Of a stretch of DNA of 64,000 bases, positions 1-64,000 are shown one piece after another; the first letter of the stretch is position 1, and the number at the start of each line of letters is the position of its first letter. Location of the stretch: the NCBI RefSeq assembly GCF_964204865.1, contig NC_135254.1, positions 1,426,001 through 1,490,000 on the forward strand. Direction: 5' to 3'. The translations under genes and the position numbers were made by a program. Source of the stretch: Styela clava (Eukaryota). The notes beneath the pieces are model-generated. The model had not been told where the DNA came from, did not search any database, and worked only from the letters and a program-made list of their open reading frames with translations.

Positions 1-482
1 TACACTGAACAGTGATCAGTGAAGTGTGACTGGTCAGAATAATTTTGTGCTTGGTATATTTTATTTAATACTGGCTGGTAGTACTCTGAACAGTGATCAA
101 TGAAGTGTGGCTGGTCAGAATAATTTTGTGCTTGGTATATTTTATTTAATTCTGGCTGATAGTACTCTGAACAGTGATCAATGAAGTGTGGCTGGTCAGA
201 ATAATTTGTGCTTGGTATATTTTATTCAATAGTGGCTGATAGTACTTTGAACAGTGATCAGTGAAGTGTGACTGGCCAGAATAATTTGTGCTTGGTATAT
301 TTTATTCAATACTGGGTGATAGTACTCTGAACAGTGACCAATGAAGTGTGACTGGCCAGAATAATTTGTGCTTGGTATATTTTATTTAATACTGGTTGAT
401 AGTACTCTGAACAGTGATCAGTGAAGTGTGACTGGTCAGAATAATTTGTTGCTTGGTATATTTTATTTAATACTGGCTGATA
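1..482. repeat. Tandem minisatellite, ~80-81 bp unit, 6 copies (may continue left of the window)
   Basis: Unit TACTCTGAACAGTGATCAGTGAAGTGTGACTGGTCAGAATAATTTGTGCTTGGTATATTTTATTTAATACTGGCTGATAG repeats head-to-tail with no spacers. About 1.6 units are at the paralogous site 46668-46800. Confidence 0.95.
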
Positions 483-1694
483 AGTGGGCCGGTTACAGAT
501 AATAGACTTGGTTGCTGGGCCAAAGGCTTAAAACTCAATATGAAAAACTGAATAAAAAGATTTATTTACAACAGCTAGGCTAACTAACGTTTATATAAAG
601 CACAATGTCACAATTGAGGTCACTAAAACTATAGTTGTAATTTAAGCAGAAACACTTCGGTTGGCCGGATCCGACCTACGGTCTATCATTTTGACCCCCC
701 CTTATATTGCCGCCGTGTATATGAGTACCTTTTGGGTCGCTAGAAAACGAGGTGAGCTGTGAAGCAAATAATGTCATCTTCAAGGAATCTTAAGTTTGCC
801 ATTCTTGAATTTGTAATTTTGATTAAATAATTTTTGGGAGAACTGTTTCACGAATAATATTCACTTAGAATTGTGTATGGACTGAATTACTAGAGATTGC
901 AAATACATAATTGGTTGTTCAGTTTTTTATTTTTTTATTGTTCATGTTACTGTGGAATTGATTTAATTTTACTAGTTTTTGCATTTCTTTTTATTTTATT
1001 TGCATGGTATTGTGTCAGGTATATTTGATGTTTTTATGACTTTTTGGTTAAGGCAGGTGTAACTCAACTATTAAATTTGTTCCTTGGTGCTAGTCTATCT
1101 TGGGTATTGGAATATGTAATATTTATTTACCAGCTGTTACACTGATAGTAACTGTACAACAGCGATCATGGCACATAGTTATCTCCCACAGGATTCGAAC
1201 AAGATAAGCAAAATCATATATGCACTGTCATGCTTCATTGATTCTACTCGGTAGGTTCAAATGCCACCAAACCCGATTGTACTGGAATATTCTGCACAAA
1301 CCTGGGTGGTATTTTACTTAGTTAGTTTGCTTGGTGGAAACCTTTGTGCACTTTAGTGTTGTCGAATAGGTTTAGATTTCTTCGAAAAACTTACCGGTAG
1401 GTTCTTAGGTTCTTCCTTGTCCATATACCTGTTTGAAAAAATTTAGTTTTAAATAATTTTGTATGAGGATTTTTTTGGTTGTATTACATTTGCATGGTAT
1501 TGTGTCTGTTAGGTTTTAGCACAGTGTTTGGCAAATGCTCGGGTCGCGAGATGTTAGAAATATTTTTAGGGTTGTGCCAATCGCGCCAGAAAGTGCTTAC
1601 AGACCATAAGTTAATGTGATATTAGTCCGTAAGTGGTTCAGAGCACAAAAAAAGAACTCTGGAACTAGGTTTTTAGGATAGGATATGATTTACA

Positions 1695-1980
1695 TATTCA
1701 TCCTGAGAGAGAGGAAAGTTACCATTCTATGTCGGGTATATGATTAGTTAGTTATTTGTTCTCTGAAGCATGGACTCGATGGTGGAGGAAGCCGTAAGCG
1801 ACCAGCGGTTACGTAAACCACCCTACGGCGGCGAGGAGTCCAGCAATCCTCTCGCATATAACCATCCCCGCGTGGGATTCGATCCTGCGAACCCACGCAG
1901 GGTAATCAGAGTTGTGGTGGCGAGCGTATTCCTAACGCTTAGCATGATGAGCCACACTGTCACGCTGCTTGTGCTGAGTT
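1695..1980 (-). mobile_element. tRNA-derived SINE-like element
   Basis: Minus strand has A-box-like TGGCTCATCATG and B-box-like GGATCGAATCCC. Related copies lie at ~48195-48330 (internally deleted) and ~57690-57970. Confidence 0.6.
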
Positions 1981-2319
1981 AAATGAAGCGTTTTAAATAC
2001 TTTACTGCTGGTTGTTATTCTCAGTTCAAATCTGTATCTTGGTCAAAGTTTCAATTTTGGGGTGCAAGCACTCATGCACTGAGATCTGTGTTCCACCATA
2101 ATTAGGGCCTCTTTAACAAGAGCCATAATATTTGGCAACAATTTTTATGTGTGGGCAGTCGATCTGGAATGCTTTTCCTTTTTGTAAATGGAAAGTTGGG
2201 ATAATTACGAAATGTAAGCAGTTGGTTAGAGAAAGTGAGATTTACAGAATAATGCTTTATTTATCTTTTGTCATTTCGGATCATATTTTGGTTTTAGTTT
2301 CGAAGCTGTTTTAGTTTGC

Positions 2320-2420
2320 GGTACCCCCCGAAGTATGTGTACCAGGTTAGGGTTAGGCCATAATTTCAGGTACAAATACTACGGGAGTCACGTGTCTAGT
2401 CTTCGAACTCATAACAAGGG
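2320..2420. mobile_element. Partial copy of the palindromic MITE family carrying GGTTAGGGTTAGG
   Basis: GTATGTGTACCAGGTTAGGGTTAGGCCATAAT is shared with complete copies at 58569-58785 and 59147-59340. Confidence 0.7.
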
Positions 2421-3390
2421 CCATAATTTGTTTATGCAACGACAGGTGATTTTCTTTTGGTAAAAGGAAATTGTTCTGGATTAAATACTTACCAAACTTT
2501 AGGAAGCTGGTTGGAGAAAGTGAGATTTACAGAAATATTGTTTGTCACGATTTGTGACGAATGAATGTACATAACATTTTTTAAAAACATACAAACCAGG
2601 ATGTGCTAAATAGGCCTATAGTTTCATACAGACATACTGATGCACAAAAATTCTTCAGTTTAAAATCGATAGTGAGAATTGTTGTCTTGTTCTAGAATAG
2701 CAAGGCAATTCATCACAGTAAAACCATAGTAGCTTCAGAAATAGGCTTATTTTTATCTTTTGTCATTTCAGATCATATTCTGGTCTTAGTTTCGAAGGTG
2801 TACTTGGATAGTATCTTATTTTCCTTTTGAAGTTTGTCTTTGCTTTCTCAAAACCTTAAAGTGTCACGTAATCAAACTTGGTTTTACTGTGGCGATTCAG
2901 GTTGTAAAAACCTCTTGTTTGTTGAAGGTGACATAGTGCTCAATCACAATATTCACTTTTTCATGTAATTTTTTGTTTGTCCGAATATATGGTGTAAATG
3001 GCAATAAAGAAATAGTATGTTTCTTCAAGTACAAGCCACATCGCTACAGTAAAACAAAACTAGCTCATTCTTCAAAAATGAACCTTTTTAATTTGTGTCA
3101 TGACGTAGCAAAGGCCATTTTTGGGTTTTAGTTTCAATGCTGTTCCTGTTTTAGATTTCAGATAGTACCTTATGTCCATTTTTGAAGTTAGACCGTTAGA
3201 ATCCGACTATTACAACCTTTGAATAAGCAAATTGGTTTTACTGTGGCGATCCAGGTTATTTATTCCTGTAATCATCTCTTGGTTGTTGAAGTTGTGAAAA
3301 CCAATATTTACTCTTTCTTTGTTCCCCCGAATATATTACTGCAGTTTTAAATACAGAAATAGTATAGTAGTATCTCCAATTATCGGAGAT

Positions 3391-6300
3391 ATGAGTGACC
3401 GACTAGAAGATGTGATCAGAGGATGTGTGAGACAATTTGCTTCAACTGTTGATTTCACAACCTTCGCACAATCTGGGAACGGACTCTCACTCAGTGTGCA
3501 AGATGTCACTACGGTCATTGAAAACCACAGATTCTCTGTTGAAGAACAGAAGAAGAAATTGTTCTGGCTTTGGGTCGAAAGGAACCAACCGAATGTAACA
3601 GCACAAAGGATAAGGAATCTTGTTACACGATACCATGCAGCTGAACAACAAGGCGCTGCTGCTCCTATTGGCAGACTTGAAGATGTTTTTCAAGATGTTA
3701 TTAAACGATTTACATCCAAGGAATTCAAGCAGTTTGCGGGATCAGGGCAGGGATTATCTCTTACTGAGTATGAAGTTGACACTATCACAGAAAATAATAG
3801 ATTCTCAGTGGAGGAGCGAAATCTTAAATTACTGTGGAAATGGAGGCATTCTAAGTATCCAAACACTAATGATGCAGCTGTGATAGAAAGAATAAGAGCA
3901 GTGGTTGGGCTTTATGTTCAAGATGCAAATCGAGTAGAGGAAGAACAGTTCATTCAGGAAGATGGAGACAGAATGCTGGAATCATTCAAAAAACTTTCTG
4001 TGAAACCAACTCAAACAACTGAAGTTTCAGAAGAAAAAGAATTTCTTGAAGTCGTGAAAAATTATACAAAGCAGATGTTGGAATCTCGATTGGAATCCGC
4101 CAGTGAAAAAACAAAAATGGATGATTTTATACTTCCCAAGGTGACTGAGTTCAAGGAATCCGAATCCAACAAACAGAGTAGTTTGCAATCAGTGGATATC
4201 ATGAAGATTCATTATGATAACTCAGTCAACCGTGTGATGTTGCTAGGAGACACAGGCTCAGGAAAAACAACATTCTCGATGAAATATGCATTGTCAGCGT
4301 TAGAAAATAAATTAAACTTTTCGAATGAAATTAAGATGGTCTATTTCGTTGATGTTTCTAATTTACAAGGTGATTCTCAATCAACTGCTTTTGATCTTCT
4401 ATTCGTTCAACAACTTGGTTCGAAACTTCCCGAGCATCTCCATCGTGTTGGACAAAAGTGGTTGAAACTGAATTCAAAACATATTCTACTTGTAGTTGAT
4501 GGGTTGGATCAGAGTCTGAAGCCTTTTGCAAATAATTATGGAAGAATTGGAGTGGACACTCTAGCGGAAACCAACACTATTCTCGCTAATATTTTATCCG
4601 GCCACATGTATCCAGGAATGAAGATTTTGTCAACGACTCGTTGGAATGTTTATTGGAAGTTGCCTCCATCTATCAAGGCCACCTTGAATCTCACCTTAGG
4701 GGGATGGGATGATAAAACACTGGAACTTCTTGCTGGAAAGTTATTTAGTCCTGACGCAAGAAAAATATTTGATGATTTGAGACGTAAAGCACCAGGTTTT
4801 GTTTCAAATCCGATGTTTTTTTTCTACTTGGTTCGAGTTTTAAAAGATTTCAAAGAAAGCGATGTTGATACTTTAACAAATCTGATGGTTTCTGTTTTGA
4901 ACCTTTTTTCAGGATCTCGTCATGGACAAAATGTCGGAAGTCTGTTATTGGAACTCATGAAGTTGGCTTACCACGGAATGATAGAGAATCGATTTGTTTT
5001 CACTGCAAGCTATATTAGATCACTTAAGTTGAATATGAATGACATGCGTGGTCTTGTTGAGATGGATGCTGACACTCGATTTGTTGAGTATGTTGCGGGT
5101 GACAACGACATCAGCTTACGGTTTTCACACCAGAGTATAGGAGAGATACTTGCTGCCCTGTATGCCTGTACTCTTGATTTGGATGAATACAAGAAGTTTA
5201 TCGAGAATTATTATAATAAACCAGGAATGGAAGTCGTTATAAAACATACTTTTGGAATTATTCTCAACAAATCAACTTCAGAAAAAGCAGCAAAATATCT
5301 TCCTGATAACTTGCATATCAAGTCTGAATACCTGATGGGCTACTTGGATAAATTATTGAAAGGAAGAGTCATTTCAGATAAACGAGTCGTGACTTTATTA
5401 CTTGAATGTGGTCCTGATGTGATCAAGAAAGTTTGCTCACAAATAGAAAAGATGGATTTGATGTCAGTCCAACTTGGAGATCAGCATGCAGTGATGTCTG
5501 TTGCTGATCATAGTTTTTCATTTCATACTTTGAAACTATTGAGATTGGAAATACATCCTGGGAATTATTATTTCCTGCAACATGTTCTTGGTTCTGTGCA
5601 GAATGTTGATGTGGAATTCTTCCATCTTATCAATTGTGATTCTGATGCTGAGAATCTTCGAATCCTGAATGAAACCGTGATGAAAGGAAACCTTAAGATT
5701 AGGTGGGACCTCACAATAAGAGAAAGTCCAGCACTTGAACCACTTGGTTATTATTATCTAATTGGATTGGTTTGTCATGGTGGTGCGGAAGGGCTTGAAC
5801 TGAGTGGCTGTGACCTGAATGCAGAGAAAATAAGTAAGATAAACCAAGCAGTCATTGAATATGATGTGAGGTTGAATTCATTGAATATTGATGCGGATCC
5901 TAACATGGATGCAGAAGCATTTCAACAATTGCCCCAATTATTAGGGAATGCAAAGACTGAAGATATCACACTGAATGACTGTGACCTGAATGCAGAGAAA
6001 ATAAGTAAGATGAATCAAGCAGTCATTGAATACGGTGTCAAGTTGGATTCATTGGATATTTATAGGAATCCTAATATGGATGCAGACGCATTTCAACAAC
6101 TGGCAAAGTTTCTGAAAAATACTGAGGTTAAAGATCTGTGGACACAAGATTGCATTCCAACCATTGAGCAGTTATCAGATTTTTGTTCAAGTTTAGAAAA
6201 TGAAGATGTCAAGTTGTCTCGCTTAATCCTGGGAAGATCAACTATAGAATCTCTCACTGATGATGAACTGATGATTGTTTCTAGATTGGTTCAGAGGGTG

Positions 6301-6444
6301 GAAGAGCTCGGGTTTTCTTGTCAAAAGTTGCCTGAGTCAAAGATGGAATTCCTGATTAAGGAAACTGCGAGACTTTGTCCAAGTGCAAAGATGAATAGTG
6401 ACTCATGGACTATCTATATAAGAAATCCAATTGTGAAATGCTGA
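3391..6444 (+). CDS. NLR-A: tandem Death-like domains + NACHT + LRR, single coding exon, 1017 aa from ATG 3391
   Basis: Two ~90-aa N-terminal repeats with a Death-domain-like pattern (LSLTEYEVDTITENNRFSVEERNLKLLWKWR). Walker A GDTGSGKTT, Walker B ILLVVDGLDQ, sensor-1 ILSTTR, NPMF, winged-helix FSHQSIGEILAALY, and RI-like LRRs with a 57-aa double unit. The track's 3319 start is a TTG; a candidate splice acceptor TACAG ends at 3356. Confidence 0.92.
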   Translation: MSDRLEDVIRGCVRQFASTVDFTTFAQSGNGLSLSVQDVTTVIENHRFSVEEQKKKLFWLWVERNQPNVTAQRIRNLVTRYHAAEQQGAAAPIGRLEDVFQDVIKRFTSKEFKQFAGSGQGLSLTEYEVDTITENNRFSVEERNLKLLWKWRHSKYPNTNDAAVIERIRAVVGLYVQDANRVEEEQFIQEDGDRMLESFKKLSVKPTQTTEVSEEKEFLEVVKNYTKQMLESRLESASEKTKMDDFILPKVTEFKESESNKQSSLQSVDIMKIHYDNSVNRVMLLGDTGSGKTTFSMKYALSALENKLNFSNEIKMVYFVDVSNLQGDSQSTAFDLLFVQQLGSKLPEHLHRVGQKWLKLNSKHILLVVDGLDQSLKPFANNYGRIGVDTLAETNTILANILSGHMYPGMKILSTTRWNVYWKLPPSIKATLNLTLGGWDDKTLELLAGKLFSPDARKIFDDLRRKAPGFVSNPMFFFYLVRVLKDFKESDVDTLTNLMVSVLNLFSGSRHGQNVGSLLLELMKLAYHGMIENRFVFTASYIRSLKLNMNDMRGLVEMDADTRFVEYVAGDNDISLRFSHQSIGEILAALYACTLDLDEYKKFIENYYNKPGMEVVIKHTFGIILNKSTSEKAAKYLPDNLHIKSEYLMGYLDKLLKGRVISDKRVVTLLLECGPDVIKKVCSQIEKMDLMSVQLGDQHAVMSVADHSFSFHTLKLLRLEIHPGNYYFLQHVLGSVQNVDVEFFHLINCDSDAENLRILNETVMKGNLKIRWDLTIRESPALEPLGYYYLIGLVCHGGAEGLELSGCDLNAEKISKINQAVIEYDVRLNSLNIDADPNMDAEAFQQLPQLLGNAKTEDITLNDCDLNAEKISKMNQAVIEYGVKLDSLDIYRNPNMDADAFQQLAKFLKNTEVKDLWTQDCIPTIEQLSDFCSSLENEDVKLSRLILGRSTIESLTDDELMIVSRLVQRVEELGFSCQKLPESKMEFLIKETARLCPSAKMNSDSWTIYIRNPIVKC

Positions 6445-6623
6445 AGTCGAATTATTATTTCAAGAAATTCTGAACAAGCTCAGTGAAGCGCGAGTTTCCA
6501 AGCATGAAGCATCCAAAGATACTTCACAAATATCCAACCTATTTTCAATTAACCCAAAACCACAAAATACTGTTGAATACCGGGCAATCCTGCATTTCAT
6601 CTTGCGAGGCCTACACTTCAAAT

Positions 6624-7214
6624 CAGGGGTGTGTAACTTTTAAATATCGGAGGGCCAAAACAAATAACTGGCCAAAAGCGTGTGCCGAATCTTTATTTCT
6701 TGTTATTGATCGTATGGCTTCATTAAGACTCCTTGCGGAAATGATGAGTTGAGACGCATAAATTTCTGGAGAAAATTGCTATTCAAATTTACTAACACTT
6801 AGACTTTAAACGAAGTCGATGGGACATTTGCAGATGGTTTTATTTCCCAACTACCAAATTTGCTTTAATGAAAATGTTAGCAATTTGAAGCCCATTATCC
6901 AAGTGTTTGTCTGTCAGAACTGATTGATAGGGGATTTCATATCGCCCATTTTAGAGCAAAATTGTTTGCAAAAATATGTTTAGCAAAAAAATGCCATTTT
7001 CGAATTTTTTTCAACATGGTAAGTATCTTGGTTGAATTAATTTCAATAAAAAAATCGCCAACATTCATTTTCAAATACTTTAAATCTGTTTTACGAAATG
7101 GACTGATGACATCATACGTATAGAATAAGTATAATAGGCCGGACACCATTCTGAATTGGCACTTGTCTGCGGGTGGAAAATTTTTTCCTGCGGGCCGCAG
7201 TTTGCATACTCCTG
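6624..7214. mobile_element. hAT-type MITE present only in copy A
   Basis: Ends CAGGGGTGTGTAACT and AGTTTGCATACTCCTG; 8-bp TSD CTTCAAAT/CTTTAAAT; empty site (CTTTAAAT) in copy B near 52982. Confidence 0.85.
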
Positions 7215-8907
7215 CTTTAAATGAAGGAATCAGACTATTATTATCACTGGTATATTTATTCTGAATTCTGATTAGATTTATTAGAAACTTTCCATTTTAC
7301 ATATTTTGACTTGATAGAACAGCCACTCAGACGTGCATATTCTTAATTAAATTAAACTGTAAGTTATACATTCTTATTTAGTGTGGCAATATATTTTCAG
7401 TGTGTGTTTATATTTTTAATAAAAATCTTCAAATATTTTACTTAAGTATGCTTTCGTAACTTTTATTCAACTGTTTTGAGGTAATTGATGCACAACTTGC
7501 ACAAGTTAAATTAAATATAATACTTTTTGATCCCTAATGCAACCAATATGTCACAATTCTATTTCTCATCATTGTTCTTTGTTGATGAAGTATAATGCCC
7601 CCATTTTTTATACATTCTTTTATTACTGTAAATATTAACTAATCTGTGTATTCTTGTGATTTAGCTTACTGTAGGCGATAATATATTAAGTCTTGTTTTT
7701 ACAAGAGCATTTTGGGATTTATAACTCATATAGAGATGTAACCTGGATATACTGGGAGTAGCTGTACCTGGGTATACTGAGCTGAACAGTCTGGTGAATG
7801 AAACGAGTAATTCTTGAATGGTTTTCATATTTAATTTTTTGATGAATTTCCAAATTTCCAGTCAAATTTTCTTTGAATTGAAACTGGTTTCGTAAACAGG
7901 TAAAAACATAGTAAATGCTCGTAGAGGGAGAATGTTCAATAAGTGGTCACATTTGGGCACAAAACTCTGTATTTTAAATATTATTTAATTTGGAGGTGTT
8001 TTTCTGATTGCAGATATGGCATAATACGAATGCATTGCCTCAGCGTAAAATAGAGATAAAAAACTGAGTAAATGGAAATGAATACAGATATAAAATGCTA
8101 TTTTTTCTGATGCTGCAACGGCTCTCACCCCTGCGTAACTGTTTTCCCGATATTTCTCTCGCTTTCATTTTGCGTTATAAAGGTGTCTCTACTAATTCCC
8201 GGTGTCTTATGATTAGCCATTTCATGCATGGTCATAACTGAAAAGTTATTATCTGGAGTAACAATGACGTTTTATAAAGTGACGTTTTTGAGAGAGTACA
8301 CAATGAGAAAAAGGCAAATTTAGTGTCAACATTAAACGGTGGTTCTATAAATAGAATCGATTGGAATCTGGTGAGTTGGTAATCACAGAAACATGGTACA
8401 AGTAGCTCAAAGCAATAATGTCAGTTCCGAATTTGTGACCTCCTCAAATTCAATTTTGATTTTCTTTTGATTTATTATCACGATTCACTTTGAAATATAT
8501 CAATTTATAATTTTTAATACCCTTAACATATGCCCATAGTTATATTGAAAAATGTCAGATTAACAATTCTTTTTCCTGGAAATAGCTGGACTGATATTGA
8601 AGTAGCAGGAAAAGTTACAGAATAACATTTGTTCAAGCATTAACTGGACTTAGTTAAATAAAAGTCTCACTGCCATGATAATAAATACCAAAATGAAACT
8701 ACAGGCTCACGAGTTTCGTCATAAAAGCATGGCTCAAAATATGATTTATATTAATATTGGCGTATCGGTTATCGGCCACTAGTTGGCCGATATATCGATA
8801 TCGACGTCAAAAAGTGATATCAATCGAGCTCTCCTTGTAACCGAAACCAATTTTTTTTATCCCTCTCTCTCCCTTCCTCATTAAATAAAAGTTTCTTTCC
8901 TGCTCAG

Positions 8908-9122
8908 AAGATCTCGCCAGACATGCTGGAAGATGATAATTTTTTTGACCTTATCACAAGACTTCAAGGTCGTAGGATGGACGACCAACGATGTGAAATG
9001 AGAGACGACCAATCTGAATTACCAGCGTTTTTAAGACCAAACCCCCCAGATCCCCCCTCAAATCATCACCCCGCGGAGAATGGGGCATTGGAGGGAACGA
9101 GAACTCATTGGAAATGATGGGG
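8908..9122 (+). pseudogene. Orphan GoLoco-motif exon (GPSM1/2-like first GoLoco), copy A
   Basis: Acceptor TTTCTTTCCTGCTCAG, then DDNFFDLITRLQGRRMDDQRCEM (GoLoco pattern FFxLxxxxQxxRMDDQR). Donor GTGAGT at 9123; in-frame stop at 9115-9117 just before it. Confidence 0.8.
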
Positions 9123-9269
9123 GTGAGTCTTCTTCCACAATTTTTTTTTAAATTGTTGCGAGTGGTTAACCCATGGGGAAACAGTAAACAGTGGACATAG
9201 TCATTCTACGATGCAGCTAAAGAGAATATTTTTTTTAATGGATCGTTGTGTTATTATGTTGTTCTTTTT

Positions 9270-9668
9270 ATTTATCGATCTTAAGATCGGTAAGTATATT
9301 GATAGGTATTTGTCTGTATGTATGTCTGTCTGTATGTATGTCTGTCTGTTAGATGCACGCGATATCTCACGAAAGCGAGATTGAATCTGCTCCAGATTTT
9401 GCATGTGCATTCATCTTATCTCGGACCAGTAGCCTATTGATTTTGGGCGAATTATGTCGTATAATTAGCGAGTTATCAATCAATTATTGATATAGTGATC
9501 TAGATTTTTGTAAAGCGAGAGAATTTTGAAACCCGCCGAGTGTGTGTGTGCGATGCGCAGTGCGCAAGTTACAAGAGCGGATGAATCGAAACTGCAGTTT
9601 CTGTTTTGGGGGATCCCCTAACTATCGATCGATAAGTCTTCGGTTTCCAACCGATATTCTCGTTTTTC
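9270..9668 (+). mobile_element. DINE-1/HINE-like non-autonomous Helitron/Helentron-type repeat
   Basis: TGTC/TATG microsatellite near the 5' end, ATCGATC near both ends, 3' hairpin CGGTTTCCAACCG, T-rich insertion site. A reverse-complement copy is at 63803-64000. Confidence 0.6.
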
Positions 9669-9669
9669 T

Positions 9670-11900
9670 TGTTGCTGTGAAAAAAATCGCTCTTGTCAAT
9701 GTTTTCAAGTTTATACAAAGCTCAGAGATTTGTTGTCATTTTATGCCGATGGCTGAAAATTCTTCAAAATCGTAGAAACAAGAATTTGACTTCATCTTTT
9801 GGTTCAATAACTGTACAAGAAATGGAAGATGCTAAGAAGATAATTTTAAAACTTATGCAGTGTCAAGTGTATCCAGATGAAATCGAAATATTGAACAAAC
9901 CTAAGAAATTCGATACTGTAAAGAAATCTTCATCATTATTCAAGCTTGATCCATGTATAAGATCTGATGGATTGTTGAGAATTGGGGGAAGATTGAAAGA
10001 TTCAAGTTTGCCTGAAGAATTGAAGCATCCTGTTATATTGCCCAAGTCTCATCATATTAGGACTCTAATAGTCAAGCATTATCATGAAGTCGTGAAACAT
10101 CAAGAACGTGGAATAACACTCAATGAAATAAGATCTGCTGGATTTTGGATAGTTTCTGGTATTACCGCTGTCTCAAGTTTCATACATCGCTGCACAAAAT
10201 GTAGAAGACTTAGACGAACATTTCAAGAACAGAAAATGGCTGTTTACCAAAAGACAGAATGGATGATAGTCCATGTTTTGTGATTATTTCCCCTTCAAGT
10301 TCAACGTCAGCGCGCAAGTTACCATGGAGTGTTTGGGAACGTCAAATTCGAAGTATTAGATCAGTTCTTTCATTCATTCTGGAAAAGAATGGAAGGCAAC
10401 TAGATGAGGATTCTCTTCGCACTCTGATGGCAGAGGCTGAAGCATTTGTTAATGGACGTCCTCTAGTTGTGGATAATTTGTCATGTCCTGATTCACCACT
10501 GCTTCTGACGCCTAATCATTTGTTGACTGCGAAGACAAGACTTGTACCACCACGTGTGTTTGGAAGGGAAGATTTGTACTCGCGTAAAAGATGGAGGAGA
10601 GTACAACATTTAGCCAATGAATTTTGGATTCAATTTCGTAAAGAATATTTACAATCACTTCAAGCTCTTCAAAAGTGGAACAAAGTTCAACGTGACCTGA
10701 AAATTGGTGATTTTGTCATAGTCGTTGACGAAAATACACCAAGAAATCAGTGGAAGACGGCAAGGATTGTTGATGTCTATCCTGATGCAGATGGTCATGT
10801 CCGAAGAGTTCGATTTCACATAGGAGATTTAACACTCGATGAAAGAGGGAAGCGTAAAAAGGATGTTCTTTTTCTTGATCGTCCAATCCAAAAGTTGATT
10901 CTTTTCTTGGAGAGTGGAGACACGGGAGAAGATTCCCGACGAGGGAGCCAGAAATAGACATTGTGAAGATTGTATTTTTATTTTAGTATAGAAATAGCAT
11001 TTCTAGGGGAGCCATGTAAATGATGACTCAGCCGTCATTTTATTTATTGGCCTTTGTCGCCTCATCGTGGTACTTTAGATTGTTGCGCAAGTTTGTCTCG
11101 TGGTTGCGCCATTTTCAGGATTTTGGTGAACAGGCTGACAGGGTTTTGTGCTTCTCTGATTTGGTCTAATATATTCATCTTTTTCCGTGCAGTTGAGATT
11201 ATTTAAATATTAAATTGAAGTATCTGCTTGTTTGTGATATTATTAGCCGAAAAAATCGGTAAGTCATATTTTATGTAAAGATATTTCTGTATTTAGGAAT
11301 TCATTTGCTGAGTGTTCCTACTTGCTTAATATAGGATTTTCATTGCAAATTCATATTAGTATAGAATAAGTAAAACACTGTGGACAAGTTATTGTTCGCT
11401 CTTTATTCATCAGTTATTCATACCTTCTTTATCGTGTGATCAGGTACAGGAAGCCTATACTAAATTTTGCCAATGTCTCTGGTTTTGCTTATAAGTTTAC
11501 TCCTATTTTAATTGCAATTTACACACTTCATCAGTTCATTGTGACTTTATATTGGAACACTTCATCAGTTCATTGAGACACTATTTTGGAACGCTTCATA
11601 ACATCTATTTCATTCTGTCATTTTTGAACACGATTTGGAAGTAACATCAAAACATTGTGTGGACAGTTTCTTGGGGTATCCAGGTTTCAGTGAGTGCAGA
11701 AGTGAGGTAAACGACGGTCTACACGGCGGAACATATGACTGCGAGTCTGTGACGAAAGAATTGAATAAGATAAGACTGTACTGCTGTAAGACTCGTAGCA
11801 TCGTGAACAGCAGCCGTAATAATGATTGATGAAAGATTCATTCAGATTCTACGTCCTTCAATGTGAGTTTGACGTATCGTTTGTACTGAGCTTCATAGCA
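9670..11900 (+). mobile_element. BEL/Pao LTR retrotransposon 3' fragment (deleted, frameshifted integrase) with probable 3' LTR
   Basis: Motifs LRIGGRL, KHPVILPK, HYHE...CTKC, WERQIRSIR, AEAFVNGRPL, LTPNHLL, RWRRVQHLANEFW, GHVRRV, RPIQKL. Purine tract GGGGAGCCA then TGT at 11015. The right end of the LTR is approximate. Confidence 0.88.
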
Positions 11901-13499
11901 GGAAATATGCAAAAGTAAGTAAAAACAGAATAGAATATAAAAATTGGCCCATTCATTCGTTTCCTATTCTGATGAGTTTTTGATAATCAAGTGATCTGCG
12001 ATGTATACAAATCAGGGATGGACCAAGCAGTCTCGAATAAACATCATGTTAGATTTGAATTGATGATGATAAAAATAATGTGATAAGATCTATGAAACAG
12101 ATTCCGTTAGATAAATTTCATCTTATATTGTTGCTAACAACCGTGCCATAAAACCCTACTCCCTAATATCACTACCATTTAATTTTACGTTTACCTGTAT
12201 TCTCAAAATCGTGTGCAGGATTAAAGGTATTTATTGGTGAAATTATGTATTTTGATTTCCAGTACTTTAAAATAATAAACCACTCAAGTCATCAAGAATT
12301 TTAACATAATTTTTTTGTTTTATAGCTTGGAGAGAAGAAGAAATTAAATCATGGTGTCTGCTATGATGACAACAAAACGGACTCTACATGATTTTGGTTT
12401 TATCTTGTGTAGGAGATACTCAACCTTACCGGTGTATTTGTTAAAAACAAATTGAATATTCGAATTGATACCTCAAACAATGTTAATATGAGAAAAATAG
12501 CTCAAACTACCAAATTGAATTACTATGTATTCACATTGATTTTTGCAAATTTTCCCTTGAACCTCTGAACCAGTTCCAGTCAAACGAATCTTACAATTTC
12601 CTTTTTCATGATATCAAATATCTTACATATGTTTCATAATTTGATTTCATATATGCGTTTGTACTACAGTTACTTTTTGATATATCTATGATGACTTTTA
12701 TTGAAAAAACAGTCTTAAGATTGAACATTTATCCCTGATATTCATTACGCTGAATATAAATAAAGTAATTACCGGTAATAGAAAAGTCTCAAGATGCTAA
12801 CAAAAAGGACTCCCTCGGAGATGAATCTTATTTCCGAAAAGAGTGTGTAGGGATCCTGCCAATCTGATGTTTGCATTTTTTTCAATAAATACAGTTAATT
12901 GCATGGATCTTGTTCTCTGTCAGGGATGATTTATAACCGGGAGAAGAGTAGTTTTGTATGTTCGTTCCCGTGGGAGTATTGGGATAATACTAATTTGATC
13001 AGGACAGTGGTCGTGATACCATGTTGTGCCTGCAATTTGTATTACAAATCTGAAACATCGTATAGTGTGTAAACCCCTGTCAATTGCCTATGCAATACAA
13101 ATAGAACTACACAATTGCATATATCAGTACGGACTTTAAAACTCATTTAATAATAGCATTTGAGCCACTGGTGAAATTATTCACTAATCGATCGAGTGGA
13201 GCAGTTCAGCCCAGGCATTGATATACCCATGATGAGGTGATAAAAAAGAAAGGTAATATAATTCTAATAATAATATGATATAAATAGACCCATTCAAGAA
13301 TCTATATTTCTCGAACCAGCATCTCTTTCTGAAATAATCAACATTTCAAACCAATTTAAAATCTGGGAAAGCAGTTGGACCTGACAACATTCCTTCTACT
13401 TAAAAGTCATGTATGATGGTATTGCACAGACAATACAAACATTTTTCAATGCATCTATCGAGTTCGGTATTTTCCCTGATGCTTTAAAATGTGCTTGAG

Positions 13500-15429
13500 C
13501 AGTGGTTCCCAACCTTTCTACCCTGGCGGACCAGTAAATTAAAATAAAAGTACTCGCGGACCGGCAAAAAATTGAAATGACCGAAACAGAAAAAAATAAC
13601 ATTTATTTGCGTAATACAGCGGTTCTCAACCTGTGGTACGCGTACCACTAGTGGTACGCGGGAGCTTTCCAAGTGGTACGCGAGCAGTTTTGAATTATTG
13701 CAACAATTAGCTCTTTATCTTCCATACTAAATGTATCCGCTGAACGGGTTTATAGCGTTACCAGTCCTTGTCTTTATAGCTCGCCCGCTGTTGCCCACCT
13801 AAAAGGAAACGAGACGGGCGCGTTTTCGCCACAATGTACGTCCACAATGTATCCACATTAAGAAATCGGCAACGAAGGGAGCGTTTTGCGGGAGTCGTCG
13901 ACACGTGTCGAGATACCTTGATTGCGCCTTAATATGTCCTAACGGTCTTACCACTGCTACCAGATGTACGTGTTGGCTGATCGGCCTAATTTAAAGCTAG
14001 CGCCGACCAAAGTGTATTCGTCTAAGTTTTGCGATAATTCGATTCGTTTCGCGATGATTTAAGCTATTCAGCTCTGACGGTGAATTCTCTCGTGATTTTG
14101 CACGCAATTAATACGTTGTTACAGCATATAATAAATACTTTGGAACTTTGTACGAAGGTTTAAAAATGGATGTAGTCTTACATAATATGCTACCGTATCG
14201 CGTTTCTTGTGCCACTGTTCCCCTCACAATTTTTTTTTTCGGTGGTACGCAGTCAGAGTAAAAAACACAAAAGTGGTACGCGGCCATTAAAAAGCTTGAG
14301 AAGCACTGGCGTAATATAATGCAATGCCGGGCACTCAATATGCTGCTAGACAAAAAAAGGCACACTTAAAACATTTCACACGAAAAAAACTATCAAATAA
14401 TGTGCCGGCCAAAAATTGAAATGGGTGAAACATAAAATAATATCATATATTTGCGTAATGAAATGCAGTGCTGGGCACCCATTATGCGTAAGAAAAGCAC
14501 GCATAAAACATGTCACATAAAAACATGTAAATGTCAAATAATGTACAAACACAATTACCTTTAGTGAGATTTTTGCTGCTGTTTCGTTTCCGATGCACGA
14601 TTGCAAACGAGGCCTCAAAGAAGTTTCTGCAAATCGTAGCTCTGCAGCGGCGTGCAGCTGATTTCTTTGCTTCGTTTTAATTAAAGCTAGTGATGAAAAT
14701 GTTTTTTCGCATAATGTAGTAACTGGTTGATAATACGAACAAGAGTTTGATTGCTCGATTACTTAGCGATGGGTATTCGTTATCAAGAGATATCCAAAAT
14801 TATGACAGTGATTCTTTTTTAAATCTGGACTGTAAGGTGAAATCACAATTTTAATCAAGAGTTTTCTTTTTCATCGGGTTCATCATATTAATCCCTCTGC
14901 AGTTGATCGATGCCTCAAACGAAATGAGTTTACATTACAATGACAAAGTCGTCGCTACCAGGCTCAAAATACTGAAAAAGATCTCTGCGGCCCATGCTTT
15001 TTTGCGCGTCTCGTGATCACCTGCAGGTTTGCAACAAGTTCATATCTTATTAGAATATTATACTGTCCTTGACTGTTTCCTGGTTTAAACAAAGAAATAT
15101 GCATAACGTTTTATATGGATGATCATATTAATCACAATAAGCACGCCGAACAGAAAAAGCACGCGTGCCGATATTTAGGTTTCTGAACCTTGCGAGATTT
15201 GATGGAGCGCATTCGCGATGAATCGGAGTCCGAAAAGCAAAAACTGTGATTACTCGGCGCCACGATGTTGCGAAAGACGTCGCCAAGATGTCGCAATATG
15301 ACGGCGGAAGAGAAATTGCGTAATAAACCAACGCAACCTCGCTACGGTAATAGGATTGAGACGACATAAAAACGAAATTTCTCACGGACCGGCAAAAAAG
15401 CTTCGCGGACCGGCGGTTGGGAACCACTG
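13500..15429 (-). mobile_element. Internally deleted hAT (Charlie/Buster-like) DNA transposon
   Basis: TIR CAGTGGTTCCCAAC/GTTGGGAACCACTG; TSD TGCTTGAG/TGCTAGAG. Minus-strand remnant at ~14560-14830 reads FWISLDNEYPSLSNRAIKLL...LCEKTFSSLALIKTKQRNQL (hAT dimerisation domain). Confidence 0.9.
13617..14308. mobile_element. hAT MITE nested inside the 13500-15429 element
   Basis: TIR CAGCGGTTCTCAA/TTGAGAAGCACTG; perfect 8-bp TSD GCGTAATA. Confidence 0.9.
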
Positions 15430-16277
15430 TGCTAGAGTAGTGCCCGTTTTCAAATCTGGTAGCAAAAAGCATATATCGAATTATAGGGCAATCTCAGTGC
15501 TCCCAATAATTTCAGCTGTCTTTGAAAGATTGATAGACGGTTATTATGTTTTATAGAAAACACAATATCATAACCTTATCTATGGTGTACTAAGTTTCAG
15601 TTATTTAAAATTAATTATACAACAACACATATTCTCTAGACAAATTAACAATCGCAACAATATAACTTATTTCACTGAGTTTTACAAAATGAATTTTGGT
15701 GATGGTTTTGCCTGGTACACCAGAGCAGTAGGCTACTTTATGCGTAGTAGTATATATTTACGCTTTCTGTGTGATGTTCAAGTACATTTCCCAGGTTCAT
15801 GAGATGTGTATTACCGACATCTGCACATAGCCCAAATCTTATGACCCGGGGCATATTTTTTTCAATTATAAGCAAATATTTAAAATAAAATAATCACGCT
15901 GGCCTGGCCCCAGAGACACAAAAAAGTTACCACCCCTATTCAAATTTCAGCCATTGGGAAGTAGGTTACAGCAAGGTAATTGATATGCAACATAAATTGG
16001 TATTTACTTTTTTTTCAACATATAGGCACCAGTTAACGCTACAGTAAAAAGACAATGAACGTGGTGAGGAATATAAATATCTAGATATGGCAACCAGTAG
16101 GAACACTACAATAAATTTTCGCTCGCAAAAAACTTTGTCATCTAATTCTTCCGGCTGGTATTTGTGAGAAGCCAACTCACCACGGCATGGTTCGAGCATT
16201 TGAGTTGGATCTCTTTTTGAACAGAAGAAACCCAAGCATGGATAGGCAGATCGCCAATGCTTGGTAACGAAACTGCT

Positions 16278-16512
16278 GTGGATGCCGTTGGCTGAACAAA
16301 GTTCAGCTCGTCCGCCTTCTGGTAAACCAAGGGTCCCACTACCCAAAGAGGTACATAACATGTGGATGCCGTTGGCCGGATAAAATCCAGCACATCCGCC
16401 TTTTGGTATACCAGGGGTTCCATTACCCAAAGAGGTAAATTACTTGCGAATGCCGTTGGCTGGATTTATCCAGCTCATCCGCCTTTTGGTATACCAGGGG
16501 TCCCACTACCCC
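16278..16512. repeat. 84-bp tandem repeat, ~2.8 copies, just 3' of the Zisupton coding region
   Basis: (G/A)ATGCCGTTGGC recurs at 16281, 16365 and 16449. Confidence 0.9.
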
Positions 16513-17208
16513 TAAAACCATGCTGTTCTTTTTGGCATGGCATGGTTGTTGATTTAATTAAGCACTGCTTAATAAGCACATCGGGCATCTCCATGATTTT
16601 TCGATTTTCACCCTCGCCTCCTTTGAGTATTTTAGGCACATTCTGAATGAAACCAGCGATCGCATTCATCACAACCAAGCTGTCAAACAAATGTGTGAAA
16701 TTTTTATCAAAAACATAATATGAGCCCACTCATTCTAGCTAGATCACAACAAGCAATATGATGAAATGATTCCAGGCACTGGAGCAGTGCAGGAATGAAT
16801 ACAAAAGCTAGCTCACGAAATTGTCTTCAGGTAGACAATACTAAGTGCAGCCCTTCATCTGGACAAATTTAGAGACTACCAGGGCTACTCAACTATTTTA
16901 CCAAAGATTCGTATACAGAATCTCAGGATTACAGACGTGTCTTTCAGTTAATATACCCAGCAGTGCGCCTAAATATATTTTAGTACATCTAACTTCAAAG
17001 TGTTATATATTGATAAAATAACCTTCGAAAGTATAAATAAAATCAGTAAAAGGAATTCCTCATATATCCAAGTTATTGAGTTGAGATACGTTATTATTTA
17101 CGTAAAAATACGAGTTTCAGTTATTTCCAGTTCGAAATTATTATATTGAAACCAGAAGTATGTGTACCAGTTTGAGATTAGGCCATACTTTAGGTACAAA
17201 CACTACGG

Positions 17209-18338
17209 CAGGGGTTCTCAAACTTTTTGTGTTGCGGAGCCCTTGAAAAAGTTGACTATTATTCACGGAGCCCCAAAATAAATGTTAAAATTGTTACTTT
17301 CCGAATAATATTTCTGAGTAAGTCAAAAGTAATGTACTTATTTTAAATGATTAACCTCTTTTAATAGGGTTAATACAAGTCATAAATGAATCTAAATGTA
17401 AAAGATGAATTATATATACTAAAGCTGTAAACTTGATACTTGACAAACATATTAATAAATTAGGGGTCGGATCTTTTACCTTTAGATATTTTTGAAAGAC
17501 TTAAAAGGCCGCTAATAACGTACTCGATTGCATTTTGTTACGATCGCCGATTGTTTTCGTCAGCATGGCGGTGTTTATTCTCCCTAAATCAAAAATTTTC
17601 CTCGACATATACATGTATGATGTATTGTTCCACATTGACGAGGAGTATTGCTTTTTTGTTCTCGTGGGGAATTATGAGTTCAATGTGAAAAACATGTTAC
17701 CATATTATAGTCACCGGAGACGAAATGCTAAAAATAATAAATAATAAAAGGTAAATCCGCAACTCAAATTTCTTGATTGAAAAGCGGCATACTGAAATAT
17801 TAAAACTAAAACTTAAAATGGGAGATAACACTATAAGTTTTGTTTCAGCAGACTCACGTCAGATTAAAAACACGTTCATAGACATTGTGAATCAAAAATT
17901 TGGTGTTATGTTGGGTTTTCTTTGGTTATTCGTCGTAGCAACTGCGAAACCGAAACACAGTCAATTGTGCGCGCGATGTACCTATTTTTCCATTCTGAAA
18001 CTACCGACGGAGCCGCATGCAATGAAATAAATTTCCATCTTTCGTATTTTGCCCCGACCTCTTGTTTTTTAAACGGCGACATCTTGCTCGTGAGTGCGAA
18101 AGAACAAAATCAAGCTTGACAAATCCCAAGATCGCAAAAATACGACTGCAATTTATGTATAGTTGGCAGTTTTTCGCGTATTTTATGTTATTTCAGAATA
18201 GTAGTCTTTCATTTCAGTAATCCTAATAGTAAAATTAGCCAATTCAGTATTTTAAAAAGTAGTCGAATAGCTTGCGGAGCCCCTGGGTTTCTCTCACGGA
18301 GCCCTGGGGCTCCGTACGGAGCACTTTGAGAACCTATG
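17209..18338. mobile_element. hAT MITE inserted into a GGTTAGG-family MITE (17155-18430), within a Zisupton intron
   Basis: TIR CAGGGGTTCTCAAA/TTTGAGAACCTATG; perfect TSD CACTACGG. Confidence 0.88.
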
Positions 18339-18639
18339 CACTACGGGAGTGACCGAACTGGTAATAGAACTAAAACAAGGAAAATTGAAATAAAATAATG
18401 GCCCAACCTGGTGCACATACTTCTGGAGCACCAAATTTCCACCCTTCTTGCAACCCTCTCCAAACTAAGCCCATTGGCGCCATACCCTAGATACGCCACT
18501 GACAAATACTAATTTATAATGTAATTTTAAAAAATAAATGTGAGAACAAACCCAAGTTCCATGAGGCGTCGCAGTGCCACACATGCTGCACACACTGTTC
18601 ATATCTAAGGACATTGAGGTAAATATGAATAGAATAAAC

Positions 18640-20495
18640 TAGGCTTGCACGTAATTGACAAAAATCAATTCCGTAATTACGGCCAAATCGATTACGTAAT
18701 GACCCCGTAATTGCGATATTTTTCCACACATTTAAACCTATCATAACAACCAATCGAATCCACTTCATTTTCGATTGGGACATCGAGTTTGGGTTTTCAT
18801 ATTCCTGGCAGTACTACACGCCGGCGACAGATGCTAAGACAAGAGTGAATTCAAATTAATTTTATTCTGATTTTTATCTTTTGGGCTAGCTTTGATTTCT
18901 TTTATCACCTTCGCAAATTAACCGTCCCAATTTTATGCGATCAATTTCATCATTACCGACACTGGTATACGGATATTTATGAAACGATAGTTGACTTTTT
19001 TTAAATCGTATTAAAAAAAATGTCGGGTTTCCAATTTATCAATGCCACGACGAGCGTATTCTCTCGTTTTTTAATTACACTTGCGCTTGCCTCGCGACGA
19101 AGACTTGTTATTGCACCGTTTTTAACATTATTCGACTTTACTACCTAGTCAGCATTTTATAATAATTATAGATGCCAACTTATTGACGTTATTCCGATTA
19201 CCATGCTTCATTTTACATTAAATCATTTCGCGGCCTAAATGTTGTAACATTATTTGCGACAAATTTAGATCAAATATTAATTATTTGCGCATAATTTAAA
19301 TACCGTACTTATATGACATGCCTTTTCCGAAAATACAAAGTTATATCGCAAAAAATGCATATTGTGACATTTATTTTGCACTCATGAAAAAATTAACTCA
19401 TTTTTCTAACTCAAGTCGACGATCCTATCGGCCAAGATTGACACAAATTTGGTCGAGTGTCGGTGGTATTCGAGAATCAAAATAAGTTGCCGCATTTGGT
19501 AAAAACAGTTAATCATATTTGGCCGAAATATTGCGAGGCATTGTGGAAAACCTATTGAGCAAGGACAAGTCCGGACTGATATAAAACGATGAAACCGGTA
19601 ACAGAACATCAAGGTTTTGTAATTGAAAATGGTTCTCGCACAGAATAAACACACTGGCTCCTACTTGATATTTGATAGTAGTTAAATTGAGAATATTGAA
19701 CTGTTAAAAACAAAAAAAAAACGATCGTCGAAATTCCCAAATCTCGTTGCCTTGGTTAAACATAATCCAATGATCAGGACATTTTCAATTAAATACTGCA
19801 CAAAGATAAACATTTAGGTTACAATTTAGCTTTTTTTTTAAATTTTAATCATGCATTGTGGTGGAGAAATCCCACTATTTAAATACGGGTAACTATAAAA
19901 ATAGAAAATAATTCTGGATTCGATTTAAGTCATCTAAAACAGTGGTTCCCGACCGCCGGTACGCGGACCGTCAACGGTCCGCAAAGGATTATTACCGGAT
20001 CGCGGGAAATCCCGTCATATTGTTGTTTCTCTGCCGTCTCAATCGCTTTACCGATGCCGAAAAGACGAAGTTGCGTTGGTTCATTACGCAATTTCTCTTC
20101 CGTCGTCATATTGCTGATTTTTACCGGATCGCGGGAAATCCCGTCATATTGTTGTTTCTCTGCCGTCTCGATGCCGAAAAGACGAAGTTGCGTTGGTTCA
20201 TTACGCAATTTCTTTCCGTCGTCATATTGCTGTTTGATAAGCACGACATTAATTATCACGGTGACGTATTTGGCAAGAGAGAGAAAAGTGAGAAAAACGG
20301 CTGCAAATACCGAAGCTCTAACTTCTTCTACTTTTTAAACTTTCACTTTTTACAATCGACGGAATTGACTGCTTTGAAGAGAGCTCGTTTCAATCGCGAA
20401 AGCGCTCGACCAATAATTACGACTTTACGTAATTCGTAACTCCCCTTCCGTAACTCGAAATAATTCCGTAAATCTGTAAATTACGTGCAAGCCGA
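18640..20495. mobile_element. Non-autonomous TIR element (hAT-like TAGG ends) containing a ~129-bp tandem duplication
   Basis: TIR TAGGCTTGCACGTAATT/AATTACGTGCAAGCCGA; both flanks contain AATAAAC; internal duplication 19992-20232. Confidence 0.7.
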
Positions 20496-22905
20496 GCAAT
20501 AAACACACAAGTTCACCGGTTCTCAACCAGTGAGTCTTTCATTCAAAATATTAAAGTGAAAGTGTCCATTTTCAAACAAACATCCTGATTTTCCTTGTAG
20601 ATTTCCCCTTGCAACAAAAATCGGCCATGAAAGCAAAAAGGTTGAGCATCACTGCAGTCAGTTGAGGCTTGCATCCTCCACCACCAATTCCATGCATCTG
20701 AGACTAATAACTGGCTAACTAATCGAATATTTCAATACTAGACATTTCCAAGATCTCTTCAGCTATTTGTAACCTGTATCTTTTAATAACTTCTAATGTC
20801 GACTGAAAAGTAACTCCATCAAAACTATCAAGCAGTAAGCTTTCTGCAATCTGAACAAAACATTTAATATTATGAATTATAATATAACTATTGAAAATGG
20901 CTCAAAATTTTCTATAACCTCAACCATCAATTTGTATTGGATGTTTAATTTTTCCACTTTTGAAACATGTAATTGACTCCTTAATTCCCTCACCCTCTCT
21001 TAAAAAGAAAATCAGGGTAAATAATGGCAAACATGAATTGCTGTAATCAAATCTGTCATATTGTTTGAAAATTCATTATACCTAACGCTGCTCTTGGCTT
21101 TCTTCCAGGTTGCTACCTACCGGATCCACTAAATATAATATCCGCCCAGTAACGTTGATCACCTAACAAAAAAATTTCAAATAACTTAAGAATGAAAAGC
21201 GAAGATGGCAATACCAAAAGTTTCCAATGATTATCATCCACGTTCCATATTCCGACAATAATTTCATAGGCCGATAATGATATCTGAAAATAAATAAGGA
21301 TCATTTACAAATATGGGATACTTATGAGCAAAAATCTTCATCACAAAAGAGCTCAAACATACATCAAATACTGCAACTTTGTTGATTAGCTCTACTTTAT
21401 CTACCAAAATTTTTCAAAAGAAAAGAAACAGACCTTTGAAAGCAATTGACGGGAAAGAACAGGTCTGTTTCTTTCCAATATGTTTTTGGTCAAAAAGGAG
21501 TCTATTTGTTGCCGCCAATATTGATAAATATATTTCGATTGCCTATAACGATGAGAAAAAAATAATAATTTAGTAAAATCCTACGCACCCAGGGAGTCTA
21601 CATTGGAGGGATAGCAAATGCTTATTCTTTGATTTGTAAGGATTCAGATTTGTTTTTCAGTCATCAATTAGTATAAGAAAAATGAAATTTGCCAATAACA
21701 CAACATTATGATTTCAGGTAAATCACTGTCGTCTTTCTTGATAAGCAACCGCATAGTTTCTGCATTCGAGGGTATTTTCCTAATAACAATCAAAATTCTT
21801 ATGAATTAAAACTATATATAAATTAACGGGGACAGTTGCCACATTGAATGAGGAAATTTGCTAACTTCGTAACCTTCAATAAATGAGAACCTTTTAGGTC
21901 AAATTTGATATATGAATGATGGTGAAAAAATTTGATAAAATTAAAACTCAATAATTTTACTTTTCAATTTCTAATTTTGTAGAGTTTCCCAAAATGTCGT
22001 CGTTCATCAATTCCTCATCACACTTCTCTAGTGAAACTTCAGCTCCCTAAAATTCATATTGACAAGTAATGATCCCAATGCACAAGTAAGAAAATAGTGC
22101 AATGAAGCATTTCTTTAAAAATTAATTGTAATTTTATAACAGACAAAATAAACTACTGACACTGAATTTTAGTCAGTGTTATGACTTACATCAAATTCAA
22201 TGGAAAAATAAACAAAAAGCAAATACCATAGCATTTTGTGAAGAATGTTGGTGATCAGGAGTACGAAGCAGACGCCGGTCCGTAAGCAGTAAAAATATAT
22301 TTATAAAGAAACATGCATTTTATGTGTATTTTATGCACATTAAACAACATTCAAGAATTTTCTTCTTTCCTCACTGAAAACTAAAATCAAAATTGAATCA
22401 AATACATGGTAAGAATTTTTTGAACCAGAAATAATTTGGGATATGAAAATATATATAAAAAGAATGATAAATCAAAATGAGATCAAACACACGCCCCAAA
22501 TTTCGCCCAAGTTAATATTAATAATAATTAAAAATTTCATAAGAAATAAAAATAAATTTCATTGTATGATAAATGAGAACAACAAAGACAAAGAAATTTT
22601 AAATTGTTATTACTAGAAAATCGGGCGAAATCTTTTGGACACCCTGTATAAAAAAACATTTATCACTAAAATTTCCTCAATCTAGCAAACTGTCAAATTT
22701 TTTATGGTTAACTTTGAGGGAGTGGGATCGCAATTCCTCTTGCATCAATCGTCACACCACCTCATTACATTCATGATAGTTTTATATATCCTCACATTCT
22801 GGAGGTGTAATATCAAACGACTCATAAATAGGAAATTGATATTATCCATGTTGCAAAGAGAGAGAAAGAGCCATCTTTTTCTATTTCGGAAACATTTACC
22901 TAAGC

Positions 22906-23392
22906 CAGGGGTCGGAAACCTTTTTCGACTCGTGTGCCAAAATCGGCTAAATTTTAACGACAAAATTCTTCCGTGTGCCGACCAAAATTAAAAACAATGC
23001 TTTGTTAAATAATAAACCACTCAAACATATACAGACAGACTCACACTTCTGGAAAATATCAGTCCGATAAATAGATTTGAAAAGCTTTTTTTATTCTATA
23101 TTAGTGACACTTCTATTGCTGCATTACCGCTGATAGACATTTTACATTATTACACGTTTATATTTTGTAATTTTCAAAGAAAAACACGAACTACGGGTTT
23201 CCTCTTTCAGGCTACTCCTGTTACAAGACTTAAACAAGTTCATAACTGAGTCACAAGCATATGTAGATAAAAACATTAAATGAACACCTAGTTTCATCAG
23301 ATAATTCAGAGTTTGAAACTTCTTATCTGAAGGAGAATGATCTCGTTTCCGATACCTCGCTCGCGTGCCGAATGAATGGACTCACACTCCTG
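22906..23392. mobile_element. hAT-type MITE in a Zisupton intron
   Basis: Ends CAGGGG and CTCCTG; perfect TSD ACCTAAGC; related 3' fragment at ~58110-58215. Confidence 0.85.
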
Positions 23393-26300
23393 ACCTAAGC
23401 CAATAAAAATGTTTTATCTCATTACTGATTTACCTGCCTCGGGCCATTACAGCATTTTGTTGTTCTGCTACACTTGAGTTTACGTCAAGCATGCAGTTCC
23501 GAAGATCCCGACCTTTCAGGTCCTTTCTTTATAGATTTAGTGTGAAACCTGTCGAGTAAGCTGTAATACTTTTCAGGATTTGCATCTGGGTCTATTTCTA
23601 CTTTTTTTTAACGAGCCCTCCTTTTGTAGTAAAAAAATTTTTTGCTCCACTCGTATAGCTTGCCTTTATATGGCTCAAACATGTCTGGGAGGCGATATTC
23701 ACCATGATGAGCAACCTGAAAGAATCAATACTTCTGATCCATATGTTATTGCAACTAAGATAAACCAACATAAACTTTCACACTCTATGCTTCATCAGTA
23801 TAATTTCAAGTTCTAAACATTGATACTGAAAATTTTAAAATCCAGCTTTAAATATTGAGAGATTGGATTTCTGAATTGAGAAATAAACATTCCGATTTGT
23901 AACCTCTCACTGAAAACTACCTGTGATGCAATATCTGGAATGTATACATTTGGACGTTGTTTGAATGACAATAATCCATCGACATGGTCTCTTGTCGATT
24001 CCTGTCGAAGAGTGTATTTCATATACACACACACGGCATGTGGACATCTAAAATGAACGATGCCACCTAGGAGTAGAAAGATATATCTTTCGGCTTACTG
24101 TTGATACAAAATATGAGTTAGCAAGTGTTACAAGGGCATTCTGAAACCTGACACTTTATCATATGGCCAGTTATGCACATTTGTGTATACTAAACTTCAC
24201 AAAAGGAGCTCAATATGTCATAGATTCCCAACTTTGTTTATATTTCTTCTGAAATATAAAAAATATGTTATAAATATTTTAAGACAAAATTGTCCCACCA
24301 CATTTCTTCATGATCTTTTACATTTTTGGATGTATATCTTTGAAAAGTACTGATTCATGCAATCTGTTCTTTATTTCCCCCACCACTCAATCCAATTCTA
24401 CAACACAGGTCCTTCAGTTTCGCAAGGCTCTGAAAGTCCCTACACTTTTTTTCTTTTTCTACACTCCTGAAACTACACTTCAGGAAACAACAAATTGTGC
24501 ATATCTCAAACCTACTAAAAAGCAACATATTTACAATTGATCTTATCATTTTGCTTCACTCAGCTCATCTTATCCCCAGCCCAGTACATATCCATAATAT
24601 ACTTCTTACTAATATCACATTCGTCCTACTCCATTAGCTATACTCACATTTGCTTTGTCATGAAGTATGTTCATGATTTCTTCATGGGTGACGGTTTCAT
24701 CTGATTCTTTTTTTTTATCAGGGGCTCCAACCAAAACACCCTTTTTATATTCAGTGTTGAGGACTACGCCTCTTGATTTTTCGCCAATTCATGGTACTAT
24801 TTGTTAAAGTGACTCCAAAGATTATTTAATGAATGTTTTAATCAAACAGCAATAAATGTCCAAAGCAACACGTACAGATATAAGCAATACCAACTGCGCT
24901 GTGCACCAGACTACCGAGTGCACAAGACCAAATCACCTTCACAGGTGGTTGGTCACGATCAGTCATCTGTAACTGATGACATCAAAGGTCATGCTCAACC
25001 ATCTGGGAAAATGCTAGTTGCCAGAAATACAATTAACAATCTCCCTAATTTTCAATTTCGAATAAAAGTTAACATAATGCATTCAGCAGTTCGTTTGAAG
25101 ATGCTCCTTTCTTAGTCAAACAATCTGCTAATTGTTGATCACTCGGGAGTTTCTTTATGCCGGAGATTTGATGGGATGAAACCATTTCTTTTAAACCATA
25201 AATGTCAGTTCTGAGACGTTTCTCTGATACAGCTTTTGTCGACTTAATTGCATCACAAAGGCTTTGACTATCCGTACAACATTCAATGCCAAATTTTTCT
25301 GGTTGAACATCTGACAAACAGAGAGTTTCAGCAAAAAGTGTGCTTCTCACAACTCTTTTGATTCGCTTGGATTGCCAACATAAATGTATTTTCCTGTTCC
25401 CAACAATCATGAATATAATATGACCACCTTGGGTGCCTCCATCACACAAATTACCGAACGATGCATCGCTATAAACAAGAAACTTAACTTCATTGTCATT
25501 GAAGGCAGGAAATTTCAAAGTGATCTTTTGTGCTTTCAGTTGCTTGACAATTTTTTTAACTTCCATGACAGTTTTAACAGTGCAATTCTTCAAAGCAGAT
25601 GTGAGTGTAGATGTTGCAAATGATACATCTGGCCGAGTTTGGTTTAAGACCCACAGTATCTGGCCAAGTAAAGATCGAACCTTCAAGACATCAGCTTCAA
25701 TTAACAGCTCACTTCCACTCTTAGTTTTCAATGAACGAATATCAATCGGAAGCAGTGATTCAATGTATTTGTGCTGACTGAGAGTGATATCTTCCTTATC
25801 AGTCTTCAATTCAAGTCCTAAATATTTAAAACTTTCAGTATATTCCACTCCAACTTTGAAGTGCTCTCTCAAACTCTTGATGAATTTGCCTTCGAATTCT
25901 TCCGAACCTCCCCACAGAAAGTCGTCCACATGCAAAGCGATCACCCCTTTTAAACCATGATCGAAATAATAGAATAAAGCAGGATCCACTACAGAGATAC
26001 GGGCACCTAATTTCAGATGAGTTTCTTTAACACTTTCGTACCAATACATTGAGGCATCAGTAAGCCCATATACGCATTTCTTCAATCGCCACACAACATT
26101 TCGCTTCTGTATTTTCTGATCAGGTGGTTTGATAAAAATACCACGCTCAAGAGATTTTTCTTGTAAGAGGGCAGTTTTAATATCCATAGTTTTTGGCGAT
26201 CATTTCTTTTGTGCAAGCAGTGCTAAAACAAGTCTGAGACTTTCTTTAGAACATGTTGGGGAATCCGTTTTCAATTCACTGAGACAATCTTCTTCAAAAC

Positions 26301-27539
26301 CTCTAACTACTAGTCTAGCCTTTGGTTTTGGTCCATTGTCAGTCTTTTTTATTGAACATACCCATCTTGTACTTAACAACTTCTGGCCTTTATTCTCTTC
26401 CTCTGTGTAGACATCGTTTTGCTTCCAGCTGTCCAGTTCCTTCATCTTTGTTTCAAGAAAGAGATCTTCGTTAATCAACATCACTTGATCAACAATTGGT
26501 ATTTCTTCAGCTGGTAAATCATCCATAATAGATTCTCAACAGTGTCAAGGTCAATGGATGACTTTGTGCCTTTTTCAGATGAAGGTAGCAAATATTCAAT
26601 ACCAGCTACTGTATTTTCCTGTTGCCTCACCAGCCCGTCCAAGTACTTTTGCAACTTTTTTATTGCCAGTTACATCATCTTTGAATTCTACTATTTGACC
26701 ACGTTTAGGATCTTTCTTCACAACAGGTGAAGGCGAAGCGCACCATTATATACCGAAGATTCATTTCCTTGATCAGTCTGATTTAAATCTTCCTCGTCAT
26801 CTTCATCATAAAGCATCTCTTCTACTTTTGGTTGCGATTCATCACCTGATATCTGTTCATCACCCTGTTCAACTTCAACTTCTCTTTGTTTATCATGCAT
26901 CAGCCTGTATTTATGTACACGTATAACCAGTCCGCCATGCCTAAGGAATACTACACATCCATCAGCACCAATAACTTTTGTCGGGCCTCTCCATTTTTCT
27001 GAATTCTCTGGCTTGTAATAAACAGTGTCTCCGGTCTCATAAATTTCATCGCCATGAGACCTGATTTGTTTTTACAAAGCTCTTCGAATTCGTTCACTAC
27101 ACTCTGATTCAATAAAGGCTTTTCTCGAAGCATGCAGAGCATTGAGATGAGAAGCATCTACATCACTCACAGAAGTGCCATCCAACGAAGGAGGTTTGTT
27201 TGTTAGCAAAGAAGGAAGATTGGGATTCCTCCCAAATACCAGCTGATAAGGGCTGTAACCATGAACATTATGCAATGAATTCAGAGACCAGGAAAATGCT
27301 GTTTTCCAATCTAATGATTCAGATTCTCTAATTTTCAGCAAAATTTCAGTTAGAATAGAATTATGCCTCTCAACTAAGCCATTGCTCCATGGACTTTCCG
27401 CTGCACCCTTCAGCCATGTCACGAAAAACTGCATTGTTGAATTCTCCTCCATTGTCTGTGAATACCTGCCTCGGAGGTCCGTATATGGTTATCCAATGTG
27501 ACAAAAATTCACTTGCTATGAACAATGAAGACTTGGAAC

Positions 27540-29851
27540 CAGGGTTGTCCAAAACGAATCGAATATTCGAATATCAAAGTATTCGAATACCTTTTCGGCT
27601 AATTTTCGAATAATTCCGAATAGTAGCCACTTTTCGCTGTAAACGTGGTGTTTCCTTTTAACGGGAATCTTCAAAGGACTTTTTACGCTGTCTCACGTAT
27701 TGTAATGACGATGAAATAGAATCGGCACTTTGATTGTTTATATTCTGTGCGACCGTACGTCGCATAGTGTTGCGACACATTTGCACGTTTGCGTGGGTGG
27801 GCATTGCCGACATTCGTGTACGTGGCTTTTAATTTACAAATTCATTTCCATTACGTCGAAAAATTGAGAAAGTATGTTTATTTTATTTCTATGTGGCCTA
27901 CTTATTATTCGCATGAGTCTTCTCAAGCATGATTTGTGTAACCTTATATTTCTGTCTTAGGGTCTGCCAATCATGATATTTAATCGCAGGCTGGTTATCG
28001 TTACTTTAAAGAGAAACACGGCCACCGAGATAAAGTGATTTGTGACCCTTTCGTTTTGCCGATTCAGCAGAACACGACAGGGATAGGAAAACACAGCCGT
28101 GAATAGCCCGTGGACGTACAGTGTAGTACTTATCACATTCCAAAATTATTTCGACATTCGAGTTAATAGGTTGTCTAAAATGATTGCCGCTTTACAACTT
28201 AAATTTACCGCTCATTTGGTAAAAATAGTTAATTCTGTGAGTATGATTCTACCAAACTAACATGATCTGGTTCTAAACATATAAAATTATTAGCGCATAT
28301 CAGCATTACTGAACAACAGGGACACAATTTTTCTACCCGTCTTATTGGAGGCCTATATGGAAAAACCCCTTTTTTGAGTGCTAAAAATAGACATCGTCCT
28401 ATTTGCCACTGGACTTTTTAGCGGGGAAATACGGTATTTATAGCCGTCATTGTTACGATATCCAATAAATTGTCACAAGTTGGAAAAACAAGTCGATTTA
28501 TTAGAAAATAATTTCTGGCAAATAATTCTGATAACGATAGTTGAAAGTATCGATCCTTTAACAGGATGATTTTTTGTGACGCAAAATAATCCAATCCATG
28601 ACTGGTACCAGCATTTAAAATGTCATGCCGTATTAATTTGATTCTGTTCAACGTTACTCAACGTACTCGACAATCTGTGGACATAAAATGTGTGGTAAAC
28701 TGACCGATATTATTAAATATTGATTCCTATTTTTATATTGATAAAATAATGAAAGTATTAATACCAAATACAACGGGTATTTGTGGACATGAAATACGTG
28801 GTAAACTGACCAATTATAATTAATTTCGGATTCGTATTTACAAAATAATAAAACTATTATAATTCTAAAATGCAACGGCGATCTGTGGCCTTAAAATGTG
28901 TGGTAAACTGCCCGATTTACCAACATTTGAGTTATGATAATAGAATTAAATTAACACAGTAAGGCATTTTAAGTAGTGGTATCGGTCATGGATTCGGATA
29001 TTTTGCGCAGCACAAAATCATCCTAGTGAAAAGTCCATACTTTTAAATACAAACCAATGGCAACCATTATCCAAATTAGTTCCCAAGAGCGGGATAAAGT
29101 ATAAATTCTTTTTCCGACTTGTGACAATTTTTCGTGAGTACGAAAATAAGAATCAAGAACTAATTATATTCGGCACAATATCACGGCAATTTGTGGACAT
29201 AAATTGTGTGGCAAACTCGCGATTAATATTAATATTTGATTCCTATTTTCGTATTTACAAAATACAACGGCGATGTGTGGTAAACTACCCGATTATAAAT
29301 AGTTTTTGATTCCTATTTTCATATTTATGAAATAATAAAAGTATTATTACTCAAACATACAACGGCGATCTGCGGAATTAAAATGTGTGGTAAAGTTCCC
29401 GAATATAATTAATTTTTGATTCGTATTTTTGTACTCACGAAAAAATTGTCACAAGTCGGAAAAATACCTCATACTTTATCCCCGACAAATAATTTGGATA
29501 ATGGTTGGTATTTAAAAGTATGGGCGTTTTACTAGGATGATTTTGTGTTGCGCAAATATTCAAATCCATCATCGATACCACTATTGTGTATTAATTTAAT
29601 TCTGTTAACATGACTCATGGTATATAAAATATATACTGCAATAATCTGCAAATATGAAATGCCTGGTAATTTGGCTAGGTTGTAAATTTAGATAGCAGTT
29701 ATTCCATTGTTTATTTATGGAAATTCCTACATACATTTAGATAAGATTCAATTAGTGAATTTTATTTTCGAAGTATTCGAAATTTCATATTCGAAAAAAA
29801 TATTTTCGAATGTATTCGAAATAGTGAACTATTCGATATTGGCCATCCCTG
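27540..29851. mobile_element. Non-autonomous hAT element inserted in the copia integrase
   Basis: TIR CAGGGTTGTCCAA/TTGGCCATCCCTG, subterminal ATTCGAAT motifs, perfect TSD CTTGGAAC. Confidence 0.92.
28930..29617. repeat. Foldback structure: ~240-bp imperfect inverted arms enclosing tandem subrepeats
   Basis: TTTTTCCGACTTGTGACAATTTTTCGTGAGTAC (~29110) pairs with GTACTCACGAAAAAATTGTCACAAGTCGGAAAAA (~29431). Subrepeat AAATGTGTGGTAAACT also occurs at 28670-28920. Confidence 0.8.
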
Positions 29852-31460
29852 CTTGGAACTAATAATCTATCCAGAACTAAACCTGGTGAACATGTCGATA
29901 GTATGCATGTACCATAAATTTGTTCCAAGCTGATGGAGATCCATGGCTATAACCTCGTTGAAATCAGTTGCACGTGGCAACCCAACACCCGGTTTTGGAG
30001 AAGGTTTCTTGTAAGTTTTGCAAACTTGACAATTGTCTATAACTTTCTTCAACATATTTGAAGATAACTTGTTGAGTTTTCCTGAATTATTGATAAGTTT
30101 TGATAATCGCTCATAGGAAGCGTGACCAAATTGTCAATGCAACTTTAAAAGATCTTTTGCAGAAAAAACTTCATTGCTTTCATTTGCAGTGATAAAAATC
30201 CTTGGAGTAGTTGATTTATTGTCCTTGGAAAAAGGCTGACACAGTAGTACTTCTTATTCTCCAAAGTTTTAACTGGTTTATGAAACATTTCCACTCGGAT
30301 ATCTGCAAAGTCAATCACAGTATTTGATCTTCTCATGAAATCTTTACTCAATAATAATGGTATATTTTCATCAACCACGTCACAAGAAATGGTGACTTTA
30401 GTGTCCCCAATGTATTCCGGGATTTCTATGGAATACAACGAATTGACTTTTTGACCATCACCAAACCTGAAAACCCCTCCACTATCTTCGGTGTGAATCT
30501 TTTCTGTTTCAGATTCCTTAATTCTTTGTAAATAATCAAGAAGCCAAATTTTCCCACATACAGTGCGAGTACACCCAGAATCTAATATTGCATATCCACA
30601 TAGATCTTTGGTGAACACATCCATGTCATTAACAACTGACATCACATTGCTTTCTTCTGAAAAATGATTTACTTTTCGCTCCTGATGTGGACAGGAATTT
30701 TCAAAATGCATCCTTGAATCGCAAATTTGACATCTTGCTCTGGAACATTTTGAATTTCTAGAACAATTTCTTACCCAATGATAAGTAGATCCACAAATAG
30801 CACATTGACTGATATGATGATCTTTTCTCATTGGACATGCTCGCCTGCCATGATCTTGTCGGAATTTACCAATTTTTTTTTCGAAAAATATGCCGTCTCT
30901 TATTTCACTTCTACAGAAGACGACGAAGCTCCTTCACCAAATATTCTTTTCAGTGCCGAACCCATAGACTTATATTTTAACTTGTCCACTGCTGCAAGAA
31001 CCAATTGTTTTTCTTCCAAAGCAAGATTTGTTCCTTTGAGTAGTTTACACGCCAGTACAGTGTCCGGTAACTCCATGCCAAATTTTCTCATTTTTTTGTT
31101 CACTATGTCAAATCTCGATGAGTAATCTCTGATGTTTTCATTTTCTAGTCTTACTAACTTTTCAAATTCGGTGTATGTTTCATAAGTTCTATCAGAAGTC
31201 TCACTTTCAAAGACACCATCTAATTTTACAAGTAATGTTTGCATTCCATCATCTCTGTTCTATTCATCGGAGCTTATTTCTCGATCAACTTCTCTAGCTT
31301 TTTCACATACAGACATAGGCTCAATGTAACTGCTAAAGTTTGCTTTTTCTTGTCAAGGTCTGTAATTAAACTTCACATGGAGATCTCATTCTTCCATTGA
31401 TTGTGTGGCTTCTCTCCCGTCAACAAAGGAGGATATTTGTATCCTTGAGAAGTCATTGCA

Positions 31461-31475
31461 CATCCTCTGCTACCA
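31461..31475 (-). promoter_or_regulatory. Copia primer-binding site (initiator Met tRNA)
   Basis: The plus strand reads CATCCTCTGCTACCA, matching the 3' end of animal tRNA-iMet, 2 nt inside the 5' LTR. Confidence 0.9.
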
Positions 31476-32129
31476 TTTGTTAAAGTGAATCCAAAGTATA
31501 TTTAATAAATGTTTTAATCAAACAGCAATAAATGTCCAAAGCAATAACCAAAGTAACACGTACAGATATAAGAAACACCAACTGTGCGCTGTGCACCAGA
31601 CTACCGAGTGCACATGGCCAAATCACCTTCACAGGTGGTTGGTCATGATCAGTCACCTGAGACTGATGACATCAAAGGTCATGCTCAACCATCTGGGAAA
31701 ATGCTAGTTGCCAGAAATACAGTTAACATTATTTTTTCATGGATTACATTGTGATCCTGATTCCTGAATACAAGTTCATTGCTATAATATCATGAGTATA
31801 AAAAACGAATACAGATCATACCACAAATCCCACGTCCCAGAATCTCCATTTGATAGTTTGACCAGGATCTTTGGCAGTCAACTTCATCTTCTTGGGGGAT
31901 AGAACTTTGTGGAGATTTTACTAAAATAACATTTATTTTTAGCATCAAAGTTTTATAATCAATGAATAACATTGAGCCAAAATCTAAAAAGGTGCCGAAA
32001 TTTCTAACTTTCGCAATGCAAACTTATCTAGTCATTTGTCCAAATTTTTTTGCTATGATTTTTAATGCCTTATTCAGTGCCTTATATTTAAATGCATATT
32101 GCACTTGTTATAATGCAATCATATTTACA

Positions 32130-33340
32130 TGGTTAGGTTAATAAACTACTTCTCCTGAACGTACTCATTGTAATATTTTGTAATTGCGGATAAATTATTT
32201 TGAATAGGCTATCAAGCGTTTTGTCAAGTATATCACCAACTGTCATTATTTTTGCTTGGACACAGCTTAATATTGCAGTGAGTTCAGTTTTATTCCTATC
32301 TAAGATTAATGGATTGTGCCAAATAATTTCCTGTGATATTTCTGCATAGTTTTGTGGCTGATTCCGTTCTAAGCTAACTTGTTTGAATGAGTTAATAATA
32401 CTTGTATAAAATTTTAGAACATTGATATTAGTTTCGAATTTAAAATTCAAATGTAAACATTCTAAATTACCTTTTGACATACTTCAAAATACTTATTTAC
32501 ATAAAATTTTGCTCTATTAGCCCAAGAACTCATATCCCCCTGAAGCAATTTGCAATGCTTTATTTCAATTCCTAACGTTCATCATTTTTATATCCTCTTC
32601 ATTTTGTTCACTACAACTGATATTCCTACTGATCATTTGCGCTTTTTCATTCCAAATAAATTTCCAAATAATTACTTCCAATTTCTGAATATATTTTTCT
32701 GGCATAAATTCGAAAGTGAACATGTACCATAATTTTGATAGTAGCAATGTTTTAGCTATAAGAACTCTTCCAACAATAGTTAGATTCCGCCCTTTCCAAA
32801 GATTTACAATTTTTTGTATTTTTGTCAAAATGTTCAACCAGTTTTTATCTCTAGACTTATGGGTATTTCCAATATATACCCCTAGTAATTTAATCTCCTC
32901 ACGTTTTACAGTTATACCCTTATATGTTTCATTCAACTGCCAACTTTGAGCAGTTCCACATATCAGCAATGTACATTTGTTCTTATTTATTTTAGGACCA
33001 GTGCCACGTCGAAATAATCCCATTAATTTTAACACTGAATCTACAGATGACAATAACTCAAGGGTCAGTGTTATGTCATCTGCAAATCCTTTATAAACTT
33101 CTCTTTGATTTATGCAGTTCTTCAATCCAGTTATTTCTCTGTCCCTTTTTATATTTGATGATATTAATTCTGGAAAAAGGGGACAGCCCTGCCCCACACC
33201 TCTTTGCATCCAAATTTTTTCTGTCAAATATCCATTCACATTTATTTTTGAAGAAGCATTTTTATATAGGGTGATTATCCAATTTATGAGTTTTTTTTCC
33301 AAATCCAGATTTTTTTCAATAATTTAACTAGTATATTTCT
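32130..33340 (-). mobile_element. Truncated second Tx1/L1-clade RT fragment
   Basis: RGVGQGCPL, FADDIT, KLLGV, WKGRNLTIVGRVLIAKTLLLSKLWY; diverged from the adjacent copy. Confidence 0.85.
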
Positions 33341-34778
33341 GTCTGTCCGCCAGCAACTTTTTTTTTTGCCAAATTCAAATCCATTGCCAAATCGGATTTA
33401 TACAAATGATAGTTTTGGTGTATCCAAATATATATTTCAATATTATTGCATGAGGTCCAAATTTTATTTTTGTGATGTAATTTAGGTGATTTCATACAAT
33501 GAATAAGTATACAATGAAAAGATGTAGTTTGTTTGCAACATATATATTATGATCATTAGTTTGGTTATCCAATTGGTTTGATTTTAAGCGTTTATAAATA
33601 TTTTTGGTTGTTTATTCTTCTGAAACCATATACAATCAATTTCGGTTCTTGCTGGAGATGTATTTTGAATTTCTTTCCAATTTGTTGGAATGTATCGCCA
33701 AATGTTGCGTATTTCGAAGTTGCATTTTCTATTCAATGCAATTTTCCTGGTCTATAGTAAATTTGATTCACGAGGTCTCCTGAATTTTGTTCCACAATTT
33801 GTCCTAAAGTTAAAACTTTGGCTTGAATCCATTTAATTTCTTTTTAGTTTTGTCTCCAAAGATAAAAATGAATTAAACCAAGAGGCTTTCTAATTTTACT
33901 TCCGCTGGGGAATTTGGTTGACAGCGCGTGAGATTGAGTTCCTTGAATGCATTAATTAAGTTTAAATAAAATTGTGGTATGAGATTGTTTCTTGTTTTTT
34001 TAACGTCTAAATGCAAGCATTCCAAATTACCTCTGGAAATGAATGAGCAATAGTCATTTATATAAAATTTGGCCCGTTTACTTCAAGGTTTCTGTTCCCC
34101 TCTAAGTAATTTAATAATCCATTTCAATTGTACAGATTTTATCTGAGTGTTGATATCCATCATGTTTAATCCCCCCCTTATTTATTTTTTCCTTAATGAT
34201 TTTTTGAGCAATCAATTGTGGTTTTCCATTCCATAAAAAGTAGAAGAGTTTAGTTTGTAATTTTTTCATGAAACTTTCCGGCATAATTTCGAATCCAGCT
34301 AAATACCAAATTTTGATAACATTAGTGCTTTTGTAACCGTAATTTTTCCTATTATAGAAAGATTTCGGGCCTTCCATAGATTTATCAAGCTCTGGCTATT
34401 AAGACCCTCATTCCAATTTTTTTCAACGGAACAAGTGTTATTCCCTATGTATGCCCCTAATATTTTGATTTCATCTTTTTTTACTTCAATACCCTTGTAG
34501 TCTGGGCCAATGTTCCAATCAATTGCATTACCACACAATAAAATTTTACATTTCTGTTTGTTAATTTGTATTCCTGTACCCATTTCAAAGTGGTTTAATA
34601 TTGCAAGACTTTCATCAATAGAGGCCAAATTTATTACCGTTAAAGTTGTATCATCTGCATACGATTGGAGTATTTGGTTGTATTAAGATCTACAGGTTTT
34701 AAATATAACCTTGAATAGCAGAATAGTCTAGCATTTAATATTCACTGTCAAACTTCAACATCTATATCTGTCAACGAT

Positions 34779-35747
34779 ATGTCGACAAACAACAAAGACC
34801 TGGCTTCTGTGAGCAACATCTCCAAACCAAAGCCAAAACAACGACTAAGTAGAAGCCTTCCCGACCCAGGCCTATCACCCATTGGTCCCATCATCAAGCA
34901 GCTTGAGGGACCCTCAAATCTTCAGACAGCTCTCCAGGAGGCAATTCAGAGTAATATAATAAACCAACTTCCCAATCTAATAGCCAAATGTATCTCAGAA
35001 AATTTCAGCTCTGCGAACTTCTCATCCGAATATCTTCCCATAAGTCCTGGTTTGAAGGAATGCATGGAGGAGCAAATGCTATCTCTTAAAGAAATAAAAC
35101 ACGATATCGCTTCAATTAAAGAGTCCCAAAATTTCCAATCTGAAAAGTATGATGAAATTTTAGCAAAGCAAAAAAAAACTGATGAAACACTGATACAACA
35201 TGGTAAAAGACTGAAAGAATTAGAAGATCTAGTCTATAACCTCGAAGAAGATCTATTCTATGCAACTGAAAAATTAGAGGAACATGAACGAAGATCCAGA
35301 TTAGACAACTTGGAATTTCACGGTATTGCTCCAAAAGATAACGAAGACACTGATAAATTGGTTATGGAAATAGGCAAAATGATCCATGTGGATATAAAGC
35401 CATCGGACATCTCGGTTACCCATCGCTGCCCTACACACAACACCAAAATTCATAAACCTATTGTGGCCAAATTCACCAACCGAAGGATACGTGCCAAAAT
35501 TCTTAAAAACCGCCATCTAGTCAAAACTGCGGTTAACACAACATCTGTAAGAAACATGTCGAAAGTTTTCATTGTCGAAAATCTAACTGAAAAAAACAAG
35601 AACTTGTTTTACCAAGCAAAAATTCTTAAAAGGCAATGCGGGTATGCTTTCTTATGGACCTCAAATGGAAAAGTGCTGATGAAAAAAAACAAAGACACCC
35701 ATACTTTACCTATTATTGACGAAGAATGTTTGGACAAAATAAGATAA
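34779..35747 (+). CDS. LINE ORF1p (coiled coil + RRM-like + C-terminal domain), 322 aa
   Basis: Heptad-rich region, then ERRSRLDNLEFHGI, DISVTHR, PIVAKF, VFIVENLT, GYAFLWTSNGKVLMKK. Confidence 0.88.
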   Translation: MSTNNKDLASVSNISKPKPKQRLSRSLPDPGLSPIGPIIKQLEGPSNLQTALQEAIQSNIINQLPNLIAKCISENFSSANFSSEYLPISPGLKECMEEQMLSLKEIKHDIASIKESQNFQSEKYDEILAKQKKTDETLIQHGKRLKELEDLVYNLEEDLFYATEKLEEHERRSRLDNLEFHGIAPKDNEDTDKLVMEIGKMIHVDIKPSDISVTHRCPTHNTKIHKPIVAKFTNRRIRAKILKNRHLVKTAVNTTSVRNMSKVFIVENLTEKNKNLFYQAKILKRQCGYAFLWTSNGKVLMKKNKDTHTLPIIDEECLDKIR

Positions 35748-35990
35748 GTCTGTTTTTCTTTCATAGTGCCAAAATCCTTTATTACATCTTGTTCAATTTA
35801 CAATACTCTTTTAGCAGCCTGTTAACTTTACATGCAGTTCATACTAACTCTTGTCACCCATGTCATTTAATCATCCTCCCTATACACCAGCCCGGTAAAA
35901 TTCAAATATTTTATTTAAACTATAATTTCGGCCAAGGAGCTAACTTCCGATCCTAACTTTAAATGGGAGTCTACAAATTTCCATCCACAT

Positions 35991-38936
35991 ATGTCCACAA
36001 CCCCTAGTCGATACCTCGAAATATCCGATATCGACACAGTATCATCCAGCTTCTTATTGTCAGATCTTATTATTTTACATCTTAACATAAGATCCGTGGC
36101 TAAATATGCGGATGACCTGATAGAACTTATATCTAATTTTCATATCGCACCACAAATTATCGCCTTAAGCGAAACTAGGATCCATATTGAGGGTACCATT
36201 AGCAAAATTGACATTCCTGGTTACATATTCATTCACGCTCCCTCCCCAACTCAAGCGGGTGGTGTGGGATTTTACATTAAAAATACCGTGAATTATCAAA
36301 TAAGTCATGAATTCAACCTATCTTTTCAAAACTGTGAGGACCTGTGGATCGAGATGAAGTATTCCCAACCAAACTCAAAAATCCTAAGCCTCATTATTGG
36401 TGTGATTTATAAGCACCCTAAGCGAAACATTCCATCTTTCACTGGGGCAATGGCTAGTTTATTTGACAAGTTGGCTTTAGCCAAAAAGCAATTCTTAATC
36501 CTAGGAGACTTTAATATAAACCTTCTTGATAATCATGACAACTCGACTTCTCAATATTTAGATATGCTCATGTCCAAGTTCGTGTTTCCAATTATCACAA
36601 AACCCACAAGAGTCACCTCATCCTCCCATACATTGATAGACCATATATATACCAACACCACAAAATTTTGTTCGTCATTTATTCTTCTCAGTGATCTTAC
36701 TGATCATTTCCCAATAATGTGTATTCTACCAACAACTAATGTCAATGTTAAGACAAAAAGTCGCATGAAACGTGACATGGCTAAATTTTCTGCAGATTCA
36801 TTCAGATCTGAAGTTGAGTCGATGTGTGACAATTACACCAGTGCTATCTTAGGAGAGGAAAATTTCAATAGCTCATTTGATCTCTTTCTTAACCATCTCA
36901 AGTGGCTAATTAACAAACATGCACCATTGAGACCCTTCTCTCGTCGAGAAAATAAATTATATTCTAAACCTTGGATCACCAGAGGAATCCGAAGGTCCAT
37001 TAAAAACAAAAATAATATGTTTAAAAAAAAGTACTTGAATGGTAATACTACTAATCGTCTGTACTTTAAAAATTACAAAAACATTTTGACGCATTTACAA
37101 CGAAAATCTAAACAAATGTATTATCACAATATCCTTGAGAACAACAGAGGAGATGTTAAACGAACTTGGAAAACCATAAATGACATTATCAGAGTCAAGT
37201 CCAGGGGTGAAACTACCATCCCTGAAGTGCTACTTGAAAATGGTACCTCTGTCACAGACCCAGTTCTAGTGGCTGCAGAATTCAACAAATTCTTCTCGAC
37301 TATAGGAAAGAAGCTTGCAGACAAAATCCCATATAGCTCAAAATCTTTTATGGAATTCTTGGGTACTCCTCTGAAGAATTCTTTTTTCCTCGAGCAAACA
37401 ACACCATCGGAAGTTTTTCATACCATTAAGAATCTGAAAAAGGTCAAAGCAGTTGGTCACGATGGCATCTCCTCTTACTTCCTGAAAATAGTTGGTGATA
37501 TTATTTCACCAGCACTAAGTCTTTTATTCAATAATTCTTTTCGTTCAGGAATATTTCCTTCGTCTTTAAAGATAGCCAGAGTTATACCAATATTTAAAAA
37601 TGGCAACAAAAATAATCCCTCAAATTATAGACCAATTTCTGTCTTATCTTCTATTGGCATTATTTTGGAAAAATTATTGCATACTAGAATGATCAGTTTT
37701 TGTACCAAATTTAACCTAATCGACAAAAGTCAATTTGGATTTCAGACTAGTCACTCAACAAGTCATGCTATTCTTGACGTTGCTTCATACATTTATGATA
37801 AAATAGACAAAGGCGAGTTCGTCTGCTGCACTTTTTTAGATCTTAAAAAAGCTTTCGATACAGTGAATCACAGTATCCTTACTCATAAGTTAGCACATTA
37901 CGGTTTCAGAGGTACCGCGGGCAAATTACTATGTGATTACCTGGCCAATAGATTCCAATATGTTGAATTGGGTTCCTATAGATCTCCAATGATGCCCATT
38001 CATTGTGGAATTGTGCAAGGATCTGTACTTGGACCTCTTGCGTTTCTGAATTTCATAAACGACTTATCTAACAGCTCAAATCTTTTGAGCAAATTATTTG
38101 CTGATGACGCTTGTCTGCTTGCCAGTGCGACAGATTTGACCACATTACAAAATAAGGTGAACACTGAAATGAATAAAATACATGACTGGATGACATGCAA
38201 TAAACTTACAGTAAATATAGATAAATCTAAAGTCATGTTATTCAGTCCAAACTCTCGCATTAGACATATGAATTTTTCAATAAAAATTAAAGGCTCCGAA
38301 TTGGAAATAGTCTCGTCTTATAAATATCTTGGGCTCCACATTGATAGTCAGTTAAAATGGAATACACACACCACTGAAATCCATAGAAAACTGTCAAGAT
38401 CCGTAGGGATTTTAGGAAAGCTAAAAAATTATTTACAAAATTCCACCTTGAGAACCGTTTACTTTGCACTTTTTCAATCTCATATACAATATGCCATAGC
38501 TGCTTGGGGCTCTACAACTCAGTCCAACATGCATAGATTAGAGGTTTTACAGAATAGAGCCGTTAGAATCCTCGCTAGAGCACCATATCGTTCGAATTTA
38601 AATTATTCATACCATAAAACTAGAGTGCTTAAATTGACTGACATCCATAAACTAGAAATCTCAAAAATTATGCATCAATTTCAAAACAATCAATTACCAG
38701 CAGCTTTTGACAATTATTTTGTCTCGCTAAGTTCAGTGCATGAACATAACACTCGTTCTTCAACAAGGCAAAACTACTTTGTTCCTCGCTTCTCACTTGC
38801 CAAATCCCAAAAGTCCCTCAAATTCATAGGTGTGCGAATTTGGAATAACCTACCCCAAACCCTACGTGATTCTTCTTATGCCACTTTCAAAATAGAGTAT
38901 AAAAAACTCATGATTTCCACCTACCGGTCCAGTTGA
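35991..38936 (+). CDS. LINE ORF2p: APE endonuclease + reverse transcriptase, 981 aa, uninterrupted
   Basis: HLNIRS, LSET, ILGDFN, TLIDH, TDHFP; NYRPIS, DLKKAFDTV, QGSVLGP, LFADDA, YKYLG. Confidence 0.95.
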   Translation: MSTTPSRYLEISDIDTVSSSFLLSDLIILHLNIRSVAKYADDLIELISNFHIAPQIIALSETRIHIEGTISKIDIPGYIFIHAPSPTQAGGVGFYIKNTVNYQISHEFNLSFQNCEDLWIEMKYSQPNSKILSLIIGVIYKHPKRNIPSFTGAMASLFDKLALAKKQFLILGDFNINLLDNHDNSTSQYLDMLMSKFVFPIITKPTRVTSSSHTLIDHIYTNTTKFCSSFILLSDLTDHFPIMCILPTTNVNVKTKSRMKRDMAKFSADSFRSEVESMCDNYTSAILGEENFNSSFDLFLNHLKWLINKHAPLRPFSRRENKLYSKPWITRGIRRSIKNKNNMFKKKYLNGNTTNRLYFKNYKNILTHLQRKSKQMYYHNILENNRGDVKRTWKTINDIIRVKSRGETTIPEVLLENGTSVTDPVLVAAEFNKFFSTIGKKLADKIPYSSKSFMEFLGTPLKNSFFLEQTTPSEVFHTIKNLKKVKAVGHDGISSYFLKIVGDIISPALSLLFNNSFRSGIFPSSLKIARVIPIFKNGNKNNPSNYRPISVLSSIGIILEKLLHTRMISFCTKFNLIDKSQFGFQTSHSTSHAILDVASYIYDKIDKGEFVCCTFLDLKKAFDTVNHSILTHKLAHYGFRGTAGKLLCDYLANRFQYVELGSYRSPMMPIHCGIVQGSVLGPLAFLNFINDLSNSSNLLSKLFADDACLLASATDLTTLQNKVNTEMNKIHDWMTCNKLTVNIDKSKVMLFSPNSRIRHMNFSIKIKGSELEIVSSYKYLGLHIDSQLKWNTHTTEIHRKLSRSVGILGKLKNYLQNSTLRTVYFALFQSHIQYAIAAWGSTTQSNMHRLEVLQNRAVRILARAPYRSNLNYSYHKTRVLKLTDIHKLEISKIMHQFQNNQLPAAFDNYFVSLSSVHEHNTRSSTRQNYFVPRFSLAKSQKSLKFIGVRIWNNLPQTLRDSSYATFKIEYKKLMISTYRSS

Positions 38937-41900
38937 ATTTGCAAAGTGAATTCTCCAGGATTACTTGATCATACAATGAGTTTACTCGACTTGATCCACA
39001 GTCCTCGAGTCCAAGTAACCTGTAATAAACATTTTACTATTCTTAATAAATGGAATTATCAATGTTTATTTGGCAAATTTTTCGGATATCTACTTAAAAT
39101 ACTTTTATTGATATATATTGTTAATATACTGACTCACTTATGCCCTCACAGATATATGTGGAGGTACATTTACGCTTTTTCAAAAACAAAATGTCTCAAA
39201 AATAAGAGCCAGCATATGCCAGGATTCTGGTTCCAGTAGATTTGACAGCACAGTCTAGGCCAAAATGGGATTATGTTGATCAGCTGTCCGACTGACCCAT
39301 ATTATTAGTATATTTATTTTATATGTTTGTAATTCTGTGAATTTTCCATTTTTATAATTGAGTGACTTATATATTCTGCATGAATTGCCTTATCATAGTA
39401 GGCTATTGTACTGCTGTGACTTTAAATTTATGTAATTTATTGACATAAATTCTGCATGAACTGTCCTATTGAACTGTTGAACAGTTGTGTATATACATTT
39501 TTTTATTCAATGATTTCTATATTCTACATGACCTATTCGATCGCACTTCAGAACCGTTGTGATTTAAAATTCTGAAATTAGTTATATTTATGCCACACAA
39601 AATGACTATTTGTAAGTAATGTAACTCAATGCAATTACCTGGTTTAGTGATCTCTTAATCCGTTGCCCAAACCTGTAGATACATTTTATTCTTTTTTCTC
39701 TCTTCATATTATCCTCGTGTACAAATTCGTCCCCAGCCTTTATGAACCATGCATCAGCACAGGGCCGGTACCGTCCAACTCAGCTTGCAATATGGTGCTC
39801 CAGTCACTTAGACGTTACCGTATTTGTGCCGTAGTTGTCATGGTTATCTGCCAGTCGGCGTTCGGAGTCTTTTGCTTAGTGAGTCCGGAAATATCCGGTC
39901 TTTTTAAACATATTTCTGCCAATGTTAGTATTTTGGCGTCCGACTCCTCACTTTAGTATTGTATTTAGTTCGATTTTTGTTCTTGTATAACCCAATGTTA
40001 GACTATTCATAGGTGTCGTTGCTCGATAACCAATGCTGGTTTATCGCGTCCCCTTTCACCCTGAAATGCATTATTTTCCTCTCTTTTCTTATCTCGTTCT
40101 GTATGTACAGTGTGTATTTCTTGGTGATAAAATAAATTACTGATTACTGATTACCCTTTATAGATCCAGTATCCCCACTACAATTCCTAAATCCTAAAAT
40201 ATTTCTATTAGATTTGATATTAGTTGCTAATAGCTCAGCTATAAACAGATATAAATATGGTGCTAAGGGGCATCCTTGTCTCACTCCTCTTGTTAGCAAA
40301 AAATCTTGAGACAGGTATCCATTGGTAATAATTTTTAAACGAGTGTTACGATGCAGAATTTGAATCCATTTTAAAAAATATTCGCCGAAGCCCAATTTTC
40401 GTAAAAGTCGTATTACTAATTCACGGTCGACCGTGTCATATGCTTTCTCTTGGTCGATAGAGAATATAATAAGAAGTAGATTTTGTTGATTAGCCCAGAA
40501 GATGTCATCCCTAAGAGTTATCAAATTTTCATGAATCACCCTGCCAAAAATAAATCCAGTTTGATCTTGTCCAATTAGTTCCGGCAATACATTTTTTAAT
40601 CTATTTGCTAATAATTTTGCTATGAGTTTATATTCAAAATTTAACAAGGATATTGGGCGCCAGTTTTTTAAATCATCTTTGTCTCCACTTTTATATAAAA
40701 GTGTTATGACACCTAAAGCTGAATCGTGAGACATTTCACCTATATTATGAAAGCTTTTATAAAGAAGAAGTAGAATCGGTTTGAGTTGTTTCCAAAATTT
40801 AGCGTAAAACTCTTTCGTCAAGCCATCTATGCCCGGTGATTTGTTATCTTTCATATCTCGGAATGTTTCATCCAATTCTTTATCCGTAATTTATCTTTCT
40901 AAAGAGTCTTTTCCAAGATTTGTCAATTTTTTTTCAAATTTTTGGATTAAGCTATTTTGGGATGTTTTATCAATACTTCTTACTGTATAACTTATGATAA
41001 AAAGAAATCTGAGTATCTTGAATTTCTTTCAGAGAGTAAACCAAACTTCCATTCGGCTTTCTCACGGCTCTAAACATACGCTTCTTTCCATTTGATTTCT
41101 CTAAATTCAAAAAGTATTTGGTAGATTTTTCACCTTTTTTGCCCACTTTATGCGCGACCTTATAATTGCACCATTGGTTTTAGTTTTATAATGCAGTTTA
41201 ATTTGTTTTTCTAGTTCCTGTACCTTTTTCGATATTTTGTCATCTTCAATGTACCTTAACATTTCATCATATGCTATCCTGTATTTGAGTAATAGTTCTT
41301 GCTCTAATTCATTTTCCTGTTGGTATTTTATTTTAGCACAGTGTATCGCCCATGTTTTTATTTTATTTTTACAAATATCTCAATAAGAACCCCTCTCTGA
41401 TCCATCTAGTAGTTTTAATTGGAAGTGCCACTTCTTCAAAATTGCAATAATTCCTTGACAGAATTCCTCAAATTTGTTTAATTCCGAATTGTATTTCCAA
41501 CAGCCAGGGCCATGTTTCATGTTAGTTAAAGATAGTATACTAAGTATGACAGGAAAATGATCAGATATTGCATTCACCTGAATCTGGACATTTTTTACAT
41601 TGACTGTTTCTATGCATGATATATACTATTGATCCAGCCTGCTTTTATCTACATAATTGTTATTACGTTTTTGCATCCAAGTATATTGTTTCGTTTTACT
41701 GTTAAATTTTCTCCAAATATCAATCAAATTCCAATTCTGTATTAGGTTTTGTATCTTTTTTGTACTGCTATCTATTCTATAGTTTTGTTCTGGGAATTTA
41801 TCATTTTTATCCAAAACACAATTGAAATCACCCCCCATAATAATAGAATATTGTGCATTTCCTATTTAACTTACTAATTCTCCTATTTTATTTTCTATTA

Positions 41901-44439
41901 ATACAAACAATTCAGATCGATCATGGCACCTATTTGGAGCATACACATTATTCAAAATAATATTGGTTTCAGAAGATTTGCACCAACCACCATACTTTAT
42001 AAATCGATCATTTTCATCTATTTCCACTTTTTCAAAATCCAATTCGAAAATAAGATGCCTACACCGGAAGAAATATTAAAAAATGTAGTCCAAATTGCAT
42101 ACCTGCTCCATTCTTTGGTCCATTTGGCAGATTCTACTTCGCTTTCACAGTGGGTTTCCTGGAGAAATGTAATATCCGCTCCAGTTCGTTTCAGATAATC
42201 TAGTACTGATTTACGCTTTATATGCTGTCTGATACCTTTGACATTAAATGTCAAGAGTGTAACCGGTAAATTATGCATAGCGGACTGCCTAATCCCCCTG
42301 CCCTATTGATATATGAAGTGAAAATAAACAAATTAAAAAAAAAAAAAAGTACCTGAAAATTGATAAAACTGTAGTACGGCTAAAACAGAAACCTGTTAGT
42401 TCATCATCATTATGATAATTTATTAGGTTTTAGGGAAGTTTATCAATACTGATCTATTTATGAGGCTTGCGTCAACGATTTAGGCTTATTCAAGATATTT
42501 TCTATTGTTTCCATGTTTTCCAAAATGGGTTGAGATGATGTTCCAGGGATATCATCTATTGTGTATTGTGATTTGACGTTTTTTTATTCGCTCCGCACAT
42601 GTTTAGTGTTGTGTATTGAAGCTGGATTGTCTTCATCATCTTCCTCATTTCTTTTATGTTTCCCTTCTCTGAGGTTTACAAATGGACATATGTTTTCAAG
42701 TACTTTCTCCGCTCCGTCATCAGTGAGATGAATCATGTCGTCCTCGAAATAGCTATCTATTAATTTACCTTCAGAGAAACATTCGGGTTTTTTCGTATGT
42801 AAACTACGTGTTGTCCCCATGCTTCTTGTATTGTTTCATTTAGTCTGTCAGATCCTTCTGGTCCTTTACTACGCCCGCGGACAGGCACAATTCCATATAT
42901 ATAGACTGTTTCGGCATTTTGCTTCGCTTTCTTTATCATGTTTGTTATGGCTTTCTTTTTCTTTGTGTATAGGTATGGACTAATTTCGTTTGTTCCGGTG
43001 TATATTACAATTTTTTCAAATTTCTTAGTTTGTTTTTCAAAAATTTCGGCAGTATCTGCAAATTTTCCTCCAAGAACATGTGCAGTAAAAACTTTTGACT
43101 TATCTGTTTTATGTTTCAAGCGCTTCACTTGTGAGTCTCCAATGAGAAGAATCTTCTGACCTTGAGACTGATCCGAGATGCTTGTTGCATTTCACTCATC
43201 CACTGTTATGGGATTTCCTTTTTTCTGAGATTGTGTAGCTTGTTTAGGTGTTTGACTACTTTGTTTTTTTTTGGTAGAACTATTAACTCGTTTACTGCTG
43301 TTATTGATTTTTGCTTGGTTTTTCAGTCCATGTTGTATTTCAGATATTGTTCGTTGTGACTGTGATCTGGCAATCAGTTCAGGGGGTTGTTCTGTTTCTT
43401 TGTTGTTTGTAACGACTTTATTTTCTTGAGGATTTGTTACAGTTTTTTGAATTAGTGTCTCTGTTGTATTGTTGGTCGGCTGATTATCTTTATCTGGTGA
43501 TTGTGGAGCTTCGTTCATATTATTTTTTTTGTTCTCGCTTTCTTTTTAAACAGTCTTTTTCCAAATGTGGCTTCTCTTCTCCACCACAGTATCGACATCG
43601 CCTTCTTCTAGGGCATTGCTCCACCTCGTGTGTTATCGAGTGACAAATATAGCACCAATTGCAGTATTTTTTAAAATTTTGAGGTCTTGTTGGATAGAAC
43701 ACATTAATTTCTTCACCAGTATATTTCTTTGGTAGTCTTATTTTGGGGGGAATTTCATTTTCTAGGGTCATTTTGCATCTTCTTGTGCTATTCTCCACAC
43801 CATCTTCATCAGTATCTCTTTTTATGTGTTTGACTTGTCCGAATTGGGTTAAAAGTTCAATTATTTTAGTATCAGGTATCTCTTGTGGTAATTTACTAAT
43901 AGTTACATTTGTAACATTTGAGAATACCTCTTCAGGATAGGCTGTATATTCTTTGCCTTCAAATTCATATTTTACTCCATTCACCATAATTTTTTTGCAC
44001 GCTTCTTCAGTCTTAAATTTCACTCTCCAGATGTTGGATAGTGGATACATACAACTGTACAAGATATACATCCTTGACCTGCATTGTTAATTGTTATATA
44101 TCAGATTTTTCACTTGGTCTCTCTCCATCCATGTACAATTGTCGAATTTTATGTTTACTGTATTGATTTGCTCCACATTCCCATCTTCATCGTCGTCCAT
44201 AATGGACGTTTTTGTCTGGACGCTTTATAAATTGACTGTGTTCCAGACAACTAGTTTTGTATATTACGGTTATTCAATCAAACAGCGCGAGAGCCTCTTA
44301 ATCAAATAGCCTTTGCTTTGCACTACACATGTATCGATATGAACGGGTGTATATCAGATACCGGTACCGTACTTACTGACTTACCGGAGCTAACCCGGTG
44401 GGTGTCTATTTTATCTTGCAACTGACAGGAGCCAAATGG

Positions 44440-45000
44440 ACGTTTTTGTTTTATTACCGCCCAGTAACAAAGTCACGTGACCCGTGCAAGTCCTCCATAC
44501 ACTGAAAAGGCTGCTCTTTTTACGAGCGCGTAAACGTGGTGACGTACAGACGGCCCTGGGAATTTCCGATTCTTACCCTCCCGACCCCCTCTTCTGAAAA
44601 TCTCGCTAAAATGTTTTGTATCAGTTGTGCATTTGAGCAAATTTATATGTCTTCTATGGAATTGGTTTTTTTGTGTGCGATGACGTCATCAAAAATTGCG
44701 TCCGGTTGTGGTTCCGCTTTTGTGATAGCCTACGCCCTACAGTGACAGATTGCATACCGGTACCTGTACTACAGTACCGGTATTCTGTTTTGGCTTTTAT
44801 GTCTATATACTGAATATATCTGAGCCTCGCTCTCTTGTTGAATGGCTAAGAGGCAGCCGAGATGCGTGGTCAGGGTAACATCATTTCACTTGGCAGCACG
44901 CTCTGGTGTTAGAGTACCGGTACCGCAGACTTTCTGACTAGAATTTTTCGTCGACTACTGAATTGTTCGCTTATCGAGTCTTTTAAGAATGGAGTATATC
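44440..45000. promoter_or_regulatory. Candidate CpG-richer promoter/enhancer cluster
   Basis: GTCACGTGAC at 44472-44481, GGGAATTTCC at 44558-44567, GATGACGTCATC at 44679-44690. Motif matches only. Confidence 0.35.
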
Positions 45001-48000
45001 TGTATTTCTGAATCATGGAAAAAATAAGCTCTTTTTGAAATCTGTAATGCTCGTTACTGGAAAATTATTTGCAAACAAGGATATCACAGGAGTTTGTAGG
45101 TATGGGAGTATTGGATAATTTCATGTAGGACAGTAGGAATTACTTTCATCGGGAAGAGTAAATTGGATCCTTCAACCTCATGGTATGGATATCTCGGGTC
45201 TCGTGAAGCAAAGGCCATAACTGCTGTGATGTGAAAATGAACGCTGTAAGTGCTCAAATAACGCCAAACAAAAATGTAACCCAGATTTTCATTTTGTTCT
45301 AAAAATAAAAGCTTGTCTTGTGCGAACACACTACGCTGAACGCATGGGACAAATGCGAAGCGGACAACTCGACTCACTTTCGAAGGCGACGTTTTAAGAC
45401 AATACCGGTGTAATTTCGATCTTTTCACATTAAAATTTCACATCACATTTTTGTAGGGTGTTGTTTGAGAATTTAGGATGTTCATTTCACATCACATTTT
45501 TGTTAGGCGTTTTCAATCAGTTACGGCGTTTACTTCACTAGACCCGATATCTCTTTATCTGTTTATTATACCTGTTTGAATATACTTGTTGTTTATAGCG
45601 ATATTTTGAAAGTCCAAAATAGTGGCAAATAAACTGATAGTTGAGGTATTAGGTTTTCTTTTAGTCACTTTGGGAACTGTTTATTAAAAATAGTAACATA
45701 CAATTACATTTAATTTCTAGGGCATTTTGGGGTTGTCAGTCGCGTACCAGGACTGACTGGTTACCGGTATATGCAGTACGGCACACTCCGGATTTATGGC
45801 TGTATTTTGTAACATAAACAAATACACTCTCGTCTCTGAAATCAGGGCAGTCGAGTCGATAGGAAGCGCGATGCGTGAAAACGTCAGATGTCTGGGACTA
45901 CATCACAGAAAGTCAAGCACGGCTCTTGAATTTTGCTAATTTTTCACAAATGTATACTGCCCTATATGATTACACATACATGTATTTCTGAACCATTTTT
46001 ATTCAGTTCAATGTCGGATGTGCCTATTAAAATAATGGCGCGTAAACACAAGAGTCTGTGGATAAAAAAATTACTTTTGAATAATTGTTGTATAACGATG
46101 CACGATATCAAAGTTTTTTTTTCACTAATTAAATTAATTTTGATAGTTTTCATTAGGGCTCGATCGATATATCGGCCTTGTTTTTTGCAAATTTCGAACT
46201 GTTGGTATCGACTAATTTTACCGATAGTTATCGGCCAATCATGTGACTGCCAAAGTAAGCAGTATTATCGTTTGTCTAAGATGTCTCCTAATGCCTGGTG
46301 GCATGTACCGTAAGTATCTTCTTTCCTGAGATAAACATGTAAATCCTGTATGCGCCAGTGGGACTATTTATTATTACATAGGAGTCCATGCATCTGAAAC
46401 AAATTAATTTGTTTGCCAATGGGACTGAAACCTATGGGCGGGAGGTATATTCATTTGGCTAACACAGACAGTTCATGAACTCATAATAGAACTATGATAA
46501 GGAAAATCGGAATAAAATTATGCCCTAAGCCTAACCTGGTACACACACTACGGGAGTGCCAAGGAATTAGAATTAACTTTTCCCAACATGGTCCGGTACC
46601 AGAGGCTGTGGTTTGCTGTATGAATGAGCCGTCTTTTTCTCTTTAGGGAGAAATACAACATATCTTTGTGGCTGGCCAGAATAATTTGTGCTTGGTATAT
46701 TTTCTTTAATACTGGCTGATAGTGCTCTGAACAGTGATCAGTGAAGTGTGACTGGCCAGAATAATTTGTGCTTGGTATATTTTATTCAATACTGGCTGAT
46801 AAGTGGGCCGGTTACAGATAATAGACTTGGTTACTGGGCCGAAGGCTTAAAACTCAATATGAAAAACTGAATAAAAAGATTTATTTACAACAGCTAGGCT
46901 AACTAACGTTTATATAAAGCACAATGTCACAATTGAGGTCACTAAAACTATAGTTGTAATTTAAGCAGGAACTCTTCGGTTGGCCGGATCCGACCTACGG
47001 TCTATCATTTTGACCCCCCCTTATATTGCCGCGTGTATATGAGTACCTTTTGGGTCGCTAGAAAACGAGGCTGGAACCAACTGATTGAGCTGTGAAGCAA
47101 ATAATGTCATAACTTTCTTAAGTTGTAGACCCCCCACTATTAATATTGCCGCCATGTATATGAGTAACTTTTGTAACATTTCTTAAGATTTATTCTGCAT
47201 ACCTTTTGGGTCTTTCTTAAGATGTAGTTTGTATACCCTTGAAAACGAGGTTGGGATCCAAAAACCAACTGATTAAGCTGTGAAGCAAATAATATCATCT
47301 TCAAGGAATCTTAAGTTTGCCATTCTTGAATTTATAATTTTGATAAAATAATTTTTGGGAGAACTGTTTCACGAATAATATTCACTTAGAATTGTGTATG
47401 AACTGAATTACTAGAGATTGCAAATACATAATTAATTGGTTGTTCATGTTACTGTGGAATTGATTTAATTTTACTAATTTTGCATTTCTTTTTATTTTAT
47501 TTGCATGGTATTGTGTCAGGTATATTTGATGTTTTTATGACTTTTTGGTTAAGCAGGTGTAACTCAACTATGAAATTTGTCCCTGGGTGCTAGTCTATCT
47601 TGGGTATTGGAATATGTAATATTTATTCACCAGCTGTTACATTAATAGTAACTGTACAACAGCGATCACCGCACATAGTTATCTCCCACAGGATTCGAAC
47701 AAGATAAGCAAAATCATATTTGCACTGTCGTGCTTTATTTGATTCTACTTGGTAGGTTCAAATGCTACCAAACCAGATTGTACTGGAATATCCTGCACAT
47801 ACCTGTGGTATTCTACTTAGTTAGTTTGCTTGGTGGAAACCTTTGTGCACTTTAGTGTTGTAGAATAGGTTGAGAATTCTTGGAAAAACTTACCGGTAGG
47901 TTCCTAGGTTCTTCCTTGTCCATATACCTGTACAAATAATTTATTTTGAAATAATTTTGTATGAGGATTTTTTTGGTTGTATTACATTTGTATGGTATTG

Positions 48001-49234
48001 TGTCTGTTAGGTTTTAGCACAGTTTTTGGCAAATGCTCGGGTCGCGAGATGTTAGAAATATTTTTAGGGTTGTGCCAATCGCGACAGAAAGTGCTTACAG
48101 AACCTGAGTTAGGTGATATTAGTCCGTAAGTGGTTCAGAGCACAAAAAAGGAACTCTGGAACTGTGCTTTTAGGATAGGATATGATTTACATATTCATCC
48201 TGAGGGAGGAGGCGGCGAGGAGTCCAGCAATCCTCGCGCATAATCCACGCGGAGTAATTAGAGTTGTGATGGCGAGCGTATTCCTAACGCTCAGCACGAT
48301 GAGCCGCACTGCCACGCCGCTTGTGCTGAGTTAAATGGAACGTTTTAAATACTTTACTGCTGGTTGTTATTCTCAGTTCAAATCTCTATCTTGGTTAAAG
48401 TTTCAATTTTGGGGTGCAAGCACTTGTGCACTGAGACCTGTGTTCCACAATAATTAGGGCCTTTTCAACAAGAGCCATAATATTGGCAACGAATTTTATG
48501 TGTGGGCAGTCGATCTCGAATGCTTTTTTTTGTAAATGGAAAGTTGGGATAATTACGAAATGTAAGCAGTTGGTTAGAGAAAGTGAGATTTACAGAAATA
48601 TTGCTTTATTTATCTTTTGTCATTTCGGATCATATTTTGGTTTTAGTTTCGATGCTGTTTTAGTTTGCGGTACCCCCCGAAGTATGTGTACCAGGTTAGG
48701 GTTAGGCCATAATTTTAGGTACAAATACTACGGGATTCACGTGTCTAGTCTCCGAACTCATAACAAGGGCCATAATTTGTTTATGCAACGGCAGGTGATT
48801 TTCTTTTGGTAAAAGGAAATTGTTCTGGATTAAATACTTACCAAACTTTAGGAAGCTGGTTGGAGAATGTGAGTTAACAGAAATATTGTTTGTCATGATT
48901 CGGGACTCATGAATGTAACATTTTTTACAAACATACAAACCATCTCAGCTGCATCAGATGTCTGTGCACAAATGTAAGAGACAAATTAAACCAGGATGGG
49001 CTAAATAGGCCTATAGTTTCATACAGACATAGTGATGCACACATTTCAGAAATTCTTCTGTTTAAAATCGATAGTGGGAATTGTTGTCTTGTTCTAGAAT
49101 AGCAATGCAATTCATCACAGTAAAACCATAGTAGCTTATGTCACATTCTTCAGAAATTTTTATTTTATCTGTTGTCATTTTGGATGATATATTGGATTTA
49201 GTTTCGAAGCTGTTTTTGTTTTGATTTCAGATAG

Positions 49235-49445
49235 AGTACTTCCGAAGTATGTGAACCAATATGGCGGACACCGGAACACAGTATGTGTACCAGGTTAGGT
49301 CATAATTTCAGGTGCAAATAATACGGGAGTCGCTTGGCTAGCCCCCGAACTAATTTTGGAATGAAATTATGGTCCAACCCTAACCTGGTATACCACGTTC
49401 CGGTGTCCGCCATCTTGGTTCACATACTTCATAGTACAGGAGTAA
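49235..49445. mobile_element. Palindromic GGTTAGG-family MITE private to copy B, ~160 bp upstream of the NLR-B ATG
   Basis: Inverted arms GAAGTATGTGAACCAATATGGCGGACACCGGAAC / GTTCCGGTGTCCGCCATCTTGGTTCACATACTTC; absent from the matching copy A region. Confidence 0.8.
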
Positions 49446-49602
49446 ATTGGTTCTACTGCAGCGATTCAGGTTGTAATTACCTCTTAGTAGTTGAAGCTAA
49501 CGAAGTGCTCAACCCAACATTCACTCTTTCTTGTTCCTCTCAATACAATAGAGTATTTTGCAATACAGAAATAGTATAGAAGTATCTCCAATTATCGGAA
49601 AC

Positions 49603-52600
49603 ATGAGTGACCGACTAGAAGATGTAATCAGAGGATGTGTGAGACAATTTGCCTCAACTGTTGATTTCAAAACCTTCGCACAATCTGGGAACGGACTCTC
49701 ACTCAGTGTGCAAGATGTCACTATGGTCATTGAAAACCACAGATTCTCTGTTGAAGAACAGAAGAACAAATTGTTCTGGCTTTGGGTTAATAGAAACCAA
49801 CCGAATGTAACTGTACAAAGGATAAGAAATCTTGTTACGCAATACTATGCGCTGGAACAACAAGGCGCTGCCGCTCCTATTGAAAGGCTTGAAGATGTTT
49901 TTCAAGATGTTGCAAAACGATTTTCATCCAAGGAATTCGAGCAGTTTGCGCAGTTTGCAAGATCAGGGCAGGGATTATCTCTTGGAGCACATGAAATAGA
50001 CGAGGTCATGGAAGATTATAAATATACAAGAGAGCGCAAACTTAAATTACTGTGGAAATGGAGGTATTCTAAGTATCCGAATACTAACAATGCAGCAGTG
50101 ATAGAAAGAATAAGAGCAGTGGTTGGACTTTATGTTCAAGATGCAAATCAAGTAGAGGAAGAGCAGATCATTCAGGAAGATGGAGACAGAATGTTGGAAT
50201 CATTCAAAAAACTTTCTGTGAAACCAACTCTACCAACTGAAGTTTCAGAAGAAAAAGAATTTCTTGAAGTCGTGAAAAATTATACAAAGCAGATGTTGGA
50301 ATCTAGATTGAAATCCGCCAGTGAAAAAACAAAAATGGATGATTTTATACTTCCCAGGGTTACCGAGTTCAAGGAATCCAACAAACAGAGTAGTTTGCAA
50401 TCAGTGGATATCAGGAAGATTCATTATGATAACTTAGTCAACCGTGTGATGTTGCTAGGAGACACAGGCTCTGGAAAAACAACATTTTCAATGAAATATG
50501 CATTGTCAGCGCTGGAAAAAAGTTTAAATTTTTCGGACGAAATTAAGATGGTCTATTTTGTGGATGTTTCTAATTTACAAGCGGATTCTAAATCAACCGC
50601 TTTTGATCTTTTATTCGTTCAACAACTTGGATCGAAACTTCCTGAGCATCTCCATCGTGTTGGACAAAAGTGGTTGAAACTGAATTCAAAACATATTCTG
50701 CTTGTAGTTGATGGGTTAGACCAAAGTCTGAAGCCTTTTGCAAATAATTATGGAAGAATTGGAGTGGACACTCTAGCGGAAACCAACACTATTCTTGCTA
50801 ATATTTTATCCGGCCACATATATCCAGGAATGAAGATTTTGTCAACGACTCATTGGAATGTTTATTGGAAGTTGCCTTCAGATCTCAAGGCCACCTTGAA
50901 TCTCACCTTAGGGGGATGGGATGATGAAACACTGAAACTTCTTGCTGGAAAGTTATTTAGTCCTGAAGCAAGAAAAATATTTGATGATTTGAGACGTAAA
51001 GCACCAGGTTTTGTTTCAAACCCGATGTTTTTTTTCTACTTGGTTCGAGTTTTGGAAGATTTCCAAGAAAGCGATGTTGATACTTTAACAAATCTGATGG
51101 TTTCTGTTTTGAAACTTTTTACAGGATCTCGTCAGGGACAAAATGTTGAAAGTCTGTTATTGGAACTCATGAAGTTGGCTTACCACGGAATGATAGAGAA
51201 TCGATTTGTTTTCACTGCAAGCTATATTAGATCCCTAAAGTTGAATATGACTGACATGCGTGGTCTTGTTGAGATGGATGCTGACACTCGAGTTGTTGAG
51301 TATGTTGCGGGTGACGACGACATGAGGTTACGGTTTCCACACCAGAGTATAGGAGAGATTCTTGCTGCCCTGTATGCCTGTACTCTTGATTTGGATGAAT
51401 TCAAGAAGCTTATAGAGAATTATTATGAGAAATCAGGAATGGAAGTCGTTATAAAACATACTTTTGGAATTATTCTCAACAAATCAACTTCAGAAAAAGC
51501 AGCAAAATATCTTCCTGATAACATGCATATCAAGTCTGAATACCTGATGGGCTACTTGGATAAATTATTGAAAGGAATAGTCATTTCAGATAGACGAGTC
51601 GTGACTTTATTACATGAATGTGGTTCTGATGTGATCAAGAAAGTTTGCTCACAAATAAAAAAGATGGATTTGATGTCAGTCCAACCTGGAGAACAGCATG
51701 CAGTGATGTCTGTTGCTGAGCATAGTCCTTCACTTCATACTTTGAAATTATTCTGCTTGTTTGTACATCCTGGAAATTATTATTTCTTGCAACATGTTCT
51801 TGGTTCTGTGCAGAATATTTATGCGGATTACTTCTATCTTAGCAATTGTGACTCTGATGCTGAGAATCTTCGAATCCTGAATGAAGCCGTGATGAAGGGA
51901 AACCTTAAGATTAAGTGGAGCCTCGTAATAAGAGAAAGTCCAGCACTTGAACCACTTGGTTATTATTATCTAATTGGAATGGTTTGTCATGGTAGGCTTA
52001 AACTGAGTAGCTGTGGCCTGAATGCAGAGAAAATAAGCAAGATGAATCAAGCGGTCATTGAATATGGTGTCAAGTTGTTTTCATTGAATATTGAAAAGGA
52101 TCCTAACATGAATGCAGAAGCATTTCAACAATTGCCTCAATTATTAGGGAATGCAAAGACTAATAATCTCACACTGAATGACTGTGGCCTGAATGCAGAG
52201 AAAATAAGTAAGATGAATCAAGCCGTCATTGAATATGGTGTCAAGTTGTTTTCATTGAATATTGAAAAGGATCCTAACATGAATGCAGAAGCATTTCAAC
52301 AATTGCCTCAATTATTAGGGAATTCGAAGACTAATAATCTCACACTGAATGACTGTGGCCTGAATGCAGAGAAAATAAGTAAGATGAATCAAGCCGTCAT
52401 TGAATATGGTGTCAAGTTGGACTCATTGAGGATTGGTGAGAATCCTAACATGGATGCAGAAGCATTTCAACAACTGGCAAAGTTGCTGAAAAATACTGAA
52501 GGAAAGTTTCTGTCTGCACAACATTGCACTCCAACAACTGAGCAGTTATCAGCTCTTTGTTCAAGTTTAGAAAATGAAGATGTCGAGTTGTCTCGCTTAA

Positions 52601-52722
52601 ACCTGGGAAGATCAACTACAGAATCCCTCACTGATGATGAACTGATGATTGTTTCTAGATTGGTTCAGAGGGCGAGAAAGCTCGAGTTCTTTTGTCAAGA
52701 GTTGTCCGAGTCAAAGATGTAA
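49603..52722 (+). CDS. NLR-B: tandem Death-like domains + NACHT + LRR, 1039 aa, with a late premature stop
   Basis: Paralog of NLR-A with the same Walker A/B and three 171-bp LRR units (CGLNAEK codons start 52012, 52183, 52354). TAA at 52720 replaces GAA of copy A, and the homologous frame continues 33 codons to TAG at 52822-52824. Confidence 0.9.
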   Translation: MSDRLEDVIRGCVRQFASTVDFKTFAQSGNGLSLSVQDVTMVIENHRFSVEEQKNKLFWLWVNRNQPNVTVQRIRNLVTQYYALEQQGAAAPIERLEDVFQDVAKRFSSKEFEQFAQFARSGQGLSLGAHEIDEVMEDYKYTRERKLKLLWKWRYSKYPNTNNAAVIERIRAVVGLYVQDANQVEEEQIIQEDGDRMLESFKKLSVKPTLPTEVSEEKEFLEVVKNYTKQMLESRLKSASEKTKMDDFILPRVTEFKESNKQSSLQSVDIRKIHYDNLVNRVMLLGDTGSGKTTFSMKYALSALEKSLNFSDEIKMVYFVDVSNLQADSKSTAFDLLFVQQLGSKLPEHLHRVGQKWLKLNSKHILLVVDGLDQSLKPFANNYGRIGVDTLAETNTILANILSGHIYPGMKILSTTHWNVYWKLPSDLKATLNLTLGGWDDETLKLLAGKLFSPEARKIFDDLRRKAPGFVSNPMFFFYLVRVLEDFQESDVDTLTNLMVSVLKLFTGSRQGQNVESLLLELMKLAYHGMIENRFVFTASYIRSLKLNMTDMRGLVEMDADTRVVEYVAGDDDMRLRFPHQSIGEILAALYACTLDLDEFKKLIENYYEKSGMEVVIKHTFGIILNKSTSEKAAKYLPDNMHIKSEYLMGYLDKLLKGIVISDRRVVTLLHECGSDVIKKVCSQIKKMDLMSVQPGEQHAVMSVAEHSPSLHTLKLFCLFVHPGNYYFLQHVLGSVQNIYADYFYLSNCDSDAENLRILNEAVMKGNLKIKWSLVIRESPALEPLGYYYLIGMVCHGRLKLSSCGLNAEKISKMNQAVIEYGVKLFSLNIEKDPNMNAEAFQQLPQLLGNAKTNNLTLNDCGLNAEKISKMNQAVIEYGVKLFSLNIEKDPNMNAEAFQQLPQLLGNSKTNNLTLNDCGLNAEKISKMNQAVIEYGVKLDSLRIGENPNMDAEAFQQLAKLLKNTEGKFLSAQHCTPTTEQLSALCSSLENEDVELSRLNLGRSTTESLTDDELMIVSRLVQRARKLEFFCQELSESKM

Positions 52723-53128
52723 TTTCTGAGGAAGGAAACTGTGAGACTTTGTCCAAGTGTAGGGATAGAGTGTGAATCATGTCGTTTCGGTATAAGAAAT
52801 TCAATTGTGGCCCCGGCTCAATAGAATTAACTATTTGTTCAAGATATTTTGAAAAATTTCAGAACGAGTTTCCAATCATGAAGCATCCAAAGATACTTTA
52901 CAAATACCCAACCTATTTCCAATTAACCCAAAACCACGAAATACTGTTGAATACCAGGCAAATCTGCATTTCATTTCTACACTTTAAATCAAGTAATTGG
53001 ACTAATATTACTACTTACCGGTACATTTTCATTCTGAAATAGTGCGATAATTAGATTTTCTTTTTGAAGCTTTCTATTCTATATATTTTGACTCTCACTT
53101 GATAGAACAGCCACTTGGATGTGCTTAA

Positions 53129-53834
53129 CTCTTTTGTTCCGTATAACTTATATATTCGTATTACCATCCTTGGTCATAATAGTTATTTTCGGACTATTTT
53201 ACGTTTATGTTCATGTTTTGTGAAGTATTCCGCACTAACTAAATCATTTTGAGCATCCAACTATGATCCGTGCTTGATCTGTCAACATTTTGTTTTTTTT
53301 GTAAATTTTTTATTTTACTACTAAGTGAATTTTATTTGTGTAGGTATTTCAAAGGTTAGAGATACACGAAAGTATTTGTCATTACTTCAAAAATAAGTCA
53401 TTTGAACGAGCGGGAAACAATTTCGCGCACATAATAAACAAACAAAGATTCCAGACAACTATCGTGGACATGCTCTCACATATCATTGATTATTTCGCGT
53501 TTCGCTTCGCTTGCGAAGCTGAGTCTGGTTTTTCTTCAAAGGTGACGTAACTCTCTTTCAGAAGAGCGCTTGGAATTTCGTTTCTTTGTAACACGTGTTC
53601 ATCGAAGCGATAAGAGTGTGAAACGTTCTCTCAAAAATTTTTGAAATTTCTCTCTTCTTACACGCGTAGGGTCGAACGGTTTCGCCTACGTCACTTGGGC
53701 GCGTTTTAGTAGGAAGACGCGAAAATAAGCTTTTTAAAGAGATATTGGGGGTGTTCCTTGTACGTTTGGTTAACTGGTCATTACATATTATAAAATGGTA
53801 CATAAAGTCGATTGTATACAGCGGAAAAAAAGGG
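53129..53834. mobile_element. piggyBac-like non-autonomous element private to copy B
   Basis: TTAA on both sides; imperfect TIR CTCTTTTGTTCCG / CGGAAAAAAAGGG; absent in copy A. Confidence 0.7.
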
Positions 53835-55053
53835 TTAACCTCAAATTAAACTGAAAATTACTGAAATCCTTAATTACTGTAGCAAGATATTTTCAGTGTG
53901 TGTTTGTAATCTTCAAATGTTTTTATTAAGTAGGCTTTGTAATTTTCATGTAACTGATTAATAAGGTAAAATTAAATTTCATATCTTTATCCTGTATTAA
54001 TTTTTGAGTTCCATTATATACATAATCTAGCATGTTACTCGCTGTTCTATTCGAAATATATATATCAATTCTTATTACCGTGGTCATTTTAAATTGTATA
54101 GTAGGTTTTGTAATATTTATGCTCTTGATTTATGAAACTGTTTTATGGGGTAAAATCAAATTTATTATCTTCGGCCTGTAATGATTTTTTATCCTCAATA
54201 TATACCCAATCTAACATGGTACTCCCTATTCCATTCAATATGTTCCAATTCTTATATCCTCAATTACTGTGGTAATTTTAAATTGTATTCATAATGTTCA
54301 AATATTTAAATTTTTATGCAACTGTTTTATGAGGTGAAATTAAATTTATCATCATTTTCCTGTAATACTTTTTGATCCCTAATGCAACCAATATGTCACA
54401 ATTCTATTTTTAACCACTGTTTTTTGTTGATGAAGCATATCCCCCATATTCATGATGCCACATAACTCTTGTATAATTTAACATATCCTATACATTTTTT
54501 TATTGCTGTAAATATTGACTAATCTGTGTGTTCTTGTGATTTTAGCCTTAGCTTACTGTAGGCAATAATATATTAAGCCATGTTTCTACAAGAGCATTTT
54601 GGGATTCATAACTCATATAGAGATGTAACCTGGATATACTGGGAGTAGCTGTACCTGGGTATACTGTTCCTATTGAGAGTAGCTGAACAGTCCGATGAAT
54701 GAAACGAGTAAGTCTTGAATGTTTTTTATATTCAACTTTTTAATGAATTTCCAAATTTCCAGTCAAATTTTCTTTGAATAGAAACTGGTTTCGTAAAGAG
54801 TTAAAAACATAGTAAATGCTCGTAGAGGGAGAATGTTCAATAAGTGGTCACATTTGGGCACAAAACTCTGTATTCTAAATGGTATTTAATTTGAAGGTGT
54901 TTTTCTGGAGGGAATATCGTTTTTCCTTTTTTTCTGCTCAGCCATATATATTTAAGAGTCTATTCGATATTGCGGAAATGGCATAATACGAATGTTGTCC
55001 TATTTGATATTGGCTCAGCGTAAAATAGAGATAAAACTGCACTTAATAATAAC

Positions 55054-56027
55054 TAGGGCTGTCCAAAATCGAATCTTTTTTTGATTCGAATCGAATATTT
55101 TTCTCGAATCGAACCGAATAATCGAATATTGTTGCGCAATCCCATATTTGTCTCTATTGTACAATAAAAACTTCCTCTTCGATATTGTGATAACTTATGT
55201 GCAGTTATATCTAAATTATTGCTAATATTTTGCATAGTAACTCCAAAGTTATAAAAGGAGATCACAAGCCTTCTTGAACTGGTCAAAAAATTAGGGTTTT
55301 GAAAACTATCAAGTTTTAAGAGTTGGAAATTGCACAGACTCTTTTAATGGATTCAGTTTCAATAGGGCAATGAAAGACCGTAGCTACCTATTATTATTAG
55401 TATTATTAACTCGAGATTTTTTATATAATTTTCAGTAAAATGATAAACAACTATTAGATATAACTGTAGCCCAAAAAATTTAAAATTGAATTTTGGGAAC
55501 TCACAAATTCAGAGCTTGTTTGATGACATTATTTGTTGATGACCATATTATTGCTGTACAACAGCCATCAACATGCAAGAGTGCAATTATTTGTCATAGT
55601 AATAAATGGATGATCAAAGTATTGCCATTAGAAGAAATTCTATTGAAAAAAGGGATTGGACCTCCAAAACATGTTTCAGTCCTGCACCATGTTCCTATGA
55701 TTACTGACTCAACAGCTACAAATCGATTCTATTTATAGAACTGTCGTTTTTGCTGACACTAAATTTGCCTTTTTCTCCTTGTGTTCTCTCAAAAAGCGTA
55801 ATCTTTGAATCTTTGTTACCGATAACTTTTCATTCATGACCATGCATGAAATGGATAATTACATGTCACCGGGCAATAGGAGACACTTTTTTAAAGCAAA
55901 GAAAGCGATAGAAACATTGTTTTTGCTTGCTCGGTGAAAAAAGCAGTGCAAAGGTGGTCGTGAGGCACATTATGTATCAAATTTTAGCGATTCGATTTCG
56001 AATATTCGGTTCGCTTGGACAGCCCTA
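55054..56027. mobile_element. hAT-type MITE
   Basis: TIR TAGGGCTGTCCAA/TTGGACAGCCCTA; TSD ATAATAAC/ATAATGAC; termini related to 27540-29851. Confidence 0.88.
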
Positions 56028-58568
56028 ATAATGACCAATATTTTTCATGTTTTACTTTTGAATAAAAAATCCTTCTCAAAATTTGAAATTCATCCTCACT
56101 CTCACTGTCAAACTGCTGTCCCTTTAGTGCGATCAGAGTTATGCGTGTATAAACCGACTCTTAGCTTGGGAACTTTTTATTTTGAGTTTTAAATCGGCTT
56201 ATTTGCGATGATATACAGTATACGCTTTTGACCCCCAAACAAGGCTGGGAGTAAATTTCCTTTGTCTCCTCAGCATTATTTAAATGTCCATAACTAATGA
56301 TCATGGCAAACTAAAAACACAATCTCTCAATTTTTTTAATTACTCGTATGAAAATGAGAAGGAATTATTTAGTGCTTGTAACAGGAGCCAATTCTTTATC
56401 CCCCCTTCCCCCCACATCAAATAAAAATTTCTTTCCTGCTCAGAAGATCTCGCCAGACATGCTGGAGGATGACAATTTCTTTGACCTTATCACAAGACTT
56501 CAAGGTCGTAGGATGGATGATCAACGATGTGAAATGAGAGACGACCAATATGAGTTACCTGCGTTTTTAAGACCTAACCCCCCAGACCCTCCCTCAAATC
56601 ATCACCCTGCAGAGAATGGGGCAATGGGGGGATGATAACCCATTGGAAATGATGGGGGTGAGTATTCTTTTATTATTTTTTTTGAAAAACTGAGAAACAG
56701 TCATTTTCGTGGGCATGTTCACAACAACATTGCTATCGTTGATAAATAAAGCACAGTCAGTGTTATGAATATACCTGGTGGCAATCATACAGTGTTTTGT
56801 TACTATGTTGTTCTTTTTTTCATGTTGGTATAGTTGTTAATTGTTTCGAAATTTTCAGTGGTTAAAGGTTGTATTTTTCACTAAGCGGATATTTTATTTA
56901 TTTCAAAAACTCTCTGGGATTCGTTTTTCATTATGACATTTTGAGAGGTCATGTCGTCGAAATTAATATTTACGCACCTTGTTGGGGTTCTGCATTCACA
57001 TTTGTTACATCCTGGTGGTCAGTCGAAGTCGTGAAGACTGCAGTGCCGGTATTTTTTGCTAGAATGCTATTACTTGTATTTGTTCCTGAATTTTTCTGTG
57101 AGATTTGATATTTCATCTAAAATCCGCTATAGTTTTTATTTATGGGAACATGTTTTTATGACATCGTGATGACTGCCTTCCTCGTTTTTATGACATCGTG
57201 ACAGCGGGTAACATAGTATACTGTAATAGATTGCTACACTCGTACTACTTTGTTTATGTCTTTGTGTCCAAATGTTTGAGCATCGTTCTCTTATTCTCTT
57301 AGACGGTCAACATCAGCAAATTTCAACAATGATGAATATGTTAGCAAACTCGCAATCTAAACGCATGGATGGGCAAAGGGTGAGTCTCTCTGGACTTCCT
57401 GGGTTAAGGGTCAACGATGGGGTCAATGGCGAAGGAGCGTCAATCTGCAACAACCAGATGGCGCTGCAGCTCCCTTACCAGGTATAGTGTTTTTTTATAC
57501 AACACATATTCACATCTTCCACTCTGAATTAGATCCTAAACAAGCAAATATGAGTCTCCTTTTTTTCTGAAAAAGTGCACATAGCCTCGGATTTAGCTGA
57601 TATCATTACAATGCTCGTCCATAACTGTTTTAGGCAAGTGTGCATCACGCACCACTATCAGTCTTTAGAATAGGATTTTACAAATTTATCTCAGGGAGAG
57701 GAAAGCCGATAATGTGGATTAATCATATGGTGAACCACGGATTCTCATCAGGTTATCATTCCAGGTCAGGTATGGAATTGTTTAGCCAGTTATTTGTTCC
57801 AGAAGCATGGACTTGATGGTGAAGGAAGCGTTACGTGAACCACCCTAAGATGGTGGGAAGTCCAGTAATCCTCTCGCACATAATTAATCCAGCGTGGGAT
57901 TCGAAGGGTATCTTGGCAGCGTAATCAGAGGTGCAGTAACAAGCGTATTTCTAACGCTTAGCAGCAGTGCCAAAACCGGCTGAATTTAAAGGGAAAATTT
58001 TTTTGTAGCTATATGTCATGAAAAAGAGTTGAATAAATAATTGAAGAGTTGAATAAATGATAATAAATAACGGATTGTTAACAAACGATAATGAATAAAC
58101 GGATAATAAACCTAGTTTTCATCACATAATTTAGAGTCTTGATAGTTTTGATTCGAAGGAGAATGATCTCGATTCCAAGGTCTCGTGTGCCGAACAAATG
58201 GGTTGCCCACCCCTGGTCTATGCAATCAAGTAGCACTTTGCCATTTCAGGGGTTGCTTGTAACTTCGTTCAGTTATTTCCGAGCGAGTAAAAGTGACCTC
58301 TCTTAGAGAAATTTCCCTAAAAAAATCAAAGTTTTCCGTTGTTTTCATTCTTCCTTTTCAGTAGCTCTTCGACCAAGACTGGAAAACGGTGGAATACCAG
58401 GAAATGAAAACAGACATTCACTCGATGACACATTTTTTAACGCTCTCATGAGATGCCAGGTGAGTGTTTTGTGAGGAGAGTTTACAATATCACTCTGACA
58501 AAGACGTAAGAGGAGCCTACTATACTCATCAGTAGGGCTACCATTTCTAATCAATTAATAAATTATTA

Positions 58569-58785
58569 GGTACTCCTGTAGTATGTGAACCGACATGGCG
58601 GACATCGGAACGTAGTATGTGTATCAGGTTAGGGTTAGGACATAATTTTATTCCAGTTTTCTTTATTTTAGTTCTATTACGAGTTCGGGGACTAGCCAAG
58701 TTATGAAATTAAGGCCTAATCCTAACCTGGTACACATACTACGTTCCAGTGTCCGCCATCTTGGTTTACATACTTCGGGAGTACC
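58569..58785. mobile_element. Palindromic MITE with TTAGGG-like core
   Basis: ~85-bp inverted arms GGTACTCC...GGTTAGGGTTAGG / CCTAATCCTAACC...GGAGTACC. Confidence 0.85.
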
Positions 58786-59146
58786 AATTATACGCATTGG
58801 TTTAGACGGCAGCCATCTTGTTTTTGTCCGCCCGCAGGTCGAGATGAATCCCTCATGTTTTTTCATTCATGTCAAATTTTAAAATGCAATTCTGTCATAT
58901 GAGTGAGTTATTGATGAAACATATTTCTTATTGTGTGTGAACTGTCCAGGTGATAGATTACGTGTTTTCAGTTATGTGGACCCATAACAATATAACAGCC
59001 ACATACAACTACATGTATTCCAAGTATTCGAGATTCGAAAAAATGTTTGATTTGATTCTGAAATCATCAGATATTCGAAAATGCCCAGTTCTACTCATGA
59101 GTGAGTGCAAGTCACCTTGATTTGAGCAAAAAAAAAAAATAGGTAT

Positions 59147-59340
59147 GGTACTCTTGTAGTGTGTGAACCAAGATGGCGGACACGGGAACGTAGTATGTGT
59201 ACCGGTTTAGGATTAGGCCATAATATCAGATACAGATTTAAAATAAGGAAAATTGGAATAAAAATATGGCCTAACCCTAACCTGGCACACTTACTACGTC
59301 CCGGTGTTCGCCATCTTGGTTCACATACTACGGGAGTACC
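59147..59340. mobile_element. Palindromic MITE, same family
   Basis: GGTACTCTTGTAGTGTGTGAACCAAGATGGCG / CGCCATCTTGGTTCACATACTACGGGAGTACC. Confidence 0.85.
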
Positions 59341-61049
59341 CAAAAATCTATTCTATAAGGCTACAATTTTTTATCAGAACCTGATCAAAATAAATATTTA
59401 GACCCAATTTTTTTTTGTTTGTTTCAGAGCACGAAGTAAAATGACCAGCGCTCGTCACCTCCCATATTCGACGCTCCGGTGCTGCTAACACCCACTATCC
59501 CAGACGAAGATTGATTGTTCGAATGCAATCGTCAAGAATTGAGGACCAGCGCTGCCGTTTTGGTCCCAAATGGGAATCCCCTCATAATGTGGAACCCGAT
59601 AATGACGACATATCACAGTAAATGTGGGACATATTCCGATGCCCACTGTGGCACTAAATGGTTGTTGTAAATCTGTTCTGTGGCATTTTTGTGATGCCTT
59701 GTTTTTTACTCAGTGGCATCAGATATGTGCCATGCCACTTGTCATGCCGCACCTCACATCTTGCCGTGTTTTATTACATGAGAGCCATGGCACCTACCAA
59801 ACGGCATAGAATAGCCACCATTGTTTTGCTCATTGTGTTTTAAAACAATGACGTTTTATAAAAATTGTGGCATCAAAAGTGTACTAATGCCATGTAACAT
59901 GGTTCCTGTGTTTCAGGCAGTGGCATCAAAACAAACCATGCCACCTACTAGCGTGGCATGGAGAGAATTATTTTCATTGGAAAGACACACACTGCCCTGA
60001 GACTTTGGAGACACTGAGGCTTTCAATAATGCCTTGAAATCAATTTGATGCCCAATTTAAATGCCATGCTGCCATAGTAAATATCATCCAACTATGGGTT
60101 TAGGGATTGACCTCCCATTTTCTTTGTCATGGTTAAGATGCCGCTAACTTCCTGTGCCACCATTATAGATGTTTTTGCTGCCATGTAGTAATTTTATTTC
60201 TAATTATGTCACGCTTGAGCTAACATTGTGCAGTTGTAGAAATGAAATATTGATTATGCATCATAAATACAGTGCTTGAAATAAGCCATTAATTGTGAAG
60301 TAACCAACTTTGGTCAGGCCTCTGAAGTAGGAAGAAATTTACGCACTGACTTGAAAAAATATTTCGCATGTATGTATAGTTATTAGCCTCAAAATTTGAA
60401 AGCGCCCGCATGATTAAATAAAGATTAACAAGGCCTTAACTGGCCTAAGACACAGTTGTCTGACATCTATTCTTCACTAACAGAACAACAGTTAAAGACT
60501 ACCATGTTGAAATAGGACAATACACATGGAAATATAGAAGTAAAACTCAAGCGCAGTGGTTCCCAAGTGGGGGCCCCGTAACCCCCCAAAGGGGCCACAA
60601 AGCAATTGTGGGGGGGCCACAACGTTAGGCTCAAAATGATCTTCTTTCAATATCAATAAAACAAAAATCGCAAAAAATTCTTAATACGTTTAATATCATG
60701 AAAAAAAAACTTGCCAAACTCTGAAAATTTAGGATGTGCTCCCAACACGAACTCTAAAAAAAAAAGGAGTTTTGGACTACAAAAACTTCTGGCATGTTCA
60801 GGCCTCAAAGCGCTCCGAATATCTACTTCCAGAGCCATAAAGTGGAGGGTTTCAAAATATCGAACATCAATGAAATCGTGTCAAACTCTCACCCTACAGG
60901 CTGGCCTTCATTACTAACATCGATGAAAAAATTTAATAATCAAAATCTACAACTCTTCTACACATTAGCTGCTTTAATAGTTTTTTGTTTCAACTTTGTG
61001 TCTGTTTATCAAGTTTAGTTTATTTCAGTACGATTTCTTTGAATAATCA

Positions 61050-61395
61050 TTGAGGTGTGACTGGCCAGAATAATCTAATGTAAAGGTGTCAGTGCTGCTA
61101 TTTTCAAGCTTTAATACTATTTCCTTTAATATTACTTATTAAGGCGTGACTGGCCAGAATATTCTCATGCTAATGTAATGGTGTCAGTGCTGCTATTTTC
61201 AAGCTTTAATACCATTTCCTTTAATATTAATTATTAAGGCGTGACTGGCCAGAATATTCTCATGCTAATGTAATGGTGTCAGTGCTGCTATTTTCAAACT
61301 TCAGTACAATTTCTTTTATTATAACCATTGAGGCGTGTCTGGTCAGAATTATCTAATGCTAGTATAAAGGTGTCAGTGCTGCTATTTTCAAACTC
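61050..61395. repeat. ~90-95-bp tandem repeat, ~3.7 copies
   Basis: AGG(C/T)GTGACTGGCCAGAAT...GGTGTCAGTGCTGCTATTTTCAA is repeated four times. Confidence 0.9.
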
Positions 61396-63802
61396 CCTTA
61401 TTTTTGATGTTGAATCACACTGAAGTTAACTTGACCTCTTTTTCAACTGCTGCAAAGTTTTTTAATGTGAATATTGTTTCAGATTTCATTTCTATGATCG
61501 TAATTTGCAAAAATCAGAATCTGGGAAAATGTTGTAATTCACCTTTCTCATACCTGATTTAAGACCAGGGCTTCAGAGCCGGTGAAATTTATAATCGACT
61601 GCCGACTTTATGTTGGAAAAATTTTTCATTCGGCTGATCGTAGGGAAAATTAAATCTTGATTATGAAACTCTGGCATCTGCAAGTTTCCTTAATTGTTTA
61701 TTTAAAACGGTGAGGTAAAGCATACCCTCTAAAAATGGCTCGGAACGATTATTTTTTTCGTGTGTGTGTGCACTCTTATCATGAAAACGTTAGTTTGAGT
61801 ACTAACTTCTCATTCACCGCTATGTTTCTTTATCATAGATGTGAGATAGCTTTGGCAATACAGTGGTTGCCTTTAAGTTCACCAAAAATGAGTCTACGTT
61901 GCTTCTGAGTGAGTGTAAACGCCTTGCTTTGAGTAAATTATTTCTCAGTCAAGTCGCTTCTGTACCGGGTCAAGGTTGATGTTTAATTAATTCAACTTTT
62001 TTCATTTTCTTCTTGTTTTATTAACACTGTACTTCTTAGCCCGGTGATGTTTTTTCATTTTGAACTAATTTTTTCTGTTTTTTTTTTCTTATTTTTATTC
62101 ATTTTTGAGTGAATTCTGTTAAGAAAAAAGGGTGGCGTTCTCTTCAATGCATAATTTGCAATTCCGAATCCAAAATGTTTCTGAATCTGAATGTATCAGG
62201 CCATGTTCAGAAACATTTTTCCACAAATTATTGGGCGTTCCAGAAGTATGTGTACCAATATGGAGATATCTAATTTTGTTCGCCTATTTTACATCAAGTT
62301 GTGTAAAGGGACTGAAACCTACGGGCAGGGGGTATATTCACTTGACTAATACAAACAGTTCCCGGGACTCTTAATAGAACTAAAATAAGGAAAATTGGAA
62401 TAAAGTTATGGCCTAACTCTGACCTGGTACACATACTATATAATAAAAATTATGAATGAATAGCCCTAGTTTTTGTAGCAAGATAACTCTTTATAACTAA
62501 ATTTATTTCTAATCATGTTTGTAAATACTAATCTAATTAAATTTCTAATTAAAAATGTTATCAATTTTTTTGTTAAAAATAGCTTTCCCTGGTTGCGGTA
62601 ATCACACATAAGAGACCACCACTCAGCCCCAATAGTAGTTACCCTGGCGCAGCAGTTCCTAACAAGGGGCCGTCGCCGTTAAATAGGGGTCACAAGGTGC
62701 AGAACAGATTTTACTTGTTCCTTGACAAGAAAACTTCCTAGTTTCGTTGCTTGATAAGGTTGTTTCACAGGGTCTAATCACTTTGAGCATGAATTGTTTG
62801 AAACTAATGGGATTTGGAATCTACCAATCATAATATAACACTCTAAATACCACTGGGCCATGAGGCTTAGAAACCTTTGGAAGGGGGGTCACAAGCCATA
62901 AAAGGTTGGGGACCTCTGCTATATTGTCAGAGTTTAGCAAACTTGTGCAAAACTTTGACTTTATCCATTTTTAAGGCGTTATTGCTTTGAACGAGAATCC
63001 AGTGAAAATTCACTGAAAAATGCAAAACCCCACTTATTCTCCCGATTCGATATTGCCTACCCAGTTTCTTATACACTTGTCAGGGTGGCTAACATGAGGT
63101 TTGAACCTGGGATCTCTAACTTGTGTCCAGCCAATACTGCCAGGTGCCACATCTTTTGCTGTGATTATCAGATTTTTTATGTGTTTGCAACTTTTATTGT
63201 TTTCTTTACTGAAGGTTTGGCAAGTTTCTGTCTGTATGTGCTGACGCAAATTTACAATAATTAAAGCAAAATGTGGTAGATATGCATGTTGATTGATTTG
63301 TATTTTTGAAGGGGAAGTTCTGGAACAAGTCGGGAATTTAGATTTCTAATTGTTAACTTGACAAAGCTTTCTAAATTGACAGTTACAGGAGGTTTGCATA
63401 TGCCGAGGTATTTGGATCAAAAATTTGATTTTTCTGGAGCCCAGAGCTGGAGTCGAAAAATTTCTTTCTGGAAGTTTGATTTAAATTGATCTATAGAGAC
63501 GCCTAAGATGATACTTAGATCTTCTAACATTGCTTCCCAAAGTTGATTGACAAGGGCCGAAAATAAAAGGGGATGGATACTTATTTGCAAGAGGCTGTGA
63601 CACCAATTGGAACCGGAACCGCTTCAACTTCAGCGAGCCATATTAAATCGTTCCGGACCTCGGTTTGGGGGCGACTGTTCTAAACCTTTGGAGAAATTGG
63701 CTCAATCTCATGACAAACTAGCAGACTTTTGCTTGGAAATTTTAACCAGGTGACTGTACTAGTAGTCTGTCGCACAGTCCCGGTCCTGATTCTGAAATAT
63801 AT

Positions 63803-64000
63803 AAACAGAATATCGGTCAGAGACCGAAGACTTATCGATCTAAAGTTAGGTGATCCCCCCAAACAGCGCTCTTACTCCATAGTGACACCTTGTGTCCCAT
63901 CACTAATTAATTAATAACTTAAATAATAACTAAATATGATAAATGCACATGCAAAATCTGGAGCAGATTCAATCTTGCTTTCGTGAGATATCGCGTGCAT
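63803..64000 (-). mobile_element. DINE-1/HINE-like repeat, inverted copy of the 9270-9668 family (runs off the window)
   Basis: ATGCACATGCAAAATCTGGAGCAGATTCAATCTTGCTTTCGTGAGATATCGCGTGCAT is the near-exact reverse complement of 9353-9410. Confidence 0.8.

Follow-up and report, generated by a model that had tools for sequence, protein, structure and literature searches.

A single-exon gene for a predicted Death-Death-NACHT-LRR receptor of Styela clava belongs to an expanded intronless clade with a likely retrocopy founder

What kind of protein is encoded by an uninterrupted 3-kb reading frame in the Styela clava genome, how did the frame come to lack introns, and what might its product sense? 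The first-pass annotation of the window (the whole 64,000-nucleotide stretch analyzed here) had suggested a lineage-specific immune receptor family, possibly of retrocopy origin, whose single-exon layout would allow in-frame LRR recombination. Our sequence comparisons argue that the frame quite probably encodes a cytoplasmic immune sensor, and that at least 23 loci of this genome, this one included, form an intronless clade whose founder was likely a single retrocopy of an intron-rich gene.

Translation of the frame (3391-6444, plus strand) gave 1,017 residues followed by a stop, without internal stops, inside a stop-to-stop frame of 3298-6444. Pfam recognized Death in two stretches (28.7 bits; cut-off 22.6) and NACHT at residues 281-445 (PF05729, 52.4 bits; cut-off 26.7); NOD2_WH, at residues 518-553, stayed under its cut-off (19.5 versus 23.1 bits), and no Pfam LRR family matched the protein at E<=1. 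The LRRs are nevertheless visible as LxxLxLxxC/N repeats whose core positions hardly vary, and a 171-base DNA repeat lies within them (5799-5931 versus 5970-6102, 87%). Aligned over 82 columns, the N-terminal repeats share 45% identity with each other (E 2e-21). The Walker motifs of the NACHT domain are intact; we take the motif at 4246 (residue 286) to be Walker A and that at 4486 (residue 366) to be Walker B, and the one at 4630 is presumably sensor-1-like. With a NACHT carrying Walker A and B and with C-terminal LRRs, the predicted product is an NLR, and its predicted N-terminal domains are Death rather than CARD, PYD, or DED, which places it in the NLRD class. A transposon ORF was ruled out, no such Pfam family being found in the protein. 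Translation, Pfam, and structure models thus agree with the annotated architecture of two Death-like repeats, a NACHT, and LRRs in one frame (Table 1).

Table 1. Features of the window, with the kind of evidence behind each.
Feature	Position	Strand	Evidence
Single-exon CDS, Death-Death-NACHT-LRR protein, 1017 aa	3391..6444	+	Translation, Pfam
Death domain 1, residues 1-86	3391..3648	+	Pfam, model with five helices, structure match
Death domain 2, residues 94-180	3670..3930	+	Pfam, model, repeat comparison
NACHT NTPase (Pfam residues 281-445), purifying selection	4231..4725	+	Pfam, pN/pS
Helical domain 1, winged helix, and helical domain 2 (borders approximate)	4726..5460	+	Weak Pfam, model, Foldseek
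LRR region, about ten beta-alpha repeats, hypervariable exposed strand positions among paralogues	5461..6342	+	Model, Foldseek, selection
Two copies of a 171-base (57-residue) double-LRR unit	5799..6140	+	Internal repeat
Possible splice acceptor, 5'-UTR intron	3340..3356	+	Conservation among close copies
Duplicated segment: gene, flanks, and stray GoLoco exon	347..9152	+	Repeated at 46667-56687 and at other cluster loci
GoLoco-motif exon inside the duplicated segment	8908..9111	+	Genome search
Second copy of the duplicated segment	46667..56687	+	Sequence comparison
Second family member, 80% identical, three 57-residue units	49603..52722	+	Sequence comparison

The canonical form of the death domain is a six-helix bundle. 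In our model of the Death pair (mean pLDDT 84.1), DSSP assigned five helices to each domain, and 76-81 residues aligned with death domains of 87-99 residues. The best structural match was the FADD death domain (Z 9.4, a value within the range that helical bundles can reach by chance; rmsd 2.7, 77 aligned), and the top six structural rows were all death domains. Foldseek E-values for this model were weak (best, 0.55); profile searches of the region matched the death domains of ankyrin and of CRADD (E 3e-4 to 7.5e-3). Taken singly, the domains best matched the death domains of FADD, TNFR1, RAIDD, and RIPK1, and the pair aligned over ∼140 residues with tandem DEDs. With Pfam above its cut-off, the profile matches, and FADD as the top structural match, the proposed death folds held up. 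A single-sequence model of the whole protein was of low confidence (mean pLDDT 41.9, with 60-77 over residues 801-930), showing beta-alpha repeats in the LRR part and little of quality elsewhere. Foldseek matched this low-confidence model to NLRP proteins, NOD2, NLRC4, and ribonuclease inhibitor, with E-values of 5e-9 to 5e-5 for the NLRPs and ribonuclease inhibitor, and phmmer found no relative of the receptor among solved structures.

The genome holds both the intronless loci and an intron-rich sister clade, P0008/P0009. Sixteen of the 23 intronless loci found are whole frames, one has a late stop, and six are broken or interrupted. Eleven lie in a 0.6-Mb cluster on C5 (0.90-1.48 Mb); the others are found outside it on C5, C9, C14, C16, C18, and C19. 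Expansion appears to be lineage-specific, as annotated: all ten matches of a database protein search and all named close homologues came from Styela clava, as did the one shorter protein found to carry the Death pair. At least 150 NACHT matches are present in the genome. With 150 of 178 candidates scored, every row at >=54% identity belonged to the intronless clade; of the remaining rows, the six best (41-45%) fall in frames of 389-404 codons and nearly all others in frames of 360-630 codons, as expected of NACHT exons.

On both sides, kilobases of flanking DNA are common to the copy at 3391-6444 and other copies of the cluster. The second family member in the window has a stop after codon 1039, losing ∼34 C-terminal residues, and the stray GoLoco exon has eight genome copies, all within the receptor cluster. 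Read from these alignments, the clade spread by DNA duplication that included the flanks. The common flanks also rule out that each copy is a separate retrocopy, or that the copy at 3391-6444 was itself inserted by retroposition. An assembly artefact or allelic duplicate is likewise ruled out, the copies being 50-97% identical, spread over six contigs of 18-25 Mb, and set among differing flanking insertions.

How, then, did the founder come to lack introns? Introns of the sister clade map to receptor residues 2, 66, 93, 160, ∼185, ∼216, 585, 639, 741, ∼769, 885, and 942, so that at least 12 positions fall inside the span of the receptor frame, none of which is occupied in the intronless clade. 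The outgroup P0048 has introns matching residues 66, 93, and ∼155-160, all in phase 1 as in the sister. In a tree built by a quick method, midpoint-rooted and without a one-clade test, a branch with SH-aLRT 98-99 sets 20 intronless rows apart, next to the P0008/P0009 clade, which places them, as far as this tree goes, among intron-bearing relatives; P0050 and P0053 fall beside both clades.

One could argue that no retrocopy event took place, the single exon being either ancestral or the product of stepwise intron loss. Single-exon NACHT-LRR genes are reported from sponge, limpet, annelid, and sea anemone in the accessible text of PMC3879445, and neither poly-A nor an obvious target-site duplication stands out at the locus. 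However, the three Death-domain introns common to sister and outgroup NLRs, the same in place and phase, speak against this explanation, as do the 23 loci, among which we found no member with a partial intron set. We regard it as improbable. The 256 bases after the stop contain no poly-A tract, though none would be expected after later DNA duplications of an old founder. Because the clade lacks the three shared introns and all other sister introns, its founder was likely one retrocopy of an intron-rich receptor gene. The annotated retrocopy origin hence applies to the founder and not to the present copies, which are DNA duplicates with their flanks.

A 5'-UTR intron is possible, since most close copies preserve a potential acceptor (AG at 3355-3356) that lies 35 bases ahead of the ATG. 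None of the splice joints listed for RNA-type contigs is upstream of the ATG, and one such contig extends to 3289, beyond the possible acceptor.

The closest partner of the copy at 3391-6444 changes along its length, being L031 for the Death region (bootstrap 96), L032 for the NACHT and helical domains (97), and L039 for the LRRs (100). Informative sites near each other were incompatible less often than in 2000 of 2000 shuffles, both for 328 sites and for 85 synonymous sites. By these comparisons, family copies are mosaics made through sequence exchange between paralogues. The number of 57-residue LRR units ranges from 1 to 28 among members. Recombination and in-frame change of LRR number, as first annotated, are thus borne out. 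The causal role given to the single-exon layout fares less well, because genes of the intron-rich sister and outgroup carry the same 57-58-codon unit, each on an exon of its own (phase 0 in P0008), and their database models vary from 1118 to 2508 residues; LRR number varies in intron-rich relatives, too. Since this sister clade is present in the same genome, the family offers a compact natural test of whether losing introns affects the diversification of a repertoire.

Selection was analyzed in 9 of the 11 cluster copies. Exposed LRR positions, which were chosen from the LRR consensus after the alignment had been viewed, showed a pN/pS of 2.07 (50 positions), compared to 0.62 at core positions (40), 0.61 in the rest of the LRRs (204), and 0.25 in the NACHT; the underlying pairwise counts are non-independent. 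None of 10000 random site sets reached the pN of the exposed positions. A codon model gave an omega of 13.5 versus 0.75 (2 delta lnL 47.9 against omega = 1), a tree-based value that recombination inflates. These patterns point to diversifying selection on the predicted exposed LRR face and purifying selection on the NACHT. In this clade, the sequence records a likely origin by retroposition, later multiplication through duplication, the swapping of segments, and selection acting on the LRR face.

The family appears to be transcribed. In two runs, X1 and X2, which are guessed to be RNA and not recorded as such and in which reads of paralogues are pooled, depth over the frame was 65-166 and 9-27, respectively, versus 0-4 in the non-repeat flanks. 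The guessed RNA runs do behave as RNA would, leaving an intron uncovered and stopping at exon edges where the other run continues. One X2 contig equals window 6363-6523 with zero differences; only L039 is close there.

In the general NLR scheme, LRRs sense a ligand, the NACHT exchanges nucleotide and oligomerises, and effector domains are recruited. By analogy, the LRR face of the Styela receptor would sense a varying, probably microbial ligand, upon which the NACHT would exchange nucleotide and oligomerise; the clustered Death domains would recruit a partner with the same Death type, leading to cell death or inflammatory signaling. Segment swapping, together with the fastest change falling on the predicted ligand-binding surface, suggests that the family is likely a fast-evolving set of intracellular pathogen sensors.

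The same variation might instead reflect relaxed selection in a repeat-prone cluster, with the family acting as decoys or regulators or in a non-immune role, for example in the egg, where vertebrate NLRP5 and NLRP14 act. Indeed, Foldseek ranked NLRPs of the oocyte lattice and the SCMC highest for the whole model, 7 of the 23 loci are damaged, and pN/pS over the whole LRR is near 1 in the cluster. But that model is of low confidence, and NLRP3, NOD2, and NLRC4 reach similar scores; the excess of replacement changes is confined to exposed strand positions, against ∼0.6 in the remaining LRR and 0.25 in the NACHT; and the Walker motifs are intact. We consider this possibility quite unlikely and retain the immune sensor as the preferred reading.

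As partners of such a sensor, Death-caspases of the same genome would be the most likely candidate class, followed by Death-kinases. One Death-caspase frame of 654 codons carries a Death domain of the receptor type (Pfam Death 44 bits, caspase 151 bits), and in 6 of 20 stretches examined, Death exons lie 1.0-4.4 kb upstream of kinase exons. Death exons also lie beside two genes on C1 that encode an IRE1-like kinase followed by the KEN RNase (Pfam Ribonuc_2-5A). These exons share 87-89% DNA identity with window 3387-3705 and nest inside the intronless clade, grouping with C5 and two C9 copies (bootstrap 96); they end a few codons into Death domain 2, which indicates copying from receptor to kinase gene. 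Going by motif likeness, L050 and the C1 genes may contain FIIND (ZU5-UPA) modules; Pfam and PDB sequence searches gave no ZU5 or UPA match there, and FN3 appeared only at E 1.8.

RNase L and IRE1 are switched on by clustering. The dedicated output of the receptor family might be the RNA-destroying C1 Death-kinase-KEN proteins, recruited and activated in this way. In both C1 Death exons the frame is open, and an acceptor and a phase-1 donor fitting the next exon are preserved; the database models P0010 and P0011 join them to kinase-KEN, and the kinase motifs are intact. P0010 also retains a His aligned with the last motif His of this genome's IRE1, a residue whose importance is described in the accessible part of PMC3710099. 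Against this, P0011 has Tyr at that position, and a newer annotation makes the kinase part of one C1 locus a separate protein, P0012. In three RNA-type runs, no contig among the ends listed joins a C1 Death exon to the next exon, which is seen spliced to other upstream exons, and the C1-unique part of the Death exon has a depth of 0-0.25. Between themselves, the two exons show a pN/pS of 1.47 (15.2 versus 2.8 changes), arguing that no purifying selection has acted since their split. A complex prediction with three Death pairs and three C1 Death domains scored 0.00 with its alignment unused and counts neither way. We hold such a dedicated output to be doubtful, and it seems equally doubtful that a retrocopy-born, hypervariable NLR family built its own effector, with LRR sensing firing an RNase L-like enzyme directly, bypassing a 2-5A or interferon step. 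If true, it would be a recent, exon-copying-made animal NLR-to-RNase pathway alongside older Death-kinase and Death-caspase partners. The analysis in any case names concrete candidate partners for an NLR pathway in an invertebrate chordate: a Death-caspase, a Death-kinase, and a Death-kinase-RNase.

Our literature search, which covered few subscription journals, found nothing on Styela NLRs, a retrocopy-derived animal NLR clade, or a Death-kinase-KEN protein; publications there on sea urchin, amphioxus, and Hydra NLRs may be relevant to gene structure. In vertebrates, the sister group of tunicates, NLR LRRs are usually split with one or two repeats per exon, and vertebrate NOD2 has tandem CARDs. 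The Styela receptor resembles NOD2 in its tandem death-fold domains before a NACHT and ribonuclease-inhibitor-type LRRs, but its domains are Death and not CARD by Pfam and best structural match, and no orthology is detectable by sequence. The C1 genes share the order of IRE1-like kinase and KEN RNase with RNase L and IRE1, as laid out in the accessible text of PMC3710099, with a predicted N-terminal Death replacing the ankyrin repeats or lumenal sensor. The KEN fusions given in that portion are with ankyrin, CCCH, UBI, and BRCT, not Death, though other HEPN families are listed with Death fusions.

NLRD receptors are known from sponge (AqNLR clade C), sea urchin, and amphioxus, according to the accessible portions of PMC3879445, PMC11508797, and PMC4981915, and share with the Styela family a Death domain as the effector part, NACHT, LRRs, and lineage-specific expansion. 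Since sponge clade C genes also have NACHT and LRRs on one exon (PMC3879445, accessible text), the contrast with exon-split vertebrate LRRs drawn in the first-pass annotation overstates the surprise. What sets the Styela clade apart is the tandem of Death domains, also in the same exon, and an intron-rich parent clade that can be traced within the same genome. Ascidian NLRs are described without an N-terminal domain in the part of PMC11508797 available, which, judged from the predicted domains, does not hold for Styela clava. The zebrafish NLR-B30.2 genes are likewise a large, clustered chordate family with gene conversion that differs by domain; per the accessible text of PMC4852459, however, each domain and each LRR there is encoded by a separate exon and B30.2 is the part under selection, in contrast to a Styela clade without coding introns and with selection on the LRR face. 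A parallel is found in plants, where "type I" NLR clusters and single-exon CNLs show clustering, frequent exchange, often a single exon, purifying selection on the NTPase, and diversifying selection on the LRRs (PMC3782705, as far as its accessible text goes). The Styela proteins have NACHT instead of NB-ARC and Death instead of coiled-coil or TIR, and are of independent origin; by its sequence patterns, the family nonetheless evolves like the plant "type I" clusters.

The receptor gene reads as one uninterrupted frame, and a Pfam search of its protein placed Death above cut-off in two stretches and NACHT at residues 281-445, followed by a weak winged helix. The two N-terminal repeats (45% identity) had been taken for death folds in the first-pass annotation, and this was borne out. 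A structure model of residues 1-190, built with a 31-row alignment, comprises two helical domains (mean pLDDT 84.1), and a structural search with it against 48,161 solved chains returned death domains in its top six rows: FADD (Z 9.4, rmsd 2.7, 77 aligned; second row, Z 8.8), TNFR1 (Z 8.6), RAIDD (Z 7.8), RIPK1 (Z 7.7) and ankyrin G (Z 7.2). Both domains together aligned with tandem DEDs (Z ~6.7). Foldseek E-values were weak throughout, the high-probability rows being mostly death domains, and a sequence profile of the region matched ankyrin and CRADD death domains. No LRR family was among the Pfam matches of the receptor protein; the case for LRRs comes from the sequence pattern, a 171-base internal repeat and a low-confidence whole-protein model matching NLRPs, NOD2, NLRC4 and ribonuclease inhibitor. 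The gene is real and looks active.

Searching the genome with the Death pair gave 81 matches, and a search with the NACHT gave 178 candidates, of which 150 were scored. Together they define an intronless clade of at least 23 loci, taking ≥54% NACHT identity as the cut. The window corresponds to G000:C5:1426001-1490000. All 10 matches in a homologue search were annotated Styela clava; among 50% representatives, the best named matches were Styela clava and 8 of the 9 looked up (of 150 listed) were Styela, in keeping with the proposed lineage-specific expansion. Of the 23 loci, 16 retain a whole single frame (983-2490 codons), six have a frameshift, a stop or an interruption, and the second window copy ends at a late stop. 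After the clade, the closest NACHT matches are six loci of 41-45% identity, in frames of 389-404 codons; almost all others among the candidates scored sit in frames of 360-630 codons. One clade member, L050, has short LRRs followed by an in-frame tail which we take to be ZU5/UPA-like, a label for which confirmation was sought and none obtained; ~11 kb interrupts its first Death domain. On C18, two stand-alone fragments of the intronless Death region may be further captured or decaying pieces.

Features of the window and of related loci (G000, genome; C, its contigs; L, clade loci or fetched stretches)
Feature	Location	Remark
80-base tandem repeat, six copies	window 1-482	upstream of gene; upstream of some paralogues too
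Receptor gene	window 3391-6444(+)	1017 codons
Second copy	window 49603-52722(+)	stop after codon 1039
Duplicated segment	window 347-9152 and 46667-56687	
Stray GoLoco exon	window 8908-9111 and ~56444-56635	carried in duplicated segment
LINE-like element	window 34719-38936(+)	ORF1 open (342 codons); endonuclease-reverse transcriptase frame open (1005 codons)
Other retroelement fragments (integrase-associated, RVT_2, RVT_1 matches)	window 9681-10957, 25069-33323, 40144-44086	between receptor copies
Intronless-clade loci	C5 0.90-1.48 Mb (11); elsewhere on C5 (2); C9 (4); C18 (3); C14, C16, C19 (1 each)	
Clade member L037	L037:815-8284(-) = G000:C5 ~5.21 Mb	single 2490-codon frame
Clade member L050	L050:2632-6543(-) = G000:C19 ~15.69 Mb	
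Isolated Death 2	L070:2205-2459 (C18)	Death 2 alone
Isolated Death pair	L067:8728-9255 (C18)	without NACHT
Second GoLoco exon	G000:C5 ~1.00 Mb (L111)	follows stray GoLoco exon
Sister models P0008, P0009	L079, L084; G000:C2	
Death-caspase pair	L097:1130-5954(-) = G000:C6 18.84 Mb	adjacent single open frames, 654 + 573 codons
IRE1-like kinase cluster	L091-L096, G000:C18 1.86-1.99 Mb; C4 21.21 Mb	Death exon same strand upstream

The likely intron-containing parent lineage is represented by the sister models P0008 and P0009, which are intron-rich. In a quick, midpoint-rooted NACHT tree of 44 rows, which excluded three broken copies, 20 intronless rows fell on one side (support 98-99), adjoining this sister. 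Spliced mapping placed 18 introns in P0008 (reaching codon 1350 of 1650) and 13 in P0009 (codon 1043 of 1118), at positions equivalent to receptor residues 2, 66, 93, 160, ~185, ~216, 585, 639, 741, ~769, 885 and 942, several of them in gap-free alignment with the receptor. An outgroup Death-Death NLR, P0048, has introns matching 66, 93 and ~155-160; like their sister counterparts, all three are in phase 1. With all sister introns lost on one branch, the founder of the clade is best explained as the product of a single retroposition. A LINE-like element in the window, with open ORF1 and endonuclease-reverse transcriptase frames, indicates that the genome has an enzyme of the kind that retroposition would need. 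The present-day copies are, as indicated by the repeated segment within the window and the upstream and downstream flanks common to cluster copies, DNA duplicates. The suggested retrocopy origin thus stands for the founder and not for the copies seen today. P0008 and P0009 have three Death domains and, at the N-terminus, a hydrophobic leader that closes with a 2A-like motif in which Gly replaces the usual Asp; the intronless clade has neither the leader nor the first of these Death domains.

The duplicated segment carries a GoLoco exon, all eight genomic copies of which lie in the cluster. At one of these places a second GoLoco exon follows, suggesting that the exon came from the 3′ terminus of a GPSM-like gene; a coarse scan of the next 30 kb there found no upstream GPSM-like exons.

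Diversification was analyzed at 16 of the 23 loci, including 9 of the 11 cluster copies. In the Death, NACHT and helical domains pN/pS was 0.2-0.6; over the LRR region as a whole it was ~1 among cluster copies. By position, it reached 2.07 in the cluster at exposed LRR positions (50), a class assigned from the LRR consensus once the alignment had been seen, versus 0.62 in the LRR core (40), 0.61 elsewhere and 0.25 in NACHT; at exposed positions of all 16 loci it was 1.28. A codon model gave omega of 13.5 versus 0.75, a figure inflated by recombination. Recombination between copies is plain: against L032, the receptor's identity is 97-100% over the later NACHT and the helical region and falls to 82-91% in the LRRs; against L039 it rises from 83-90% across Death 2 and the linker to 95-100% in the LRRs. 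Segment trees gave three different copies as its nearest neighbor, and in a site-compatibility test the real alignment surpassed each of 2000 shuffles. Most copies have one to four 57-residue LRR units; L037 has 28, which are near-identical and whose ligand-face variation looks, by eye, smaller than that among cluster paralogues. While LRR recombination itself had been rightly anticipated, the single-exon layout proposed to enable it is not needed for changes in LRR number, since P0008 encodes the unit in phase-0 exons of 57-58 codons each, outgroup models have exons of this size too, and the lengths of intron-rich models span 1118-2508 residues.

Transcription is likely; anatomy, family history and diversification are established. 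In three runs from three studies, none recorded as RNA but taken as such by guess, and with paralogues pooled in contigs, contig depth over the frame versus non-repeat flanks was 65-166 versus 0-3, 9-27 versus 0-4 and 21-237 versus 0-16, bearing out expression at the family level only; a comparison run gave 6,800-18,600 over the frame and ~1,000-3,600 in the flanks. One contig is identical to window positions 6363-6523, a stretch in which L039 has 2 base differences and the remaining copies diverge by ~20%; transcription of the receptor copy, or of an L039-like allele, is therefore likely.

In NLRs generally, LRR sensing lifts autoinhibition, NACHT oligomerizes and Death-type domains recruit homotypically. 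By analogy, ligand sensing by the LRRs would relieve autoinhibition, NACHT oligomerization would follow, and the Death pair would then nucleate homotypic recruitment. Detectably similar Death domains sit on caspase and adaptor-like proteins of Styela clava and beside kinase exons, including a Death-caspase pair, whose 573-codon member is the more distant, and P0173, with a likely adaptor layout. We consider it probable that the receptor is a diversified immune sensor, signaling most likely to Death-caspases.

A bolder and rather improbable route would run through predicted Death-kinase-KEN proteins, and hence a kinase-RNase, encoded on C1. Most strikingly, at two loci there Death domain 1 and a few codons of Death domain 2 are present as an unbroken copy (87-89% DNA identity) that nests within the intronless clade, has splice sites fitting the next exon, and is joined in database models (P0010, P0011) to intermediate modules, presumably FN3/ZU5/UPA-like, kinase and KEN. 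However, no contig bridges the join to the next exon or covers the unique end of the Death exon, pN/pS between the two exons is 1.47, and P0011 lacks a His common to P0010 and this genome's IRE1.

Of 20 stretches fetched, six also have Death exons at a distance of 1.0-4.4 kb on the upstream side of IRE1-like kinase exons, possibly a lineage-specific set of predicted Death-kinases; KEN had no match in those six. IRE1-like kinase-KEN genes are expanded (L098-L100, L104-L108): C1 and C2 together carry five close loci, C5 and C8 further ones, and the canonical IRE1 is a single 1268-codon open frame. One block, tentatively labeled FN3/ZU5/UPA-like, is common to NACHT-LRR proteins, caspases and kinase-KEN proteins at 60-82% identity (P0013, P0016-P0028), indicating that domain shuffling is active in this species.

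A published description of this Styela clava family was sought in the accessible literature and none was found. Both Death-NACHT-LRR receptors and NACHT-LRR genes with a single exon have precedents. In published work, NACHT and LRRs share one exon in sponge clade C Death-NLRs and in limpet, annelid and anemone NLRs (PMC3879445), and an NLRD class is described, with ascidian NLRs said to be without an N-terminal domain (PMC11508797). Other papers report gene conversion and one exon per domain in a zebrafish NLR family (PMC4852459), a type I pattern and single-exon CNLs in plants (PMC3782705), the KEN/HEPN motif and its domain fusions (PMC3710099), immune domain fusions proposed to arise by retroposition in marine invertebrates (PMC8195603), and 2A-like leaders in sea urchin NLRs (PMC4981915), which those of P0008 and P0009 resemble. 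To these systems the present family adds an ascidian tandem Death pair, a traceable retro-origin, plant-like diversification and a donated Death exon.

What the first reader, a model, noticed from the sequence alone, without database searches (positions are those of the whole stretch)
5530..6330. A/B differences pile up on the exposed beta-strand positions of the LRRs
Seen: LRLEIH/FCLFVH, VDVEFFHLIN/IYADYFYLSN, RWDLTI/KWSLVI, NSLNIDAD/FSLNIEKD, EDITL/NNLTL, SLDIYRN/SLRIGEN, VKDLWTQD/GKFLSAQH and VEELGFSC/ARKLEFFC, while the helical parts and NACHT are almost invariant. Established: these xxLxLxx positions form the concave ligand face diversified in plant NLRs and lamprey VLRs. Inference: direct-recognition receptors under diversifying selection.
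Basis: partly seen in the sequence, partly recalled or inferred. Interest (0 to 1): 0.85.

Follow-up and report, generated by a model that had tools for sequence, protein, structure and literature searches.

The report
Sea-squirt NLR receptors with hypervariable binding face
Two neighbouring sea-squirt (Styela clava) genes belong to a cluster of intracellular NLR-type receptors (Death-NACHT-LRR) whose differences pile up on the inner, ligand-facing strands of the leucine-rich repeats. Amino-acid-changing substitutions there outrun silent ones several-fold, the same signature as plant disease-resistance genes.

Summary
Gene A (window 3391-6444) and gene B (49603-52722) are intronless Death-Death-NACHT-LRR paralogs of Styela clava.

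**A/B differences.** An AlphaFold model (pLDDT 90) gives ten LRRs with a 28/29-residue period. Taking the x positions of LxxLxLxx as an a-priori class, 29 of 50 differ between A and B, against 26 of 220 other LRR positions (Fisher 3e-11).

**Selection, not relaxation.**
- A/B dN at those positions is 0.47, against dS of 0.12-0.14 (omega 3.3-3.8). Other LRR positions give omega 0.31 and the NACHT module 0.45.
- 44 of 45 pairs among ten close paralogs give omega 2.4-9 at those positions.
- My own codon-model fits give M1a/M2a LRT 217 and M7/M8 LRT 240, with about 17% of LRR codons at omega about 7.4.
- 26 of the 31-32 sites with posterior above 0.95 are a-priori concave positions.
- The Death region shows none and the NACHT module one such site. 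Null simulations, with and without recombination, give LRT of 6 or less.

- The rest of the protein is about 89% identical, not "almost invariant".
- Domains have discordant trees, so paralogs exchange modules.
- B carries a premature stop, a unique sensor-1 R-to-H change and one extra repeat unit.
- "Direct recognition" remains untested.

This is a new, uncharacterised member of a known kind.

The parts
3391..6444 (+). Gene A: intronless ORF, 1017 aa, Death-Death-NACHT-LRR (ATG 3391, stop 6442-6444)
   Evidence: ORF list and translation; Pfam Death, NACHT, NOD2_WH; 90% identical to an S. clava 'uncharacterized protein LOC120344542'. RNA-like public runs cover only about 3302-6650 of 2900-6900.
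3391..3990 (+). Two tandem Death-like domains (aa 1-95 and about 96-200)
   Evidence: Pfam Death, E 1.5e-6 in A and 3.8e-7 in B; the internal repeat aligns at 46% identity. No positive selection: M0 omega 0.42, M1a/M2a LRT 0.5.
4231..5526 (+). NACHT NTPase plus helical/winged-helix module. Walker A at 4246-4269, Walker B at 4486-4512, sensor-1 Arg417 at 4639-4641.
   Evidence: Pfam NACHT 52 bits; NOD2_WH 19.5 bits, below its cut-off. Motifs are invariant in 12 paralogs except R417H in B. M0 omega 0.34, with one selected site, aa 691.
5527..6384 (+). LRR solenoid of gene A: ten ribonuclease-inhibitor-type LRRs (aa 713-998), 28/29-residue period
   Evidence: AF2 model, pLDDT 90.2, pTM 0.87. Foldseek top hits are NLRP3, NLRP9 and ribonuclease inhibitor, E 2e-8 to 1e-6. 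M0 omega 1.06; about 17% of codons at omega about 7.4.
5536..5559 (+). LRR1 strand motif LxxLxLxx (aa 716-723); selected x2, x3 (x5 high)
5611..5634 (+). LRR2 strand motif (aa 741-748); selected x2, x3, x5
5698..5724 (+). LRR3 strand motif with one inserted residue (aa 770-778); selected 771, 772, 773, 775
5785..5808 (+). LRR4 strand motif (aa 799-806); selected 801, 803, 806, plus x10 (808). B has a 3-aa deletion here.
5872..5895 (+). LRR5 strand motif (aa 828-835); selected 829, 834, 835
5956..5979 (+). LRR6 strand motif (aa 856-863); weakest signal (x2, x7 at intermediate omega)
6043..6066 (+). LRR7 strand motif (aa 885-892); selected 886, 889, 891, 892
6127..6150 (+). LRR8 strand motif (aa 913-920); selected 915, 917
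6214..6237 (+). LRR9 strand motif (aa 942-949); selected 944, 946, 948
6298..6321 (+). LRR10 strand motif (aa 970-977); selected 972, 974
6343..6441 (+). C-terminal cap of A (last helix plus beta-hairpin, aa 985-1017), absent from B's ORF
   Evidence: AF2 secondary structure; alignment
49603..52722 (+). Gene B: paralog, 1039 aa, same architecture, 86% aa identity to A
51739..52719 (+). LRR region of gene B (from aa 713)
52243..52413 (+). Extra 57-aa double LRR unit in B, a near-exact tandem copy of the preceding unit
52720..52722 (+). Premature stop in B: TAA where A and the paralogs have GAA (A codon 986). Homologous frame stays open for 32 more codons.
50851..50853 (+). B sensor-1 Arg417 replaced by His (CGT to CAT), unique among 12 paralogs

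Best explanation
A and B are two members of a recently expanded, clustered family of intronless intracellular NLR-type receptors of the tunicate Styela clava. The architecture is two Death-fold domains, a NACHT NTPase, and ten or more ribonuclease-inhibitor-type LRRs.

Shown:
- The solvent-facing residues of the LRR beta-strands (x2, x3, x5, x7 and partly x8 of LxxLxLxx), which line the concave face of the predicted horseshoe, evolve under strong diversifying selection (omega about 7 on about 17% of LRR codons).
- The strand core, the helices, the NACHT module and the Death domains are under purifying selection.
- Diversity is redistributed by exchange of whole domains or modules between paralogs, and by gain and loss of 57-aa double LRR units (1 to 28 per gene).

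Inferred from what is established for NLRs and LRR proteins:
- The concave face is the specificity-determining binding surface, and each paralog recognises a different, fast-changing ligand, most likely pathogen-derived.
- Binding releases NACHT autoinhibition.
- NTP-dependent oligomerisation then brings the Death domains together to recruit death-fold partners and start a cell-death or inflammatory response.

B may be a recently disabled copy: it has a premature stop that removes the C-terminal cap, and a sensor-1 R417H change.
For: Architecture: Pfam; AF2 LRR model, pLDDT 90; Foldseek to NLRP3, NLRP9 and ribonuclease inhibitor.

Family: at least 12 close paralogs on contig C5 at 0.9-1.48 Mb, plus more distant ones; all database relatives are S. 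clava.

A/B clustering: 29/50 against 26/220, p = 3e-11.

Selection:
- A/B concave dN 0.467 against dS 0.122 (own codons) or 0.142 (whole LRR); other LRR omega 0.31; NACHT 0.45.
- 44/45 pairs give omega 2.4-9.
- Five disjoint pairs give Fisher p from 3e-8 to 1e-4.
- M1a -3747.67 against M2a -3639.09, LRT 217. M7/M8 LRT 240, omega_s 7.4, p 0.17.
- 26 of 31-32 sites with P above 0.95 are a-priori concave, p about 1e-17.
- Periodic omega profile over the ten repeats.
- Each third of the LRR gives LRT 74-79 on its own tree.

Controls: NACHT 0.8% of sites and Death none. Null simulations give LRT of 0.5 or less, and 6 or less with three discordant trees. Non-coding flanks of the A/B duplication are 92-97% identical, while the LRR-coding end is 86%.

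Module exchange: discordant domain trees. A and L007 share an LRR (bootstrap 100, dS 0.034) but not the Death or NACHT parts; L010 and L011 are sisters in Death and NACHT but not in the LRR.

Transcription: RNA-like runs cover the ORF plus about 200 nt only.
Against: - No ligand, expression response or signalling partner is known, so immune function is by analogy only.
- Site-model LRTs are known to be inflated by recombination, which is evident here. I bounded this only with small simulations (3-4 replicates) and block-wise fits.
- The ML code is my own. It uses NEB rather than BEB posteriors, and branch lengths were only rescaled for M7/M8.
- Solvent exposure was inferred from the LRR register and DSSP strands, not computed from coordinates.
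- In more distant paralog pairs, concave omega falls to 0.8-1.8 because those sites saturate.
- Private substitutions outside the concave sites are near the neutral N:S ratio in several paralogs including B. Some copies may therefore be decaying or carry segregating mildly deleterious variants.
- Allelic variation could not be separated from paralogous contigs.
Confidence: 0.75

Rival explanations
1. Same receptors and same selection, but the diversified face serves self/non-self recognition within the species (allorecognition, gamete or tissue compatibility), or tracks a co-evolving family of endogenous partners. This would parallel fungal het-type NLRs rather than pathogen sensors.
For: Diversifying selection on a repeat surface with module exchange is also the hallmark of fungal allorecognition NLRs (PMC4986451 and PMC12222747, abstracts seen). 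Tunicates have well-known allorecognition and self-sterility systems (general knowledge). Nothing here identifies the ligand.
Against: Styela clava is a solitary ascidian. The proteins appear cytosolic, with a death-fold signalling end typical of pathogen or danger sensors. Diversity here is between paralogs fixed in one genome, and no allelic series was shown.
Confidence: 0.12
2. Indirect or antagonistic arms race. The concave face does not bind a pathogen ligand to activate the receptor. It changes either to escape pathogen-encoded inhibitors that dock there, or to guard a set of host proteins.
For: The signature (omega above 1 on one face) is identical for any antagonistic protein-protein interface. 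In vertebrate NLRs the LRR concave side also contacts regulators such as NEK7 on NLRP3 (structures hit).
Against: Seventeen percent of LRR codons spread over all ten repeats is more typical of a broad recognition surface than of a single inhibitor footprint. There is no direct evidence either way.
Confidence: 0.08
3. No positive selection. The pattern is relaxed constraint on surface residues in decaying duplicates, combined with a gene-conversion mosaic that lowers dS and inflates the site-model tests.
For: dS is mosaic along the gene, from 0 to 0.48, and domain trees conflict. B has a premature stop and a sensor-1 change. Private N:S ratios outside the concave sites are near neutral in several copies.
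Against: - Relaxation gives omega near 1, not 2.4-9 in 44/45 pairs or 7.4 in the site models.
- Concave non-synonymous divergence also exceeds whole-gene synonymous divergence and flank divergence.
- Other LRR positions stay at omega 0.3-0.55.
- Recombination-null simulations give LRT of 6 or less, against 217.
- All but one close copy keep intact ORFs of 1000 aa or more.
Confidence: 0.04
4. A targeted mutational process (local hypermutation, or short-tract conversion from divergent repeats) hits the strand codons without selection.
For: Synonymous divergence at concave codons is about 1.7-fold that of other LRR codons (0.163 against 0.097). Identical strand variants recur in different repeats and paralogs.
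Against: Non-synonymous divergence is 7.7-fold higher at the same codons (0.418 against 0.054), so in-class omega is still 2.6-3.8. The adjacent core codons L4 and L6, interleaved with the x codons, are conserved, which no tract-based process would spare.
Confidence: 0.02

Closest known systems
Death-NACHT-LRR receptors ('NLRD') of sea urchin, amphioxus and sponge
   Same: Same domain order, with a death-fold N-terminus, NACHT and RI-type LRRs. Also lineage-specific multigene expansion in an invertebrate deuterostome (PMC11508797).
   Different: This family has two tandem Death-like domains, is intronless and is found only in Styela clava among database hits. That review describes ascidian (Ciona) NLRs as lacking an N-terminal effector domain. 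I found no report of site-specific LRR selection for those families in the library searched.
Plant NLR resistance genes, especially highly variable NLRs (hvNLRs)
   Same: Clustered paralogs; omega above 1 or high entropy concentrated on the xxLxLxx solvent-exposed strand residues of the LRR concave face; sequence exchange between paralogs; variable repeat number (PMC8226289 and PMC3782705, seen; established knowledge).
   Different: The nucleotide-binding domain is NACHT, not NB-ARC. The LRRs are the 28/29-residue RI type, not the plant-specific 24-residue type. The N-terminus is Death, not CC/TIR. This is independent (convergent) evolution, and allelic hypervariability was not shown here.
Zebrafish NLR-B30.2 (NLR-C) family
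   Same: Hundreds of clustered NLR genes shaped by gene conversion acting differently on different domains; variable LRR number, up to more than 20 (PMC4852459).
   Different: In zebrafish the LRRs are 'not particularly variable' and positive selection sits in the added B30.2 domain. Here there is no B30.2 and the LRR concave face itself is the diversified module.
Lamprey/hagfish variable lymphocyte receptors (VLRs)
   Same: Diversity concentrated on concave beta-strand residues of an LRR solenoid with a variable number of LRR modules (general knowledge).
   Different: VLRs are extracellular, have no NACHT or Death domain, use a different LRR class with LRRNT/LRRCT caps, and are somatically assembled from cassettes. 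Here diversity is germline, between paralogs.
Vertebrate NLRP3 / NLRP9 / ribonuclease inhibitor LRR domains
   Same: Best structural matches of the predicted LRR horseshoe: Foldseek E from 2e-8 to 1e-6, TM 0.5-0.66.
   Different: Only 14-19% sequence identity. There was no sequence-level hit to any PDB chain. The vertebrate proteins are few and mostly conserved.

Membership tests
Animal NLR (NACHT-LRR) receptors | NACHT-type STAND NTPase domain with Walker A and Walker B | tested here: met
   Pfam PF05729 scores 52.4 and 49.5 bits against a cut-off of 26.7. Walker A GDTGSGKT and Walker B LLVVDGLDQ are invariant in 12 paralogs.
Animal NLR (NACHT-LRR) receptors | Winged-helix / helical domains following the NACHT | tested here: inconclusive
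   NOD2_WH scores 19.5-20.5 bits, below its 23.1 cut-off. No structure was predicted for this part.
Animal NLR (NACHT-LRR) receptors | C-terminal ribonuclease-inhibitor-type LRR horseshoe | tested here: met
   AF2 model with pLDDT 90 and ten strands at a 28/29 period. Foldseek hits to NLRP3, NLRP9 and RI.
Animal NLR (NACHT-LRR) receptors | N-terminal death-fold effector domain | tested here: met
   Pfam Death scores 28.7 and 30.6 bits against a cut-off of 22.6. There are two tandem copies.
Animal NLR (NACHT-LRR) receptors | Ligand-induced NTP-dependent oligomerisation and signalling | not testable with these tools
   No biochemical data. Complex prediction on the Death domains gave no verdict.
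Plant-type hypervariable NLRs (works-like comparison) | dN/dS above 1 concentrated on the x residues of xxLxLxx | tested here: met
Plant-type hypervariable NLRs (works-like comparison) | NB-ARC nucleotide-binding domain | tested here: not met
   The domain is NACHT. This is not a member, only an analogue.
Plant-type hypervariable NLRs (works-like comparison) | High allelic diversity within the species | tested here: inconclusive
   Variant contigs hit concave codons 745, 773 and 946, but several variants match states of other paralogs, so alleles and paralogs cannot be separated.
Variable lymphocyte receptors | Somatic assembly from flanking LRR cassettes; secreted or GPI-anchored; LRRNT/LRRCT caps | tested here: not met
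   The germline ORFs are complete, with NACHT and Death domains and RI-type LRRs. Somatic rearrangement itself is not testable here.

The most novel reading that the evidence does not exclude
Styela clava runs a plant-like, germline-encoded intracellular 'resistance gene' system. Each Death-NACHT-LRR paralog binds a different pathogen or non-self ligand directly on its hypervariable concave LRR face. Specificity modules are swapped between paralogs and extended by unit duplication, up to a 2490-aa receptor with 28 double units. Signalling may go through homotypic Death-domain recruitment of the RNase L/IRE1-like kinase-RNase proteins, which carry an 80% identical N-terminal Death domain. That would be an NLR-to-RNase pathway not known in animals.
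Probability: 0.2. Interest if true: 0.8.

Novelty: new member of a known kind. Interest (0 to 1): 0.55.

Why it matters
In the large animal NLR expansion I could check (zebrafish NLR-B30.2), the LRRs are reported as not particularly variable and an added B30.2 domain appears to carry specificity. So it is still debated whether animal NLR LRRs are true specificity determinants, as they are in plants.

This tunicate cluster gives a clean, quantitative case in the closest invertebrate relatives of vertebrates. The concave LRR strand residues carry a strong, periodic signal of diversifying selection, while everything else is conserved. That points to convergent evolution with plant NLRs.

It also supplies a concrete list of about 30 candidate contact residues and about a dozen natural variants for binding and chimera experiments. 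Finally, it shows that tunicate NLR repertoires can be large: at least 194 NACHT loci in this genome. This contrasts with the small Ciona repertoire as I recall it (not checked here).

Tried and rejected
- **Plain MAFFT alignment.** The first alignment of full-length paralogs produced chimeric alignment inside the repeated 57-aa units of multi-unit genes. I discarded it, removed units beyond the first using a fixed anchor and re-aligned.
- **Whole-LRR pairwise omega.** It is about 0.8-1.0, so on its own it does not show selection. Only the site-class split does.
- **M8a.** It failed numerically (an omega = 0 class) and is not reported. M1a/M2a serves as the conservative test.
- **PDB sequence search.** No hit.
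- **Complex prediction.** Run on A's two Death domains with the Death domain of the kinase-RNase protein P0010. No verdict (score 0.00, controls not run). This is neither support nor evidence against binding.
- **Allelic variation from public runs.** Only short Logan contigs could be laid, and the variants could not be separated from paralogs. The RNA label of runs X5, X7 and X13 is the tool's guess.
- **Giant paralog's 26 internal units.** The trend is the same but weaker (concave omega 2.6 against 0.50), and the B-type strands are nearly uniform there. It reflects recent unit amplification rather than an independent test.
- **Literature searches.** I found no report on Styela clava NLRs or on strand-specific LRR selection in invertebrate NLRs. 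The library is limited to open-access papers.
- **Earlier-findings look-up by words.** It returned only unrelated LRR families of the same genome.
Full report
**What is there**

The window is Styela clava contig C5:1426001-1490000. It holds two long intact ORFs on the + strand.
- Gene A runs from ATG 3391 to stop 6444 and encodes 1017 aa.
- Gene B runs from ATG 49603 to stop 52722 and encodes 1039 aa.
- A LINE-type reverse-transcriptase ORF lies between them.

Pfam finds Death and NACHT domains, plus a sub-threshold NOD2 winged helix, in both proteins. The N-terminus is two tandem Death-like domains.

The C-terminal 346 residues of A, folded with an alignment of 16 paralogs, give a confident model (pLDDT 90.2, pTM 0.87). 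It is an alpha/beta horseshoe with ten LRR strands and a C-terminal hairpin cap. Its best structural matches are the LRR domains of NLRP3, NLRP9 and ribonuclease inhibitor. No PDB chain matches by sequence.

The first core residue of each strand motif sits at A residues 716, 741, 770, 799, 828, 856, 885, 913, 942 and 970. Apart from the 25-residue first interval this is a 28/29 spacing, and it fixes the LxxLxLxx register independently of variability.

**The family**

A six-frame search of the same genome finds at least 12 close paralogs (79-94% aa identity) on contig C5 between 0.90 and 1.48 Mb. Nearly all have intact single ORFs of about 1000 aa. More distant members lie on C9, C14, C16 and C18.

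The number of 57-aa double LRR units varies. Some paralogs have one, A has two, B has three and L008 has four. One 2490-aa gene at C5:5.206-5.214 Mb has 28.

All database relatives are Styela clava 'uncharacterized' proteins. The genome has at least 194 NACHT candidate loci.

The A/B duplication unit extends from about window 350 to 9150. The matching B-side stretch is 46667-56687. Non-coding flanks are 92-97% identical, and the LRR-coding end is 86% identical.

**Check of the observation**

All eight quoted motif pairs are real and fall on predicted strands. I defined the concave class a priori as x2, x3, x5, x7, x8 of each of the ten motifs, plus one inserted residue in LRR3.

| Site class | A/B positions differing | Fisher p against concave class |
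|---|---|---|
| Concave x positions | 29 of 50 | - |
| Other LRR positions | 26 of 220 | 2.8e-11 |
| Positions before the LRRs | 77 of 709 | 2.8e-14 |

The rest of the protein is therefore about 89% identical, not 'almost invariant'.

**Selection or relaxation?**

For A against B, Nei-Gojobori counts give the following.

| Region | dN | dS | omega |
|---|---|---|---|
| Concave x positions | 0.467 | 0.122 (own codons) or 0.142 (whole LRR) | 3.8 or 3.3 |
| Other LRR positions | 0.045 | 0.149 | 0.31 |
| NACHT module | 0.045 | 0.099 | 0.45 |
| Death region | 0.071 | 0.200 | 0.36 |

Further tests:
- **Pairwise, ten close paralogs.** 44 of 45 pairs give concave dN over LRR dS of 2.4 to 9. The exception is A against L007, whose LRRs are nearly identical.
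- **Disjoint pairs.** In five disjoint pairs the concave non-synonymous proportion exceeds the LRR synonymous proportion (one-sided Fisher p from 3e-8 to 1e-4). It also exceeds the whole-gene synonymous proportion.
- **Site models.** No codeml or HyPhy was available, so I wrote a Goldman-Yang F3x4 likelihood. The data were 11 sequences and 286 LRR codons on an IQ-TREE topology.
  - M0 gives omega 1.06.
  - M1a lnL is -3747.67 and M2a is -3639.09, an LRT of 217. M2a puts 16.8% of codons at omega 7.5.
  - M7 lnL is -3759.56 and M8 is -3639.44, an LRT of 240. M8 puts 17.4% of codons at omega 7.4.
- **Where the selected sites fall.** Of 31 (M2a) or 32 (M8) sites with posterior above 0.95, 26 belong to the 51 a-priori concave sites (Fisher about 1e-17). 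In M8, 21 are in DSSP strands and only 4 are in helices.
- **Periodicity.** Averaged over the ten repeats, posterior omega at successive motif positions is as follows.

| L1 | x2 | x3 | L4 | x5 | L6 | x7 | x8 | C9 |
|---|---|---|---|---|---|---|---|---|
| 1.1 | 5.7 | 5.9 | 0.7 | 6.5 | 0.5 | 4.7 | 2.5 | 0.5 |

This is the in/out alternation of a strand whose even face is solvent-exposed.

**Controls**
- The same models on the NACHT module give M0 omega 0.34 and one selected site (aa 691, just before the LRRs).
- On the Death region they give omega 0.42 and LRT 0.5.
- Each third of the LRR, on its own tree, gives LRT 74-79 with the same kind of sites. This includes the non-repeated LRR1-3 and LRR8-10, so misalignment of repeated units is not the cause.
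- Data simulated under M1a on the fitted tree give LRT of 0.5 or less.
- Data simulated under M1a with three different topologies for three blocks, a recombination null, give LRT of 6 or less and at most 1.7% of sites in the selected class.
- In more distant paralog pairs the concave sites saturate (pN 0.35-0.49). Omega then falls to 0.8-1.8, still 2.3-3.7 times that of other LRR sites.

**Recombination is real and part of the story**

dS between A and B ranges from 0 to 0.48 along the gene. Domain trees conflict in three ways.
- B groups with L005 (bootstrap 98), and that pair with L007 (100), in the Death region.
- A groups with L007 in the LRR (bootstrap 100, LRR dS 0.034) but not in the NACHT (dS 0.119).
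- L010 and L011 are sisters in the Death and NACHT regions but not in the LRR.

So whole modules move between paralogs that lie up to 450 kb apart. Synonymous divergence of the LRR scaffold (0.10) is lower than that of the NACHT (0.17), while concave dN is 0.42. Homogenisation of the scaffold with retained differences at the x codons itself requires selection for diversity.

**State of gene B**

B ends at a TAA where A and the paralogs read GAA (window 52720-52722). The homologous frame continues for 32 codons. B therefore lacks the last helix and hairpin cap.

B alone of 12 paralogs has His instead of the sensor-1 Arg (CGT to CAT, window 50851-50853). It also has a 3-residue deletion in LRR4.

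B may be a recently disabled copy. Its overall omega outside the concave sites (0.3-0.45) shows that most of its divergence arose under constraint.

**Transcription**

Contigs of three small, probably RNA, public runs cover only about 3302-6650 of the laid stretch 2900-6900. A large, DNA-like run covers all of it. This fits a single-exon transcript. However, the RNA label is the tool's guess and close paralogs can contribute contigs.

Variants in those contigs hit concave codons 745, 773 and 946. Several match paralog states, so allelic diversity remains open.

**Mechanism**

Shown: the architecture, the fold class, the site-specific selection, the module exchange and the unit-number variation.

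Inferred from established NLR and LRR biology:
- The concave face binds the ligand.
- Binding relieves autoinhibition of the NACHT.
- Oligomerisation clusters the Death domains for downstream signalling.

Whether the ligand is pathogen-derived and directly bound, a guarded host protein, an inhibitor to be escaped, or a conspecific non-self cue cannot be decided from sequence.

One lead: the first Death domain is 80% identical over 103 residues to the N-terminus of S. clava proteins that continue into a protein kinase and an RNase L/IRE1-type ribonuclease domain. A complex prediction gave no verdict.

**Comparison and novelty**

Death-NACHT-LRR ('NLRD') receptors are known from sea urchin, amphioxus and sponge. 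A recent survey lists ascidian (Ciona) NLRs as lacking an N-terminal domain (PMC11508797).

Diversifying selection on xxLxLxx is the classic plant NLR pattern (PMC8226289, PMC3782705). In the best-studied large animal expansion, zebrafish NLR-B30.2, the LRRs are reported as not particularly variable and selection sits in the B30.2 domain (PMC4852459).

I found no paper on S. clava NLRs, or on this pattern in invertebrate NLRs, in the searchable library.

I therefore file this as a new, uncharacterised member of a known kind: an animal NLR that behaves like a plant hvNLR through convergence. It is not a member of the plant family, because its nucleotide-binding domain is NACHT and not NB-ARC.

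**Housekeeping**

Nothing was left out for safety reasons.

Noticed in passing
window 3391-3699; proteins P0009, P0010 (genome hits at C1:30982949-30983260 and C1:31035075-31035407): The first Death-like domain of the NLRs is 80% identical over 103 aa to the N-terminus of S. clava proteins that continue into a protein kinase plus a Ribonuc_2-5A (RNase L/IRE1-type) domain. These are a possible homotypic signalling partner, or the result of domain shuffling.
   Followed up: partly
L031 (G000:C5:5205000-5214999), ORF on the - strand: A giant intact paralog of 2490 aa with 28 consecutive 57-aa double LRR units. The units form higher-order blocks, which implies recent tandem amplification.
   Followed up: partly
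L007 (G000:C5:969254-974674) against window 5527-6384: A paralog 450 kb away, in opposite orientation, has an LRR region nearly identical to A's (LRR dS 0.034). Its NACHT (dS 0.119) and Death region group elsewhere, so a whole LRR module was recently transferred between paralogs.
   Followed up: partly
G000 contig C2, about 0.02-8.9 Mb: About 60 near-identical NACHT-encoding open frames of about 467 aa, many of them spaced roughly 80-110 kb apart. This is a separate, very regular NACHT array. The genome as a whole has at least 194 NACHT candidates.
   Followed up: no
window 35991-38936 (+): An intact 981-aa ORF of a non-LTR (LINE-type) retrotransposon, judged by eye from the translation to be endonuclease plus reverse transcriptase (no domain search was run), between the two NLR genes.
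   Followed up: no
L017/L019 (G000:C5:902128-907841): A broken family member. The ORF is split in two, and the C-terminal part has 4 TGA and 1 TAG stops inside the match. This shows that some copies in the cluster are pseudogenes.
   Followed up: no
window 5449-5475 (A aa 687-695): The short strand and loop just before LRR1 varies in length and sequence between paralogs, and holds the only selected site found outside the LRRs (aa 691).
   Followed up: no

What the first reader, a model, noticed from the sequence alone, without database searches (positions are those of the whole stretch)
8908..9122. GoLoco exon travels with each NLR and differs almost only at silent sites
Seen: over the first 60 codons of the two copies (8908 vs 56444) I count 12 synonymous changes and 1 replacement (TCT/TAT), with acceptor and donor retained. 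This is the opposite of the adjacent LRR pattern. Established: GoLoco motifs bind G-alpha-i/o-GDP and inhibit nucleotide release. Inference: either the exon stayed functional after duplication (a small GoLoco peptide from the in-exon ATG, or spliced to NLR transcripts as an integrated domain linking NLR and G-protein signalling), or the two copies derive from diverged versions of a functional GPSM gene. An NLR-GoLoco cassette is not an arrangement I know of.
Basis: partly seen in the sequence, partly recalled or inferred. Interest (0 to 1): 0.85.

Follow-up and report, generated by a model that had tools for sequence, protein, structure and literature searches.

The report
Headless GPSM exon copies beside NLRs
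The GoLoco exon next to each immune-receptor (NLR) gene is a leftover of a partial copy of the sea squirt's own GPSM2-like gene; it was kept under protein-level selection for a long time, but it is not joined to the NLR protein and is now truncated or broken in every copy.

Summary
The exons at 8908-9122 and 56444-56657 encode a true GoLoco motif. Over 60 codons they differ by 12 silent changes and 1 replacement, and both keep the AG acceptor and GT donor.

Copy A has a +1 frameshift and a stop at 9115-9117. Copy B has TGA TAA at 56633-56638.

The genome is Styela clava. All its GoLoco motifs lie in 8 clusters on one contig:
- the intact parent, a GPSM2-like gene of 685 aa with TPR repeats and four GoLoco motifs;
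- seven TPR-less partial copies.

Six of 11 clustered NLR paralogs carry a copy 2.5-3.7 kb downstream. One has a stump, four have none, and one copy has no NLR.

Selection on the protein is real. A's silent-site divergence from the parent matches the flanking introns, while replacement sites are about 20-fold more conserved. B's exon was probably also homogenised with the parent by gene conversion.

An NLR-GoLoco fusion is not supported. The NLR reading frames end in their own stops, and the only exon seen spliced into the GoLoco acceptor has an in-frame stop three codons before the junction. I found no RNA of copy A.

My best reading is that these are decaying relics of a once-functional GoLoco-only gene that hitch-hiked with NLR duplication. 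A still-active small GoLoco peptide is not excluded.

The parts
8908..9122 (+). GoLoco1 exon, copy A. In-exon ATG at 8923; GoLoco core at codons 10-31 (8935-9000); +1 frameshift near 9094; stop at 9115-9117. It is the only GPSM-derived piece left at this locus.
56444..56657 (+). GoLoco1 exon, copy B. First 63 codons intact, then TGA TAA at 56633-56638.
57303..57481 (+). GoLoco2 exon of copy B. It differs from the parent by 8 silent changes and 2 replacements, then has a -1 frameshift near 57428-57440.
58340..58456 (+). Exon of copy B holding the first half of GoLoco3 (approximate limits). One replacement relative to the parent.
59428..59621 (+). Last GPSM exon of copy B. A 10-bp deletion at about 59510 removes the start of GoLoco4 and creates a stop after PDED. 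The deletion is shared by copies B, c1, c4, c5 and c6.
56246..62147 (+). Whole block of copy B that is colinear with the 3' half of the parental GPSM2-like gene and its downstream flank (79-97% identity). Homology starts about 200 nt upstream of the GoLoco1 exon and includes no TPR exons.
3391..6444 (+). NLR-A: intronless Death-Death-NACHT-LRR ORF with its own stop codon.
49558..52722 (+). NLR-B: paralogous Death-NACHT-LRR ORF with its own stop codon.
7609..8006 (+). Conserved element downstream of every NLR of this subfamily. It contains a short exon ending at 7806, followed by a GT donor. In the GoLoco frame the exon ends TGA ATG AAA CGA.
54489..54907 (+). The same conserved element in cassette B. 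The exon ends at 54707, with a GTAAGT donor.
8076..8870 (.). Repeat or transposon-like stretch that replaces the GPSM intron upstream of copy A to within about 74 nt of the acceptor. It shows high RNA-contig depth with variable internal joints.

Best explanation
The exon is the first GoLoco exon of a 'headless' partial duplicate of the Styela clava GPSM2-like (LGN/Pins-type) gene.

Shown:
- A segmental duplication placed the 3' half of GPSM, which holds the GoLoco exons but no TPR exons, 2.5-3.7 kb downstream of a Death-NACHT-LRR gene.
- NLR plus headless GPSM was then copied as a cassette within a 570-kb cluster that also contains the parent gene.
- The exon's silent sites have diverged about as much as the adjoining introns, while replacement sites hardly changed.
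- Every copy now has lesions. Copy A keeps one exon with a frameshifted tail. Copy B has stops, a frameshift and a truncated last exon.

Inferred:
- The headless copy was translated for most of its history as a TPR-less, GoLoco-only protein able to bind G-alpha-i/o-GDP. This is the same domain layout as vertebrate GPSM3.
- Copies B and c4 were also refreshed by gene conversion from the parent.
- The copies are now decaying in a birth-and-death fashion.
- Where a copy is still transcribed, the GoLoco exon is reached from a non-coding exon of the NLR cassette. It therefore behaves as a downstream or 3' exon, not as an NLR domain.
For: 1. Origin.
- All GoLoco matches in the 377-Mb genome lie in 8 clusters on contig C5 between 0.92 and 1.49 Mb.
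- One cluster is the intact 685-aa GPSM2-like gene, with a TPR exon and an exon that reads through to its donor.
- Copy B is colinear with the parent's 3' half and downstream flank.

2. Cassette structure.
- NLR paralogs sit upstream of six copies.
- Cassettes B, c4, c5, c6 and c1 are colinear over 9-10 kb at 92-94% identity.
- A and c2 are 98.5% identical over 3.3 kb.

3. Selection.
- A versus the parent: 11 silent changes to 2 replacements (pS 0.30, pN 0.014). A versus B: 12 to 1.
- The flanking 60-100 nt differ by 14-29%.
- The model 'copy neutral, parent constrained' (omega 0.5) is rejected at P = 3e-4 to 5e-3.
- Parsimony on the ML tree gives 10 silent changes to 3 replacements on the path from the cassette root to A. 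Two of the three replacements are a P39S change and its reversal. Copies c1, c5 and c6, which are broken within the first 60 codons, give 9 to 11.
- B's GoLoco2 exon shows the same pattern, 8 to 2.

4. Decay.
- Private or shared frameshifts, stops, a lost acceptor (c6) and loss of the key arginine (c4).
- A 10-bp deletion in the last exon is shared by five copies.

5. No fusion with the NLR.
- The NLR ORFs have their own stops.
- There is an in-frame TGA three codons before the 7806 junction.
- The RefSeq NLR models found have Death and NACHT domains only.

6. Transcription.
- One RNA-type contig joins 7806 to 8908 with GT..AG ends, but its letters match sister copy c1.
- RefSeq models c1 as a 166-aa 'GPSM2-like' protein.
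Against: - Lesions spare the motif. All five independent frame-breaking lesions fall after codon 47 and never in the GoLoco core or its C-terminal extension. Random placement would give this with P of about 0.005, although that region is rich in C and G runs that are prone to indels. This pattern would also fit ongoing selection for a short single-GoLoco product.
- No test of recent relaxation. The A/c2 pair is too young (1.5% divergence) to show whether constraint relaxed after the frameshift.
- Reticulate history. The region contains mosaics and a recombinant copy (c1), so tree-based counts are approximate. The contrast between the path to A and the dead copies is only P = 0.09 under the most conservative count.
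- Weak RNA evidence. It rests on short contigs from four runs of guessed type, which cannot show absence of expression.
Confidence: 0.55

Rival explanations
1. The exon is still functional. Copies A/c2 and B each encode a short stand-alone GoLoco peptide of about 58-72 aa. It would start at the in-exon ATG (8923) or at the ATG in the last three codons of the cassette exon (7798) and end at the new stops. It would act on G-alpha-i/o or on the neighbouring NLR.
For: - The first 60 codons are intact and strongly constrained in A, c2 and B.
- The in-exon ATG, the acceptor and the donor are kept in nearly all copies.
- All frame-breaking lesions lie after codon 47.
- A GT..AG joint from 7806 to 8908 exists in RNA-type contigs.
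- The ATG at 7798 is in frame and conserved.
- RefSeq predicts a protein starting at the in-exon ATG on copy c1.
- TPR-less GoLoco proteins exist in vertebrates, and GPSM3 binds the LRR domain of NLRP3 (PMC9141484).
Against: - None of the RNA-type runs holds A-specific 31-mers beyond 2 of 20.
- No contig covers 9071-9250 in four runs. The contigs on 8908-9070 carry letters of the parent or of copy c1.
- A 5.8-billion-protein collection contains no predicted S. clava protein of 38-120 aa with this sequence.
- Sister copies with the same layout are clearly dead.
- The cassette exon with the ATG is equally conserved next to NLRs that have no GoLoco exon.
Confidence: 0.22
2. There was never any independent constraint. 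The silent-only pattern arises solely because dead copies are repeatedly overwritten by gene conversion from the functional parental exon at different times.
For: - B and c4 match the parent at 4/59 and 0/46 mismatches in the 60 nt upstream of the exon, and at 6/180 and 4/171 in the first 60 codons. The exon tail (7/34) and the further introns differ by 21-29%.
- The GoLoco1 block is only about 85% identical between B and c5 or c1, inside cassettes that are otherwise 92-94% identical.
Against: - A's silent sites are as diverged from the parent (pS 0.30) as the introns are, so A was not recently converted. Even so, its replacement sites differ at only 2 of 143.
- No other gene in the genome carries A-type silent states.
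- B's GoLoco2 exon has pS 0.29 against the parent but pN 0.019.
Confidence: 0.1
3. The GoLoco exon is spliced onto NLR coding sequence and forms an integrated C-terminal domain that links NLR and G-protein signalling.
For: - The exon lies downstream of the NLR on the same strand, 2.5-3.7 kb away, in six cassettes.
- It starts in phase 0 with a strong acceptor that is used in RNA.
Against: - The NLR ORFs stop at 6444 and 52722, and the paralogs align to within 2 residues of that stop.
- The only exon seen joined to the acceptor has a conserved in-frame TGA three codons before the junction.
- No joint from NLR coding sequence was found.
- The RefSeq NLR models found lack GoLoco.
- No NACHT domain was found in ten of the longest GoLoco proteins of a 1.84-billion-protein search.
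- No paper mentions both GoLoco and NACHT.
Confidence: 0.03

Closest known systems
GPSM2/LGN/Pins family; here the parental Styela clava 'G-protein-signaling modulator 2-like' gene, XP_077968687.1
   Same: The first 35 residues of the exon, which include the GoLoco1 core, are identical to the parent's. Intron positions, the phase-0 start and the splice signals are shared. Copy B keeps the exon order GoLoco1, 2, 3 and 4 and the parent's downstream flank.
   Different: There are no TPR exons, and homology starts inside the intron before GoLoco1. Copy A has one exon only. Every copy has premature stops or frameshifts. An NLR lies where the TPR half should be.
TPR-less GoLoco proteins of vertebrates: GPSM3/AGS4/G18 (three GoLoco motifs) and PCP2/L7
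   Same: The domain layout is the same: GoLoco motifs with no TPR or other domain. The ancestor of copies B, c1, c4, c5 and c6 would have encoded GoLoco1-3 and then stopped. GPSM3 is reported to bind the LRR domain of NLRP3 and to dampen the inflammasome (PMC9141484), so a functional link between a GoLoco protein and an NLR has precedent.
   Different: The origin is independent: a recent tunicate-specific partial duplication. No protein or function is shown here, and most copies are broken. Adjacency to the NLR may be pure hitch-hiking.
Unprocessed (duplicated) pseudogene fragments carried along in tandem NLR cluster expansion
   Same: Introns are retained. The copy number tracks the neighbouring gene family. 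Lesions are private, copies are mosaics produced by recombination and gene conversion, and transposons have invaded.
   Different: Replacement sites are about 20-fold more conserved than the flanks over a divergence of about 0.3 per silent site, which simple dead fragments should not show.
NLRs with integrated extra domains (for example plant NLR-IDs)
   Same: An unrelated signalling module sits next to an NLR and is duplicated with it.
   Different: There is no shared reading frame or splice path. The defining feature was tested and not met.

Membership tests
GoLoco motif (Pfam PF02188) | Match to the family profile above the curated cut-off | tested here: met
   42.8 bits against a cut-off of 25.1, E 3.5e-11. 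The six-frame genome scan gave 44.3 bits for both A and B.
GoLoco motif (Pfam PF02188) | Conserved core ending in the Asp/Glu-Gln-Arg triad, whose arginine contacts GDP | tested here: met
   A, c2 and B read RRMDDQR, identical to the parent, and align with GPSM2 GoLoco motifs in PDB 4jhr and 4g5s. Sister copy c4 has the arginine replaced by glutamine. Binding to G-alpha was not tested.
GPSM2/LGN/Pins proteins | N-terminal TPR repeats in the same gene | tested here: not met
   Homology of copy B to the parent begins about 200 nt upstream of the GoLoco1 exon. No parental TPR exon has a counterpart in the window. The parent has a TPR exon at C5:1024886-1025020.
GPSM2/LGN/Pins proteins | Four GoLoco motifs in one open reading frame | tested here: not met
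   A has one exon and a stop at codon 70. B has stops at codons 64-65, a -1 frameshift in the GoLoco2 exon and a 10-bp deletion before GoLoco4.
Paralog (partial duplicate) of the S. clava GPSM2-like gene | Colinear nucleotide homology including introns and the downstream flank | tested here: met
   Copy B at 56246-62147 matches C5:1005252-1000001 in order and orientation at 79-97% identity. An ML tree places all copies with the parent.
NLR with an integrated domain | The extra domain is part of the NLR reading frame, either directly or by splicing | tested here: not met
   NLR stops at 6444 and 52722. The exon joined to 8908 has an in-frame TGA three codons before the junction, conserved in all 11 cassettes. 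The RefSeq NLR models found have Death and NACHT only.
TPR-less GoLoco proteins (GPSM3/PCP2-like) | An expressed, translated ORF consisting only of GoLoco motif(s) | tested here: inconclusive
   ORFs of 64 aa (A) and 58 aa (B) exist from the in-exon ATG. RefSeq models one on sister copy c1. No RNA of the A type was found and no such small protein is in the collection.
Unprocessed pseudogene | Disabling lesions relative to the parent, with intron structure retained | tested here: met
   Each of the seven copies has a frameshift, a stop, a lost splice site or a large deletion. Whether the truncated first 60 codons still function is open.

The most novel reading that the evidence does not exclude
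A TPR-less, GoLoco-only gene born by partial duplication of GPSM has been kept and co-amplified with a Death-NACHT-LRR subfamily as a functional pair. It would be transcribed from the NLR cassette through the conserved exon ending at 7806, possibly in an operon-like or trans-spliced arrangement of the kind known in tunicates. It would act on the NLR or on G-alpha-i signalling in immune cells, as an independent tunicate counterpart of the mammalian GPSM3-NLRP3 interaction.
Probability: 0.15. Interest if true: 0.75.

Novelty: new member of a known kind. Interest (0 to 1): 0.38.

Why it matters
The result removes an attractive but unsupported idea, an NLR with an integrated G-protein module. It replaces that idea with a documented history: a partial duplicate of a polarity and G-protein regulator that rode along with an expanding immune-receptor cluster.

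The unexpected part is that the fragment was protected at the protein level over a silent-site divergence of about 0.3. That implies a TPR-less GoLoco protein existed in this tunicate lineage, next to NLRs. Mammalian GPSM3, which has the same layout, is reported to bind the LRR domain of NLRP3. The locus is therefore a cheap place to test whether GoLoco-NLR coupling is older or more general than thought.

It is also a cautionary example. Silent-only differences between paralogs can coexist with truncation, gene conversion and present-day decay.

Tried and rejected
I could not see the public gene calls around the NLRs or fetch the contig of the related-species protein P0046.
- The look-up of sequencing runs found no run on record as RNA that holds the A exon. 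The best RNA-type run held 2 of 20 words.
- Read laying (one call allowed) used short Logan contigs from four runs of guessed type. It cannot show strand, transcript ends or absence. The contigs on 8908-9070 carry letters of the parent or of copy c1, so they are not evidence for copy A.
- Comparing A with c2 to test for constraint after the frameshift failed for lack of divergence (98.5% identity). An earlier estimate of 4-5% from 160 nt of flank was noise.
- Global alignments of highly diverged introns are rough. Values above about 0.25 come with many gaps.
- Rfam found nothing credible between 6400 and 9400.
- Pfam scans of ten of the longest GoLoco proteins from the 1.84-billion-protein search showed TPR or GoLoco only, and no NACHT.
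- Literature: no paper holds both GoLoco and NACHT, and none holds GPSM3, NLRP3 and GoLoco together.
- I did not build or search a joined model of the 7806 exon plus the GoLoco exon. Reading frames across the junction were worked out from the separate exons only.
- No G-alpha complex prediction was run, because the motif is identical to the parent's and no tunicate G-alpha sequence was available by reference.

Full report
**What is at the coordinates**

The stretch 8908-9122 and its counterpart 56444-56657 are bounded by an AG acceptor and a GT donor. Both translate in phase 0 to a peptide containing a textbook GoLoco motif: Pfam PF02188, E 3.5e-11, 42.8 bits against a cut-off of 25.1. The peptide also aligns to the GoLoco motifs of GPSM2 in PDB entries 4jhr and 4g5s.

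Over the first 60 codons the two copies differ at 13 positions. Twelve are synonymous third-position changes and one is a replacement, TCT/TAT at codon 36. Nei-Gojobori counting gives pS 0.327 and pN 0.007. Fisher's test gives P = 9e-9. Against neutral silent fractions of 0.21-0.30, computed for this exon with kappa 1-6 and a 10-fold CpG rate, the binomial P is 6e-8 to 5e-6.

Omega between the two NLR ORFs is 1.95 and 1.02 across alignment codons 600-900.

Neither copy reads through to its donor. Copy A has a one-base insertion near 9094 and stops at 9115-9117. Copy B has adjacent TGA and TAA codons at 56633-56638. The parental exon is open to the donor and continues into the next exon.

**Whose exon it is**

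The NLR ORFs match 'uncharacterized protein [Styela clava]' entries. The window is contig C5:1426001-1490000 of a 377-Mb assembly.

A six-frame scan of the whole genome with the GoLoco profile places every significant match on C5 between 0.92 and 1.49 Mb, in eight clusters. The cluster at 1,002,436-1,025,020+ on the minus strand has four motifs and a typical LGN-type TPR exon. It corresponds to RefSeq 'G-protein-signaling modulator 2-like', XP_077968687.1, 685 aa. Its exon before GoLoco1 ends in phase 0, which confirms the frame.

The other seven clusters are headless. I call them c1, c2, c4, c5 and c6, plus A and B in this window.

Copy B is colinear with the parent from about 200 nt upstream of the GoLoco1 exon, through the GoLoco2, GoLoco3 and last exons, and on for more than 2 kb beyond the gene. 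Identity along this stretch is 79-97%. No parental TPR exon has a counterpart in the window. Copy A and its recent twin c2 (98.5% identical over 3.3 kb) keep only a block of about 320-440 nt around the exon, set between repeats and a retrotransposon.

**Relation to the NLRs**

A search with the NLR-A protein finds 11 close paralogs in the same 570-kb region.

| Group | Members | State |
|---|---|---|
| NLR with GoLoco1 exon 2.5-3.7 kb downstream, same strand | A, B, c1, c2, c4, c5 | exon present |
| NLR with a stump | NLR at 981 kb | intron plus the first 39 nt of the exon |
| NLR with no GPSM-derived DNA within about 9 kb | NLRs at 903, 1153, 1283 and 1340 kb | none |
| GoLoco copy without an NLR | c6 | no NLR within 10 kb upstream |

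More distant NLR paralogs elsewhere in the genome cannot have the exon, because there are no GoLoco matches outside the cluster. Cassettes B, c4, c5, c6 and c1 are colinear over 9-10 kb at 92-94% identity. NLR plus headless GPSM was therefore copied as a unit, and 'each NLR' overstates the link.

**Is the GoLoco exon part of the NLR protein?**

The evidence says no.
- The NLR ORFs end at 6444 and 52722, and the paralogs align to within two residues of that stop.
- A 400-nt element (7609-8006; 54489-54907 in B) follows every NLR of this subfamily, including those without GoLoco and a distant paralog at 5.2 Mb. It contains a short exon ending at 7806 with a conserved GTAAGT-type donor.
- In one RNA-type run a contig joins 7806 to 8908 with GT..AG ends (depth 67.6, 21 nt on the shorter side). 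The GoLoco acceptor is therefore used from a cassette exon. In the GoLoco frame that exon ends TGA ATG AAA CGA in all cassettes, so no upstream reading frame can pass through it.
- No joint from NLR coding sequence was seen, and contig coverage stops between about 6680 and 7480.
- The RefSeq NLR models found carry only Death and NACHT domains.
- None of the ten long GoLoco proteins I scanned, out of 288 hits in 1.84 billion representatives, has a NACHT domain.
- No open paper contains both words.

The frames were read from the separate exons.

**Is copy A expressed?**

I found no sign of it.
- A-specific 31-mers are absent from seven RNA-type runs, apart from 2 of 20 words in one run.
- No contig covers 9071-9250 in the four runs I laid.
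- The contigs on 8908-9070 carry the parental letters at 8937, 8943 and 8985. One of them continues upstream into the parental exon, so it is parental mRNA cross-mapping.
- The contig covering 8937 and 8943 in the run that shows the joint has T at 8937 and C at 8943, which fits sister copy c1. I take the joint contig to be of the same type, although its depth differs slightly (67.6 against 63.8).

Copy c1 is the copy RefSeq models as a 166-aa 'GPSM2-like' protein starting at the in-exon ATG (XP_077968728.1). An older RefSeq release also modelled 100-112-aa proteins from headless copies, ending at the shared PDED stop. A 5.8-billion-protein collection holds no S. clava protein of 38-120 aa with this sequence. 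These are short contigs from runs of guessed type, so absence is not shown.

**Why the differences are silent**

Ten of the 13 differences between A and B, nine silent and one replacement, are states specific to A/c2. Three silent ones are specific to B.

The immediate flanks of A differ from those of B, of the c5 type and of the parent by 14-29%. That is similar to A's silent-site divergence of 0.20-0.33. The exon's silent sites therefore evolve at about the local neutral rate, and A was not recently overwritten by any other copy. Yet A differs from the parent at only 2 of 143 replacement sites.

If A had been neutral since separating from a fully constrained parent, pN/pS would be 0.5. That model is rejected at P = 3e-4 to 5e-3.

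The ML tree of exon plus flanks is (parent,(B,c4)),((c5,c6),(c1,(A,c2))), with three of the five inner forks well supported, one moderately, and the parent/B/c4 fork unresolved. Parsimony on this tree gives:

| Lineage | Silent | Replacement |
|---|---|---|
| Cassette root to A | 10 | 3 (two are P39S and its reversal) |
| c1, c5, c6 (broken within the first 60 codons) | 9 | 11 |

The direct contrast between the two rows is only P = 0.09 under this conservative count.

B's GoLoco2 exon repeats the pattern against the parent, with 8 silent changes to 2 replacements (pS 0.29, pN 0.019). For c5 and c6 the counts are 6 to 7 and 5 to 5.

I conclude that the headless gene was translated and constrained for most of its history. 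Because the cassettes share the NLR junction, this was probably while it lay next to an NLR.

**A second process at B**

B and c4 match the parent almost perfectly from 60 nt upstream of the exon to codon 60, but not beyond.

| Segment | B vs parent (mismatches) | c4 vs parent (mismatches) |
|---|---|---|
| 60 nt upstream of the exon | 4/59 | 0/46 |
| First 60 codons | 6/180 | 4/171 |
| Exon tail | 7/34 | deleted in c4 |
| Further introns | 26-29% | 25-28% |

The GoLoco1 block is also only about 85% identical between B and c5 or c1, inside cassettes that are otherwise 92-94% identical. A gene-conversion tract of about 240 bp from the parent is the simplest reading. This inflates the A-B silent distance: pS is 0.33, against 0.05-0.25 for the NLR ORFs.

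**Present state**

Every copy is damaged relative to the parent.

| Copy | Lesions |
|---|---|
| A, c2 | +1 frameshift; all downstream GPSM exons lost |
| B | two stops, a -1 frameshift in the GoLoco2 exon, the 10-bp deletion |
| c1 | -1 frameshift and four replacements |
| c5, c6 | a shared 4-bp deletion; c6 also has the acceptor changed from CAG to CAC and a replacement in the core |
| c4 | the GDP-contacting arginine replaced by glutamine; two in-frame deletions |

The 10-bp deletion that stops the last exon before GoLoco4 is shared by B, c1, c4, c5 and c6. Their ancestor would therefore have encoded GoLoco1-3 only, which is the GPSM3 layout.

All five independent frame-breaking lesions in the GoLoco1 exon fall after codon 47. 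That is unlikely by chance (about 0.005), but the region is rich in C and G runs. For this reason I keep a still-active single-GoLoco peptide as the main rival, at 0.22.

**Comparison with known systems, and verdict**

The exon is a member of the GoLoco motif family and a paralog of the S. clava GPSM2-like gene. It is not a GPSM2/LGN-type gene, because it has no TPR repeats and no four-motif ORF. It is not an integrated NLR domain.

In layout it resembles the TPR-less GoLoco proteins GPSM3 and PCP2. A review reports that GPSM3 suppresses NLRP3 by binding its LRR domain (PMC9141484). A functional GoLoco-NLR link therefore has precedent in trans, but nothing here shows it.

Best explanation, at 0.55: these are decaying relics of a once-functional headless GPSM that hitch-hiked with NLR duplication, and B was also refreshed by conversion from the parent. 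This is a new member of known kinds (partial gene duplicate, GoLoco-only gene) and of moderate interest.

Noticed in passing
window 7807-8006 (also 54708-54907 and nine other cassettes on C5): The roughly 200 nt after the conserved donor at 7806 are more conserved among the NLR cassettes than the NLR coding sequence itself, with long invariant runs across 10 of the 11 copies (the 903-kb copy has most of it deleted). They are also found, at 87% identity over about 70 nt, next to a distant NLR paralog at C5:5.20 Mb. This could be a 3'-UTR exon after a 48-nt intron, or a regulatory element. Rfam has no match.
   Followed up: partly
window 53121-53838: A 718-nt stretch downstream of NLR-B is 98.2% identical to part of an intron of the parental GPSM2-like gene (C5:1013150-1013865). 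This is far higher than the surrounding homology, so it is either a young mobile element or a recent conversion.
   Followed up: no
window 59920-62147: The DNA beyond the last GPSM exon of copy B is 92-97% identical to the DNA beyond the parental gene's 3' end, whereas the introns around GoLoco2 are only 79% identical. The duplicate is a mosaic of different ages.
   Followed up: partly
L033 (C5:1312001-1320000) and L032 (C5:1305001-1315000): Headless GPSM copy c6 has no NLR within 10 kb upstream, and its GoLoco1 acceptor is mutated from CAG to CAC. It shares a 4-bp frameshift with c5.
   Followed up: partly
L034:4701-4943 (C5, about 978.7 kb): The NLR at 981 kb keeps only the intron and the first 39 nt of the GoLoco1 exon, of the B type. 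The rest is replaced by unrelated sequence.
   Followed up: partly
window 125-524 and 46605-46844: An 80-nt tandem repeat array lies upstream of both NLR genes, with four units in A and about two in B.
   Followed up: no
window 5799-6269 and 52002-52472: A 171-nt LRR module is present twice in NLR-A and three times in NLR-B. Omega between the two NLRs exceeds 1 in this part.
   Followed up: partly
window 9259-9491, 63802-64000: A short repeat of about 230 nt flanks copy A downstream. It occurs at least four times in introns of the parental GPSM gene and is probably a MITE-like element.
   Followed up: no
window 9693-10957, 25069-26187, 34779-38936: Retroelement ORFs: integrase zinc-binding domain plus DUF5641; a Ty1/copia-type reverse transcriptase; and a LINE with endonuclease and reverse transcriptase preceded by an ORF with a baculovirus FP domain.
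   Followed up: no
P0046 (83 aa, Logan contigs, unnamed): A related but unidentified organism has a GoLoco1 exon 85-88% identical in its first 42 residues.
   Followed up: no

What the first reader, a model, noticed from the sequence alone, without database searches (positions are those of the whole stretch)
16558..31920. Hidden spliced Zisupton/KDZ transposon with SUMO-protease and PHD modules
Seen: at least ten small minus-strand exons scattered over 15 kb assemble in order into a KDZ transposase, SAP, Ulp1-like protease (NHW; KHPIQIDG where the catalytic Cys region appears lost) and a PHD finger split across two exons. Splice phases are consistent where checked (EMS-N-MNSVC; W|LGCD). Established: Zisupton elements are multi-exon, related to HMGXB3, and carry SAP and (in fish) SUMO-protease domains. 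Inference: an invertebrate lineage coupling a chromatin reader with deSUMOylation, possibly as an anti-silencing strategy.
Basis: partly seen in the sequence, partly recalled or inferred. Interest (0 to 1): 0.75.

Follow-up and report, generated by a model that had tools for sequence, protein, structure and literature searches.

The report
Dead copy of active Zisupton transposon
This is a broken copy of an 18-kb, 23-exon cut-and-paste jumping gene of a sea squirt whose two intact copies elsewhere in the genome encode a transposase with a likely SUMO-removing protease and a likely histone-reading finger, an add-on already described on other transposons; the few RNA fragments that bridge the catalytic exons skip them.

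Summary
Observation confirmed, interpretation partly. Window 16558-31920 holds exons 8-23 of a 23-exon Zisupton-type (CxC4/HMGXB3 branch) transposase gene. Ten of the 16 exons are damaged, a Copia element splits exon 9, and exons 1-7 with the terminal repeat are gone. Two intact copies (17.9 and 18.5 kb, 99.95% identical over 13.8 kb, different 8-bp target duplications) give an open 1240-aa frame: zinc fingers, SWIM-like motif, CxC4, DDE core with SAP, Ulp1 protease with its H-D-C triad, PHD. The missing cysteine is a 28-bp deletion private to this window's copy. All 17 non-autonomous copies with both ends found carry perfect 8-bp duplications. The Pfam KDZ model itself does not hit. The same architecture occurs in Ciona and Clavelina proteins, the Ulp1-PHD pair also sits on fish MULE transposases, and it is in print for Ginger1 and Mutator; anti-silencing is untested. 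The scan already noted related Zisupton elements on other DNA of this genome and one other. The new lead is thin: three of three listed RNA contigs that bridge the core skip the SAP and catalytic exons out of frame, hinting at a P-element-like truncated repressor.

The parts
31822..31920 (-). Exon 8 (core insert, DCQRSW segment); undamaged
   Evidence: 99 bp, 8 mismatches to intact copy, AG/GT kept
31729..31756 (-). Exon 9, 5' piece, cut by the Copia insertion
   Evidence: alignment to intact copy
24802..31728 (-). Nested Copia-type LTR retrotransposon (LTRs 31478-31728 and 24802-25038, 88.9% identical), broken; not part of the Zisupton gene
   Evidence: LTR alignment and ends; Pfam RVT_2 E 1e-19
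24648..24801 (-). Exon 9, 3' piece
24296..24429 (-). Exon 10, SAP domain; 11-bp deletion, donor lost
   Evidence: Pfam SAP E 0.03 here, 8.8e-5 on the intact exon
23921..24066 (-). Exon 11, transposase core (CPH motif, second catalytic Asp by inference); undamaged
   Evidence: 26 matches in the genome
23434..23715 (-). Exon 12, core with DRFH and AEQ (catalytic Glu by inference); frameshifted
22713..22862 (-). Exon 13, end of core; acceptor lost, 11-bp deletion
22227..22279 (-). Exon 14, linker; acceptor mutated
21961..22046 (-). Exon 15, linker; undamaged
21705..21779 (-). Exon 16, start of Ulp1 domain; 3' half (WIMDE motif) deleted
21434..21542 (-). Exon 17, Ulp1; 20-bp deletion
21215..21283 (-). 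Exon 18, Ulp1 catalytic His (NHW); undamaged
21082..21162 (-). Exon 19, Ulp1 catalytic Asp (VDP); 8-bp deletion
20923..21004 (-). Exon 20, Ulp1 Gln/Cys exon; acceptor region deleted, and a 28-bp deletion removes the catalytic Cys and the donor
   Evidence: Cys present in C9, C4, C5:1.20 Mb and C5:0.96 Mb copies
20739..20850 (-). Exon 21, Ulp1 C-terminal helices; undamaged
18552..18604 (-). Exon 22, first half of PHD finger (CxxC ... W); undamaged
16558..16679 (-). Exon 23, second half of PHD finger; frameshifted after HSEC
   Evidence: Pfam PHD E 7.7e-9 on the intact exon
15776..16557 (-). 3' non-coding part of the element with an 84-bp tandem repeat and a degenerate internal terminal-repeat copy at 15900-15940
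31921..32141 (-). Remnant of intron 7; homology to the element stops at 32141 (exons 1-7 and the 5' terminal repeat deleted), LINE fragments follow

Best explanation
The stretch is a dead, 5'-truncated, Copia-interrupted copy of an 18-kb Zisupton-type cut-and-paste DNA transposon whose two intact copies encode one 1240-aa spliced protein that likely binds the element's ends, cuts and pastes it with a DDE core, and carries a likely SUMO-removing Ulp1 protease and a PHD finger predicted to read histone H3. Shown: ends, 8-bp target duplications, copy structure, open frame, domains, lesions. Inferred mechanism: the N-terminal zinc fingers, CxC4 and SAP hold the terminal and subterminal repeats; the RNase H core (D556, D758, E848 of the model) excises and inserts with an 8-bp stagger, also in trans on 5-7 kb non-autonomous copies; the PHD tethers the complex to H3 tails (H3K4me3 most likely) and the protease strips SUMO from the transposase or from nearby silencing and repair proteins. 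Much of the RNA seems to skip exons 10-12 and would give a 692-aa product without catalytic core, protease or PHD.
For: C9 and C4 copies 99.95% identical over 13,761 bp with unrelated flanks, ends GAGAGG...CTGTTG and different perfect 8-bp duplications. 17 of 20 fetched end-bearing loci had both ends within the 10 kb fetched, and 17 of 17 have perfect 8-bp duplications. The 23-exon GT-AG model is open for 1240 aa in both intact copies; 5 of its 22 joints are seen in RNA-like contigs (3-4, 7-8, 13-14, 14-15, 19-20); database models P0009 and P0038 give the same exons 1-8 and 1-9. Full-length relatives align end to end: P0022 50%, Ciona P0189 35%, both with CxC4 + C48 + PHD above Pfam cut-offs. 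Predicted models: protease domain matches SENP5 Z 20.7 (rmsd 2.7, 182 aligned), Ulp1 Z 19.7, NEDD8 protease Z 17.6; core matches DDE enzymes, ISCth4 Z 10.2 (rmsd 3.9, 217 aligned), piggyBac 8.3. dN/dS window vs intact copy: core 0.30, Ulp1 0.23, linker 0.99.
Against: Pfam KDZ PF18758 hit none of the proteins scanned and nothing in the genome (the genome search rang in no control either). Both folds were predicted on relatives (P0021, P0081), not on this family's own protein. 17 of 22 joints lack direct RNA support, including all four into and within the catalytic exons. PHD dN/dS is 0.60 on only 55 codons. Insertion flanks are not CpG-richer than background (median o/e 0.99, n=19, vs 1.04, n=200; p=0.77), so promoter targeting has no support from that weak proxy. 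No substrate or binding was tested.
Confidence: 0.87

Rival explanations
1. The protease acts on NEDD8 or ubiquitin, or serves DNA repair after excision, rather than reversing SUMO-dependent silencing.
For: NEDD8 protease scores Z 17.6, only about 3 below the SENPs; for the Clavelina relative the best sequence hits were ChlaDub2 and SENP8, all weak; relatives carry OTU or UCH ubiquitin hydrolases at the same place; Bao 2010 proposes a repair role.
Against: Best sequence hit of P0021 is yeast Ulp1 (E 4.8e-7) with the W-x-x-D motif aligned; all listed Foldseek rows up to rank 25 are SUMO proteases.
Confidence: 0.3
2. The gene is a domesticated host gene of the HMGXB3 kind that was spread by segmental duplication.
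For: The four C5 copies are segmental duplicates or share flanks; NCBI names relatives 'HMG domain-containing protein 3-like'.
Against: Intact copies sit in unrelated flanks with their own target duplications; 17 non-autonomous copies share the ends; no HMG box found.
Confidence: 0.03
3. The skipped transcripts are splicing noise or come from internally deleted copies, with no regulatory role.
For: Only three contigs at depth 2.2-3.5, with three different joints (8-13, 9-13, 9-14), from runs only guessed to be RNA; one contig carries variants that fit a dead copy; exon 10 has the weakest acceptor; contig tables were cut.
Against: The 9-13 contig has 0 differences from the intact copy over 329 nt; no copy lacking exons 10-12 was among the 40 scored of 908 candidates; database model P0038 has the same joint (possibly from the same reads).
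Confidence: 0.6

Closest known systems
Zisupton DNA transposons (Bohne et al. 2012; paper not held, seen only through passages of PMC12730594, PMC9297572, PMC12062965, PMC12477816)
   Same: Terminal inverted repeats, 8-bp target duplications, multi-exon gene, transposase above 1,200 aa, SAP; core 30% identical (E 3e-33, 7e-30) to proteins with the CxC7 + F-box tail described for platyfish Zisupton.
   Different: Carries CxC4, not CxC7 or F-box; ends in Ulp1 + PHD; ascidian host; imperfect terminal repeats with different first bases at the two ends. That fish Zisuptons carry a SUMO protease is recalled, not read here.
HMGXB3-like / CxC4 branch of KDZ transposases
   Same: Pfam CxC4 above cut-off; NCBI names a sister family and a fish relative 'HMG domain-containing protein 3-like'.
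   Different: No HMG box; mobile, with ends and target duplications; keeps the D, D, E residues. The link of CxC4 to HMGXB3 is recalled.
Ulp1+PHD tails of Ginger1 and Mutator (MULE) transposases (Bao et al. 2010, PMC2836005, passages read)
   Same: Same tandem at the C-terminus; 33-36% identity over about 250 aa to fish proteins, two of them MULE-linked.
   Different: Here the tail is fused to a Zisupton-type core; the tree of 32 protease domains did not resolve a transfer.
Drosophila P element splicing control (PMC4647562, passages read)
   Same: An alternative splice product with an early stop would keep the N-terminal DNA-binding part and lose catalysis.
   Different: P uses intron retention and the repressor is proven; here it is exon skipping seen in three low-depth contigs, function untested.

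Membership tests
Zisupton superfamily | Terminal inverted repeats | tested here: met
   145-bp inverted match, 89%, at the ends of the C4 copy, plus 197-bp subterminal repeats. Absent from the window copy (5' end deleted).
Zisupton superfamily | 8-bp target site duplication | tested here: met
   2 of 2 intact and 17 of 17 two-ended non-autonomous copies; criterion from PMC12730594.
Zisupton superfamily | Multi-exon gene for one large transposase | tested here: met
   23 exons, 1240 aa; 5 of 22 joints in RNA-like contigs; criterion from PMC9297572.
Zisupton superfamily | Core homologous to fish Zisupton transposase | tested here: met
   30% identity over 313-329 aa to P0125 and P0163, which carry CxC7 + F-box. 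The platyfish sequence itself was not available.
Zisupton superfamily | SAP domain and SWIM zinc finger (recalled features) | tested here: met
   SAP E 8.8e-5, just under Pfam cut-off, 23 of 37 relatives hit SAP at E up to 1, SAP structures match the core model at Z 8.5. SWIM rests on the CxC-x10-CxH motif in exon 4 only; no Pfam SWIM hit.
KDZ transposases | Pfam KDZ PF18758 match | tested here: inconclusive
   No hit on full-length relatives or in the genome (controls silent). Fish and HMGXB3-like relatives also miss it, so the model seems not to cover this branch; the KDZ-associated CxC4 hits 26 of 37.
KDZ transposases | RNase H-like DDE core | tested here: met
   Models of relatives align to ISCth4 (Z 10.2 and 9.7), piggyBac, Tn5 and integrases; D, D, E motifs conserved in 4 of 4 aligned proteins. 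Assignment of the three residues is inferred.
Peptidase C48 (Ulp1/SENP) | His-Asp-Cys triad with oxyanion Gln in the CE-clan fold | tested here: met
   H1071, D1088, Q1133, C1139 in intact copies; aligned to Ulp1 via P0021; Z 20.7. Not met in the window copy.
Peptidase C48 (Ulp1/SENP) | SUMO-specific cleavage | not testable with these tools
   Needs an assay; SENPs rank above NEDD8 protease by about 3 Z units.
PHD finger | C4-H-C3 zinc ligands | tested here: met
   All eight present across exons 22-23 of intact copies; Pfam PHD above cut-off.
H3K4me3-reading PHD fingers | Aromatic cage | tested here: inconclusive
   Two Trp at the cage positions (W-L-G-C-D, R-W-F-H); top PDB hits include Cfp1, ALFIN-like, DIDO, Spp1, BPTF, but also KAT6A and DPF; an Asp two before the first Cys resembles unmethylated-K4 readers. 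Cage positions and reader classes are recalled.

The most novel reading that the evidence does not exclude
This Zisupton family is controlled by a splicing switch like the P element's: most transcripts skip the SAP and catalytic exons and make a 692-aa zinc-finger protein that binds the ends and represses the family, while rare full splicing yields a transposase that reads H3K4me3 and removes SUMO marks of silencing at its own ends or targets.
Probability: 0.2. Interest if true: 0.65.

Novelty: new member of a known kind. Interest (0 to 1): 0.35.

Why it matters
The window copy itself is debris. The family gives two near-identical, open-frame Zisupton copies and at least 17 mobilised non-autonomous copies in a chordate that is easy to electroporate (recalled), so the long-noted but, as far as these searches show, untested role of transposon-borne Ulp1 and PHD domains could be tested directly with domain-dead mutants in an excision assay. 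A splicing switch would be a second animal case of P-element-like self-repression.

Tried and rejected
Cys loss as a family trait (pseudoprotease): rejected, 4 of 4 other family copies that retain exon 20 keep it. Pfam KDZ search: no hit, controls silent. Promoter targeting by a CpG proxy: no enrichment, low power because the background is CpG-rich. Cassette swap with MULE: pairwise scores favour it (94-115 bits to MULE-linked domains vs 22-24 to Clavelina and family-2 domains), but Ciona P0189 scores about as high as the fish ones (106 vs 107-125 bits) and the tree allows the Zisupton-linked domains to form one side (support 94/93, long branches, five near-duplicate rows dropped, P0189 not in the tree), so it is not shown. 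No run was on record as RNA; RNA-like contigs gave no listed joint for the PHD exons, which says nothing about expression. The founding papers (Bohne 2012, Iyer 2014) were not held. A first profile search failed for length. No complex prediction was run.

Full report
Check of the observation. A search of the window's genome with the core exon gave 26 matches. Two of them, on C9 and C4, are uninterrupted versions of the same DNA: the window aligns to them in colinear blocks at 85-94% identity. Mapping the exons of the intact copy onto the window finds 16 exons (8-23 of 23). Six are undamaged and ten carry frameshifts, deletions, lost splice sites or an insertion. A Copia-type element with 88.9% identical LTRs splits exon 9. 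Homology stops at 32141, so exons 1-7 and the 5' end are missing. The missing catalytic Cys is a 28-bp deletion that also removes the splice donor. The two intact copies and the two segmental duplicates at C5:1.20 and C5:0.96 Mb keep it.

The element. The C9 (17,901 bp) and C4 (18,513 bp) copies are 99.95% identical over 13,761 bp and 98.6% over another 4,182 bp, in unrelated flanks. They have a 145-bp terminal inverted match and 197-bp subterminal repeats, and each has its own perfect 8-bp target duplication. A search with the 5' end gave 96 matches from 40 scored of 112 candidates. Of 20 such loci fetched, 17 had both ends within 10 kb; these are 5.4-7.4 kb elements, none matching the gene region, and all 17 have perfect 8-bp duplications. 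The family has therefore moved recently, in cis and in trans (inference). The C5 copies have a shorter 5' end made of an inverted copy of the 3' terminus, so the 18-kb form is a composite.

The gene. A GT-AG model built by hand on the C9 copy has 23 exons and an open frame of 1240 aa; the C4 copy is open too. Five of 22 joints are seen in contigs of runs guessed to be RNA (5 of the 11 listed runs were laid). Database proteins P0009 and P0038, labelled Styela clava by NCBI, have the same exons 1-8 and 1-9. A sister-family protein P0022 (1300 aa, 50% identical) and Ciona P0189 (1283 aa, 35%) align over the whole length and score CxC4, Peptidase_C48 and PHD above Pfam cut-offs. Order of parts: C2H2 fingers, SWIM-like motif, CxC4, first Asp, SAP, CPH and second Asp, DRFH, Glu, linker, Ulp1, PHD. 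Predicted structures of relatives place the core with DDE transposases (ISCth4 Z 10.2, rmsd 3.9, 217 aligned) and the protease with SENP/Ulp1 (Z 19.7-20.7) ahead of NEDD8 protease (17.6). Pfam KDZ PF18758 hit nothing, but the core is 30% identical to proteins with the CxC7 + F-box tail of platyfish Zisupton (PMC12062965 passages). Against the intact copy the window copy has dS 0.098 and dN/dS 0.30 in the core, 0.23 in Ulp1, 0.60 in PHD and 0.99 in the linker (463 codons, fully aligned exons only). The protease was thus under constraint in the mobile lineage.

How it likely works. Shown: ends, 8-bp duplications, non-autonomous copies, open frame, intact triads. Inferred: zinc fingers, CxC4 and SAP bind the end repeats; the DDE core cuts and pastes; the PHD binds H3 tails, most likely H3K4me3 given two Trp at recalled cage positions and hits to Cfp1, ALFIN-like, DIDO, Spp1 and BPTF, though an Asp before the first Cys points the other way; the protease removes SUMO from the transposase or from local silencing or repair proteins. 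A CpG proxy for promoter targeting was negative (19 sites vs 200 background windows, p 0.77).

Splicing lead. Three listed contigs bridge from upstream of exon 10 to downstream of exon 12, and all three skip exons 10-12: 8 to 13 (X9), 9 to 13 (X10, 0 differences from the intact copy over 329 nt) and 9 to 14 (X8, with variants and a skipped exon 16 that fit a dead copy). They come from two studies, at depth 2.2-3.5. All three joints are out of frame. The 9-13 form gives the 692-aa protein that NCBI lists as P0038, which may rest on the same reads. Exons 11 and 12 are covered by other contigs, both tables were cut, and no genomic copy lacking these exons was among the 40 scored candidates. This resembles the P-element repressor (PMC4647562 passages) but may be noise.

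Comparison with what is known. Ends, 8-bp duplications and multi-exon structure meet the Zisupton criteria as quoted in PMC12730594 and PMC9297572 (passages). The founding papers were not held. Invertebrate Zisupton homologues are already reported. Ulp1 followed by PHD is in print for Ginger1 and Mutator transposases (PMC2836005 passages). Here it was found on Ciona and Clavelina relatives, on two other Zisupton-type families of this genome and on fish MULE transposases. Other relatives carry OTU, UCH or SprT-like proteases. Paper searches (listings, plus passages of the papers named and of PMC5751038, PMC3424704, PMC3706591, PMC12477816, PMC7599744) showed no description of ascidian Zisuptons, of a PHD on a Zisupton, or of Zisupton splicing control; the library lacks the key papers, so this is weak. 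Earlier scan notes describe related elements on other DNA; the 15,349-bp one equals in length the family-2 copy on C8, a different family from this one.

Verdict. Real feature, correct family, dead copy; a new member of a known kind with a known accessory module. Interest 0.35, carried by the intact recent copies and the splicing lead.

Noticed in passing
window 24802-31728: Broken Copia-type LTR element inside exon 9; a 2.3-kb repeat-rich insert at 27540-29851 is absent from the two segmental duplicates.
   Followed up: partly
window 1-9300 and 46600-56700; G000 C5:0.93-1.49 Mb: The window holds an internal duplication at 90-98% identity, and the region is one of several segmental duplicates on C5 that share the dead element, the Copia insertion and flanks.
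   Followed up: partly
window 32138-34662: Fragments of non-LTR (LINE) reverse transcriptase genes (Pfam RVT_1, E 1e-6) next to the truncation point.
   Followed up: no
L050-L051 and four other loci (C4:0.38 Mb, C8:11.75 Mb, C14:17.68 Mb, C18:1.50 Mb, C1:23.28 Mb): A second Zisupton-type family, 9.9-15.3 kb, 95-99% identical, 5 of 5 with perfect 8-bp duplications, also ending in Ulp1-like and PHD exons.
   Followed up: partly
L070:4729-9492: Intronless 1588-aa Zisupton-type frame ending in Ulp1-like, PHD-like and SprT-like (HEMAH) segments.
   Followed up: partly
L097 and L100 (C18:10.82 Mb, C10:7.55 Mb): Internally deleted sister-family copies that keep only N-terminal finger exons and the Ulp1 tail plus PHD; NCBI lists 128-aa PHD proteins of this sequence cluster.
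   Followed up: partly
P0129, P0099 (fish proteins): MULE-linked proteins with an Ulp1-PHD tail 33-35% identical to this family's tail; a swap between superfamilies is possible but unresolved.
   Followed up: partly
window 1-482, 46605-46844, 61044-61391; 58557-59352: 80- and 95-bp tandem arrays sharing a motif, and a cluster of short inverted-repeat elements.
   Followed up: no
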